A stretch of DNA of 63,317 bases, filler included, from Hyphochytrium catenoides (taxonomy: Eukaryota > Protista > Hyphochytriomycota), in NCBI GenBank assembly GCA_900088475.1. It is 8 parts of 8 records of this genome, joined end to end, with 100 filler letters (N's around TTAATTAATTAA, not from the genome) between each part and the next. Parts side by side here need not be neighbours in the genome. Positions count along the whole stretch, not along the records: positions 1 to 31,947 come from FLMG01003172.1; 7 more parts are not named here. The stretch is one strand, 5' to 3'. Both the position numbers and the translations under genes were made by a program. Each line of letters opens with the position of its first letter. The first letter of the stretch is position 1. Below the pieces are notes generated by a model. The model saw only the letters and a list, made by a program, of their open reading frames with translations, was not told the origin of the DNA and did no database searches. Positions 1 through 63,317 of the stretch are shown piece by piece.

Positions 1-1832
1 AAGGGTAATTCCTGGAGCCTTCAATCCTGGAGACAATGCCCCATCAAACAACAGCCAGAATGGCCGGACGAAGAGCACTTGGAAAGAGCTCTTGATTCAG
101 GTGAGTAGCATCAGGTGTCCTCATGCGTTAGTGGTGTCTAATATCATCGTACTCTCTAGTCCGTCAGCTGCCTCCGCTCATAAGCCCGCAAGAGGTCAGC
201 GGTTTGCGTCAGCAATTGGCAGAGGTTGCCGAGGGAAAGCGCTTCTTGCTGCAAGGTGGAGACTGCGCAGAGCGCTTTATGGATTGCAGTCCCGACCAAA
301 TTGAGAAGAAGCTAAGAATAATGCTTCAAATGAGCCTTGTCCTCACTTGGGCAGCAAGAATGCCGTGTGTAAGGGTTGCTAGAATGGCTGGTCAGTACTC
401 AAAGCCTCGGTCCAATAATACGGAAGTAGTTGATGGAGGTAAGTCTAGCCCTTCCAAGCTTTCCTTTCGTGCCGTTTGCTCAAGGTCTCCAACTTGTTGT
501 TGCAGTGGAGGTCCCGGTCTTCCGCGGAGAAAATGTCAATGGCTTTGAACTCGATCAGCGTACTCCGGATCCGGAAAGGCTCGTCAAGGGCTATTTCCAT
601 GCCGCAGGTTCAAATATCGTTGCCTCGGTAGTTACGCAGTTGTTGACCAAAACGCCTTCTTGTCTTTAACTATCAGCGACTTTGAACTTCGCACGGACTA
701 TTCTGAAAGATGGCTTTGGAGATATTCATCGATCAAATACTTGGGACCTGGGCTTCGTACAATCTTCCAAGTACAAGAGCCAATATCAGGATATGATCCG
801 CCAGATCCACGATTGTCTGCACTTCGTCCACACCTGCGGCGTTGGGTACGACAATAACCTCGCCACCGTTGACCTCTTCGTGTCTCACGAGGTAAGCACT
901 TTGTTTTACTGCATTGGGTCTACACCTCATAAAGGCACTGGTAGGCGCTTATCCTGGCTTATGAGGAGGCTATGACACGGGAAGTAGATGGCAAGTACTT
1001 TAACCTTAGCGCCCCGTTTGTTTGGATAGGCGACCGAACGCGCCAACTTGACCACGCGCATGTGGAATACTTTAGAGGCATTGAGAACCCTATAGGTATT
1101 AAGGTATGTCGAGGTTTAACTTGAACTCTCCTTCCTCCAAGTTCCTCTTCTGACTATGCACATTTGCTAGATTGGCCCTTCTATAAGCCCGAACGACCTG
1201 GTGGTCCTTATTAGACGCCTTTGGGTCGACCCTGACAATAATCCTGGCAAGATCACTCTTATAACTAGATATGGAGCAGGAAAGGTTAGTGATATACATG
1301 GCAAGCGAATAGTGTCGTTAAAAATCACAATTGTGGCAACCGCAAAGAGACTGAGGCTCTTGCTTCGAAGGTGGCAGATTTCTTGCCTAGCCACATTGCT
1401 GCAGTCAAGGCTGCGGGCCTTAAGGTAGTTTGGTGCTGTGATCCTTGCCATGGCAACACGTTTACGACTTCCACGGGTTTCAAGTCCAGGGATTTTGAGC
1501 AGGTACGCTAAGTCACCTTCATTTAGAGGAGTGTGTCCGTTAAACAAAGACTTCTTACCTTCCAGGTGCTGAAGGAGCTACGGTTGACGTTTGAGATTCA
1601 TCAGCAAGTTGGCAGTCGGTTGGGAGGAGTGCACTTTGAGCTTACTGGAGAGAATGTGACAGAGTGCACAGGGGGCCCTGAAAACCTGACAGCAGCAGAC
1701 CTCCAGAGGTGTTACCAGACCTACTGTGACCCCCGACTGAACTATGCACAAAGTATGGAAGTAGCATTTCTGCTTGCAAATCTACTTCACGATAAGGATG
1801 GCAATCCTCACAAGCGGCCGAGAAATAACTAA
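1..1832 (+). CDS. Class II DAHP synthase (phospho-2-dehydro-3-deoxyheptonate aldolase), 5'-partial, ~8 exons
   Basis: Splicing 7 short GT-AG introns gives the class II motifs [76 protein letters not shown] and [10 protein letters not shown]. Stop is TAA at 1830-1832. Confidence 0.96.
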
Positions 1833-2318
1833 ATAATGAGGCGCCAGTGATAATTGATAGCTTAGTTGTATACAATAGAGTCGCTGTTGCCCTTCCGTGG
1901 GCTGCCATTTTCAACTCTGCTGGTATGGTTCATCACCTCCCCCAATATCCACCCACTGATGGTTCCGTCGCTGCAGCCATCATTTCCGACATTCTCAGCG
2001 GACTTAAGGCCTCTGTCCTACATACACCTCTTTTTCAGCAACACGAAGGGGTTATTGGAACGTTATTGAGTACTCAGCTTTGTCCTGTCGCAGACACAAA
2101 GCGGAGGCAGCTTGCAAGGATCTGCCACGTCAACTCAGCAAGAAGAGCTCCATGTGTCCACTCTGTTGACGATACAATGCCTTGTTGCATGCGGCGTACG
2201 CAGGTACCTTATGCCCGCTGAGAGTTCAAGGCTCATCATGGGATCGCAATAAGGGGACCTTATGATGGACCATGATGGATACTTGTGAGACGCCTTTAAA
2301 GCCGCTAGGTGATGGATA

Positions 2319-4170
2319 ATGAATTATGCTAAAGCTAGTAGTCTATCAGAGACCGAGGTTGGTTCTTGCTTTGATGATGATAAATTGGTACAGATATTAG
2401 TGAACTATTTACAAGAGCTGGTAGTGAAACCCAAAGGAAGCGCAACTTGCAGAAGCAAACACCTTCCATCATGCAGCGGATGGTCACGCACGTTTGGCGT
2501 GCAAGTTGGCGCAGGTGAGGGTACTCCAGGGGTACTCCGGCTTTGAAAACTTTCAATGGAGCGACGGGACACAGTGCGCCGTCAAGCACCTAGCTACACG
2601 AGAGGGGAGCAACTGTAGACTGGTGGTGTCGGGGGATACGGTTATGCCCTTCTCTTATTCAGTTGCATGTGCAGCCTCAAAGGGCACTAGCGGTGACCAA
2701 TAAACGGCAGCGACAAGGCATCTCAGTTGATAATAGAGGCTAGTACACACGAACAAGTGAATGGTAATGCCGGTGTCCATCTGAAGATCGACTTGCAGTG
2801 TCACCTTACGAAGGCATAACCATCATCCCGCAGCTTATGTTAGGCGGCTGGCGGGAGGTGCCGTTTGTTCGTTTTCCAGAAAGGCTTGTGAGAAGATGAA
2901 AGAACACTGCCGATGGTTGCGTCATTACAAGCCCTGAATAGGTGGTGGAGTTATCGATGAGTGCCATACCTGAACCGGCAACCTAGAGGAGGGAAGTTTA
3001 TGCAGGTCCCCATTCTCTTAAAGGAGGAGTGGGCTTCAAGTACGCTTCAATCGGCTGGATAACGTCAAAGATTCCTTCGCATACTGGGCATCATCAGATA
3101 CCTCTTGCAGAGAGCCCTATCACTTGCTGCAATTATCGACTCCACTCGGAAACGCAGTGGACTCACTTCACGGGAGTCCGATGAGGGAGACAGATGTCTT
3201 ATCTTCTCTCCGTGATTAAAGTGGAGTGTGCTAGATACCCTCTTCAACTCCCTTCATCGCGTGGGCAGAGCCATAGCAAAGACGAGAAGGTATGATTGTC
3301 TGAATTGCAAGTTGCTTGGAAATTATGGGAGTTGCTCTGACGCTCATTTTTGATGGCAGTTGCGCAAGTCTGGAGGAGTGATGCCGGACAGGAGGCGAGC
3401 TAGACGATTCCATAATAAGAAACAAGAGGAACGTCACCCTGTTGCCAGGTTACCTATGAGAAAGAAGTTGAAATGTTGGCATCTACTTCTAGTTTGGTGT
3501 TTGAAGGCAACGGCTCCGATGGTGAGGCCGTAAATAATGTCTGGAAGTGTCACCACAGGAATGTACCAGGTCGGGTGCGTGAGGTGAAGGAAGCAGGTGG
3601 CATTTCCTACTGCTCTTCCCAGCATGGGACGAGCTTTGGTCTACCATGCAGGGATATGTTTGCCAGTATGATGGAATCGCATTGACAACCTCACCATTGT
3701 TCCTCTGGAGAATGTCCACAAGAGGTGGATCGTAGGTTCTGTGGCAAGTGAAGAAGCGGGAGTTAAAACGATAAATTCAGAGGTTAACCCTGCTAGCCAA
3801 TCAGCCGGCACACTTGCGTCACGACAGTCTTCTTCTCGAGCGTACTATGCAAGCAACATGGCAGAATTTTCTAAGTACCTAGCGTTATCAGCCGTCTCCG
3901 CTGTTAGCGCGGTGCACTGAAGAAGACGATGTGGGTTTTGAAGGATCAGTATCAAGCAGTGCATCCCTCAGCGGCTCCTAAGCGCGCGGTGGAAAACCTT
4001 AACATTCAGGCACGATCATCCAGAAAGCGTGACCGCCGAGCAATTAGCTTATTTGAGGAATATTGTGGACCTCGGAAGGCTGCGCGGCGTTCCATCACCT
4101 GCGGGAACTGTGGCGGTAAGGGTCACAAACGCAGAAAATGCAAAACAGTTCGAATAGACAACTACAACTA
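2319..4170 (+). mobile_element. Degenerate Mutator-like (MULE) transposase remnant
   Basis: Fragments in MULE order with many stops and frameshifts: FAR1/WRKY-like ...HNH (~2815), SWIM-like CSSQHGTSFGLPCRDMFA followed by PLENVHKRW (~3610-3730), and a C-terminal zinc knuckle CGNCGGKGHKRRKC (~4100-4141). Confidence 0.6.
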
Positions 4171-4499
4171 ATTCATTGAGGTTATTGATCCTTCAAATCC
4201 CACATCGTCTTCTCCAATGCACCTCGCATTTTTATGGACGGCCGTCGGATTCGTTTAGAGGCGCGCTGAGAATGAACGGCACCCTCATCACTAGTCCATG
4301 CTTTCGTTTTCTCTTTGCCTCTTGGTTGACGCTTGTGGTTAGCGCTGTCATCATCAGAGTCAGATAATTCAACAAGGCCCTTGAAGATTGAAGATGCAGA
4401 TTCCGATGGCCGATGCCTTCTGCCGCCTGATGAACTGATGAGGCTTCACCTTCTGTGTCGAGTGTCGAGCTAGGAATGGATCTCTCACCCCTGTATCAC

Positions 4500-5000
4500 A
4501 GTGTACAGCCACAAGCTTGTAGTGGGGGATGACTGTATTCAGAGGAGTTATCTTGTTTTGGGCCTGCTACTGTAAGCTTTAGACTCCTTTAGCCTGCTTC
4601 CTCTGGTCCATTCAATAGCTAACCTTATCATTTAGTACCTTCCTCTAGCCATCTGGCTATGTTAAAATAGCCTCTATGTAGCTTGCAGAAACACCTTCCG
4701 GACATAATATACGATACTACCTGTGCCCAGGCGTCCTGCTCACTGCCAATGCTTCTTGAGGGAATACAAAACTATTCCATTAGTGTGTCCGTGAAGGCCG
4801 ATCTTGGCCCACCCGCCTTCCATATTAATATCAAGACAAAAGTCATCCTACACCCTCATCTATATTGAATTCCAATAGAAACCTCGACCTTATTTTGAAT
4901 TGTTCTCACATAAACTCCGATTCTTCATTTACTCTCCAGGCCCGTTCATTTTCCAATTTCTGTACTCCTTGGTCGCAAGGTTGTCGCAATCCGCCGCAGT
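4500..5000 (-). mobile_element. Possible second degenerate MULE transposase fragment
   Basis: A stop-ridden minus-strand frame reads AFTD...AQVVSYIMSGRCFCKLHRGYFNI, which resembles the MULE D...CxxH...N segment. Weak match. Confidence 0.25.
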
Positions 5001-5187
5001 CGGCAATTGTCACTATTATTCCTGAATCTGGACTCAATTCTGCAGACCCATTGCGAACACCATTGCGTTCTGATCGGCATCTCTTCACACAATCCATCAA
5101 GGCAATTTTTGAAAATCGAAGCTCTTCAACGTGAAGCTTGACATTAGTGCATTACAGCTTTGGCCTCACTTTATTAGGGGAACAGGG

Positions 5188-6556
5188 ATGCAGGCAACAG
5201 GAGTCATGACCACGGGAGGCAAAGACCTCGAGCATAAGGCTCAATTTGAGTCGCAGGTGTTTGCGGCTGAGATTATGAAGTCTCAAAAGATCATCTCAGA
5301 TGAGAAGTACGATCTTTACCTGTCACTTCTTGATGACTCCAATCCACACAGATGGGAGGGGATGGACCGTGCAAGAATAGCCAAGCTTAAGCACTTGCTG
5401 AAAACTGAGTACACAAGGCGACTTTGCTCGTCTCCGGATGGCTCCCAACCGAAGTATGCCCTGTTCAGGCTTAGTTCCAACAAAAACGAACAGGGAGGTT
5501 CCATCGCGTTACGCGTTTGTCCACCACGTGACTGGTTTGACACAATAGACCAGATACATCGTGTTAAACTTGGGCACTCTGGGATAAATAAGGTTCATCA
5601 AGTGGTAAGAGCCTCCTTAAGGCATTTATCGCCGGAATGGTGCTGATCAATGCATATCTGCAGATTCACGGCAAGTATGCTAATATTCCGAAGAATGTGG
5701 TCGTTGCCTTCATTAAGAACTGTCCCTGCACGAAAAGAAAGCGAGAGTATGTAACCAATAGACGTGCGTATGTTGTAAGGGCGCAATGCTGATGACTCTA
5801 TCAATTTCTAGGGGAGGAGCGGCACCAACGCCAACTGCTCCTGCAGGAAGTCTATCTCCCACCAACAGCGCGACTGGCGAAGCCCCAATTGTGACCCGTC
5901 CTAAAAGGCGACGCCTCACCGACAACGGGGAGTTTACAGATGCAGAACTGGTTGCCTGTAAGTTTGTTGCTCGTAGGCACTTCTTGGGCAAATGTCCGTC
6001 CTAATCTGCGGGTTACCTGCAGCTGACTTGCCGGTTTCAAGTGGAGCTGGTCATTTACGCGTCTATGCAGCTCGACTCCGAGGTGGCCAAGAGCTCAAAG
6101 CCACCATTTTGAGCTATGTGCGGAAAACCCGACTGAAGGCTGCATTTATCCAGACGTGCTGCGGCAATTTGAAGACCGTGACCCTCAGAACTGCAAGCGG
6201 CGTACCTGGTGTCGAAGCAAACCTTGACAATACCGTTGTCATCAACGCTCCCCTTGAAATTGTGTCCTTGACGGGAACCCTAGGTCCTGGAGAAACACAT
6301 AATGTGCATATATCGGTAGCAGACTCCGAAGGGCGCGTTTTTGGAGGAAATCTCATTGAAGGCGTAGTACAGTCGACAGCAGAGGTGTGTACTTTCCTGT
6401 CCCAGTCTTCTTTCTGCGGTGGCTGACCGATTCCTTTATACACAGATCGTGTTAGGGGAAATTGAAAACCTCGTCTTTCTGAGGCACCCCGATAAGGAGA
6501 CTGGATTGAACGAGCTTCAGGTGCACCGAGTCCAGGAGCTTCTTTGGGACGATTGA
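5188..6556 (+). CDS. Integrase H2C2-like zinc-binding domain + PPC/DUF296 domain fusion protein, 5 exons
   Basis: Four GT-AG introns (~5604-5663, 5747-5811, 5958-6022, 6385-6445) splice in frame. The product reads IHRVKLGHSGINKVHQV|IHGKYANIPKNVVVAFIKNCPCTKRKR, then NLS-like RPKRRR, then PPC RVYAARLRGGQEL..LEIVSLTGTLG..VHISVADSEGRVFGG..AE|IVLGEIENLVFLRHPDKETGLNEL. Stop is TGA at 6554-6556. Confidence 0.85.
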
Positions 6557-6676
6557 GTGGCTCCTCCCTGTGCCATTTAGCTCTAGACCATTCAGAAGAT
6601 TGGGGTGAAGACTTTTTATTACATCCTTTGTACATTTACTTGGCGGCTACTTGGCTAGTTCGTGTAGACATTGTCG

Positions 6677-7641
6677 TTACTGATTATTTCCAAGTTGTCT
6701 CTTAATCTTAAGGTCGTGCTCCCGCATCTCTGCAATAAATGCATATCAGGCAATCAATAACAGCATATCATCAAGTCTGCTTTGGCTTCTACTCACCTCT
6801 CTTGCGAATCTCATCCCGCTTGTATTCGCGAATAATGTATAAAATGAGCTCCACAAGCATAATGCCGACTCCACCCGCTAGGGAAAATAGCAACCTCTGC
6901 ACGATCGGCTCAGACGATGAAGCTTTAACGAAAATGGAGTATATCTGTCTAGAGATCTTACATGAGATTCTTCCTGGAAGAGGTTTCTGGATATATAGTA
7001 GCAGAATATCAGGCCTGTCAGACGAGCCATAAACATGTTGGCGCCTACTGAGCCTTGCTGGATCACCGACTTGAAGTCACGCTGGGACCACAGGGGATAA
7101 GTTACCAATAAGAAGGCGAGGGCTTATAATGAAGTGTATTGAACACCTTATCTTGGGCTCTTCTTTCCCGCACAGTTATGTTCTTGGTTAAGGTCTGATA
7201 TTCCTTTTCTGCTTTAAGAAGCAGAAGGTATCGCCGACGTTCCTCAATCCCTTCATTTGTCTCCTGTCAACACCACATAACATAATAAGAGTGGGTAAGG
7301 ACTTTCGCTGGCTCCGAAAAATGACGTACCTGCGCTGCCTCACGTTCTGGCCCTACGGTGAAGCTTAACCTTGCTCCCTTTAACAGGCTGGGAAGATAGA
7401 CTTCTCCGTATTCAGTTCCCCCAGGTTGGCACCTGTAATGTTTAAGATACAACTGAAGAGCTCTAAGCGAAGATACTGACAAGCGAAGGCTCTGCTCCTT
7501 GGCATCCGTCTCTGGTTCGGCTTCTATCGTGCTCTTCTTGAGCTGTGAACGATCGTCATCGGCTAGTCCGTCCCACGATAAAGCCTCTCGCACGAGCTGC
7601 AGGAGGGCCGCATCCTTCCGTATCTTGACAAAAAGGGCCAT
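6677..7641 (-). CDS. TMEM199: V-ATPase assembly factor VMA12/TMEM199-like, ~5 exons
   Basis: Spliced product has YLPSLLKGARL, ERRRYL..EKEYQTLTKN, two C-terminal TM helices (VGANMFMARLTGLIFCYYI and LLFSLAGGVGIMLVELILYIIR) and a basic tail. Confidence 0.8.
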
Positions 7642-7932
7642 TCTCCTTGAGTCACTCAGGTCGTCCGTCAGCCCGCGCGCATTGATCCCAGAAAGGCTAG
7701 CCGCTCTTCCTCTAGATCCCTCGTGTGGGTCGCTAGGGTAGACTTCTTATTGAGCTGCAGTCGTCCCACTCTGAACAGGTACACGAGCTTGCGAAGCCAG
7801 CAAAAGATACGCTGACATAAGAAGTCGTAAGGCCAAGTGCTCAGCGTTCTCAACAGCATCTTGGATGTGATGAGTGGAAGCTTTAGATATGCATAGCGGG
7901 TAACCCAGATCCGCTACCTAGAACTACTATCT

Positions 7933-7946
7933 GTAACCCGGGTAAC
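7933..7946. promoter_or_regulatory. X-box-like motif in the divergent VMA12/RSP3 intergenic region
   Basis: GTAACC-CG-GGTAAC fits the consensus GTNRCC-N0-3-RGYAAC, ~470 bp upstream of the RSP3 ATG. Confidence 0.25.
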
Positions 7947-8412
7947 GTGGTCGTTACACAATCCTTTAAAAGCCAGCTTTTAATCACCCATTTATTCGGA
8001 TGTGACCACCGACCTTGCAATAACTAACTGGCCCTAGACTCTAGGACCAGTCCTTACGGCCTTTACGGTGATTCAAGACCTTTTAGACAGCGGTTTTTCC
8101 CTTCAGGGAGGCAAGAGAGCAAGAGAAATAGAGAGATTCAGAGCTCCTGAGGAACTTCGGCTGGCGCGGATGGAGCTTGTCTTGAGCCCTAGCTGTCCAC
8201 TTGGAAGAGACAAAGTGATCTTGGTGAACGGACCTGGGGATTGCCGGTAATGAAAGAAGTTGCAGTCGGTGCATGATGGCCACATAGCTTCGGTGTGATC
8301 CTCTGATCTTCAGCCCCAAGGGTCACACAAGCGACACTGCCAACCCTACGTACCTTACGGCCCAGCCAACCAAGACTCTCTCGACGTCATTGGTATAACC
8401 TTTCTTGAAAAC

Positions 8413-9671
8413 ATGTCGCAGCAGCGTTTCGTTCATGCTAGCGGGCCGCGCCCAATTTTCAACAAGAGACAGCAGCAAAGCAAGTATCGGCCTCCGCAGG
8501 ATGAGTAAGACTGATCTCGATTTCGCACCTAGAGACGTAGTGAACCCAAACTAAAAGATCCTCCTACTTCAGGGAGTTGCCAGAGCCACCACAAAATATT
8601 ATGCACGACAAGAGAGTTATCCGGGGAAACACGTACTCCAAGCACACTTATGAGGCGGTAAGGAATAGCTTGCACAAGTTTATGGTGTATTCTGAGACCG
8701 TATCTTAGGCCATGCGGGCAGAAGAAGAACGCCTATCTAGAGAACAGAAGGAAAGAGCTCGACAACAGACAAAGCAGCCTACTGTCTTTCCTCAGCGTGC
8801 CGGCACACCACCACCTGTTAGTGGTCGCAAGCATATCGACATACAAACCGAAACGTTTCTGGAAGAGCTTAGTGATGTTGCTCCGGAGAAGGAGGCCGAC
8901 ACGCAAACCGACCCTATGATGGACCAGCCCATGGCACCCCTATTCATGCCTAAGAAGTCGGGCGTTGATTCCTCCACGCAAATAGAAGACAATGATCTAT
9001 TTGACTTCGATCTGGAGGTGCAGCCTATTCTGGAGGTCCTTGTAGGAAAGACATTGGAAATGAGCATGATGGAGGTTATGGAAGAGGAAGAACTAGCCAA
9101 CATCAGATCCCACCAAGATGAATTTGAGCAGATCCGAAACGTGGAACTTGCTGAGGTGCAGAGATTAGAAGCTGAGGCGAAGCGAAGGCTGCAAGAGAAG
9201 GTAAATATATGGGACAGGTGTTCTGCCTTGTCCCCTCTCTAAACGATGACATTGACGATTGTGTCCTCTTGTTTCATGTAGACACGAAGGACGAAGGAGG
9301 AGCAAATCAGAAGACAGGCAAGAATGGAACTGGAGAAGAAGATAGCAGCCCGAGCTTTCAGTCAGTCATATCTCAGGGACATCAAGATGGACGTGTTTGG
9401 TCGACTATTAGAGCAGGGACATCTCTACGATCCCCTTAGAAAGGAGATTAGCACCATTTTTGTGCCATGGCTGTTGGACCAAGTGGTAGAGGGCCTGGCG
9501 CCAGTGGCAGCCTCTCATGCCGCTTTGGACGAGCTTATTAGAGCTTCCTTAGCACCTCCACTTGTTAGACTGACGAGCTCAAAAGACGCTCCACAGGAAC
9601 AGGAGCCCACGCCCTCTTCTTCCCAAGAACCCCGTCCGGAGAGCGTTGCTGAACCGGTCCCAGGAAGCTAA
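8413..9671 (+). CDS. RSPH3: Flagellar radial spoke protein 3, 4 exons
   Basis: NIMHDKRVIRGNTY, TPPPVSGRKHIDIQTETFLEEL and PKKSGVDSSTQIEDNDLFDFDLEVQPILEVLVGKTLEMSMMEVMEEEELANIR are RSP3 signatures. Confidence 0.96.
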
Positions 9672-10147
9672 GGCATTATTGGCCCCTTTTTCCCTCTTTC
9701 TCTTTGATTCCTGAAAAGTAGGCTGCGGAACGTTTGAGCTATCGCTGCCGTGTCCAGGGTCAGCTAAATCTAGTCTTCTTTCTCTCCTTTATCAACTGGA
9801 CCCTGCCAATACGGACGGCGATTGGAAGTAGGGCGATAAGAGATTGAAAGCCATCCTCCATCTGAATGTGATATTGATATTGACAAGTGGGGCCGCATTA
9901 AGATAATAAATGGCGGCAGCGGCATATAGGACAATATGAGCATACAAGGGCTGTGTAAAGTAATACAGAGATGGGAGGTGAACCATCCCAGACTCTTTCT
10001 GCCCTTCACTCTTGCTAATATCTCTGTTCCCGACTGGTTGCAATTATATATGCAGACTTACTCTCTCGTCTGGACGCGCTTCTGAACACTTTCCACGAAT
10101 TGGCCTACATTTACACCTTTTTCCACCTATGTTTGGCACCACTAAAG

Positions 10148-11717
10148 TCAGATGCAGGCCCAAACCCAATGGACTTGTACAGCAGGAAGAACAATCAGAA
10201 GCACTCGACAGAATCTGGGGTGATCCCACAACCAGAGAAGGCCGGCTGAGAGGTGGTGTCCTAAGAGACTTTGGGCCGAATAACTTACCCTAACAAGATA
10301 AGTAGCTATCACCGGTTCGCCGTCACTTTCCGAGGCTTCAATGCAGCTAATCCTACAAGCTCGCTCTCCTTGAACGCTGATGTTGACGTGTGGTCCGAGC
10401 CCAACGTTTAGTATAAGCTTTGTTCCATGTCCTCCAGGATGTGTCTCTCGCCTCATAACAATGCGAGGAATCAATTTTTCACTGGCACTTGGGGCGGGCT
10501 CCAGTAACCGAAGAGGGCCAATCCCTTTTTCAACCCATTGCTGGCCTTCTCCGAGCTTGAATAGTTTGGCTCGGAACTGGGTGAAAGGAGCCATCAAAGT
10601 CAAAATGAAAGTGCGCAATCCTGCTGAGAGTGGATCCTTACCTGCATAACCATTTTCTCTCCCTCCTCTCCATTCGACACTTCATTTGGGCCTTCAACTG
10701 CATGCGAATAGAGACTTAGATGGGATAAGACTAGAGACTAGGAGAAGGCAATAGAGAGAAGGTACCCCACTATTAGTATCGAAGAGACTGTGGGAGATAG
10801 TTGGGACAGGATCAAAGGCTGCTAAACCCACCGCTTATGTTATCATCCTCAAGAGTGTTCTCGCCTGCGCCGTCATCCTCCTCCGCTTCCTGCTGTGTAG
10901 CCTCGCTATCCATCTGTGAGACCGCCCATTGACTATCACTCTCTACCGTTTGGCTCTGTCCATCGAGACTCATTTCCTGATTCTGACTACCAAAACCACT
11001 GCCCTGGCTCTGTGTCCCAAAGCCTGTGCTCTGACTCTGGGAGTAAGACGAAGCGAGCAAGGCGAAAGGACTCTGGGATGCTGAAGACGCAGCTGAAAAA
11101 GAGCCAAACCCAGAAACTTTAGGAGGGGCGCTGCCAGCTGAGCCAAAGCCAGTTCCAGAACTGGGCGGCTGGATAGTACCAAACCCGGACGAACCATTCC
11201 CTGCTCCAAATGAGCCAAAGCCTGATGCTTTTCCAGAAGCTTGATTCTTAGCAGCGAGAGCGGCAAATGGGGATTGCTTTTCAGCAAAAGAGCCAAAGAT
11301 AGAGCCACCATGTGTAGGTGGGCCCTTTCTTTCTTTTTTGTCGTCTGCCTCACCGCCTTTTGTCTCTCCTTTGTTGACACCACCCACCGTCTCTTGTGCT
11401 GCTACGCTAACCTCCCTTGCATCTTCGTCCACTGGTTCCTCCACAGTATTGGGGTCGACCTCTATATGTTCTGTGGACGATAGCCTCGGTTTCTTGACGG
11501 GCGATCCCTGTGGTGGACTTTCATAAGGCAAGGAGCTCCTCAAGTTCCGGGAGACCAAACTTACCGGCTGACTAACTTCGCTTGTGCGCTTGGGCATAAC
11601 ATGGCCCGTCCTTGGACTTGTCGACATGGCACCTAGAAGTTTGCAGGACGATCCTCCAGCAGAGTGCTCCAATCTTCCTGTACCCCTGGAGAACTTCGTC
11701 TGTGTCGGGCTCGCCAA
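10148..11717 (-). CDS. Nup50/RanBP3-like protein (FG repeats + RanBP1 domain); 3' end uncertain
   Basis: NLS PVKKPRL, many SGFG/FGSF repeats, then the Ran-binding domain SNGEEGE..FRAKLFKL..WVEKGIGPLRLL..RIVMRRE..KLILN. Confidence 0.85.
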
Positions 11718-12050
11718 GTCGCGCTGCCGAACAACCCTCTGTTGGAAGAGCTCCTATCAGATCTCTCAGGGAAGACTGAGCACTCTAACTACTTGCAGTC
11801 CTATCAAGCGTGAGATGCATCCAGCTCTGCCGTGCTCTACACCCTGCTTGGCATTTTCTTTCTCGTGATGAGCCTTATCCTCTATAGACCCAGTGGGTCT
11901 TGACGATCTCTGGCTAGTGTTCAATGGATAAAATCTCCTACAATTCTTCATAGGTTTATTATTAGCTTGGACCTTCAGAAATCAACCACTACCAAAGCAC
12001 CACAAAACCATCTCATGAAGAGTCTGTCTGCGTAACTCTATCGCAACTAC

Positions 12051-12425
12051 TCATAGGGGAAAAACCTTCTCTGTCTCGATAGGTTCATCTCTCTGCTGTC
12101 GCTCTGTCTCACTCCTTCCCCTCATGTATCCAATCATAGAGGAAATGATAGCCCACACAGTACTCATCCAGAAGCCATAGCTTATGTTAGTGGGAATAGA
12201 CAATTCTGGCACCAAGAGAAGGAGGCTTGGCAAAAATGCAATAGCAAAATCTTCAGAACCGAGAAAATCGTCCAGAAACTCTATAAAGTCTCTTTTATAA
12301 TTCATTTTCTGAGAATAATGAAGATTCCAAGGAAGATCAGTGATCAGCAATAATTTGATGGCTACAGTACACAGAGAGGAAGTGAGGCTGTGTGCTGCCC
12401 TTGTTGCCAGCGCGTACATTCTCAC
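12051..12425 (-). CDS. Hypothetical small membrane protein
   Basis: Open frame with two hydrophobic stretches. No recognised motif. Confidence 0.25.
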   Translation of the reverse strand: MRMYALATRAAHSLTSSLCTVAIKLLLITDLPWNLHYSQKMNYKRDFIEFLDDFLGSEDFAIAFLPSLLLLVPELSIPTNISYGFWMSTVWAIISSMIGYMRGRSETERQQRDEPIETEKVFPL

Positions 12426-12620
12426 TATGACTGTGGTGGTCTTTTTACAGCCACTTCAGTCCTTTGGTTTGTTTGCCCTGTCCTTTAGCGTAACACAGCC
12501 CAGTGACCTCAGGCTGAGATAGTTCGGTGTTGCCGTGTGGTTTGCCGTGTTGATGTGCGACTTATCGGATGATTATTATGTACATCAGCTCTGGTTGATT
12601 ATGCAAACCCCAGTGCTTAG

Positions 12621-15600
12621 TTAGTCTTCAGAAAAGTTTGAAGCTGCGCCATCGCTCCTGTGTCCTTCGTCATTCCCTTCCGCATCTGTTGCGCTCTGGT
12701 CGCTTCCCTGCCTTCTTTTCTTATTGGTGGCCTTTCTTTGCTTCTCTCCTTTCCTATTTCCTCCAAGGTCAGCCTCATCACTTCCGTCTGACCTTCCACC
12801 GCTCTTGCTGCGCTGTTTTCCAGAGGGAGCCGATTGGACTCGAGTTTTGTCCGAGGAGGCTAGTTCTTGTAGTCTCTTGCCAGATGACTTGCTTGTGCCT
12901 TTCGCTGTCTGGGGCCGCTCGCTGAGCTCAGACTGACGACCTGGCTTCTCTCCTCTTTCTCCTTTGTCTGCTGTCTGGATCTGGGCTGCGTCCTTCTTCT
13001 TCTTGGAATTACCTGCCTGCTCGAGAACCTTGTCCGTCGTCTGCGACTTTTTGATTTTCTGCCCTGTATCTTCACCGTCGCCTGGTTCATATGTCTTGAC
13101 GCGCTTATCCTTCTCTCCTCGTGTCTTTTTGGGCCCATCGTCTGACGTTTCCGACTTGGGAGCCTTGACATTATCGTCACTCTCCTTGAGCTTCAATCGC
13201 TTGGAGTTTCCTCCGTCCCTCTCTTTTGGATAGTTAGAGAAGACGGTTCAGTGACACAAGCAAAGGAGGGTGGGATTTGACTTGACTTACTCTCAATATC
13301 AGCATCTCCTTGGGCGTCAGTTGGCTCTCTTTCGGCATCGTACCGTCCATTAGCATGTACCTTCTTTAACCTTCTTAGGGCTTTCCGGACTTCGGATTCG
13401 TTCGGATGCTCCCATTGCGTACGTCTACGGGGTGGGTTGACGGCGTGTATGCGACAGAAAAGATTGGTAAGCTCGGGCATGGAAAGAAAAAAAAGGAAAA
13501 GGTATGGCGGAAGAGCGAGGGACGAAAGAGAGAGAGAGAGAGAGAGAGAGAAAATAAAGTGTGTCTATAACGTCGGACCAGCAAGTTATAAGGAAGAGAG
13601 AACAAGAGTAGGACACAAATGAAGAGACTTCATCGTACTTGGTCGCATGGTCCGTGTAATAGATACGTCCACTTTCTGTCTGGGCGAGCTCCCAGCGCGG
13701 ACCCAAGGGAGTTCTCTCAGCTGGGAGAAGCTTGATCCTCACCTCAATCTCCCTCTGGCAAAAGAGTATCATTTAGGTCATCTGTCGCGCTGAAAGATCA
13801 GCTCTACCTCTTCTCTTGCACTTGCGTGGAGCCACGATGCCCGCCTTCTTATAACTTTCCTAGCCTTGTCATCTACTTGCACTGTCTACTATGCGTTCCT
13901 TGTCTTCCACGCCATCAGCCCGATGCCCTCTCCACACTCTGAAATCGACTGTACCTGCTCATCGACATCGGACCCCTTCTCCTCCTCATCCTCATGTTCT
14001 TCTAACACAGTGACCGTTAGATAAAGCACTTAAAAATAACAAAGAGGCTTTAGTCGGTGCTACCTGGAGCTTCCTTAGACGCCTGCTTCCTTTCTTCCAA
14101 TGTTCTTCGTCTTAACTTCAATTTGCCCTTCGTCAACTTCTCGAAGAACTCTGCATAATTCCAGCATAGGATTAGAGACAACAAAAGCTCCCTCTCTCGC
14201 TTCTTGAATATATATTGCCCTTGTCCACCTCTCTCTTCTTCAGAATACAAGTCATCTCGACTAGCGGTACCGATAACCTGTCATACTATCTCTGTGCTCT
14301 CGCCCTCTACCGATGAAGTGTTTCTTCCTCTTTGCCCATATGGTTCATTCAAGCTCCAATGCCGGCATTTGTTCTCGTTCATCATCTCTTTCGAGTTAGG
14401 GAGGCTCTACCTACCGGATACATCGAAAGGAGACCCGAACGTCTCGGTCAGCACTTCGCATTGGTCCTTGGATAGCTTGATGCCAATATCCAACAATAGA
14501 GACTCCAGGGATGCCTGCGGGATTAACCATCGACTCGGTCAGTAAATCCCATTCGTTCTTTGGAGAGCATTCTGCCATAACCAAACAGAGAGGCTCGAGG
14601 CAAAGTGGGAAATAACCCTAAGCTTCTGGGAGTCGAAGATAGCTTTCAAAGACTATGGGTGTTATGGACAGAAAGGAGTAGTTGTAGAGCCGACATGAGT
14701 CTTGCCTAGAGTTGTCCAACTATGGAGAATGACAATAAAGCTTGTTACGTGGGAAGTATCGTAATACCTTTTCATCATCTTCAAGCAAGCCCTGGAGTAA
14801 AAGCTGCAGACCTCGGAAGGGATTCTTGGCATTTCTTTCTACAAGGACTTGGCGCAACCTGGAGAGAGTCCCTTCCACGTCGGAAGTTTGCCGTTCGTCT
14901 TGCATGCTCAAAGATAGCTGCAGGAATATTAAGCGTGAAGAGTGGTACAGCCACAGAGGCAATAGGTATGAGGGGAACCGAGACGACGAGCAACGGGTGT
15001 CCAGCAAATGGAATGGGTTAGTCTAGGGTTCCGAGTGCTTCAGCAACCGTTCAGACCTACATCAAACACCGCGTGCTGAATGGAAGAAGGAGGCTTTGTG
15101 ACAGGCTGTTCTAGTTCTTTCAACTTCTGCTTCTGCTGCTTGAGTGCGCTCTCCAGCTTGAGGATTCTACCGATCATAAGGAGAACGGAAAGCAGAATGA
15201 GAAAGGGGCCAGCTAACTTGCTCGGCACCACGGAGGAGTTGAGACCGGTAAGGAAAAGTAAGACAGAAATACGATACTTGAGGTGAACGAGGAGAAGGAT
15301 AAGTGATGCGGTAGTGGTTGTACCTGTCTGCAGCTTCATCTGCCACTCTCTTTATCTCTTTATCTTTCCTCTCTAGCTTTCGATTTAGCGTTTGCACCTC
15401 TTTCTCAACTTCTGCACTTCGTTTTGCAGCTTCCGCCGCTTGCTGGAGCTCCTTAATTGTTCCTTCTCGTTTCTTGCTGTTGCCCATTGCGAAGGATGAC
15501 AACGAAGATACGTACAAGGTCAGATGTGAGATTACTCAGGGAAACAGCTGCAGGAAAACCGAAGTCCGGAGAAAGATATAATCTGACGGAAGCTTACATT

Positions 15601-18600
15601 AGCTCCTCCAAGTGTGTGATACACTCTTCCTGCTGCTTGTAGCTTAACTTCGTCTCCTTCATTTCCCCTTCTTCCACCTGATCTCTGTCGTCCTCCGCTG
15701 CTTGAGGGGCTTGTGGACTCTTGTCTTTGGCTCCATCCAATGTCCTCTTCTTTGTCTTTGGTGAGTCTTGTATCTCCTCGTCACTTTTCATCTGCTTTTT
15801 CTTTCGGCTAGGCTTAGAGGATTTTTTGGTCTCAGTCGACTGCTGTCTGGGGAGAGCTTCGTCTCCTTCCACGTCTTCGGAGGCATCACGTTCATCCTCT
15901 TCACTTTTATTCCCGTCATCCCGTCCGTCGCTCTCATTCTGCTCTTCGTCCTCTTCAGTATTCAAGGTGCTTTCTGTTCTGTCTGGGTTCTGGATGCAGT
16001 CTTCCTTCTCTACGGCTTCCACCCCAGAACTTTCTTTTAGTGGCTTTTTCCCTTCAATAGGTGTTCTCTCTTCCTCGAGCTCCTTCGCAGCTCCATTTCT
16101 GGGCTTTATATTAAACTGTGCGCGCACTTGAATTTGCCCCACTAGCAACTTGTCTCCGCTCGAACCCTTGACAGAGTTCTGATTGTCCACCTTATTTGCG
16201 TCGATGTTTCTAGTTGCTTTGATAAGTGGAAGCCACTCTTCGACGGAGTACCCATCTCTCCCTTGTAGAGATGAGAGTGAAAGCTCGCAACTTCCAATCA
16301 AAACATCGGCTGTTCCTTGCTTCATGAACACGGAGAGAACAAGTTTGGAAGAAATGCAACGACCTACATAAAGCTTCCTCTTCAGAAGCTCCGGGGGGAG
16401 ATCGTTCTCCTTTCTCTCTTTAATCTGAATGGTGCTCTCTTCGACATCATCCTTGTCCCTGCCCTCACTCTTCTTGTCCATTAGCTTGATCTCATAGTCG
16501 CAGGCGGTGACGGGATCGTAGGCAGTTAGGTAAACCGGCACCAAACCGCCATCATTTTGTCCTTCTTTGGCCTTGTAGTTGACACTCTTCCGTATTGAGA
16601 CAACCATCACCCGATGAAGCCGAGCGGTGGACTTGCTCTCTGTCAAATGGACCTGAGCCTGAGACGAGGACGGATAGAAGAGAATAGAGAACAAGTAAGA
16701 CCAATCCGCCAGCAACATAAGACAACCTGTGTAGAAGGGAGGCAATAGCACCGCACGCTACTCATGCATTTGCTCCTGCTCGCTTACTCTCTTCCCAGCA
16801 ATTATCCTGAATTTGCGTCACCGGATAATCTCACGCTTATCTCTCTCTCATCCTCTAGTCTCGCGCTACCTTGGCCGAGCCCAGGTTATCAGGTATTCCG
16901 TCTACTTGAACCACGTGTGACTGCAAAACCGGCAGGTCGATACGCGCGGTATCCTCAGGCGCGGAGATAGGAAGCACATGACTGAAGTTCCATTGCGGAC
17001 ACCTTCCACCCTACGTAAAATTGACAGGAAAAGCAAACCGACAGGAGTGTATAATAAGGCAGAGACCCAAATGACACGAGGTAAACTCTAAATGGGACAA
17101 ACAGCAATGAGATGGAAGTAAGCGCAGAAGATTGAGGAGTCCCATCGAAGTTCAGAATGAATCGTACACATTAAGTGAGTCGCTCTTCCTAATCATGTCT
17201 CTCGTCTAACTTTAGTGTCAGTTATCACCCTCTGGGTCTCTCCGCATTTTCTCTCTGGATCACCTTAAGAGACCTACCTCGGGGACCACTGGCGTGACAA
17301 ACGACAGTCCATGAGGCAGTAACGTGCATTGAGCGTAAGGGCTCCTCATACATCTCAGATGAGCGGAGAACTCGGACCACGTCATCTCTTCTGCGCTCTC
17401 TCTTACCCTACTCTGGGACCACGATTGGAAGGACACTGACAAGAGAGAGGAGAGCGACGACAGAAAAGCGCACAGTTTTGGTCGTTGCCTCAAGGCCGAG
17501 AGGACAGACACCTTGGGGGTCTCTTTGTCCTTTTCAATGGGATGCTCCGCCAAAAAGAGCAGCCTTTGAAAGCACAAGGGCGAGTACAGTTAGTGCCATG
17601 ACAAGGCGTCAATGGATAGACCTAGAACAGGGCCTCACAACAGAAATGGAGTGAGGAGTGAAAGGTTGGCTCCAACACTTCAAAGGAAAAAGAAAGGAAA
17701 CGGAGAGAAAGAGTAAAGGCGGAAAGCAGGAGAATGACTCAGACCAGTTAGCCGCCTGCAAAAAGAGAGGGTTCCGAGTTACCTGTGAGCAGAAACAGCT
17801 GAGAAGAAGGGTAGCCGTGCAGCCATCAGCCTCTCTCTCAACAGCTCCACAAAGTCCTCACTCTCAACTAATCGCAGGGAGAGGCCTCCGATCGCTCCTC
17901 CTTCTTTCGCTCTCCCCAGTCTCACCCTCCGCAGAAGACTGTTTAGGACTCTCTCCTCTCTTGGGGAACAAGAAGCATTGAAGACAGCAGAGCTCGGATT
18001 GAGGGACAAAAATTGGCTCTCAATACTTCCCCAACGGAAACCACAGGCGGTGGAGCAGCCTGCAATATCATCAACCGGGTCAGAGGATCCAGCAGATCCC
18101 AGTTAGTAGGAGAAGGAGGACCGAAACCACAAAGGATAACGTAGGAGGCAGGGGGATACCTGTTGCCTTGTCCTTCCTAACACTCTTCTTAGCAGCTGCC
18201 TTGGACTTTGATTCCGCCTTTGATTGTCCGACCTTCTCAGTCTTATCATCTCTCTCTCCCTCGGCTGGTTCCTTCTTCTCTCCCTTGATTAACTTTTCGT
18301 CTCGCTTCAGCGTTATATCTTCGTCGTCCTTCCGTCCCTTCTTTTGTGCTTTGTCCTTCTTCTCCCTCATCTCGGATCCAATTGCTTTGGGCCCTTTGGG
18401 CTCTGCTGGAGGCGGAGCGGCCTCGTCTCCTAGGGTAGCGGAGATGGGATCTTCTACCTCTCTAGAGCGCTCGACCTTACCCTTTCTCGAAGCTTGTCCG
18501 TCTGTCTCCAATGCTCGATGATGCTGAAGCCATTGCCAGGGGGCCCTATAGAGGAATCATTAGGAGAAACACGCTTTTATGGAGACTGAGGTGTATGAAA

Positions 18601-21600
18601 TGGGTGAGAGAGCAGGAAGAGCACAACGCGATAGCGGTTTCCTTATCCCTCCTTCTCGAGCTTTGTGCTCTTACCAAATATGCTCGTTCGTCTGTCGAAG
18701 GCAGAGGGAGAACTCATTATTGAGGCATGGATCAGTCGCCCGAACAAGCACAGTTTCAGACCCCAAAGCAGCCACTGTGACGAGAAAGTATGTCTGGCCC
18801 CCTGCAGAGCTCTGGACGTAAGTAAGCAGTTAGTTACGCTCTGTTATGGGTCGTTTCTTCCGTCTCAGCCTCTGTTTGGGTTTATATCTCTATACATTTT
18901 TATCTCCGTCTCCACTCTATCTAGTGCATCTTACCGATAGCTCCCTAATGAGGTGTCTGAGTCTGGCTTCCACTCTTCCCAATTGAGTTCGTCTGAGGAC
19001 ACCCTGAATTATCGCTTTGGATACATCATCCGAGTGGCGAGCGGAAGACTGGCACCGCACTTGGTCCAAAAGTAGACCCAACCCAGAGGCATCATCCAAG
19101 GGTGAGGTTGTGGGCACTGATAAATGTGGCAGAGAATTGGACAGACATCACATGCCAAAGGTTAGGAATAAGCTCGAGTCATTTTCCTATCACAATGAGG
19201 AGACAGACTCACCATCCTTGGCTTCATTGCTTGGGGGCAGGCATTTCATCATAAAGGCCACGAATTCCCTTTGACTGACCATGCTCCGTCCCCGGGAGAT
19301 AGCAGACCAAACTCTACAGACCAGCGGCGGAAGGCAGGGAGGAGAGGAGGGCACGACACAGTTACCACCTTAAGTCTAAGTGAAATGCATAAGAAGAGGG
19401 CATTTAAGAGGAGGCACTAAGACCTACAGCCTATAGCGGACCATCATGACATTTTTCACTCATAAAATGCGAGAGAGTGCATAGTTCAGATGAAAGATCA
19501 AAGTAGCGCCAGAGGAGCTGACAAGTGAGAGGAATAATGTTTCGAGAAAGAAGTGATGATGGATAATCCTACCGAAACACGTCTGTCTCAAACTCTGGTG
19601 TGGACTTATCTTCGCCTTTGGACTCCAAGCCAAAAGGGCTCTCTGTTTTCGCCTCCTTTTCTTTCCTTTCGTCTCTTTCCTTCTCTTTATCTTGAGTACC
19701 TCTTTCCTCCTGACTCTTCTTAGCTTCAGGGCTGCCCCCTTCCGTCACTTCCTTTTCCTTCAGCTTCATACCCTTCTTTTGATTTAGCTTGCTGTCCTCA
19801 GTACTCTCACCCGCTTTAGGTCCTTGGGAAGCCATAGTAGAGTTCTCCTCTCGTCCAGCCCCTTTCCCCTTCTTTTGTGGATCCCCTTTAGCCTTTGACG
19901 GCTTGGTTGATTTCTTCTCTACCTTTCCAAAGGCTGTTAGAGCTGCTCGATAGCGTTCCTCTGTTCATTGACAGATTAAAGAAGGAGGCAAAGGATAAGT
20001 GAAACGAAGCGATCTGTGGATAAGTGAAACGAAGCGATCTGTGGTCTGGGCGAGAATAGGAATAGACGATCTTTCCTTTCCGCCTTCCTCTCCTATTCGC
20101 CCCACTTACCGTAAGACTTAAGATCTATTGTCTCCCTGCCTCTATCCATCAACGCTATAAGACAAGCATTTATCCTGTCACTCAGACTTCCAGTGGCATC
20201 ATCTCCCCCATGTTTAGCCTTTTCATCCATTGATAAGGGTGGAGCAAAGGCCCTGCACAACCGCCGGACCGTTGTTTCAGAGATAGAAAGGCCAAGCGAC
20301 CTTAGCGCCAGAATAAGCCCTGTACCAAGCGAAGCGAGAGGTGACTATAAGGCTCAGTCGCTGACAACCCCGAGTCAGTTATTACGCTGTGAAGGACGTT
20401 GAAAGACCTACCCTGTATAATGTGAGGAGAAGGGGAAGGAGAGAGGAGCTGTAGGGCGTGAAGATTCGCAGGAGATAGAGAGTTCTCCTTTAACACCATG
20501 GCCACCCTTGCCAAAAGATCAGGGAGTGGAGTGAGCTCTTCCTCTTCAGGATTTTTGTCGGATGCAAAAATGAGAAACTCTTCAAGCGAAATGCTGCCAT
20601 CCTATGAGGTGGCAAAATGGTCAACCATTGCGGCTATCTGATGCTGCTAGCTATATTCCCTCGTCGCACTCGTCCTCCAACGTCTTCTCTTTCTTTCTCT
20701 CGCCCACTGCCCTGTTCCTCTCTCTCCTTTACTCAACCTAGCGATGCAGGGACTCTCTTAGTAGTTGGCCATCTCACCTTTGTTCCCACGTCGAACCTAT
20801 CCATTAAGAGTTGGAGGTCATTTTGGCTGAGGAAAAGACCCTGATGTCAAGACAGTGGTTTGAGAGACGATATCCACGTTAGACTCAGGGAGAAGCACAC
20901 TCCATGGACGAGACCCACAAACGGCTCAGTAAAAAAAGACAGCAGGAGTCATTGTGGAGCAGGGAAAGACGACGACCACACGAGAACAGGTAGAAGAAGA
21001 GCTTTTTATTTACCAAGTCGCCCAACACTATCTTGAGCTCCTCCAGGCTAATGGTGCCGTTGCGATCACGGTCGAAGCGTCGAAACACGCTCTCAAAGTT
21101 GTCAGTGGACTGAGGCAGGAGGTGGGAAGAACAAGGCTGATCAATGGAGATGTTGAGAAAACACAGAAGGACGTAGAGACTTCATACAAGCTATAGAGGG
21201 ATATAGCAGAGACAGACAACGAGTATTTGGCTTCCCCAACATGTATACCGTGGAGCAAGGAACCGAAAAAGCAAATGCAAATGGCTGGAAGACTCACCTC
21301 AGGTCCAGCTTGTTCTTCCAGAGCACCAATATGCATAACACGCTGAAAGAGAACAAAGCCTTCCTCCTTCTTCTTGATCACTCCCTTCATATTCTCCTTC
21401 TGGCATTCCTTCACAGTGACAGAGGAGCCGGACGGGGAGTGCACCGTCTCAACAAGGGTGTACCGCATCTTCTGTCGCAATAGGGCGGCATCACTAACTC
21501 TCTCGAGAAGGCTGGAGAGGATATCGTCCTTTATCCAGTCTTCAACCTCCGCGCGACCCCCTGCTTTTCTGATCGGACTCTCGGTGGGACCCAAGGAGTC

Positions 21601-24600
21601 AGCCTCTCTGGCCCTTATACTTGTCTTTTTCTCCTTGTCCTCGCCTTCCTTAGCACCTGCAGTGGGGTTGTCTCTCTTATTCTCGTCTCTTCCCCTCTGG
21701 ATATCTTCTTTTAGACCGTCGTGTTCGGTTGCGAAGATCCAATTCAAAAGGCCAGAAAGAGTGAAACTCTCTTCCGCGCTCTCCTCTGGAAAAGCCTTTG
21801 ACCAGACGTATCGGAGCTACAATTGCAACAAACGCATGTAAAGTACATAGTGGGCAGGGTGAGATGAGAGCATTCCTTAGATGTGAAACGCGAAAAAGCC
21901 GGTGCAAAAAGGAGATGTGTCCTGTGTAGGATATTTTGCAAAGATACAATCTCATGACCTCAGAACTAAAGGAAAGACGACCGATCGAGTGCCAGCTTAC
22001 AGGGAGGACCTAGTCCGGTGCAATGCCTACCTGTTGAGCGGTTAAACGCGGTTCAACATGCATCGCATCGAAGAAGAGAGCCAGATCTGGTAACAATTAC
22101 TGTTAGAATCAAAAGGCAGGGTGGACAACAGAAAGAGATAGCGATCGTTGCGCAACAGTGCCCCACAGCTGTTGACTTCATAGAGAACCAGTGGGACTGA
22201 AGGGGAGGTACAAAGCTGAGGGACCTGCTCTAGAAGACAAGTGATCCATTTCCCTGTGGCCACCAGCCAGGGTTTTGTCCTCGATGACCTTTCTCCACAG
22301 ATCCAAAGCAGCATTCCGAGAGCTCATCTATAAGGGATCGGGTGATTAGGTATAGGTAAAACAGAAGATATAGAACATCGAAGTGGGCTCAGGGGATTGA
22401 CAGAAAGGAAATATTTAGACCTTTTTCCTAAGCGCGGTTCGAAGCCCCTCTCCGGCAAGAGATGTAGCCGTTGATAGCTGCGGTTGGTGCTGGAAGCAGT
22501 CTTCACAGAGGGCTCGACCCGGCGGGAAGCGAACAAAGCAGAGAGAGCAGAAACGTCGGACACAGGGGATACCTGCGCAGACGTTCTCCGCTTTCTCCTA
22601 AAGTCGTTAGGTCAGAAGGACGTGATATCAAATAACTTAGAAGCTAGCTATATGTAAGCATATACATGGAACTGGTGATCACCTTTGATAGACCTCTCCC
22701 GCAGTTGTCACAGTCCATAGCTTTCGCAACTTTTTGGCCTGAGGCAAACCGGGGCAGCTTTTCCATAAGCTCACTGTTCCCAGCAGCTTTTGACTTCAAT
22801 AGACAAAGTGCAATTATCAGTGGGTGATTGATGTCTCGTCTTTTCCGTAACACCTCATACCTTCTTCATCTTTAGAGCTCTAAGTGCTGCAGTCCTTCGT
22901 TCCTCAAATTTCTGCAGGCGCTGAGACTTGTGGACCTTTGTTACTCTTTTTATCACCTCGTCCGTCTGGCTTTGCTCCTCTTCTGAGGGCTTTTGAGTCT
23001 CGTTTTCTTTGTCAGAAGAGATTTGTTCTTTGTCCCCTCTCCCTTTGTCTCTCTCGGCCTGACCTCCGCTAGTGGTCTGACTTTTCTCTCGTCCTTCCTC
23101 CAGAGCCCCTTTTGGCTTCTGTCGCTTGTCTTTCTTTGCAGACTTCTGTTGACTTTCTCTGAAAGCTTCTGTGCCCTCCTCGTCGTCCTCAAGGTCAACC
23201 TCCTTCTTCTCCTTTGATTTGGCTCTTTGCTTCTCTGAAACTTTCTCTTTATCTGGCACTGCCTCCTTTTTGTGTAACCCATCCGTGGCGACATCCTCGG
23301 TTTTCTTGTTGGTCTCTTCTTCCCACTTCTGCTTACGTCTCTGTATATAATCATAAAGCCGCTGCTTTTCCTGGCGAAGAGGGAGAATGACAATAGACAG
23401 TCCCTTAGATTCTAGAGTACGCTTCAGGGATGCTGGAATTGTACCCATGCACAACCTCTTCCAGCTGCCTGCTTTACCTTCTTGTTGGCCCATCTGTACA
23501 CCGGAAGGGTAAGATAAGATCCCGGTAGTGAATTCCGAGTATTTTCATCAGCAGGAACGAGGTCTCGCGCGCCGAGGATCTAAATAGCAAAGAGGGGTAC
23601 AGATGAGTGACACACAGGCCGGTTGGGGTTTGTGACGCATTGTCTCTCGATCTGGCTCTACCCCAGCTGCGTTCGGTTCCCCTGCCCACTGCTGACCTCC
23701 TTCTTTGGACTTAGCATCACTCCTATATTTGTCTCTAGTTGAAGAGAGAAATTTCTTCCTTCGCCCTTTGGAACAACTCGTGTTGTCTCTGTCCTAATTG
23801 GTCCGGAGAAAATACGCTTCGGTTCCATCTCTGAGAAAGTGTCTTACCTCAATAGAGAGAGAACCTTCTCTGTAAGGATCCACGAGTATCTCATCGTCTT
23901 TGGCGTCTTCTTCCATTTGAGCCATCTCGCCATCTTCTAATCCCTCCTGCTAGAAAGTGCCGACAATTAGACACGAAGCGAGTAACAATGGCAAGGTAGC
24001 AGGAGACCGCAAAAGGAGATAGTGCTGCGAGTGGAGACGGAGTACAGTCATAGATTAAGGCCAAGGGGCTCGCTAAAGAAATTCAGGCAGGAAACCAATG
24101 GATGTGCTGACTGAAGGGAAGGATAGCATCTCCTACCGCAAAAAGAGAGAAGAAGTCATCGCCAGCAATCTTTCCTGTCCCCTGTCGGTCTAAAAAATCA
24201 AAGAGCACCGACAATCTGTCATCCGTCAGCTCGTCCAGGGAGACTCCCAAAGACAACAGCTTCTTTTTCAGCTCCGTACGGCTGTATTGTTGAGAAAGGG
24301 GAAGAAGGGCTTTCCTTATGTCCGAGGGGGAGACCTTTGGAAGCGGGAGGAGCACGAATATTGGATGAGACATCGACCAAGGCCAGAGCCGAGTTGTGAT
24401 AGTTAGTTGATCAACCCAGGGTAACTCAGACTCACTTTCCTCAAAAGAAACTCCCGAGCTTCCTCCAACTGAATCCTGGTTTCTATACCCTGAATCCTCC
24501 CAACCTCTCCTCTCTCATATCCGCTTCGCGCGGTCAGCTGTACTTCTTCTTCACGCTCTCTGGCACTGAGGACCACCGGCTCAGCCATGGTGGGCTCAGC

Positions 24601-27600
24601 TACGAACATGCCAAAAGGAAATGGGGAGGGGATGACGTGGAAATGACAAGAGTAGCAAATGTTAACTCAAGGTAAGCAAGTTTGAGGAATAGAGTGTGAG
24701 GTTGATCGAGCCATTCTCACGCACGCGAGTCGTAGTAAGACAAGGAGGCGCAAGAAGGCCGGCGTAGCTCATGGGAAAGTTCCAGTTACCTTGGATACTC
24801 TTTAGGACCTGTTCGTCGGACTCTGTAGGATTTGTCTTTTGTGGGGCTTGCAAATTTAAGCGGAGAGAGGAGCTCTTCTCAGCCTTCTTAGAAGCTATCC
24901 CATGGGATTTGGATGTCAGGCTCTTGCCCTGCTTGCTCTTGCTCAGAGGTTTCTATAAAAGAATCTTTAGGTCAGTAACCTTAGCAATTAGCGTCATTGA
25001 AGCTTCATAATGGTGGAGCTCGAGAATTGAAGAAGCTGCGGAGGGATAAAGGCCAAAACAGAGCTCATGACGAGGGCAGACCTCTTCTTCTGCAATCCAC
25101 CGTCCCCCTTCAAGCTCTACTTCCCCGCTCTTCATACAATTGCTGTATACAGAGAGGAAAAACGTCCCGGTGCAGGTGGACTCCGAGTTCGGCCACTAGA
25201 CGGAAGGTTTACAGATGATTTCGAAACAGCGGAGAAATGTTAGCCAACATGGGGGGAAGACCCGACACAAAGACCCAAGGCCTATTCTTCTGCGGCATGT
25301 CTTTGTAGTGCTCATCCACTCACCTTTCTAGCGTACATGCTGGGGATGATGCAGTAGACACCTGCCTCCAGTGTGACATCCATCTGTGGGCCAGGAGGGC
25401 AAGAGATGGACCAGAGAAGGCAAGTTTGGAACAAGCAGTCGAAAAGACGTCAAAGAAACATCGAGACGGGTCACGAAACGTAGCTAAGGCGGCTGAGCTT
25501 CGCTTGTATCAAGCACTTACCTCGACGCTGAGATATGGACTGTACTCGGGCTGCGGGAGGCCCTCAGTGCCGGGAATTGTAGGAGGAAGTAAGAGCTTTC
25601 CCTTCTCGTTTCGGGGAAGTGACAGTTTTCCAGATTTTTCTGCTTCCAGCTTCAAGATGTGGAAACTTGAATAAGCATGGATGGAGCGGGCAAAGAGGTT
25701 GGGAGTTAAACAGAGTACATCAGTGATATTCCGCCATGGGCCGATGGACCGCCAAGAGGTGATAACCGCATTGTACTGGGATCATGAATTAAAGGAAGAC
25801 GTAGAGATTTAAACGACTCGCAGTCTGTAAGAGAGAAAGGTAGACCTGATTGGCATCATGCTCGTGTTCTCTGTGCCTCGCTTGTCCTCTTGTTTCAACG
25901 AGATGAAGAGGCGCGCCTGACTCTTGACGGTCAACATGTACTGAGGATTGTTCTCCCAGGTCTCCTTCTTCGGGTTTCCTCCCGCGGTCTTCTCATCCCA
26001 ACGTCCTGTCACTCTCTTCCCGCTCCAGTCAGCGCCAAAACCTGATAGATGAGGTTAGAGCTGCTGCCCTTTCTCGACCCCATCACCTGCCCCAATTGCT
26101 TGCTGTTTGCTGTCAGTTGCGGAACACTTAGACCCCCTTCCTTCTGAGCACCTGTAGTCGTCAGTCCTATCCTCTCATAATCCGCAGCCTTTTTGTCAGT
26201 CTAACTAGGTTCTCCTTAGGTTTTCTCTCTTATGTCTCCTTCCGATGTCAATTGTTGCTTGTAGACTTACGCACTCCCGCAAAGAGATGGGTGTATCTCT
26301 TGAGCCAGTCCTCATAGGTAATGAAAAAAGTCCCGTCATTGCTGTCAATGGCAGCCATCTCCAATTCCTCCCGCAGCTTTTGATCTAGAGGGAGAAGATA
26401 GTGTTTCGCGCCGTGAGGGACCAGAGATATGACGTCACGAGAGGGAGGAACCGGGTAAGAACGAGCTCCATTCTGATGGTCCGCTTTGCAACGAGAAATA
26501 GTAGAGCTCTGAGAGCTTGAGAAGCACCCCACAGTGGCAGGGTTAAAGAAATAGAACAGCAACGTAGAGACAGAAAGAAATCGTCGACACTTGAAGTTGT
26601 CTCACCCTTGAAGTGCATCTCCATGTAATAGTTCCTATAGTATTTTGCCCTTTCCAGCCTGGTGAACTCTCTCTGTAGAATCAAATCGTTCTTTGCTCGA
26701 ATCTTAGTACCATCGCTCCATTCTCCAGTCTGGCGGATGAGAGAATACGAGGCAAAATAAACAGCCATATACGTGTTGGAGATGATGTTAGAGCTTTAAT
26801 AGGAGACAGGGTCTTGTTCTATAGTGATGGACGCCGTTAAGCTGCCCTAACGCTCCTGCCCGCGCTAGACGGAAATAGAGAACACCGAACCAGATTTTCT
26901 CATTCGCTGTGAGGGCATCTTACTTCCCTCCTCCCTCGCTTGTTATCCCCCATCCTTGTGCTATACGTAGTTCACTTCTGTTTGTGGGTCTTACCCATTC
27001 GCCCATGCCCCATGGGTTCCTCAGCTTTAAAAGTCGCACTCTCTTCGCGTCCTTGTCCCTGATCTCCTTCACATCCACCAAGCCATATGCGTGCTTATAG
27101 TTCAGACCTGCAGCAAAGGTCACGTTTAGAGTAAACATTCTGGTGCTAATCAAGCCAGAACATAAATTCAGGTTTCGCTCACAGGGTAGTATGAAGACAC
27201 TTCAGTGCCAAGAGACAGACGCTGCACACATACAAGAGCGGAGAGAATTCTAGAGTTTATGGTATCAGGGAGCGTGCACTGGAGAAAGTTACCAGATGAA
27301 GCGGATAAGACTGCGAGAGGGAAGCGTGCAAATGGAGCTCACCTTCTCCAGCAGCTGCTTCGACCAATACGGTCTTGTTGGATGGATCGGGTTGTATGGA
27401 ACAGCCCATAAGGGTCCCGCAATCAATGTAAGCACGGAGCTTATCAAACAGAAGATCGGAGCCCCCAGAGCTGGAGAAGATATGGCCATTGTAACCTGCA
27501 AGTATCTTAGTCTGCAACCACCTGGGACGGGCTAACTACTTGTCCTCCACTCTCATCACTTCCTGGAGATCACTGGGCACGACTTAACCGCAAGAGGAAA

Positions 27601-30103
27601 AGGACCAGCTGTTGTCTATGCTTCTTCTGCTTACAGTCTTTACTGACCGGCATATCCTTTCCTCAATACCAGATGCTCGCAACAGACTCCAGTCAACGCA
27701 TTAAGAGCCACATCCACGTATCCACCACGAAGGGCCTCATAGCTGCCATTCAGCTTCGCATAGCCCTTCTCTATCATGCAAACCCTGGCAGAACAAATGA
27801 TATTACCATATATTCTACTGGTGGTCTTGGTCCTTTCCTTTGGCTCTACAGTTCCAGCCCGTAGTACCCTCGCAAACTCTTACTTCGCTTGCTATCTTTA
27901 GGAGGCAATTAATGCACTATTCACTCGGGTACACTTTCTTATCCCGTACAATATCCTCCTCAAACCATCTATACCCTATAGGCTCAAGCCTTCAAGAGTT
28001 TCTGTCTCACCAGAGCTCATTTGGATCCTTGGATCTTCCAAAATAGGGTCTGCCTGGGTTGTTCTTGGAGAAGCCGAAGATCGGGAGGCGGTCATCGAAG
28101 ATGACGTAGTGCCATACACAGTTCTGCACGTTAGCGACGTTAGCAAAAGTGAGTAAGAGAGGCACCAGACTCTTACGAAGCACAGAAAGGAGGTCAAAGT
28201 TGCAGGTGAGAGAAGTCATCTGAACTCTCAGGGAGGCACTTATACACAGGAAAGAATGTTACCCGAAGAGTAGGCACGGACAAGAGAGCAAGTTACACCT
28301 TCATGAAACGGCAAACAAGTATTCCCTGGTCCTTGAAGCTCTCTCCTTTCCAGAAAACTTGTTCCAGAAGCTCGTCCGCGGTAGCCAATACACTCAGTGC
28401 CCCTGGCATGGAAACGGATTGTCAGGAGCCAATCCCAAGGACATACTGGAGGTAACAGCCTAGGGAGCGACGAGGCCTGAACAAAGGGGAGGATACATCC
28501 TGTCCTGCGGAAGAGGTAGCACTGGAACCTGAAGACAAGGCGCTTATCAAGACCAAGAGGTAACTGATTACCCAAAAACCAACAGTCTCCCAAATTTCCC
28601 TGTATGACGTCGCTGCTAGAGGCTCCATCGGCAAACAGTCTTCCACGTGTGCACCACACTTCAGCACTGTTATCTGCGTATTCTTCATCATCCTCTGCGT
28701 CGCCCTGGCTCTCTGTGGAGTTATCGGTTTCTTCGCTGTGGAAATAACATAGGGCCGTTGATGAAGAGAGGCAGGAAACGGGTGAGGCTGCTAATGTCTA
28801 AAAGAGGGTGACTGTTGGTCACAAGCTCGAAGGAGAGGGTAAGACTTTGCTAAGGCGAGTGCCGGAAAATCTATAGAGACAGACGATAAACAGGAAGGGT
28901 TAATCCGGGTGCTGAGCTATGCTTACCTATCCGGGCCACCGTCAGCCCATATTGGGCGATCCCAACGGAGTTTCTCCTCCTTTAGCATCTTCATCACCTG
29001 CTGCTGGAACTGTGAACCATTTCCCTTAGCATATTTCTGCTTATGCGTGCTAGTTAGCGGATTAGCAGTACTTAGAGGGTTGCTTCCTCCTCTCTATGTT
29101 CTCTTTAATGTACTGACAGGACCAATGGAAGCGTCCGTTCCGCTTCATCTACTGTTGTCGGAAAGCCAGTGAAGATATCCCTGCGTTCATCCACTCTCTC
29201 TTCAGCTGAACCCCCCATAATTGTCCTTTAGCTATTCTCACTTTTCTCCGCGCCCTTTTCCACCATCTCGTTTATGGATTAATCGGGCGACCTAAGCCTC
29301 TGTACTAGCCTCCCTCCCTCCTCCTCTTGTTCTTTGAAGCTCACCTGGCAGATACTGGCTCCACCGCTAGGATCAGCCTCTGTTGGCCCAAAGACTGGGT
29401 CACACCACTTCTCCCCATCTTTCTTACACTTCGTAACGAGCTTGGCGACTTTTTTGACCACTAACGCCTCCACAGCCAAGAGTACGGACTCCAAAGCTTC
29501 CCCTTCTAGACTCTCAATCTTAGCCGAGATAATGGTGTCCTCAGCTGAACAGGTGACGTCCACCGCATGCTCCCTGAGGACTTCCTCAAGGCTCCTTTGT
29601 GGCTTTGAGAGCCATTCGTCCAGCTTCTTCTTAGCGCCATTGACGAGCTTGCTAACGATTGGCATGGCTCAACTAGTGGGCAGGAGCAAAGAGACTTGCG
29701 CTGTCCTGTCGACCTCTCCTTCTTTGGGTTAAAGAGCAATACTACTGGAGCACTTCCCCGTCTCCCACATATCAGGATCCTGCTAGGTACTGGGCCATGA
29801 AGACCGGAAAGGACAGTTCTTACCCGTTGCTTTCCGGTCCTCCCTAACAAATTACAATCAAGAGCTGTTTCCGTCAATAGAGGCCTGCACTCCGCTCCGC
29901 TGTCGTGGTCAATCCCTTGCTCCTCCCATCTGTTCCCTGTCTCTCTGCTCCTCTCACTGTCTCGCTCGCTCTTGAGACTGGACACCTTCACTCTTTCTCT
30001 TCTTCTTGATGTCCTTTCGATCGATCGCCGCTGTCGTGAGGACTTCCAAGCCATCATCGCCAAGAGACGCAATCTTCATCCGACGGTGAAATGTTTCATG
30101 GAA
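12621..30103 (-). CDS. Giant multi-exon calpain (CysPc, domain III, EF-hands, 8-Cys zinc finger, C2, coiled coil, WW)
   Basis: Intact catalytic triad QGNLGDCWFL, GLNYKHAYGL, LKLRNPWG, plus WCDPVFGP, DDRLP and IEKGYAKLNGSY. Domain III GRWDEKTAGG..NNPQY. EF loops DRQGTGKI and DRDRNGTISLEEL. Zinc finger CDNC..CAGIPC..FCSLC..CEDC. C2 DVLIGSCELSL..EEWLPL. WW LGPRWELAQTESGRIYYTDHATK|RTQWEHP. Exons run continuously on the minus strand; the 5' end and single-gene status are inferred. Confidence 0.8.
19993..20044. repeat. Perfect 25-bp tandem duplication in an intron
   Basis: GGATAAGTGAAACGAAGCGATCTGT x2. Confidence 0.95.
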
Positions 30104-30778
30104 CTAAATGTTCTCTAAGCTTTATTATGAGCGGAAACAAACGTTATGAGGTTTGCTTCAGAAAGATTGTGCTCTTTTCAATGCTGGGAGGCCGTTTCTG
30201 ATGCGTTGCTGCTGCTTTTCGCCGCGTCACAGGCACCGCCTTCGTCGATGATGATGTTGATGGACCGAGCGCTCGTTCTCTCCCTTTAGTTGCTCTCTCG
30301 CTCGCTCGCGCACGCCCCTGCGCTCTCCCTGTTCGATAAAAGACACATCCTCTCTCCCGTCTATCAACCGATCAGGGTGGCCTCTCTCTTCCGCCTTCAA
30401 CTTGTTAAACTCTTTCGAGCGTTTTTGTCTCTTGTTGCCTGCCGTTCCCTAGTCCGGCTCCACTCTGCCTCTAGCCTGTTATCACCTGACTACTACTTCG
30501 GTTGCTGCTTCGTCCTGTTGCACTGAGTTCGCACTGCGGAGTTGTGCCCTTGCCTCAATCTGACTTTCCAGTGTGGAGGCTGCCTTTGTGAGCATACGGA
30601 GGTAGCATCTCTTAGCAGCAGCGAACTACGAGGACTAGGAAGGACGTGCTACGTGGCGTGATTCTAGCGAAGAGACTAGAGTCTACAGAAGTATAGGAAT
30701 GAAGAGAAGCATGGAAAGCCTTTCGCTTCCATAAGGCTTGCCTTCAGCTTGCCGCCTGACTCATAAAAGTACAAAGCC

Positions 30779-31947
30779 ATGGGTAACTTGTGCGGCATCC
30801 AGCGTTCCTCAACCAGGCAACGCAAGGGCTCAGATGAAGACGATGAAGCCTTTGAGGAGACAGGGGAGGCAGTGCGGCTGGTCCCCGAGGTTCTTCCGTT
30901 CGACAACCTCTCGCAGGAGGAGGTCGAGACCCTCTTTTTCACGTTATTCGAGTTGCCAGAAAGCTTCTTAGTGGACAGAGCCGGCTTCTATGAAATTGGC
31001 GGGGCTCTTGCTTTGAAGACAGGAGAGTCCTTAATGGCAATGAGAGAGAAGGCAGAAAACCTCTTTGACTGCTTTGATGTGGAAGAAAGTAACGTGGTAG
31101 GCACGGCTACATTCTTCCTCGCAGTCTGAAGGCTCTAGAATGGCAGGGTGTCAGCCCGCCAGAACCATCTTGAAAGCCAAGAACCTCTTTGCTCCGTTGC
31201 CTATAGTTCTATACCTGACTGCGCCTCAGCGGCTTGTGCTCTCTCTTCTCTTTTTGCCACTTTCAGGGTGTCGCCGTCTCCCAATGGTACTTCTATCTCG
31301 AAGCCTCTTTCCCTCTCCTTTGTTTGTCCTGATGTCTGTGGCTTCGCGGCTTCTACTCACAGAAGCTTAGCGTGCTGACTAGTGTTGCCTCGTTGCTTGC
31401 AGATCGATGCCATGGAGGTGCTGACAGCGCTTACCTTTATTGCCCAGTTCCCGGACGAAGAAAAGATTAACGTTCTTTTCGACAGTCTGAGAACCTCAGA
31501 ATCAGGTAGACAGCGCGGTCGACCTGCTTGGTCGGTGGTATATCTCCATCGATGTCTCTTTCATCTCGGTTCTGCTTGCTTTGCCTTTCTTCTGGATGGT
31601 GTAACGCTGATCCCTTGACTTCTCCTTCTATTGTATCGCCATAGCGTCATGGGTCTCGTAAGTGAGGCAGACGTTAACGCTCGCTTGGCTTACTTTCGTC
31701 TCAGATCTCTTGGAATTCCATGAAATCGTGCTCGGACTGAAGTCCTGCATCACCGGTCTAATAAAGATCAACGCCAATGCCAGAGCCAAAATGACCCAGG
31801 AGAAGAGCACTCTCGCCCTCGATGAAGATCTGGAGGAGGAGTGTTATGACTTCACCTGCAAGCTGTTACAGCCACTGTTCAAGAAAGGCAAAGGAGAAGA
31901 GCGAGAAAAAGTAGAGATGGTAAAACACAGCCAAAAGAGGGACAAGG
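30779..31947 (+). CDS. N-myristoylated EF-hand protein (calcineurin B/NCS-like), 3'-truncated by a gap
   Basis: MGNLCG N-terminus. ENLFDCFDVEESNV|IDAMEVLTALTFIA..DEEKINVLFDSL..SESG|DLLEFHEIVLGL follows the CBL/NCS-like EF-hand pattern. Confidence 0.7.
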
Positions 31948-32047
31948 NNNNNNNNNNNNNNNNNNNNNNNNNNNNNNNNNNNNNNNNNNNNTTAATTAAT
32001 TAANNNNNNNNNNNNNNNNNNNNNNNNNNNNNNNNNNNNNNNNNNNN
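31948..32047. other. Artificial contig linker N44-TTAATTAATTAA-N44
   Basis: Six-frame stop linker. It recurs at 34279-34378, 39598-39697, 47995-48094, 50092-50191, 59847-59946 and 61543-61642. Plain N gaps lie at 44827-44875 and 37730-37739. Confidence 0.98.
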
Positions 32048-32588
32048 CAGCAGCGGGATAGCACTAGTAACAACAACAGTGTCCCCCTATTCAGCTTGTT
32101 GTGAGAATAAATGATGATGACGCTCCGTTGTCTCCCTCCAACTAACTTACGAACGACGACGTCTGAGCCCCTGTTTTTATCAAGATTCAAAGCCCTTCCT
32201 CTCCTCGCTAACTTACGAACGACGACGTCTGAGCCCCTGTTTTTATCATGATTCAAAGCCCTTCCTCTCCTCGCAAATGTCTTCCCTTCTCTTGTCTTTC
32301 GAGTAATGTTGGAAAAGTGTGACAGAGTTCTCCTCCTGCTGATGATATTGAACAACAATGTGTCCTTAGTAGTGGACCCCTTTCTACTGCTGACAACCTA
32401 TTCCTTCTCCTTGGAGCTAGTACATTTGCGAGGAGAGGAAGGGCTTTGAATCTTGATAAAAACAGGGGCTCAGACGTCGTCGTTCGTAAGTTAGTTGGAG
32501 GGAGACGACGGAGCGTCATCATCATTTATTCTCACAACAAGCCGAATAGGGGGACACTGTTGTTGTTACTAGTGCTATCCCGCTGCTG
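32048..32588. repeat. Long inverted repeat (fold-back) with an internal tandem duplication at a contig start
   Basis: 32048-32208 is the near-perfect reverse complement of 32428-32588. 32209-32274 duplicates 32143-32208. Confidence 0.92.
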
Positions 32589-34387
32589 GTACAAAGAACT
32601 AAGCAAGGTTGGCCATTAACCTCACCTTGATCACCACCAAGGGCTCTTGCCTTCCTCTTCTCTGTTCCCTTCGTCCCGCCTTGGCCATTATATTGCTTGT
32701 CCTTTCTGGCGATAGACTTCCTGGAGGGGTTCAAGGAGGAGGTGGAGGAGGATGCACCTACGTTCACTTCAACTCGTGATGATGACGATCGGGATGTCGA
32801 TCTCGATGACCCCTCCTTTGCCTTTCCGGCGGATACTACATTATTGCTTGCGTCGTCTTCTTCATGCCCGTCTTGCTCTTTGTCAACACCAAGCTCTCCT
32901 TGATGTCGTGCGTCTCCTCTTATTGAGCTACGATATGAGAAGAGTGCACAAGCGAGGTTACCACCAAAAATTTGGAAGTAGACTTAAGATGATAGTGGTA
33001 ATAGCCACAGAATGGAACACCTCAAGAAACTAATATAGCAGGGATCCCAGGGTAAACACGGCGAGTCATGAAAGGCAACGACGCACGCCACCATAGTACA
33101 GACTATTTAAGGCAGGCAAGGCAGGCGGCAGCAGCACTAGGTACAATATAAAAGGCAAGCTGGCTACAAGAGAAAAAGCCAAGTAATAGTGAAGAATGAG
33201 GGCCACGATGATGCTTGGATTGAGGAGGGACCGCTACGAAGAAAGAGACATGCGCACCTCGAATAGGGATGGCTGCTATTCCTCCTTTCCTTCCTCCCTA
33301 ATGACAGAGATGAGGTAGCAGATGCTCGACTGTTTCTACCTGCCGGTACTTGAGATCCGCCAGCAACAGAACCATCTGCCCTGAGCCCGAATCCCTCATC
33401 TCGAAATTGCGGTGTGGGGCTCTCCTCAGGAGAAGAAGAAGAGGAATTGAGTGTAGCTCTTTTGGCTCTGCTTTCTATTATTGTCCTATCATCGCAGCAG
33501 CAACCACCGTGAATGAGTCACCAATAATGAAGAAGAAGCAAGAAGGTAGTAGTGAAGAAGAGGAATCAAATATAGGGAGAAAAAACTAGAGGGTCGCGTA
33601 GATTCCAATAAAGGAATGGCTTGACGAGAGGAAGAAGAAAGGAGGTACAGAAGGCACAAATGGCTACTAGTAGAGGAGAGTCCTAGAAGAAGGAGCAGCA
33701 CCCAAGACGCAGCAGCCAATTTTGACAGCCGAGCATATGAAGAAGAAGGTAGGTTAGGATAGGTCAGCTGCTGCAACTCGTCACTTGTTAGGGTGGGGGA
33801 AAAGAAGGAGAAGACGCTGATAAATAAATAATAAGATAGCGAATAAACATGCTCTTTTAGCATCATTGTTTACGGCAGACCTCCCCTAACGACGGGAAAG
33901 AAGAAAAGATGGCACTCATCAAGGCAAACATCCTCTGCCGGACGGAGGAAAAGAGAAGGTGGATAAAGTGCATCCAGCCCTGAGAAGCAGTATAAAAAAG
34001 AGAAGGTGTTGAAGATAGCACTTGTAGAGGAAGATATACAAAAGCACAACTAAATATGAGAAACAAGAGATGGTAGCCTGACCTCCTGGCAATCTCTCTT
34101 CGATTGGTCATTTTGCATCCGCAAAGCTTCTTTCCTATCAGCTCCCTAATAGAAGTACCAGTGAAATACATCCAGGAAACAAGCGCATACGTGGTGGACA
34201 CCTTATGACGGAAACAGGAGAATAGCTACTAATAGGAAGCTGAAGATTTTGAATGACAAAGTATGAGACTTACCCGCTNNNNNNNNNNNNNNNNNNNNNN
34301 NNNNNNNNNNNNNNNNNNNNNNTTAATTAATTAANNNNNNNNNNNNNNNNNNNNNNNNNNNNNNNNNNNNNNNNNNNNAAAAGAGAA

Positions 34388-35797
34388 ATGGCACTCGTCG
34401 CGCCGTTTCTCCAGTCAGGAGCGCGCGCTTCGATGGGCCACAACCCCATCAGAGGAGGAGAAGGAGGAGGGAGCAGCCCCACGGGTGGAGGCTACTTTCC
34501 TCTCTCTCCTCAAAGTTTAGCGGAAGAGAGAGAGAGAATAAACAGAGGACATTTCTCTCTCCCGCAGGAGAGAGACAGAGAACAGCATCAAGGAACGGAA
34601 GGGCCCTTTCGGTCTCTCTTCCAGGCACCGGGTCACTTACTGGCTAGAAGCTTTATTATGGGAGGAGAAAGAAGAGAGACGGCGACACTTTCTCCAACAT
34701 TTCCTCCCCGTGCCTTAGATGACCTTCCCTATAGAGAGAGAAGAGACAGAAGACGCGAGAGAGAAAGCGTGGAGATGCCTCTTCGTGGTGTCGAGCCAAC
34801 ACAACGAAGCTGGAGAGATGCTAGTCTATATGCAGAGAGAGAGAGAGAGAGAGACGCATCAATGTCTCTCTCTTCTTCTACCTTCAGACCGCGCTCTTTC
34901 TCTTCCTCCATCCCTGTTCGGGCACGGGCTAGCGACAGCAATAGCAGTAGAAGAGGGAGAGTGCCGAGTCGAGAGAGACGGGGACAGCCTCCTGCGGCCA
35001 GACGAAGAGGAGAGAGAAGTTGGGAGACAGACCGAAGGGAAAGAAGAAGAGGGGAAGAGGAAGGAGAGGAAGAAGAAGAAGAGCAAAGTACGACGCTTCC
35101 CTGCGGTGTCAGTGGCTGTTTCCGATATGCAAAGATCCAGGGGCTCTGTCTGGGCCATCACATGCGGATGTCAGCGTCTCTCTCTCCAACTTCTCTCTCT
35201 TCCTTTCTCTCCTCTTCTGGCGGCCCTCGGTCTTTTGACCCCAGACAGAGAGAGACAGAGTTCTACTTGGAAGAAAGGGAGAAAGAAGGACCAAGAGGTG
35301 CCACAGCTTTCTCTCTTTCCCGAAGGATAGAAGGGTCTACCTCCACTGTCGAAGGGAGAAGAAGAACCTCATCTTTCCCGTCTCTCTCCTCGTCTTCTCG
35401 TCTCTCTTCTTCGGCCTCTCTCCCATTCGAAGAACCGTCATCCAGCGGCTCGAAGAAAATCTGCAGAGTTCCTGGCTGCAAGAGCTTAGTGAAGACAAAG
35501 GGACTGTGCAAGCGGCACGGAGGAGGCATCAGATGCAAGCATGAGAACTGCCCGAAGAGTGCTAAGAGAGGCGGCTTCTGCATCAGGCACGGAGGAGGGA
35601 TCTGTCAGGTGGAAGGCTGTAAAAGCGGAGAGAGAAAGAACAGAATGTGTGCCTATCATAATAATAGGCTCAGGGGAGAGGCAGAGAAAGAAGAAGACAA
35701 GACTGGGTCTTCCTCTACTGGTCTTCTTCCTATGGAGGAGGAGAAGGCGGAAGTCAAGAGTCAAGAAGCGACTGCCGCCGCGTCAGAAGAGAGTTGA
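34388..35797 (+). CDS. WRKY19-like zinc-finger repeat protein (intronless)
   Basis: 469-aa ORF with repeats CGVSGC..GLCLGH, CRVPGCKSLVKTKGLCKRHGGG, CKHENCPKSAKRGGFCIRHGGG and CQVEGC..MCAYH. Confidence 0.85.
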   Translation: MALVAPFLQSGARASMGHNPIRGGEGGGSSPTGGGYFPLSPQSLAEERERINRGHFSLPQERDREQHQGTEGPFRSLFQAPGHLLARSFIMGGERRETATLSPTFPPRALDDLPYRERRDRRRERESVEMPLRGVEPTQRSWRDASLYAERERERDASMSLSSSTFRPRSFSSSIPVRARASDSNSSRRGRVPSRERRGQPPAARRRGERSWETDRRERRRGEEEGEEEEEEQSTTLPCGVSGCFRYAKIQGLCLGHHMRMSASLSPTSLSSFLSSSGGPRSFDPRQRETEFYLEEREKEGPRGATAFSLSRRIEGSTSTVEGRRRTSSFPSLSSSSRLSSSASLPFEEPSSSGSKKICRVPGCKSLVKTKGLCKRHGGGIRCKHENCPKSAKRGGFCIRHGGGICQVEGCKSGERKNRMCAYHNNRLRGEAEKEEDKTGSSSTGLLPMEEEKAEVKSQEATAAASEES

Positions 35798-36075
35798 TGG
35801 AAAGAGAGAGAGAAAGGAGAGAGGGAAAGAGGAAAAAGAGAGTGGGCGAGACTATCTGTGCCCAGGACAGACAATTTTGGAGAGAGAAGAGTCCTTTCCT
35901 CGTGTTGTTACCTCTCTTTCACTCTCAGAGTTAGAATGAGGAGAGAGAGACAGAGAGAGAGAGATCTAGAAGAGTGAGAGGGAAGACAAAGAGCGGTGTG
36001 TCTGTGCAATAGAGAGAAACCTAGTCGACGTTAAATCAGCCGGAATAACTTATATAAAAGCTTTGTACATTTTCT

Positions 36076-39068
36076 CTACCCAAATAAGAACACTTTGAAG
36101 CGACAGGACGGAAGAAGAGAACATAGCGCCAACAGAGAGAGAGGACAGTGCACAGATTGAGAGAAGAACAACGAGAGAGAGAGACACCCACACGCACAGA
36201 GACCCAGGCAAATCACGGCGAGAGGTTTGACATCATTGAATAGGGCAAAAGGAAAGAGGAGAGATGAAGACAGAGATGCAAGAGTGAAGAAGCCAAGATA
36301 GAGCTCGTGGTTACGGGCGGAAGAAGAGAATAGCTTCCATGGCATTCACAGCAGGAGGACAAGGAGACAATGGTATCAATCCGAAAGAGGCACCTAGAAG
36401 GCCAACCTGACAGGGAAAGAAGGAGAGAACTTAAGGAGGGAGAACTGTTCTGTGCAAGTCCAGGTTCAGGATTGAGAGGGCCGTGCTTGGGCCTCTCCTT
36501 CCCTCTCTCTCTCTCTCTCTCTCTCTTCCTCTCTCTTCCTTTTATTATTTAGTCGGGAGAGGCGTAGGATAGAGCTCTGTCCTCCTTTCTCCCTCTCTCT
36601 CTTGACAGCTGGAGCATTGTGGCTGTTTAGATAGCATTCACAGGGTTCTCACCCAGGTCAGTCTTCTGGGCTCTCTTCCTGGCGCGAGAGAGCTACCTCC
36701 GCATTCTTCTCCCAGCTTCTCACTTGCTCTTGCTGCCGTTCTGTGAGGAGCTGGAAGGCTAGAGTGACAACCTTAGCCGTTCGGGCATTGCGTCTGTCCC
36801 TGTTGCCACTCTTTCCCGACCTCTCCCGCTCTGCGTCTCTTGCTCCACTCTCTCTCTGACGTACTTCTCCCCTTTCGTGTCTCTCTCCTCCCAGATCTGG
36901 ATCAACTTCCCTATGTAAGGCCTCTCTCCCTAGCACTTACTCTCTCCCTTCTTTGTTTCTCTAGCCACTGTGTCCGCTTGGTTCTCTTACCTTTGTGGCT
37001 TGGACTCTGAGGAGATAGAAAGGAAGCCAGGAAGCCCATTGCGCACTCAATGGTGGAAGAACGCATAGAAGACCGGCGAAAGTAACCTGCCTTACTTCCT
37101 GAAAGAGACGACATTGACGTCATGGAAGAGAGAACGAGCGAGAGAGAGAGAGAGAGAGAGAGAGATGTACCACATAGAAGAGACGCCGAAAGAGTGACTG
37201 TGAGAGAAGTCTAAAGTTCTAAGAGAATATGTGTCACGGAAAGAGAGAACTTTGTTCGAGAGAGAGAAAAGGAGAAAGAGAGACACCGCACGTTCTTCTT
37301 CATCGTAAAAACGAGCTGTCGAGTCCCGCTGATGGTGACTAGCAAAGAGAGGGGAGGAGGAGAGAGGGAGAGAGAGAGGGAAAGCGAGAGAGACAAAGAG
37401 AAAGTCGAGAGAGACGGCGCAGAGAGCCTGAGTTAGAAAGGAGAGAGAGCCTGAGACCTTGCAAGGGTCCGCTCTGTAGCAGCTGCTGTACGACTGTGAA
37501 GTACATTGTGGCCATCTCTCTGACTGCTAAGCCTAAGATAACATCAGAGACACCTTCCTCTTCCTTCGCCATCATCGTCTGGTCATGAAGAGCTTGTCCA
37601 AGCCGGAGGACGCGTTCTGCAAAACAGAGTTACGGATAAGAGTTAGCTGGACAAGAGAGAGAGAGAGACAGATGCTGAGAGAGAAAGAGAGAGAGAGAGA
37701 GAGGGGAGAGAGAGAGAGAGAGAGAGAGANNNNNNNNNNGGGGAAACGAGGAGGAAGAGAGAGTAGGGAGCGCAGCAATCATGAAGAAGTGGCGCGTGGC
37801 GGGTAATGTTCTCATAAGATGAGTAACCCCGCCAAGAGAGAGAACTCTTCTCTCTATACTCCTTCGCCCCTTTCATACCCCTTTCTTCCCTTCTCTTCTC
37901 TTCATCGCCCTGTCAACCTACCGCTGCAGGCGCTCCAGCGCTTTTCCATCGCCTCATCTACGGGCTGTCGTCTATGCTTCGCCTTGCCGAGTCGTGGCCC
38001 TGGCGCAAAGGACTCTGTGATGTCCGCAGCTGCCCGATCACACTCTCTCCGGAAGCTTTGAACTGCAGGCAGTTCAGTAACAAGGCTATGGGGACATAGC
38101 GATGAGGGGCATGCAGGGAGAAAGACAGAGACAGAGAGAGGAGAGAGAGAAGAAGAGAGAGAGAGAGAGACAGAGAAAGAGGTCAAGCGACTCAGAAAGA
38201 GAATGAGTCTGAAGAAGCCCAGGCCCTCCGCCTCCCCGCTCCTGCCTGTCAAGGTCTTCTTACCGCCTGCATTGGCTCTGAGTCAAGGGCTTTCGCTCTT
38301 CTTCAGCCGCACCAGCTGCACTCCTTACTTGGTCATCGTCTTCCGTCATAGCTGCCCCCTGAGTCACCATGGAGTCGAGCGGAGTGTCATCCGCTACGTC
38401 ATCTGCAAAGCTCTCTAAAGAGAGAGCTGCTATCTCTCTGTGCCTCTGGCGGTAGTCCTGAAGCCATTTCTTCTTCTGCTTCCCTGAGTGACGCTTCCGC
38501 CGCGGCCTCGATTGAGGCGTCGCATTGGCGCCTCCAAATGATTGCAGCATCGGTCCCCTAAGATGCCTTGCTTGCTGCTGCCTGATCCTCCTCTACCCGG
38601 CTCGTTTGTCCGTCCCGCTCTCTTGTGTTACCTGCCTTTCTTGCTCTCTCTCTCTCTCTCTGCCTCTGTCTGACCTCTTTGGCCTCTCTACTGTCACTTT
38701 GCTTGAGAACCTGACAGGAACATTGTCCTTTCAGAATCTCTTCCTCGACATCTTTCCCAGTTCTGGCAGCGAGGAGGAGGATCTCATCACGAAGAAATAG
38801 GAATGAAGATGAAGAGCAATCAGATACTCTATGCCATTTATCCGGAATAGTAGGGGCGCCGATAACGAATAGGGAATCATGAGAAGCTGAAGGTTTCCCA
38901 TTGATCTTGTACAATATTACAGCAGGCCGAGGCTTAGAGTTAAGAATAACTTTCAACTGTGATAAATTCAAAAGATGGTGCTTCAGCATAGATTCCGAAC
39001 TGGTCTGCATGGCTAAATACATTCTTCTTTCGCTCGCTCTCGCTCTCTCTCTCTCTCCTCTCTCTCTC

Positions 39069-39100
<32 letters not shown>

Positions 39101-39102
39101 TT

Positions 39103-39134
<32 letters not shown>

Positions 39135-39226
39135 TCCCCTCCTCTTTCCCTTCTCCCCATCTGCCATCGCCTCAAAAAGACTCCAGCTATCTGCAAGACC
39201 AAAAGCTTCATCTCATGAGTCCTCAT
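36076..39226 (-). CDS. Hypothetical multi-exon protein
   Basis: Exon-like segments (e.g. EGVSDVILGLAVREMATMYFTVVQQLL, KKKWLQDYRQRHREIAALSLE) are separated by CT-microsatellite introns. No family recognised; boundaries are approximate. Confidence 0.4.
39030..39135. repeat. (CT/GA)n microsatellite; similar tracts at ~13525-13550, 37660-37730, 59015-59070, 62380-62520 and 63175-63195
   Basis: Visible dinucleotide runs. Confidence 0.95.
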
Positions 39227-39386
39227 TCTTCCTCACACGCGCCGCCATCCGCCCACCAATTGATCACTTGCTCTCAAATTTCTGCTCGTCACTCCGCCTC
39301 TCTCTCTCTCTCTCTCCCTTTCTCTCTGTGGGGCCTCTCTTATTCTCCACTTTGCCATCCAAGAACTCTACCGCCGAAGCACCCAA

Positions 39387-39597
39387 TGGCCTCTCTCGCT
39401 GAAAAGGAAGAGAACCAAGTATCCCAGTCCACTGGTGCCTCTCTTCCTGTGGAGGGAGAGAGAGAAGACGCGTCCCCTCCCGCTGTGGAGATAAATTATA
39501 ACTTTGTGGCAGGCTCTTATGCCGTGGGCAGCTTCCTCTCGATCCTGCTCTACCTCGCCCACCACTTCTATGGATCCTTAGAAGGCTATTGGATTGT
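39387..39597 (+). CDS. Hypothetical membrane protein, 3'-truncated by a gap
   Basis: ATG follows a CT-rich leader. An acidic N-terminus leads into a TM segment FVAGSYAVGSFLSILLYLA; the frame stays open into the gap. Confidence 0.45.
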
Positions 39598-40324
39598 NNN
39601 NNNNNNNNNNNNNNNNNNNNNNNNNNNNNNNNNNNNNNNNNTTAATTAATTAANNNNNNNNNNNNNNNNNNNNNNNNNNNNNNNNNNNNNNNNNNNNTCG
39701 CCATGAGTAGTAGCTGCAGTATGAGTTGTGTGGTCATTGCAGTTGATGGAGCACTTCATTTTGGTGCCAAGGTTTGGGGGGCCGCGTTTGTTGTTGTTCA
39801 TATTTTTTTATATTTAGCTACTGCTACTACTACTGCTTCGGGCAACAAGAAGAAGGGGGAGAGGAGGACCAGCCGCCAGGAGCAATAGCGAACGTAGTAG
39901 TAAGGAGGTCCAGAAAACAGACCCAGGACGGGTCGGAGGAAGAAGATGTACCTAAGGGCGTATTGTCGTGGTGGTCGGTCTCTATTATCTTCAATTTCAT
40001 TGCTACTCGTCCGTCGTAGTAGTGCTGCTTCTTGTCTACAGTTATTATAAGAAGAACNGTGGTGGCGGGAAGCACCGTTCATCAAAGCAGCAGCAGGAGC
40101 AGCAGGGAGGGTTTGTCCGTAGTGCTCGCGCTGTACGAAGAAGTGATCCAGTACTGCCGACCTGGGGCTTTAATAGTGAGCGGAATGAACTGGATGAGAA
40201 GACTGTCACCCTTACTTGCTTTCAAGCTGGCAAATTAAAGACCTCAAAATGGGCTTAGGTCCTTCTACTACCATCGTTATTCCTAAAACTGTCGTGTTGA
40301 TATCTAATATGATGTATACATTCA

Positions 40325-40830
40325 GAAAGTTCATGACCTAACACCACTTAAGGTCATACAGATCACAAACTGAGGCATGCTGATTTGCAACTAGCGCAAT
40401 TTATTGTTGATGTTCCCGACCTAATGCAGACCTAAGCCCCCTACCCTTTAGAAGCTTGCCTGCCTGACATGTCAGGCCCAACAATGACATGTCCGACGCC
40501 GGACACCTAGTCCCTCTCCTCTTGATCGAGACGATATCTGCATACTTGAAGAGAAGAGGAAGGACCTTCTACACTACGAATGCCCTCGTCAATAAATGAT
40601 GAACCGTGGGCGAGTACCAAGATCCAACAAGATCTTGAGCTCATGAGTGGACAGTAACAATAGACCTATCGAAAGGACTATAAAGGACCTCGTCTATGCG
40701 CTTAACGGGGCAGGGGCCTGTCAAGTCTGCTTGATGTTTCCCTCAGCTAAGCTTTAGGTTGAAGATATGGCCTTGTAAGAACGCCCTAATATTAACTTAG
40801 GGAAAAACATAGGACATCAGGTATTAAAAC
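40325..40830 (+). mobile_element. Degenerate Gypsy/Ginger-type integrase remnant
   Basis: Frameshifted HD..GH...CLTCQAQ (H2C2), then AGHLVPL, then PRSN..NNRPIERTIKDLVYAL resembling the catalytic-E helix. Multiple stops. Confidence 0.45.
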
Positions 40831-41649
40831 CTTAGAGACCCCTACCCATGACCTTCCCACCCCAGGGTTGGGGTCCGATAATATCTGACATACTGGAACA
40901 CCTTGCCTGTAACCTACGTTCCTGGCCTGGAGCAAAACAGTACTTAGCCCGTCTGGTAAGTCTACTTCAACTATCTGAGCTCCTGAACGGCGATGCCTCT
41001 CTGTATTCAGCCTTGCAGAACGCGTCGCCGTCCTTCCTTCTTCCTTCATATTCATGATAATAGTACGAGCACACATCCTGCAAGCACCGGGAAAGAAGAA
41101 GGGGCGCAGCTATTGCAGCTACTTAAAAAGGAGGCTACTTCCTCCTCGGTCTCTGCGTTCTTGGTGATGGAGTTCCTAGTATCGAAAGGAACAAAAAGAC
41201 CACCCACCAAGGTTGATGATGATCTGGTGGATGATAATAACTATATCATAGCAGAAGAGAAGGACGGCAGAGTTTTCAAGGTGAGTGATGACTAGTATCC
41301 CTGTCCCTATTGTTGCTTGCGATCATATCGGCGAGGACAGCAAGACATAGAAATCTACTTGCCCAAGCAGCAACGAGGAGGTTAAGACGGAAATGTGGTG
41401 GGTAGAAAATAAATGTCCATTAAGTAAGTCGGCTAGTTGAATAGAAGATGCTACCAGTATCTTACTGCGCGTCATACGGCTCCGTCTTGCACGTCGATAG
41501 GTCATTACATTCGAAGTTAGCAGCCCACCATATACTCTTAATAACAGCTTAGTTAAAGCTAGGATGATGTGGTGCATCCTCGTTATATCTTTTCAGCTAT
41601 TCCTGTTATTATCGTCACTGTCCTCAAATGGCAGGGCTTGATCAGGTAA

Positions 41650-42283
41650 CTATACATCAGGACGGTTTTCAGCGTCATATTCGTCGTCCTGATCATTCTT
41701 GGAATAGCTTGTTCCCCCCATGGAACGTATGCCGTTAGCTAGAAGCGTCACCCAAAGCGATAAGACTGCCACGATAATGGTGAGGACCAACCCTGCCGTG
41801 AACCAGCCCTTGGTAACGCCGCAGTCATCTGGCAGCCTTTTGAAGCTCTCATCACTGGTGTCAAAGCCCAGACAGTCGTCTTCAAACCAATCCTTTCTAA
41901 AGGGCTCACTGAAGGCCCAGGCCGTTATACTGGCAATAACAGCAAGCGCCAACTCCACAGCCATAAAGATCCAAATGAAGCTGAAGCGAAAGGTAGAAGA
42001 AATCGTTAGATGTACCGAGGCCTACGTTGTCTTCTTCTCATCCTCCTGGTATTAATCGGTGCACTTACATGTTAACGGCAGCTTTGGCAAAGGTACACCA
42101 TCCTGTTAAACAGCGTATACACCCTACGACAATGCCGAAGACTCCAGCGAAGACAACTGCTCCGAGAAAGAGTCCTGCGTTTGGCAGGAAGACTATGGCC
42201 GGGATCGACGCAAGGACCTGGAGAACTATGGCGGATATCAGGCTAATCTGCCTGCACAAACCGGTCAGGCCGCAGCAAGCCAT
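41650..42283 (-). CDS. Four-TM (tetraspanin/MS4A-like topology) protein, 2 exons
   Basis: A GTAAGT..CTTCAG intron (~41982-42069) joins two ORFs in frame. The product has a MACCG N-terminus, 4 hydrophobic helices, a 2-Cys loop between TM3 and TM4, and a TAG stop. Confidence 0.7.
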
Positions 42284-45042
42284 TACTCTTAATGTCAGTG
42301 ATGCGGTTTGGAAGGTGTTGAGCTGGTGATGCAAGGACGCTCGCCTCTATGCTGAAACTCGGATAGTCTGGTTGTTATTTGGAGAGATTTTCCGGAGTGA
42401 ATCATGCAAACAAAAGTAGTTGGTGGGCCGGAGGGAGGGAGGTTCCTATGCGTCTGCGAAGACCTCTCTCTTGCAGTGCATGCTACCTGGATTGCTCGTC
42501 TTCGTGCTGTTCTCCATTTTCCTTGGGTCCACTCACTTTTCCTCTCCCTCTTCTTCTGCTTTACTATGCTAATAAATCAACTAGGTAAGAACTAGTAGCA
42601 GTAATAGTGTGAACTCAAGGATACTTCTGCTAGCGTGCAATGGTACTTCTTGTGCTTTGCTACGACTACCAGAAAGCTTATTACAGCCGTAGAACTTGGT
42701 ACTACTGTATCAGAAAAAAATTGACGAGGATCTGAGAAAGGCCAAAACCCTTATCACAGCGGCCTCACGAGCATCAGTGGCTGCAAAAAGACAATCCACC
42801 AGTCTTAGGCTGCTGCCAGGAGCTGCACAAGGAGTAGAACTGAAGTACTCGCCATCCACCAGTACTCTATTGATGTACCGTGCTGCAACTACTACTATTA
42901 TCCCATACTGCGAAAGCTATCACAATAGTACAACAAGTTTCGAGTACCGTCAATGATAATGAGGCATGAGCTGAGGCATGAGAAGTTTCAACCTTCGGTT
43001 CTTCAACTGAGTGACCCTGAGTACAATATCTGAGCCTGGCTGATGAGACGTCGATGTGGTGATGGTCAAAGCCTACCGTACAGCACAGCACACACAGTTC
43101 GCGAAAGGGTTATGGGAGGCCACTACTGTTCTAGACGTCAAGTTGTTTCTACAAAATGATTCATTCATTATTTTGTTCGAGTAGTTCTAGCTCTAGCCTC
43201 GCTACAGGAACAGAGGAACTACCTACCACCGTTTACCAAGTACTAGCGGGCAATAGAGATAGTTCTCGAGTTCTACAGCCTACAAGGCACTGGCTGTAGC
43301 ATTACAATCTGATAAAGTAGTTCTAAAGGTTGATAGTGGACAGGACTAGCCTTGGGACTAGCTGTAGAATGAAGGACTCGGACAAAGGACTTGGAACTTG
43401 GAGGATGCAAAAGAGACTGAACCCATAAGTAGTTGGATAAGGATTATCGTTCGCTCAGCAGCTTTGATAACTGATAAAGAGAAGCTTCCACAATCACAAG
43501 TACAAGTACCAACAACCAACAAGGAAACCCATTCTGGTAACAAATTTACTTGGGGCTCCGCCTTTGCTCATGAAGACGACAAAGTTCTGCTATTATTGTC
43601 ATCCATGCGGTGACAGAGCTTCATGATAGAGACTCCAGAGACGACTAAGATACAGCCAAGCTATGTGCCAGGCGTCATGTAGGCTGCACAAACAGCGAAA
43701 GACAGCCATTCTCCATGCTAACTGTAAGGGTTTAGACACGACAGAGCCCTAGTAGTGCTATATCGCTTCACGCCTTCGTGAAGAGATTGCTGTGGTGGAG
43801 GAGTTGCCTTCTTATGGGTGCTGTCACTTCTCCTGCGGTGTTGTTCTGAGCCTTTTTACATGCAACACTCATCAACTCAGTCTGCATATGTAACTGCTCT
43901 AATCTAGCCGGTCGAGATCTAAAGGTATTCAAGTACATCCCAACACATTGGCTAGAGATCCAGGTACAGAAAGAAGCATATGGCTTACCGTTTTGAAGAT
44001 AGTAACGCCGTCTGTACGCAGTTCAAATTGTTGTCCGCTAAACGACCTCTGCTCAGCCGCTATCCTCTTGTGCGGTAAAACTCCTGCTCGGCCTTTAAGT
44101 CTTAATCACTGGCCTTATGTCTTACTGTACTTCTGCACAGGATAAGAGTGTTTCAACAGAGCGACTGCACCCATACCATGAGCAAGATTGACGAAATCTC
44201 CCTTCTCTCATGGTCCTACTTAGGAGGACTAGTACTTGTGATCGTGGGAATACTGGTTCCTTTATTTTATATGGCTACACAGAACAAGAGGTCATTCAGG
44301 TTCACTAGACGAGATTAACATAGCACAGGTGACAACAACAACGACATATTGCTAGAGATATTTAGCTAAGCTACAAGCGGGCAATGAAGAGAAAAGGAGC
44401 CATGCCTGAAGCTTCACCTTTGGATGGGTTGGACGATGGAGCCATCACCATAAAGCGGATTCCAGCCTTCAGTATATATTAAATTCCATCTCAGCTTAAG
44501 TTTCCATACTCCTGAGACATGCCAGAAAAAGAGGTGAGGAGCTCTGTCGAGTACTTAGATCGCCGCACGCCAAGAAGATCCTTCAGAAGACGTCCAATAG
44601 TGCTACTGGATATTAAGTCATATGGGGCTGGCTGCCATGGCTTAACCTGGACCACCCGCTCTGACTATTGCGACTTATAAGGAACGACAAAGAGAGAGAG
44701 TCTGAACTCTGCTCTTTATCATTACCTATCACCAACCTAACGCTTACATGACCTCACAACCTTGAGATAGCGGAGTCGCTTACGACGGAAAGCAGCAGTC
44801 TGGAGAAAGTGTCGTCGGTGAAGACTNNNNNNNNNNNNNNNNNNNNNNNNNNNNNNNNNNNNNNNNNNNNNNNNNACTGTATATGTCCTATCCCTCACAC
44901 AACACGCCACGCCCGAACGATGACACTATAGAATTGCCCTCGTGGTCAGAACCACGGTCCCCTCTGGTTCCTGTAGTCCAGAGGTTGCCCAAGAAGGAAC
45001 AGTTGCCTTCATGGATTCTGTCCCCTCTTCGATATTTGAGGG

Positions 45043-45417
45043 TTACCGCTCCTCCGTTTCCGAGAGAGTGTGGATGGCTACTCCGTAGACAGTGACGATG
45101 ACGTGCATGTTACTGTTCTGCCACGGAACTTTGCACATTCCATCCGTTGCGCCATCCCAGTACTGGGTGGAAGCTGTGCAAAGCCCGGCCCCAGTCTTTT
45201 GCATGATGATGCAGGTCGCCACGTACTTGTATGGCTTGTTGAAGTCTTGGAGCCCCTTAAGCACCGACGCGATTATGGTGTCTGCCCAATCATTCACCTT
45301 CTTGGAGTTATAGACGGCGCTCTGTACAGACGACTCTATGGAAGTCTTAACAATTGTCTCCACATCCTCCACCGAGAACGTGAGGTCGCTAATCTGGTAA
45401 TCATGGTGATCTGTCAT
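45043..45417 (-). CDS. DYNLT1: Dynein light chain Tctex-type 1
   Basis: YNSKKVNDWADTI..NKPYKYVATCIIMQKTGAGLCTASTQYWDGATDG..W.N..MHVIVTVYG. Confidence 0.96.
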   Translation of the reverse strand: MTDHHDYQISDLTFSVEDVETIVKTSIESSVQSAVYNSKKVNDWADTIIASVLKGLQDFNKPYKYVATCIIMQKTGAGLCTASTQYWDGATDGMCKVPWQNSNMHVIVTVYGVAIHTLSETEER

Positions 45418-46499
45418 GGTAGACAATTCTTGTTAGGACTGAACGCCTGCCGTTTGCTAAAGCTTTTCTTAAAGATGGGGCGTGGTGCCTACAAAGAATC
45501 TCGTTCTCTCCTGTGGTAGGCCAAGCAGTATTAGCAACTGCTGCAACAGGGAAGAAGGATCGGCTGTACTTCAATGATGAATCTCTGCGCCACTGGTTTC
45601 CGTAACCCAAGCGTAGGTCAGAATGCAGCTTACTATGGGTGGCTCTTTCGTCTGCGAGGGGAATGGCGCGCAGAGTCCGGCACGGCGGGAGAAAAGAGAG
45701 AGCACCCGGCTACCTCTATACGCGACAACAGGAATGGCGTCGTGCTTGGTCAGAAGCAGATTCTAGGGAGCAATCGCGGGCGTAGCATGTTCTGCAGCAA
45801 AGAAGTTGGGAAGGGCGGAGGAGAGCACCTCAGACCCAAGTCTGTCCTTTCGCAATACCGTGAACGTAAAGTAATCCATAGAGACGAATCGTCGCGCACA
45901 TCACCCCGCTCCACAGCTTTAAAACGGTAAATTTACGAATACACTTGTAAACAATGTAAAACGGTACTACAACTTGGAAACTTGTAATAACTGTGATCCG
46001 ATGATCACTCTTTAACCAGAGGTTTGTGGTGGCCGGTTCAAAGACTGGATGAGTCTTTCAAATCTTCTCAACAGACAATAAAAGGCAGCTGATCAAGCGG
46101 TGCACCGATGGTGAGTTCTGCTTCCCGCCAAAAGGAATAGTATAGACCTTGCTACGAAGACAGAAGAGCGGTCGTCGTGGCGGTGTACCAATGAAGAAGT
46201 CGATCACCCATTTTAGGCGTTATTATTGATCATCATCATCCTCCCGCACGTCCTCCTGTCCGTCACCGACATGGTGGCGTCGTTGTTTTATGTCATTCCC
46301 TCTTCCTTTCTGCTACTGCGCAGTAATAGAGTAGCACGACGGCGATGTAGAACAGCTAGCTGTAAGAAGTACATGACGGATTCAAATGACGAGAAGCTGG
46401 ACGCAAATGTTTGTATTGGGAGATGTACTGCCTAAGGATGGACCAACACAACGCCCATAACAATCTTCTATCTTCCGTCGTCGTCGTGTTAAGCTAATA

Positions 46500-46740
46500 A
46501 ATGTAGGCTGTCCAGCTTATATGCTGCAAGGGGTCACTAGCTATGTATTATCACATTTACGTAAGGGTGGATTGGGCAACCCAGCGATTCCACTGCGACT
46601 GGGCGCCAAAATGATACCCAACATACGGCAACGCCACTGAGAACCAGTGACAAGGCCAATGAAGATATTAGTCTGGCGCTGATCGTCAGGGTCAAAGCTA
46701 ACACGCAAACGCAAAGCGCAATATTGCGTAGACGCAGCAG
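46500..46740 (-). ncRNA. Candidate omegaRNA scaffold 3' of a Fanzor-like remnant
   Basis: Three structured elements lie immediately downstream of the RuvC-III-like motif: a palindrome CGCAATATTGCG (46717-46728), a hairpin GTCACTG-GTTCT-CAGTGGC (46633-46651) and a long bulged stem (46565-46619). Confidence 0.35.
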
Positions 46741-47450
46741 TGCCCTAATATTCAACGCGGCATCTCGATCGGCGATGAAAGAACAGGGTTACGGGCGCAT
46801 TAGGTGCCCACCCTGTGCATAGGTTGCCAGTTAAACTGCGACATGCAAGACGGCTCCTCTGTTGCCGGAGAGGTCGCGGCCCTATTGCTTGGCTCCCGGC
46901 TTGCATGTGGCTCCACAAAACTTCGTTTTTGAGTAGTCTATTTGTCGGTAGAGTACCCAAACCCGTGAACTCAATGCCCTCGAAGGGCCTCATCATGGGC
47001 CTGAAACTCACTACATTGCTCTGGCACCCTCGGTAGCTCATCGCACACTGATCATTGCGTAAGCTAGCGATAAGCTAGGAAGGTGCGAATCAAACCTCTC
47101 AAGAGTTCTACACTGCAGTCCTCTTTCTTCACAGCCTACGTTGGAGATCTCTTCAATCATCACTAGCCACAGAGTCGGGTGTTACAACTGGAGAGCTCTC
47201 ATTAGAAACAACGAACTCAGCCGTTAGGACATGTCTTTAAGCAAATCTCTAGGGCAGGTCATGAACCCTGGCCAGTGAAGCTTCGGGGTTGAGCTGATAC
47301 TCAGCACGAAGATAACTTTATGAAGAGGCCCAGAGACGAAGCTCTCACACGGCCGTAAAAAGACACCACTTTTTCTCCACCACCGTCTGTCCTCCAGTCA
47401 ATGCGGTAACTATATATGAGTAACTGGGGATATGGAGGTTTGATCTCTCG
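46740..47450 (-). pseudogene. Degenerate Fanzor/TnpB-like RNA-guided nuclease remnant (copy A)
   Basis: In order, across frameshifts: HIPSYSYIVTA (RuvC-I-like), LIASLRN..SYRG..FRPMMR, TDK*TTQK (DExxTS-like) and PCSFIADRDAALNIRALL (DRDxNAAxNI-like). Confidence 0.55.
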
Positions 47451-48094
47451 CACAAACTACTTCATAGATGAATCTAGAATGGGGTCGGTCTTATTCAGGT
47501 CTTTAGAGAATATATGGCAATCCTCTTTCTTTTATTCAGAATGCGTTTTCGAGTCGGCTGTTCTTTGTTGCGGTTCGATAATCTTTGTGGACAAACAATT
47601 TTGATCCATCATCACAAATCTCTGAAAGCCCCAAAGCTCGACATTGAATCTTCATTCTTCTCGCAATAACGAGCCCTTTCTTCTTCTACAAAGGTCTGGG
47701 GTACATTATTTCCTAGATGTGACGCAGCAGCAGCAGCAGCAGACAAGCTCCTTAGTAAGATCTTGGGCACGCAGGAGGGCAGCATCTAAGCGACTGAGTT
47801 TGATGGTGAAAGAGGGGCTCCCAACCCTCAAGGTTCTTGACAAGAGCGATAGACAGACACGAGGAATAACACCCCACCGCGCCTGCTTAAGCGAGAGCGA
47901 GGGACAAGGTCAACAACCCATTCGTTGTCGGTGCGGGCACGGGCGACTAGAATCCAACTCGGTCGTAGACAGTCAATGACAGTGCCTCCGCAAANNNNNN
48001 NNNNNNNNNNNNNNNNNNNNNNNNNNNNNNNNNNNNNNTTAATTAATTAANNNNNNNNNNNNNNNNNNNNNNNNNNNNNNNNNNNNNNNNNNNN

Positions 48095-48625
48095 TCTGAC
48101 GAAGGCGACGATGCTATCTGGGGACTAGGTCGCCAATAGGAATGATCATTAGCCTCCTTGACCCTCGTCACGCATCTCTCAACTGCTGCAGGTACGGTAA
48201 CACCTTTTGGTGGCCGGGACGAAATATTCCCACAAGCTTTCGAAGCTCATTCATTTCATCGGTTTCATAAGATGGGCTTTGTTATAGATTGCGATATCCT
48301 TCCTCGAAACTTATGAAAGATGTACTGTCGTTACCGGCTACAATGGTGTTACAAAGTTGGCCTCATATATCTGACTTCATCATCGCATCATCGTCCTCTC
48401 TGGCTCATTGTTAGTCCTGCTGACTCGACTCCATCCCCACAGTCACGACGTCGAGAGTGCACCTCAGGAAGTTGATACAGAGTCCCATAGGCCAATACCC
48501 GGTCAGAGTTAAAGCTTAGCCAGGCTAGGTTTATAGAGTTTCAGGGGTCAACACCGATGACAGTGTGAACTTAGCCAGGCTGTGGTTATACAGTTTGAGA
48601 GACCACCACCTGTGGCGTCGAAGTT
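48095..48625 (-). pseudogene. Degenerate Fanzor/TnpB-like remnant (copy B), truncated by a gap
   Basis: VIGVDP*NSINLAW (RuvC-I, locally duplicated), followed by TSFISFEE..LRKL..HQKVL..RRLMIIPIGD. Confidence 0.5.
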
Positions 48626-48845
48626 GTCCAAGGATAACGTAGACGGATAACTCATGTGACTGGACAAGCATGTATTACTGAAGTCCGAAAGGCAAGAAAG
48701 GTCTCGTGCGGATGGGTAAGCTATGCCGTTCGCGCTAAGAAAGATAGAACAACTAATAAGGAACGTAGGGTTAGAGACTACAACTAAAGAGTTAGAGATG
48801 GCGGCGCATTAGAAGTGACAGATGATGACTGTCAGCACCTCAGGC

Positions 48846-50091
48846 CTATCGAGTGAAGTCTCGGTCTGGCAATAAGATGGGAGCGACAAGTGACCAGCAA
48901 TATAGAGCTACGCCTAGCCAACCGCTGCCAATTGCAACCCAAACGGCAGTCCAAGAGCCGCCAGAGATATACTTACTGAGCTTGACCTAAAATAACAGGT
49001 TAGCGTTTCGATGAGCTAGGCATACGGAAGGCGAAGCAGAAAGGAGGACTAGAAAAGCATACTGAAAGGGACGTTAAGCAACGAGAAAACAATGTGAGGG
49101 TTGCCAAGAGCGAGAAGATCCACAGACAGAAAGCCCCTACTACTACCGCTTTGTCGACTTACCTCCTCAAAGTCGGTGATGACCTGAGACATGTATAGAG
49201 CAGAGCAAGCGAACACAAAGTGGAAAAATGCATAGCTATAGTCCGGCCTCTCGGCCCTAGGTACTCTTCTGCTCCAGCCCTCTCTCTCCTCGCCAGCACC
49301 TTTTTCTTCGTCTTCTAGCAGTGTTGAGCCGTCATCTGGCCCATCGTACTCATACTCGCTGTAACCCATGAAGTTACTGCTGCCGTTTGAAAGACTAGAG
49401 TACACTATAGAAATCACCGTCAATACGGTGCCAAATGCCTCGCCACCAGCGTTGTACTTGGCTTGAGTCTGAGGACGGAAAGAGGTGGGGCGCATTAGAG
49501 AGCGCCAGGGGGAGCAGCGGTTAGCGCAAAGGAATAGTAGGAAAGTATAAATAGTATGCTGTATGGAGGAGAAGGACCCACCACAAAGGCATGAGAGAAA
49601 AGTACCAAGCAACATAACAGAAGAGCGCCACAGAGAGGGCTATGAGTGGGAACCAGATATTGAAAAGGCACGCCTGAGGACCGCATCATGCAACGTACAT
49701 CTTTTGAAATGGCTGAACATCCTGAAGCGTAAGGTTCACTTGATAGAGCAGTCCATACAAGGTATGTGCTGTACAGAGCCACTAACGAGGCTTGTAGCAG
49801 ACCGGAGTCCGGATTGGCCTCCTGAACATAATGTCAAAAGAAAGAACGAGGTATTAGTACCCCACTGACAGGAGGGAACGGAGAGACAGCCAGGCGAAGT
49901 TCTATAGGGTCCTGCGGGCGGCTCTGTCTGCAGATGAGCACAAGGTAAGTAACTGCGTCGGGTGCACACAACTCAACGACGCAAGCGCTGATGTTCGGCA
50001 ACGCAGAGAAGAGTCAGAGGAAATAAAGCAAGGGGTTATGAAGAATTACCTGGACTTCGGGATGGATGGAAAGTAGGCAGCTGATAATGCA
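48846..50091 (-). CDS. SERINC: Serine incorporator (SERINC/TMS1), 5'-partial
   Basis: [43 protein letters not shown] and [29 protein letters not shown]. Confidence 0.93.
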
Positions 50092-50191
50092 NNNNNNNNN
50101 NNNNNNNNNNNNNNNNNNNNNNNNNNNNNNNNNNNTTAATTAATTAANNNNNNNNNNNNNNNNNNNNNNNNNNNNNNNNNNNNNNNNNNNN

Positions 50192-53100
50192 ATATACTGC
50201 AGCTCACCCAATGTCTTGTCCTCTTTCTCGTCGAAGGCTTCCTAAAAAGGGTCACCGTCGACAGGCAAAGCCAATGAGCCCAGGAAGTACTGAAGGACGC
50301 GACAAGATCAATAACACAGCTACCTGCATCATTCTACTCCGAGGCTGATAGAGTCTGAGGCGAACATCTTCCAATCGGACCTCGCTCGCATTTCCCTGCG
50401 ACCTTTGCCTCTTGCTCTCCTTTGCCTCCTTGATTTTCTGTGGGGACAAAGGCTTGGAGCCATCTACACCAAAAGATCTCCACGCGGACTCTTTAAAGGC
50501 GCGAACTGTGTCGGTCTTCTGCGCTAGGACTGTCTTTTCCTCTTCCTACAAGGGGCGGGCAAACATTACCCTTAGCGCTGGCTAGGTAGATCCCTCATAG
50601 GGTTCAAAAGGTCAAACCTTGTAATAGACCTTAAGAGACAGTTGGTTTTCTCTTCGTGCCTTCTCCTCCAATGCTCGCTTTTTCCTCTCCTCCTCTGCTC
50701 GCACCAGTTCTCTAATGTGCTCTGGAATCTAAAACCACCAGGACGCGGGCAGAGAGTGGCCGTCATGCAAGCTCTAGGAAGAAGAAGGAGCGAGTCATGA
50801 GAGAAAGGCTCCTACCTCGTCTTCTCCCGGAGCGCTTTGATTCTCTGGGCTAATTCTTCGGTACATTAGCATGTACGCATTAGCGCTCGAAGTATAGGCC
50901 CCTCCATAGCCTCTGTAATTATTGGAAACCCCTCCCCAGGCCCTGCGGACCTCCGCTTCGGTGATCGTTGAAACAGAAGAGTCATTGAAGTTATGCCACT
51001 TGTCCTCGTCGAGGTCCTTGATATAAGCATAATAGTGCCCACCCAGCGCACTGCCTGAGTGGACCAAGACTGAAAACAGCTCATATAGATGGGGGCCAGT
51101 CTTTGTGCTCTTCACATAAGCATCACGCGTCACCTACAGAGAGCAAAACGATCAATAGGACATCAGGATAGTGGAGGAACGGAAAAGGGTCAAACCACTC
51201 AGCCGCAGACGGTACTCTAACAGACCAAGTGACAAACAGACCAATGCTCTACAAATGAATGGAGATGTGTTTGTTCCACAACCGCCGACTCTAACTCACC
51301 CCTGTGCCCCAATATTTGTCTGCCTCTAACTTCTTTAGGTTAATTTCCGAGCCTGGAGGCGATATGAGGGCAATATCATCCTCAGCCACAGCCGACAGAG
51401 ACTTTCGACTTTCACTCTCTCCTGCGTGAGGCTTGTTTAGACCGCAAACTTGGGAGGAAATGCCGTTCAGAAAAGCTAGAAGAACCTTTGTCCTCGCTCT
51501 GGCTGGAGCCCTTCTCTAGCTTCTGTTTCTCTTCGCTCATCTTCCGTGCCACCGCTCCCCTGCTTCTTCCGTCCTCGCCTGATCCACTGATGTAGCTGTT
51601 CATGTCCAAATATTTCGGAAACCGGACCTATATTGCGGGAGCCCCACGTTAGCAAAAGTGCTAGGTTCTAGGAGCGGGTCGATAGCAGCAGTCATGCCAA
51701 GGCACAGTCACGTGCAACCGCAAAAGAAGGTGCAAGATGCCTAATTACTGAGACAAGCTCCTCCGAAGCGTCTTTACAGTCACACGTAGACAGGAAGCGT
51801 AACTGAAGCCGGGCAACCGTAAAATGGAACAGATTTGAGCCCCCACCTCGCTGTTAAGTTTGATCCTTTGAAACGTGTTATAGTCGAAGTCAAAGCGCTT
51901 GAGCTGCAGCGCCAGCAGCGGTGGGACCTTTGCGAACTTCAGCCCTTTGATTGCGTCAACCTTTTTCTCACACTTCTCGCACTTGTACTGCAATCATAAG
52001 GAATAATCAGCAAAACCATGGAAAAGAGTAACGTTGTCGAAGAACAAGTGGCGGTTATGAGAGAGAGAGAAAGTATTTCCGCGGTATCTTGCCTGATTAT
52101 CGCCATCCAACAGCTCTGGCTTCAGATAGAATTCGAGCGCCTCCTCGACACTTTGCATTAACGTGTTCTGGCCAAAGGGTCGGATTACCTGCAGGGAAAC
52201 AATGACACAGCTCAGCTCGAAAGCCATTTACCAGGAGGAACTAGTCCTGTCTTTATTTCCGGTTTTGACTGCTCTTTCTCTTATCTCTCTTTCTCCCTCC
52301 AGTCATCTTTCCTTTCCATGGCGAGTTGCCTCTCCTCTCTATAAGTATAATCCAGTCCTCCTTCACAACGCTAGAAGAATGTGAAGGTGTTTTGGACGTA
52401 CCAGAGATATATCAAGGAAGGAGTCTAGCCTGGATGTTTCGTTCTTGCACTCTCTGCACTGAACATAGTCCTTCACCTGGCCCTGATAGAGATCGTCCAC
52501 CAGTTTGGCATTCACTGTTCCTTTGAAAGTATCCTCCAAGGCGTCGAAGAGGACACGGCACAGCTACAGAGGTTTATTTTCCAGAGTAAAGGGCAGGACG
52601 ACTCAAAATAAGTAACCATTTTAATGCCAAAGACGGGAGAGGAATAGGAGGAGATACAGAGGAAGAAAGATGCGAACGAGAGAAAGAGAGATAAGAGAGG
52701 GAGGAGAATGAGAAGATTCAAGGGTGAGAGAGAGAAACATATATACATATATATGAAGATAAAGAGAAAAGGAAGAAGAAAAGAGTAGAAAGAGCGAGAC
52801 AGATTCAACAAGGTAAGAAAGCAAGGGGTTCTTTCTACCTCTTGCACATCATGCTGTTGAAAGGCATCAGCGTCCGTCCATCCAAAGCTCTTTGTGAGCG
52901 CCACAGTCTCAACGGAGTGCTGCCTCGAGAATTGTAGCAGTGCAAAGAGCTTCTGAAGCTGCAGCGGTATCGAGTCTTCGTGGCTCGAGTCATCTGTGTC
53001 CGGCTGAACAAGCGTCGGACACCACAGAGAGGCAAAGAGACATGATCAGAATAGCTAGGATATTGAAGTATATGAGGTGAGAGAATAACATTAGATAGAT

Positions 53101-53523
53101 CCGATGCCTTTAGGGTTACGAAGAGTAGACAGAACCAGCAATGAAGCAAGAAGACAGGCACTCACCACCCACTGGTATATCCCACGACGGAACTCTGGCG
53201 TCATGTATAAGGTCTACGATAAACGTGGAAGGGACGCGAGTCACTTGGGGCTCAGTTTGGTCCTGATCCGTTCGGTGTTGCTATTTTACCTGCAGAAGGC
53301 TGTTCATATAGCACGTCGCGCCTTGGTTGGAGAGACCTCGGAACTTCCTTCTACCATCCGCCATTAACGATGAAGGGCTGCTGCTTGCTTCTCGGACTTC
53401 CTCAGCTGCAGATGTAAGAAAGAGCAGATGACAACTCAGTGGGGGCAGTAAAGCTCAGGAGTCCTGCATAAGGAGCTTACCATCCTCATCAAAATTCTTT
53501 CCTTTATATACTACGAGCGACAT
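50192..53523 (-). CDS. USP47: Ubiquitin carboxyl-terminal hydrolase, USP47/USP7-like, 3'-truncated by a gap
   Basis: Cys box [16 protein letters not shown]|[36 protein letters not shown] and His box [33 protein letters not shown]. Includes a GC-AG intron at 51988-52092. Confidence 0.93.
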
Positions 53524-54684
53524 CTTTGTCTCTCCGTCCCTCGAGCGGCACAGTACGGGTAGAGTTGCCCTAAATGCCCCAGGTCCCAAGCACCCCACGG
53601 CCGCAGTGCCTGTCTGAGGGTGATGATGGAGCTTCACAATGGAAAGAGTTGCCTGCTGTGATGCCACCAACAGATCGACAGACAGACGGGCGGAAGCCGT
53701 GGCTGTTGCGCCGAAAGGTTAGCGGCGAGGGGCAGATGATGGCTGGCTTGCTCTGTGTGTTGGGCTGGGACCTGCCGCCACTGTAGCGTCTCTCAGCTCA
53801 TCATCACTCTCCCCCGCCAAGGCCAAACATCCCTCACACACGTTGACCGCCAGACCGCCCCCAGATAGATTATGATATCAGTGATGTTAGTAACTAGACA
53901 ACATCCATACCATCCCTGATCTAAAATAAGACCATGTCAAAGCTTGTAAAGGCTTGGTTTTATTTCAGATAGAGTAACAACAGTGGTCGTAGTAACCAGA
54001 TTGCCCCAAGCTAGATAGACTATACCCTTAATGAGGTTAGTAACTAGACGGCAGCCTAACCTTACGAACAGCTGTACGAACTACAGTGCCACAAGCTAGC
54101 AGTAATCACAGTACTACAGTACAACTACATCAATTGAACCTCCTACACCGCATCTGCTGGAGGTCTTCTAGTCATTCCCCAGGATAGTGGGCCGTTAGCG
54201 GTCACGTGTCATGAGTATGGATGTATGCCGTGAGATGAGGAGGAAGCTTGGGTGATGGATTGGCAGCGATGTGTGCCTTGTACTCCGTAGTTCTACTCCG
54301 CTTGGATCATGGCGCCAGGGGATGCTGCGCGAGGAAGGAACTTGGTACAGTAGAGCTCTGTGGCTTGTCTTCCTTCACGCCGGCCCTGGTCTCAGCCTTG
54401 CTTCTCACGCGTCTCCTTCGACAGCAACTGCCGACTAAGTAGCGGTAAAAGCAGAAGCACCCCTACACTGCACACTCCGCGGCACGGAAAGACGTGAGCC
54501 TTTCTGGGAGCGGTATTCCTCGGTGGAAGGCTAGTCCCAGAAGCAACTTCACGTGGAGACGTCAACGTTCGTAAACAGGAGGCAAGCAACCTCTAACAAA
54601 ACTACCTAGCGCCCAGCTTGAGAGCTGTTTCTTGTGAAAGGACAAATAACACCGCAGACCTCGAAGCACGAATTAAGGGCTTCG

Positions 54685-57600
54685 ATGGCGGAGCTGAGCC
54701 CCTCGGAAGGTGGGTGGAGATCTGTGCACTGTAAGAGAAAGGAGAGCGCAAAGCATGTAAAGGTATCCCGTCGAAGGGTAATCGTAGGATCCAAAGAGGG
54801 ATAGTGGGAATAAAGCGATCCCGCTAAGCAGTATGCAGTCAGTGGTCGTACGATGCTTGGTCTCCTGCGGGTATTTGCGGGTCTGTCCTCCGCCTTGACC
54901 TCTGCCCTCTCTCCATACTTCCTGCAACAGGAGAGGCGATCGGCGCCGGCCTTCCCACCAAGATCTTCCTGCGTCATAAATTGGTATAGGACAGTCCTCT
55001 CGTTATCCCTGTCCTTCAGCCGCCGCTTCTGGTTGGCTGATTTTGTCTTAAGCTCTCTTACCTATGCAGTTCCACTTCATCACACTTATCGCTGTGTCCA
55101 TTCCTTCTGGGTTCCGTTGGGTCTCTGTGCCTAACAGTCGGGTTTGTCTGTCGTGTTCACAGGGCCTGGAATCCTTTTGGGGTCCTCCCACTAAGCCGAA
55201 GTCAGTGGATGAGATCGCGCTGACAAAAGACGAAGCTTTTGGGGTCCGCCCTCCCGCTGAGGCCTTGCAGTTCTCGAAGGATGGCAGTCGCGTAGCCGCG
55301 GTTCGGCCTTCTAGCGGTGTCACAGTCATAGATACTGAGAGGTAAGGCTCAGGATCCCCCTTCAGATTATCGCTTTCTCTTTGGCCCCGATGAGCGGACA
55401 ACCATTGGCACCGAAGCCTTTGTTCCACACACGGCCAGGCTTTTGTTGTGCTCCCTCACGTCTGTTGCACGCTCTGAGAGTCTTTGATGACGTTGGCCCT
55501 TGTTCTCTTATTTATACGTAAGCCTCAGGGCCCTTAGGCCTCTTCGACCTCTATCCCTCTTGTCTCTGCTCGGTGACGAGCTATGGACTTAAAGAAATTT
55601 CAACCCTTGTTCAGGAATGTTGAGGTTCTATCTATTGAGTGCCCAGGGGTCCAAGCTGTCTCTTGGTCTCCTCTCTCTACCTTCCTTGTCACGTGGAGCA
55701 AGCCTTCGAAGCAGCAAGATCCACGTACGTTGCGTCATTTAGCTCTTCTCCAAATAGCGTATAAGTCCGTCTGTAACGCTGGGGGATGAGTATCTCTTGT
55801 CCGTCACGTCGTGTTCGCGCATTGATGCCCTCTTCTCCGCCTTCTCCTCCTAGCGGTAGGAAATCTGGTGGTATGGAGCGCTGTGACAGGAGAGGAAGTT
55901 GCCCGATGGCATCAAAAACTATTCAAGAAAGAGGTGCGCCTAATACCTTGCTCAACCTCGCTGGGCAGCGGGGAAAACCCCTTTCTACGTACTGTCTACT
56001 TTCATAAATTTACAGTCGTTCCTCGGCTTGCCTTCCTACAGCTATGGCCGATGGTACAATGGTCAGAGGATGAGAATGTAGCGGCGAGATTAGTGACAAA
56101 CGAGGTAAGCTTTCACAGGACCTTGGAAACCTTGTGGGGGTTTCGCTCAAGGGCAGATCCAGATAGCAACCTGCTGGCTTGGAACTCCTCTCTTTGTTGC
56201 ATCCTAATTCGCCATTCTCTTCTTAGGTTCAGCTCTACGACGGGAAGGACTTCTCTCGGGGCATCACGTCCAAGATCCGTCTTCAGGTGGGGCAGTCAGG
56301 CCCACTTGTCATTCTCGTCACACTAACCTCTGAATGTCTGGTCGCTGGTAGAATGTCAGTGGATTCAAACTGGCCCCCGGTAATCGCCCCTACCGTGTCG
56401 CCTGTACCTACCCTGAGAAGTCAGGAAAGCCTGCTGGAGTTCGGATATATGAACTTCCCAACACAGAGGCACCCACAGCGAGCAAAAACTTCTTTAAGGC
56501 ACAGGAGGTGAGCTTACTCGGCAAGAATTTAATAGCTGCTGGAGCTCCCTCTCTCTGTCCCTAGCCATTTTTTGGCGCTGCCAACTTTCTCACGGCTCGA
56601 CACTCCGTTAATCCCTCTGTGGGCCGTTCCTCTTGCGGGCAGATCAAGCTTCACTGGCATCCCAAAGGCGAGGCGCTAATCGTCCACACGAGCACTGATG
56701 TAGATAAGACTGGCAAGTCTTACTACGGCGAAACCGGGCTCTACCTGTTACATAGGTGATGACAGCGCTGGCCGCTTTTCCAAATCCTCATCCATCTCCT
56801 TAAATCTTACACCTTCGGGATCTTAGCAATGGGAGCTTTGACTGCAATATCCCGCAAACGAAGGAAGGGCCAGTTTTTGATGTGGCATGGGCGCCAGACG
56901 GCCGAGGTTTTATCCTAATTGCAGGATCAATCCCTGCCAACATCACGGTGCGGAATTTGGCTTTCTTTACCTCGAGCCGTCTCCCTAGGTCCTATTCTTT
57001 CTCAACTCTCCCCTCGCTAGGTCATTCGCTCTTCCCCGTCCAGCCGCAACTCTTGTCGCGGCTTTATCCTTTGCTGACAGATGTTCTCCGCTGGTTCATC
57101 CCCTTAATCCCTCTTTTCCTCCTCGCAGCTCTTCGATACTAAGGCGAAGCCAATTTTTGAGTTTGGAGCAGCGCCTCGAAACACAATTAGCTGGGACCCG
57201 CACGGACGCTTCGTTTGCATCGCGGTACAGATTCTTTCTTCCTGCTGTCTTCTTTGGTACTCCTCGATTGATCGGACTGAAAGAGGCTCTCTCTCCCCGT
57301 GATGGTTGTGTGCGCTTACTAGGGCTTCGGGAATATGGCCGGCGATATGGATTTTTGGGACCGGAATAAGCTGAAAAAGATGGGAAACAATAACTCTAAC
57401 TCCGCCACAACGTAAGAGAGAGGTTGCATCTCTCATTATATGAGGATCCTCCATCCGCAGCTTAGGTTTTCTGAGCTATTAACCGAACCGACATCTAGGT
57501 ACTCCTGGTCCCCCGATGGCAGATACTTTCTGACAGGAACGACCTTTCCGAGGTAGATATTTGGCTATCTCTCCTAGACTGAAGCACATAGCATGGCGTT

Positions 57601-58865
57601 TACGTCTTTCAATTCTTGACTCCGCTCATACCGCTCCCCGATGGGATGGCTGGGGCTGTCTTACATTTCTCTTCTCTACTGCTCGTCAGTAGTGCTTCTT
57701 CCTTCTGAATGCTCAGAGTGTCAACGCTTTGCCTGTGGGAATGTACTCTTAACTAGTGCTTGCTTTTGCGACATACACTTCTACATTCCCCTTTTTCACC
57801 GTGCCTCACAGACTGCGCGTGGACAATGGCGTCAAAATTTTCAAGTATAACGGCGCAGGGCCATTCGGGAAGCTGGACTATGACGAGCTCTACGAGGTAA
57901 ACCGGGAGTTCTAGGTCCTATCTTTGGGCGAGCTTCTTCTTTTTGCCGTCCTCCGGCTCTCCTCTTCTTAGCCTTTAGACCGTTACCTCCTCCTCCGCGT
58001 TCAAGTACGTACCCTACGTTACGTCTCTTTAGTTGTTTGACTGTACTTCTCTTTCATGGCTGTAGGTTGCTTGGCGGCCCGCGGCTGATGATGTTTACCG
58101 CAGTTTGCCCCAGTCGCCGAAGGCGAAGGGCGCAGAGGTCAGTATTTGCCGCCCTTTATCGATCTCCGTATCCTAATAGCTTGCTACTTCTCTCCAGGAA
58201 AAGGAAGTGGCGCCACCAGAACCTCCAAAACCAAGGGTCTATCGCCCACCTCATGCGACCGGACAGGTATAGTGGAGAACAGTTATCCCACTCTCGCTCG
58301 GACTCACTCTCCACATCTTTGGCGTTGCAGTTATCTGCAATGCTGAGAAGGGAAGCAGAAAGCGGCAAGCGGGTTGACCGCAACGCTTATGTTCCTCCTG
58401 GCGGCAGCTATATCCCAGGATTGGCGCCAGGGAAGAGCACCAAGCCCAGTAAGAATGCAAGGAAGAGGAACAAGGCTAACAAGGAGGAGAGTCCTGCTAC
58501 AGAAAGCGCAGCTCTGGCAGCGTTACAAGCCGCAGAAGCTGGTAGGTTCCCACTAGTTCCCTTGCTTTGTTCCCTCTGCCTTAGTCTGCATCTCCTCCCG
58601 TAGAATGGCACGCATTGTCTAAATCACCCTTTCCTCTCTATCAGCACCAAGCCAAGACGGTACTCCTGAAGCTAAAGGAGCAGCTTTGTCGCCTGAAGAG
58701 ATTGAAAAGAAACTGAAGAACCTACGGAAGAAGCTGAAGCAGGTCCAAGAGCTGAAGGCCAAGGCAGGGAGTGGCACAGCGCTGAATGAGGACCAGAAGA
58801 AGAAGCTCCAAGCTGAAGGAACACTACTAGCAGAGATTAAGGAACTAGAAGCGCAGCAGTCTTGA
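54685..58865 (+). CDS. EIF2A: Eukaryotic translation initiation factor 2A (multi-exon)
   Basis: WSPLSTFLVTW, WPMVQWSEDE, TDVDKTGKSYYGETGLYLL, KEGPVFDVAW, GFGNMAGDMDFWD, LRVDNGVKIFKYNG, VYRPPHA and C-terminal KKLKNLRKKLKQVQELK..LNEDQKKKL. The start codon is inferred. Confidence 0.95.
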
Positions 58866-59020
58866 GACGTAGTATTAAAATTATATAGAGGGTGCCTCGC
58901 GGAGTACGGTCCGAGAAGTAGCAGACCCTGATCCGAAGCAACTTGGGCAGTTGGACCTGGGCTCGAAATAGTAGTGCACCGCAGAACCCCAATACGAAGG
59001 TCGTACTAGCTCTCTTTCTC

Positions 59021-59058
<38 letters not shown>

Positions 59059-59087
59059 CTTCTCTCTCTTTGTTATGTGTCGCCTTC

Positions 59088-59846
59088 CTACACTGTCTGG
59101 ACAGGCCGCAGTACGTAAACATAGCCTCCAGGAGTAACGCTAATGCCTTGATAACGAGGAGGCGGGCCAATGTCACACCGGCCTTCACGATAAGAACCGA
59201 CCTGCGAACGTAGAGTGGATAACCCATAGCAATTTTGTACCCAAACACGGGAAAGGAGGAGGCGGAAAGGATATTAGTCGAGGTGAAAGCCATGTGAGAG
59301 GAGATAGAGGAAAATTTTAATAGCCGTAACGCCGTGAGAGCTCTCCAATGGAGACAGTATAAGGACCCATAAGTTGGCACCTGTTCAGCCTGCTGGGCCA
59401 ACGAACACCAGGAGCAGCATAGCGAGTAGACCACATCGCGCAGACCGCTGCCGGGCAAATCCAGAATGTGTCTCACTCGATAGCGCTGCCAGACCAGGAG
59501 TCCCAAGATTGCAACCGTGGCAAAATCCACCATAATGCTGCCGATGAGGTACTATCGATGCAAAAGATGGTGTCAGCATGGCCCCATGACTCTCTTAAGC
59601 CCTCCCGCATGGCTCAGCTGAGTTGAAGGATAATGCAAAGTGAAAGAGGTCTGTACCTGTACCGAAATCCAGTAGCCATCCTCCGTGCGAATGGAGTGCA
59701 ATGGGTACCGATCAATGAGGACGGAGCCCAGGGTGCTGACGATGGTAAAGACCAGGTACAGCAGAAGGGACACCGAAAAGGACATGATGCCTAGTCTGGC
59801 ATTGATCTGGGAGAACGTGATAATGGGGCAACAGTAGGACATCAAA
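59088..59846 (-). CDS. PLAC8-family Cys-rich protein, 5'-partial
   Basis: MSYCCPIITFSQINARLG..RYRVRHILDLPGS..D..CCSWCSLAQQAEQ|VGSYREGRCDIGPP. Confidence 0.88.
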
Positions 59847-59946
59847 NNNNNNNNNNNNNNNNNNNNNNNNNNNNNNNNNNNNNNNNNNNNTTAATTAATT
59901 AANNNNNNNNNNNNNNNNNNNNNNNNNNNNNNNNNNNNNNNNNNNN

Positions 59947-61542
59947 AGTGCAGCGAGACAAGCAGAAAAAGAAAGTGAACCTTCTGCTGACGAAGCAGAA
60001 CCCACCAATTACTGTCTGGGGCCGGAGCCAGAGAGCAACGTTGCTGATGGGACGGAGACGAGCGAGCTTGACGAAAACGAAGAACATCCCGCAGCTTCTT
60101 CTCCCTCCTCTCCGACCACAATCACGTCTCCTCCACTCGGTCCTATCACTCGTGCTCGTGATAGACTGCTACAAGAAGACTCTCTCTCTTTCCAATAGGC
60201 CAGGCTAATCTTCTGCATGTCTCTGAACCGAGAACAGTCCGCGAGGCACTCTCTGGACCTCATGCCACAGAATGGCTAGCCGCCATTACCTCAGAGCTTA
60301 CATCAATGCAGTCCCACCATGAGGTTTACGATCTAGTGCCCCCACCTCCCGGCGCTCATATCATCGGCTCTCAATGGATTTTTAGGGTCAAGTTGCATAC
60401 CAATGGCTCGGTGGACAAGTACCAGGCCCGTCTAGTCGCTCTTGGCAATCGACAGAAGCAAGGTATTGACTTTAGCGAGGTCTTTGCTCCAGTGATAGGG
60501 CATGACACTGTCCGCTGCCTTCTCTCACCACTCGCCGCAACGCTGGATGTAGAAGTGCATCACGTCGATATCAAGACCGCCTTCCTGAACGGTAATCTCG
60601 ACGAGCAGGTGCACATGCGTCAACCACCGGGATTTGCAACCCCTGGACAAGAAGGACACGTCTGGAGGTTGAAGAAGTTGATATATGGTCTCCGCCAGAG
60701 CCCCAAGACGTGGAATGACACGCTGCACCATTAGATGATTGAGCAAGGGTTCCAGCGCAGCGTTTGTGACTTTGGGGTATACGTCAAGCGGCACTCTTCG
60801 AGACCTGAGGACCGTGAGATCGTCGGCGTCGTTGATGATATGCGCCTCTTTGCTCTCACCACCGAGCAAATTGCAGGTCTCAAGACTATGCCGTCTGCTC
60901 GTTTCTCCATCACCGATCTGGGGGAGTTCGAATACTACTTGGGCATCCAAGTAAAGCGGGATCGAGCTGCTAGGAAGATATACCTTCGACAGTCGAAGTA
61001 TATTACCGGGATCTTGGAGCGCTTCAACCTACTTGATGTTGGATTATATGGGCTGATTGGACAATGTCATTAGATGAGGATGCTCTACTTATAAGCCCAA
61101 CTGGGGTCCCATAATCTAGAGCTATTCTGACTATGCCAACTATTCCTAATAAAGTCTAAGGTATGGAGTTATAGAGATATACCTGTCTAGAATAGTGAGT
61201 CCTGAAGGTATTCCGGGGTACTGACCATAAGCCATAGATATAAACAGGGACATTTCCTTTACTTCATAACTCGGCTTCTACTGGGAGTTTAGAGCTGAAA
61301 CTTTGGTAGTTAAGCTTGCCATCTTTTAGTCCACATAGTTGTGCCCTCAGACTCCAACACTTGATGCCTACCCCACTCCTATCCCAGCGGTGCCTAAGAC
61401 ATACTTGCCCAAAAGCTTCTACCATTCCTCTTCCTGATGATGGCGCTGACCGGTTGGCTCGCACCCCTTACCGTCAAGCAGTGGGTTCCCTGCTGTACGT
61501 CATGGTGTGCACGCGGCCTGATATCGCTTATGCGGTACAAGC
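59947..61542 (+). mobile_element. Ty1/Copia retrotransposon pol fragment (reverse transcriptase), pseudogenised
   Basis: WIFRVK..KYQARLVALG.RQKQGIDF.E.FAPV, HHVDIKTAFLNG.LDE, LKKLIYGLRQSPKTW, VGVVDD (YVDD missing its Y) and PYRQAVGSLLY..TRPDIAYAV. Has an in-frame TAG at 60732 and a frameshift near 61411. Confidence 0.95.
61037..61359. mobile_element. Solo LTR (323 bp) nested in the Copia RT, with 5-bp TSD CTTGA
   Basis: TGTTGGA...TCCAACA termini; CTTGA at 61032-61036 and 61360-61364. Removing it restores FNLLDAYPTPIP. Confidence 0.92.
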
Positions 61543-61698
61543 NNNNNNNNNNNNNNNNNNNNNNNNNNNNNNNNNNNNNNNNNNNNTTAATTAATTAANN
61601 NNNNNNNNNNNNNNNNNNNNNNNNNNNNNNNNNNNNNNNNNNGGTGTGCTTCACATTCTCAATGAACATGAGATTGCTAATGAAGTGCCTTTCCTTGT

Positions 61699-62195
61699 TA
61701 TTTTACTCGTTAACCTTAACATAGTAGATTGTGAAGAAGAAGAGTATATATCCTAATGAAAGATGAGGAAAGGTCTTTCTCTCCTTTCTTCTTGCACTTC
61801 TTCTTGCCATTCTTCTTCTTCTGATGATCTAAATAATGCTTTCCGCTCAACGGGTAGGGCGCCTTCATTCCTTGTCAACTTCTTCTACTCAAGAAGATAG
61901 TACTAATTCCTAACATTAAGAGGATAGCCAGGAGAAGCAGAAGAGGTAAGAAAAATCTAACAAAAGTAGGTACTAACATTAAGTTCTCTTTCTCAGTATT
62001 TTACTCGTCAACATTGACATAGATTGTGAAGGAGAAGAGTATATTTCCCAATAAAAGATGAGGAGAGGTCTTTCTGTCTAACCCTAACCCTAACCCTAAG
62101 CGGGTCGGGCACCTTTCCTTCCTCCTTGTCAACTTCTTCTACTCAAGAAGATAACACTAATCCCTAACATTAGTATAGCCAGGACAAGAAGAAGA
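61699..62195. repeat. Diverged tandem duplication (copy 1 ~61699-61945, copy 2 ~61997-62195)
   Basis: Shared blocks TATTTTACTCGT..AGATTGTGAAG..AAAGATGAGGA..GGTCTTTCT and TCCTTGTCAACTTCTTCTACTCAAGAAGATA..ATAGCCAGGA. Confidence 0.9.
62078..62099. repeat. Interstitial telomeric repeat (CCCTAA/TTAGGG)n
   Basis: CTAACCCTAACCCTAACCCTAA. Confidence 0.85.
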
Positions 62196-63317
62196 TGAAA
62201 GTGTTATCTTGTCATTATTGCCCACATCCTGACCTCCTCATCTCCTCTAAAAGTTCCATAAATAACGATGAGCAGCAGTGAAAACCTGATGACTCTTGCA
62301 GTCAAGAGACAGACACACCTCAGATCTTTTCCTTTCGAGAACTAAGAAACTTTTGCTCTCTTTCGTCTTGTCGTCGACTGCAGAGAAAGAGAAACAGAGA
62401 GAGAAAAAAAGGGTGAGAGAAAGAAATAGAGAGAGAGGAAAGAGAGAGAGAATGAGAGAAAGAAATGTATGTATATATATATAGAGAGAGAGAGAGAGAA
62501 ATGAGAGAGAGAGAGTGAGATAGAGGGAAAAGAACTCTACCTATCTTTCACTCATGATAGAGACAGAATAGAGCCTTAAGAGAGAATGTGGCTCCAGCCA
62601 TCAACTCATTATTATGACGCCATACATTTAGGCTCTCTTCTTGTTGCTGCTTATGCAGCTACATCCTCCGCCTCCTGAAACTAGTTCTAACACTTCGGAA
62701 GTTCATGAAGAAGCTTCATCTTCTTCTCATCATGATGATGATAATATTGTCGGATAATCAAACGCCCTTATGTTATTGGACACAAAGATAAACATGACCT
62801 TTGGTCTGACTACTGTTGACAATATTCTTGCATTTCCTTTCTTCTTGATGGTGGCCGCAGGAAGTGGGAGAGAGAGAACGAGAACAAAGAGGAAATAAGA
62901 GAGAGAGAGAGAGAGAGAGAAGGAGAGAGAAAGAGGAGAAGAACACTGCCATCTTTTGCAAAAAGAGTCAGAATCCGAAGAAGAAAGAAAGGGCGACCTA
63001 TCACCTGTCACCCCATGTCTTTTTCCTCTGCTCTCTCTTCCTACTAACGAACAACAAGGCTTCAACACGCCCAAGATGACAGAGCGAGAGAGAGTTTTAT
63101 CTGCCGAAAAGAACAGTGCAGGTGATAGTTTATGGAGAGCTGTCCTGACGCAAGAGCAATGAGAAACTGCACAAGGAGAGAGAGAGAGAGAGAGACTGCT
63201 TTGTTTTGGAGCAGGAGGGAAGGCATCGTTCTCTCATCCCGTGCCGCTCTCTCTCCTCATTGGCTAGTGCTTTCTCTTCTCCATTGGGTCCCTCTCTCTT
63301 ACTCATTCCCAATCTTC

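Follow-up and report, generated by a model that had tools for sequence, protein, structure and literature searches.

The zinc-finger module of retroelement-type integrases (Pfam Integrase_H2C2, PF17921) has the canonical ligand pattern H-x(3-7)-H-x(23-32)-C-x2-C, and the main role of integrase HHCC domains is in multimerisation. Integrase-derived sequence survives in host genes such as SCAND3/ZBED9, KRBA2 and GIN1, of which SCAND3 and KRBA2 are reported to share a DDE-type integrase domain and to descend from GINGER2 (PMC3575427). The PPC (DUF296) domain is found in prokaryotic proteins of unknown function, with Vibrio VCA0587 (2P6Y), Salmonella 2HX0 and Pyrococcus PH0802 (2DT4) as solved examples, and in the land-plant AHL gene family, which is defined by an AT-hook with an R-G-R core together with a C-terminal PPC domain that has a part in nuclear localisation and in contacts with fellow AHLs and with transcription factors (PMC4209074). 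No paper joining DUF296/PPC to an integrase finger was found in the literature. The gene described here lies in the window (63,317 nucleotides, filler included; the whole stretch of Hyphochytrium catenoides DNA that was analysed), and its architecture is new, with known domains as building blocks. We favour, with a probability of about 0.55, the reading that it is one of two old paralogous copies of a host gene encoding a probably nuclear factor, in which an N-terminal region, an integrase-derived but non-catalytic finger, a basic linker and a PPC domain with degenerate His positions follow one another.

The locus (positions 5188-6556, plus strand) is a real, spliced and selectively conserved gene. 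Its five exons join into an open frame of 372 amino acids with one stop, the start ATG is preceded by an in-frame stop, and the four introns (59, 65, 65 and 61 nt, none of these lengths being divisible by 3) all run from GT to AG, the first donor lying at 5605. Intron 4 is precisely excised in RNA-derived contigs from public runs X1 and X2, which belong to two independent studies, and the spliced contig of X2 reaches position 6633, giving a 3' UTR of at least 77 nt. The original prediction of an intact gene with four canonical in-frame introns thus holds (GT-AG sites, open 372-aa frame, same exon structure in a paralog), and the check by RNA that it proposed bears out the removal of intron 4, the contigs covering exons 4-5 only. 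The features it quoted, namely the peptide WFDTIDQIHRVKLGHSG..KYANIPKNVVVAFIKNCPC (split by intron 1), the His/Cys pattern and RPKRRR, are all present. The parts of the gene are:

5188..5604, plus strand: exon 1 (aa 1-139), which holds the conserved KIISDEKYDLYLSLLDD motif of the N-terminal region, a predicted hairpin and, with H124 and H130, the opening half of the finger
5530..5729, plus strand: H2C2-like (integrase HHCC-type) module, H-x5-H-x28-C-x-C, from the pattern check and colinear exon-wise profile tests
5605-5663, plus strand: intron 1, GT..AG, 59 nt, interrupting the H2C2-like module
5664..5746, plus strand: exon 2 (aa 140-167), remaining half of the finger (C159-P-C161) and the basic KRKR run
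5812..5957, plus strand: exon 3 (aa 167-216), low-complexity Pro/Ala/Thr/Ser linker, frame kept in the paralog
5897..5914, plus strand: RPKRRR (aa 196-201), predicted nuclear localisation signal, identical in both paralogs
6023..6384, plus strand: exon 4 (aa 216-336), bulk of the PPC/DUF296 domain (Pfam PF03479, E 3.1e-20)
6058..6523, plus strand: whole PPC domain across intron 4, with degenerate His positions H308/N309/H311 and N325
6385..6445, plus strand: intron 4, GT..AG, 61 nt, excised in contigs of X1 and X2
6446..6556, plus strand: exon 5 (aa 337-372 and stop), PPC C-terminal strands and a conserved acidic tail, from BLASTP against P0003
6557..6633, plus strand: 3' UTR of at least 77 nt, from the spliced contig of run X2

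Profile and protein searches were run exon by exon, and the joined coding sequence was used for translation, alignment with the paralog, pN/pS and motif counts. The Pfam PCC model matches exon 4 alone with 73.1 bits (cut-off 25) over profile positions 1-110 of 117, and the C-terminal strands that lie beyond this model (…F.R..D..TG.xEL) are present in exon 5, which is identical at 14 of 26 positions to the C-terminus of the stand-alone PPC protein P0003 (BLASTP E 1e-6); the PPC domain is therefore complete, as had been claimed. NCBIfam gave no match on exon 4 or exon 1. Relatives of exon 4 in the PDB are 2P6Y (E 1.5e-15), 2HX0 and 2DT4 (range E 1.5e-15 to 1.9e-5), and a word search with this exon, confined to small proteins by a length filter that hides longer fusions, returned four stand-alone PPC proteins (P0002-P0005) of 34-47% identity. 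The domain resembles the prokaryotic ones in being full-length, including the TG(Y/L)xEL strand, but differs from them in an 8-11-residue loop insertion, in its fusion to about 220 extra N-terminal residues and in being interrupted by an intron. It differs also at the conserved His positions, where the prokaryote-type P0002-P0005, 2P6Y and 2HX0 have H-x-H and GGH whereas this gene has H-N-V-H and GGN and its paralog H-S-I-N and GGS; the degeneracy noted earlier is thus real, and the first motif can also be aligned with a one-residue insertion (H-x-x-H) instead of a His to Asn change. The term "metal-less" would follow from the lost His residues; no source for metal binding in PPC domains was found in the literature. 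A complex prediction with three copies of exon 4, which is only part of a domain spanning two exons, gave a score of 0.27 (mark 0.32), which speaks neither for a trimer nor against one.

Comparison with the AHLs shows a similar layout, a short basic or DNA-contacting element standing N-terminal to a C-terminal PPC domain, and the PPC core E-I-(L/V)-S-L-(S/T)-G is kept; oligomerisation of the PPC domain is likewise expected (PMC4209074). On the other hand, there is no RGR or GRP in the 372 amino acids, KRKR and RPKRRR being the only basic runs, and the AHL hexapeptide G-R-F-E-I-L reads A-P-L-E-I-V. The PPC domain is closer to the stand-alone prokaryote-type proteins, an extra N-terminal module of 160 amino acids is present, and, where AHLs are a land-plant family, this gene adjoins one for radial spoke protein 3 and has introns of about 60 nt in a genome of 61 Mb, which suggests a flagellated host other than a land plant. 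Scanning the genome for light-harvesting proteins, with no positive control, gave no hit; chitin-synthase-like GT2 gave modest hits and Zn2Cys6 a single one. Lacking an AT-hook, the protein is not an AHL, and of the convergence originally proposed the similar layout remains, by analogy only.

By the same analogy, the protein probably acts in the nucleus and binds DNA or chromatin. In the reading that we favour, the lineage-restricted N-terminal region would be followed by a zinc-finger module taken from the N-terminal domain of a retroelement-type integrase, in its local H-x5-H-x28-C-x-C variant, then by the basic linker with its conserved RPKRRR and by a prokaryote-type PPC domain with degenerate His positions. 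The basic motifs would allow nuclear entry, the PPC domain would oligomerise as in solved PPC proteins and plant AHLs, and the finger and basic linker would hold DNA, chromatin or partner proteins, so that the protein would act in structure or regulation and not as an enzyme, and the paralog may co-assemble with it. A more ambitious version would make it an AHL-like chromatin factor built independently in a protist or early-branching lineage, from an exapted C-x-C HHCC finger that seeded a small host family and a bacterial-type PPC domain without its His residues, the paralogs, one with and one without the zinc ligands, joining through their PPC domains in mixed oligomers and so tuning the binding of DNA or chromatin; this is a possibility that we put forward tentatively. 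It is improbable that the same architecture has no chromatin role at all, with a cytoplasmic PPC domain binding a small molecule or protein partner and a finger used for protein-protein contacts only. The obscure function of the prokaryotic PPC proteins, the missing AT-hook and the multimerising habit of integrase HHCC domains would suit such a protein. Two conserved basic clusters that resemble nuclear localisation signals speak against it, as does the use of the AHL PPC domain in nuclear localisation and in contacts with other AHLs and with transcription factors (PMC4209074).

The ancestry of the finger can be judged from its pattern and from relatives in the same genome. Its putative ligands are spaced H124-x5-H130-x28-C159-x-C161, with the basic KRKR beginning at 163. 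The H-H and H-C spacings are within the range of Integrase_H2C2, and the hairpin-like LRV..P lead-in, H...GH.G..K, about 28 residues and then (F/Y)(I/V)K.C are shared with that family; in contrast to the Ty3/Gypsy-type domains, the two cysteines stand closer together by one residue than in the canonical C-x2-C, an intron lies inside the domain, and no rve core or SH3-like domain follows. Pfam found no match, H2C2 included, on exons 1, 2, 3 and 5 taken singly, and a genome-wide PF17921 scan did not flag the locus. Against a profile built from the Gypsy-type H2C2 domains of this genome the two exons scored on the correct halves and in order (shuffle P 0.009 and 0.013), these scores in part reusing the His/Cys pattern already spotted by eye. 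Among language-model (ESM) look-alikes, the top named cluster and the further named families shown were Integrase_H2C2/zf-H2C2. The AlphaFold model of exon 1 (pLDDT 42) was unusable and gave no specific match to integrase N-terminal domains.

Three other loci of the genome (C4422, C3421 and C2923), none with a PPC domain, bridge the gap. All carry an N-terminal motif (…IIS.EK…) about 90 residues ahead of an H-x28-C-x-C finger. The C4422 gene has H-x5-H-x28-C-x-C with identical spacing, and its phase-0 intron falls at the very residue where intron 1 lies; the C3421 and C2923 copies have uninterrupted fingers and frame breaks and lie among high-copy repeats and Copia remnants. The uninterrupted finger of the C2923 ORF (H-x28-C-x-C) matches Integrase_H2C2 at positions 6-55 of 59 with 25.2 bits and E 1.8e-5, which is 0.3 below the Pfam gathering cut-off of 25.5, and the same ORF matches exon 2 of the gene (BLASTP E 7e-6). 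By hhalign, the exon 2 half of the finger gave P 8.7e-5, and three colinear matches at equal spacing gave a combined P of 3e-5. The AlphaFold model of the C2923 finger ORF (pLDDT 65) has three helices at the right places; Foldseek returned nothing for it at E <4 (the row for PFV integrase, at E 8.6, is not evidence), a further structural search gave generic helical bundles only (Z <=6.1), and a PDB profile search with the bridge ORFs gave no match.

Descent of the finger from the HHCC/H2C2 domain of a retroelement-type integrase is thus supported, though indirectly, by sequence comparison. The identity first proposed finds reasonable support as regards H2C2, through the bridge loci and the ESM look-alikes, with the exons of the gene themselves below Pfam significance; no specific link to KRBA2/SCAND3 or Ginger was found. 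The C-x-C pair, which C4422 and C2923 have as well, is no decayed C-x2-C but a spacing conserved as the mark of a small local family. The opposing idea, that the N-terminal module has no kinship with integrases and is a helical domain peculiar to the lineage, its His/Cys pattern and weak H2C2 scores being coincidence or convergence, draws on the failure of Pfam and of the PF17921 genome scan at the locus itself, on a phmmer search of exon 1 that found no integrase, on the unusual C-x-C spacing and on the generic helical-bundle matches of the structural searches. It seems unlikely in view of the two C2923 matches, the equally spaced colinear profile matches, the agreement of the ESM look-alikes and the joint loss of all four ligands in the paralog.

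This paralog is an old dispersed copy on contig C227, in which the five-exon structure, the phases and the frame are all preserved. The two proteins are 72% identical, pS is 0.80 (saturated) and pN 0.19, from which it follows that both copies are under purifying selection; across the PPC domain dN/dS is about 0.07, and the PPC domain of the paralog scores 82 bits against PF03479. Exon 1 is 78-83% identical and exon 5 almost identical. The linker is 51% identical, yet RPKRRR within it is unchanged. The paralog has lost every one of the four putative zinc ligands (H124Y, H130Y, C159N, C161S), a joint loss (4 of 4 ligands, with 12 of 48 residues changed in all; P 0.0025) that, as an indirect sign, supports zinc binding in the window copy. 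Since the paralog functions with none of the four, the fold may be able to do without zinc. The similarity of the two loci ends at the exon edges, and the neighbouring RSP3 gene is single-copy, so the paralog arose by dispersed duplication; a whole-genome duplication or a mixed assembly is ruled out as its source by the single-copy RSP3 and the dissimilar flanks.

The paralog also bears on whether there is one gene or two. Exon 3 can be read in frame from two ATGs within intron 2 (5786 and 5792), and exon 2, if read through, meets a TGA at 5790-5792, in the same intron, so that a finger protein of exons 1-2 could be followed by a separate PPC protein starting at either ATG, an arrangement with which the exon 4-5 span of the RNA contigs agrees. 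We consider this very unlikely. In the paralog no ATG precedes the conserved RPKRRR in the exon 3 frame, which means that exon 3 has to be joined to exon 2 by splicing. Both copies keep the donor and acceptor sites, the phases and the frame although intron and exon lengths differ, the exon-length differences being multiples of 3 (exon 3 of the paralog is shorter by 27 nt). Furthermore, the two copies are the sole PPC loci of the genome, and both are joined to the same N-terminal module.

The catalytic part of an integrase is absent from the locus, as originally stated: none of the 80 rve matches in the genome lies on the contig of the gene (C2385) or in the vicinity of the paralog, the stretch separating finger and PPC domain is too short for a DDE core, and no reverse transcriptase was found near the gene. 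Like SCAND3/ZBED9, KRBA2 and GIN1 it would be a host gene with integrase-derived sequence, but it differs from SCAND3 and KRBA2, as reported in PMC3575427, in keeping the finger only. Terminal and flanking repeats are absent from the locus, which is single-copy DNA, and its neighbours encode DAHP synthase, radial spoke protein 3 (RSP3, adjacent) and a RanBP1-domain protein. That the gene is instead an accessory or captured ORF of a mobile element, as the usual home of H2C2 domains in transposable elements and the position of the C3421 and C2923 relatives among repeats might suggest, is highly improbable for a single-copy locus among ordinary genes, with no rve or reverse transcriptase nearby and only two copies, which share introns, saturated synonymous divergence and purifying selection.

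Relatives of the front half were sought with exon 1 by phmmer among 1.84 billion representative proteins, with an alignment of exon 1 among metagenome contigs, and with the C4422 N-terminal exon by word search, and no relative or candidate was found; the sole phmmer match, a Sel1-repeat protein, is a repeat artefact. Together with the literature search, this agrees with the earlier failure to recognise a described family. The family apparently occurs in just one lineage, itself poorly sampled, no phenotype is known for it, and its practical value is modest for that reason.

If the reading that we favour is true, a domesticated integrase has here been reduced to its HHCC finger and has gained introns, and finger-only domesticated integrases of this kind would be easily missed because domain scans fail across an intron. 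The paralog pair, with four and with no putative zinc ligands and the remaining module conserved, would be a natural experiment that tests the need of the fold for zinc. Finally, the PPC domain would have been recruited at least twice to a nucleic-acid-binding partner, to the AT-hook in land plants and to an integrase finger in this gene, which would argue that it is a general oligomerisation platform for chromatin proteins.

The originally predicted span, 5188-6556, coincides exactly with the coding sequence of the gene under study, and its description as an intact gene with four canonical introns that splice in frame holds.

5188-5604, 5664-5746, 5812-5957, 6023-6384 and 6446-6556, forward strand: exons 1 to 5 of a short-intron eukaryotic gene.

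When joined, these exons give 372 open codons and a single stop. All four introns (59, 65, 65 and 61 nt, in order) have GT..AG ends and a CTRAY-like branch site, and since none of these lengths is divisible by three, the frame needs intron removal. The H/C pattern, RPKRRR, N-V-H and GG-N quoted in the original prediction are each found in the spliced translation, whose basic runs are KRKR (163) and RPKRRR (196-201). Only two public runs, from two different studies, hold parts of the window; one contig from each lacks precisely the 61 nt of intron 4 (GT..AG ends), and one spliced contig reaches 6633 (a 3′ UTR of at least 77 nt). There is no intron-less copy of the gene in its genome (G000), so these contigs are spliced RNA. 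The splicing is thereby confirmed for intron 4, the transcript contigs spanning exons 4-5 and the 3′ UTR, and the gene is transcribed at least across this part.

By its sequence, the protein belongs to the PPC family. Exon 4 alone matches the Pfam PCC family (PF03479) with 73 bits (E 3.1e-20) as well as the solved stand-alone PPC proteins 2P6Y, 2HX0/2NMU and 2DT4, and exon 5 aligns with the C-terminal strands of such proteins. The nearest small PPC proteins in a large protein collection are 34-47% identical, and the closest is encoded on a contig whose gene packing resembles that of prokaryotes. The predicted degeneration of the PPC histidines is real: all stand-alone relatives compared have H-x-H and G-G-H, whereas the window protein has H308-N-V-H311 and G-G-N325 and its paralog H-S-I-N and G-G-S. 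The window's H-N-V-H can alternatively be read as a one-residue insertion relative to H-x-H. A literature search gave no source for metal binding by these histidines.

The genome (61 Mb in 4759 contigs) has exactly two PPC loci, and the same N-terminal region precedes both. The paralog, on contig C227, has five exons with intron positions and phases equal to those of the window gene; the exon lengths (window/paralog) are 417/417, 83/80, 146/119, 362/362 and 111/111 nt, each pair being equal or differing by a multiple of three. There is no ATG upstream of RPKRRR in the frame of paralog exon 3, and the motif is therefore translatable there only through splicing of exon 2 to exon 3; among the arguments for one gene over two, this missing ATG is the strongest at hand. 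A PPC-only protein could be made from the window copy, by intron retention or from an internal promoter, as window intron 2 contains two ATGs (5786 and 5792; span 5786-5794) in frame with exon 3, but the paralog has no comparable ATG.

The two proteins are 72% identical, with pS 0.80 (saturated) and pN 0.19, and dN/dS is about 0.07 for the PPC domain. The N-terminal region and finger are as constrained as the PPC; the linker alone is loose (51% identity), and the RPKRRR within it is identical in both. The pair represents an old dispersed duplication, because the similarity stops at exon edges and the radial-spoke neighbor of the window gene is single-copy in the genome; on the same grounds, the paralog does not stem from a haplotype, from whole-genome duplication or from another organism mixed into the assembly.

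The putative finger has the pattern H124-x5-H130-x28-C159-x-C161 in the spliced translation; intron 1 interrupts the domain, and comparisons were run exon by exon. Pfam gave no match for the finger exons taken singly, and a genome-wide PF17921 scan found 43 Gypsy-type fingers, the window locus not among them. On a profile made from integrase fingers of this same genome, the exon 1 tail corresponds to positions 15-32 (both His) and exon 2 to positions 49-61 (the Cys pair), with shuffle P of 0.009 and 0.013, respectively, and a Fisher's combined P of 0.001; this test is weak taken alone because it partly reuses the H/C pattern already noticed in the original prediction. When a language model was used to find look-alikes of exon 1 and of residues 80-139 within it, the top named cluster and the further named families shown were Integrase_H2C2/zf-H2C2 (scores 0.81-0.89), a lead to integrase fingers that is short of proof. 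None of the four putative ligands survives in the paralog (H124Y, H130Y, C159N and C161S); the 48 residues around them are 75% identical, and the probability that all four would lie within the 12 substituted positions by chance is 0.0025. This is how a metal-binding tetrad behaves when its members are lost together.

Further evidence comes from finger relatives in the same genome. Contig C2923, among the weak PF17921 matches, has an uninterrupted finger with H-x28-C-x-C that scores 25.2 bits against Pfam Integrase_H2C2 (E 1.8e-5; profile positions 6-55 of 59; cut-off 25.5 bits) and matches window exon 2 ungapped with C-x-C aligned (E 7e-6). Contig C3421 carries a copy of this locus, 94% identical. 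In both, an N-motif, RIISGEKHDMMAKYLRD, lies ~90 residues upstream of the finger, and the window protein has KIISDEKYDLYLSLLDD at an equal distance from its own. Profile-profile matches between the window and these bridge loci have P of 0.02 (N-motif), 0.14 (finger first half) and 8.7e-5 (second half); they are colinear, with a 5-residue gap between the finger halves on both sides, and their combined P is 3e-5. Another relative lies on contig C4422.

L039 (cut from C4422) 1417-2420, about 159.5-160.6 kb of that contig, reverse strand: three-exon gene with the N-motif and without a PPC.
L039 423-1091, forward strand: RING/RAWUL-like ORF, convergent to it.

The C4422 spacing is exactly H-x5-H-x28-C-x-C, and a phase-0 intron nine residues past the second His occupies the place of window intron 1. 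Shared with C2923/C3421 and C4422, the C-x-C is a hallmark conserved across a small local family and not a decayed Cys pair. We consider it probable that the finger module is integrase-derived.

The C3421 and C2923 relatives sit amid high-copy repeats and remnants of Copia elements. Their finger ORFs, nearly identical to each other, are themselves low-copy, and the flanking segments have dozens of copies at 85-96% identity. These relatives could stand nearer to the mobile source.

L040 (cut from C3421) 1-353, 543-800 and 2513-2839: finger ORF and its bracketing many-copy segments.
C3421 downstream ORF 1982-2611: SH3-like "YEVGALVGLKK…" stretch, no Pfam match.
L036 (cut from C2923): Copia-like RT/RNase H remnants.

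The window gene itself is not a transposon: it lies in single-copy DNA, no flanking direct or inverted repeats were found at its locus, and its neighbors are ordinary genes (class-II DAHP synthase, radial spoke protein 3 and a RanBP1-domain gene, with fragments of a calpain gene and an EF-hand gene further on). As predicted, a DDE core is absent; of 80 rve matches genome-wide, not one is on its contig or near the paralog.

204-2221, forward: class-II DAHP synthase gene, several exons (Pfam PF01474 on ORFs at 204, 682 and 1533).
3907-3951 and 4183-4227: inverted repeat, 45-nt arms, 89% complementary, 231 nt apart, in a ~3-kb ORF-poor stretch upstream of the window gene.
8712-9671, forward: radial spoke protein 3 gene, two exon-sized ORFs (Pfam 7e-63 and 4e-15).
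10148-10615, reverse: exon-sized RanBP1-match ORF.
13425-13769, reverse: exon-sized WW-match ORF.
24083-24370, reverse: exon-sized EF-hand-match ORF.
28240-28656, reverse: exon-sized calpain (Peptidase_C2)-match ORF.
15594-16751, 10812-11717 and 21028-21747, all reverse: long ORFs matching no Pfam family.

The presence of the radial-spoke gene shows that the organism builds flagella or cilia. With at least 43 Integrase_H2C2 and 80 rve matches, the genome is rich in retroelements, Gypsy-type ones among them. It gave a single Zn2Cys6 (PF00172) match and only modest chitin-synthase-like GT2 matches, so a typical higher fungus is an unlikely identity for the organism.

Outside this genome, phmmer with exon 1 against 1.84 billion representatives returned only a Sel1-repeat artefact, a metagenome contig scan gave no relative, a word search with the C4422 N-terminal exon gave no candidate, and no literature linking PPC/DUF296 with an integrase finger was found. 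Even the protein of this genome itself was missing from the protein library, which points to poor sampling of the lineage and makes the absence of relatives elsewhere no more than suggestive. The original interpretation stands in part: the fusion of finger and PPC without a core is supported, and a specific link to KRBA2/SCAND3 or Ginger is not. Lacking an R-G-R AT-hook, the protein is not an AHL, nor is it a domesticated integrase of the SCAND3/KRBA2 type, since those share a DDE-type integrase domain according to PMC3575427.

The conserved gene encodes a finger module followed by a basic linker and then a PPC, without an enzyme core, and we put the probability that the gene and this architecture are real at about 0.9. 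The PPC would oligomerize like solved PPC proteins and AHLs (PMC4209074), and the two paralogs could plausibly form mixed oligomers. Both conserved basic clusters, KRKR and RPKRRR, may be nuclear localization signals or DNA contacts, and the finger would provide DNA or protein contacts, zinc-dependent in the window copy and zinc-independent in the paralog. By analogy, a role as a chromatin or DNA-binding oligomer is possible, if tentative. The protein is best described as a new architecture that combines two known domains, of which one is present as a new C-x-C variant.
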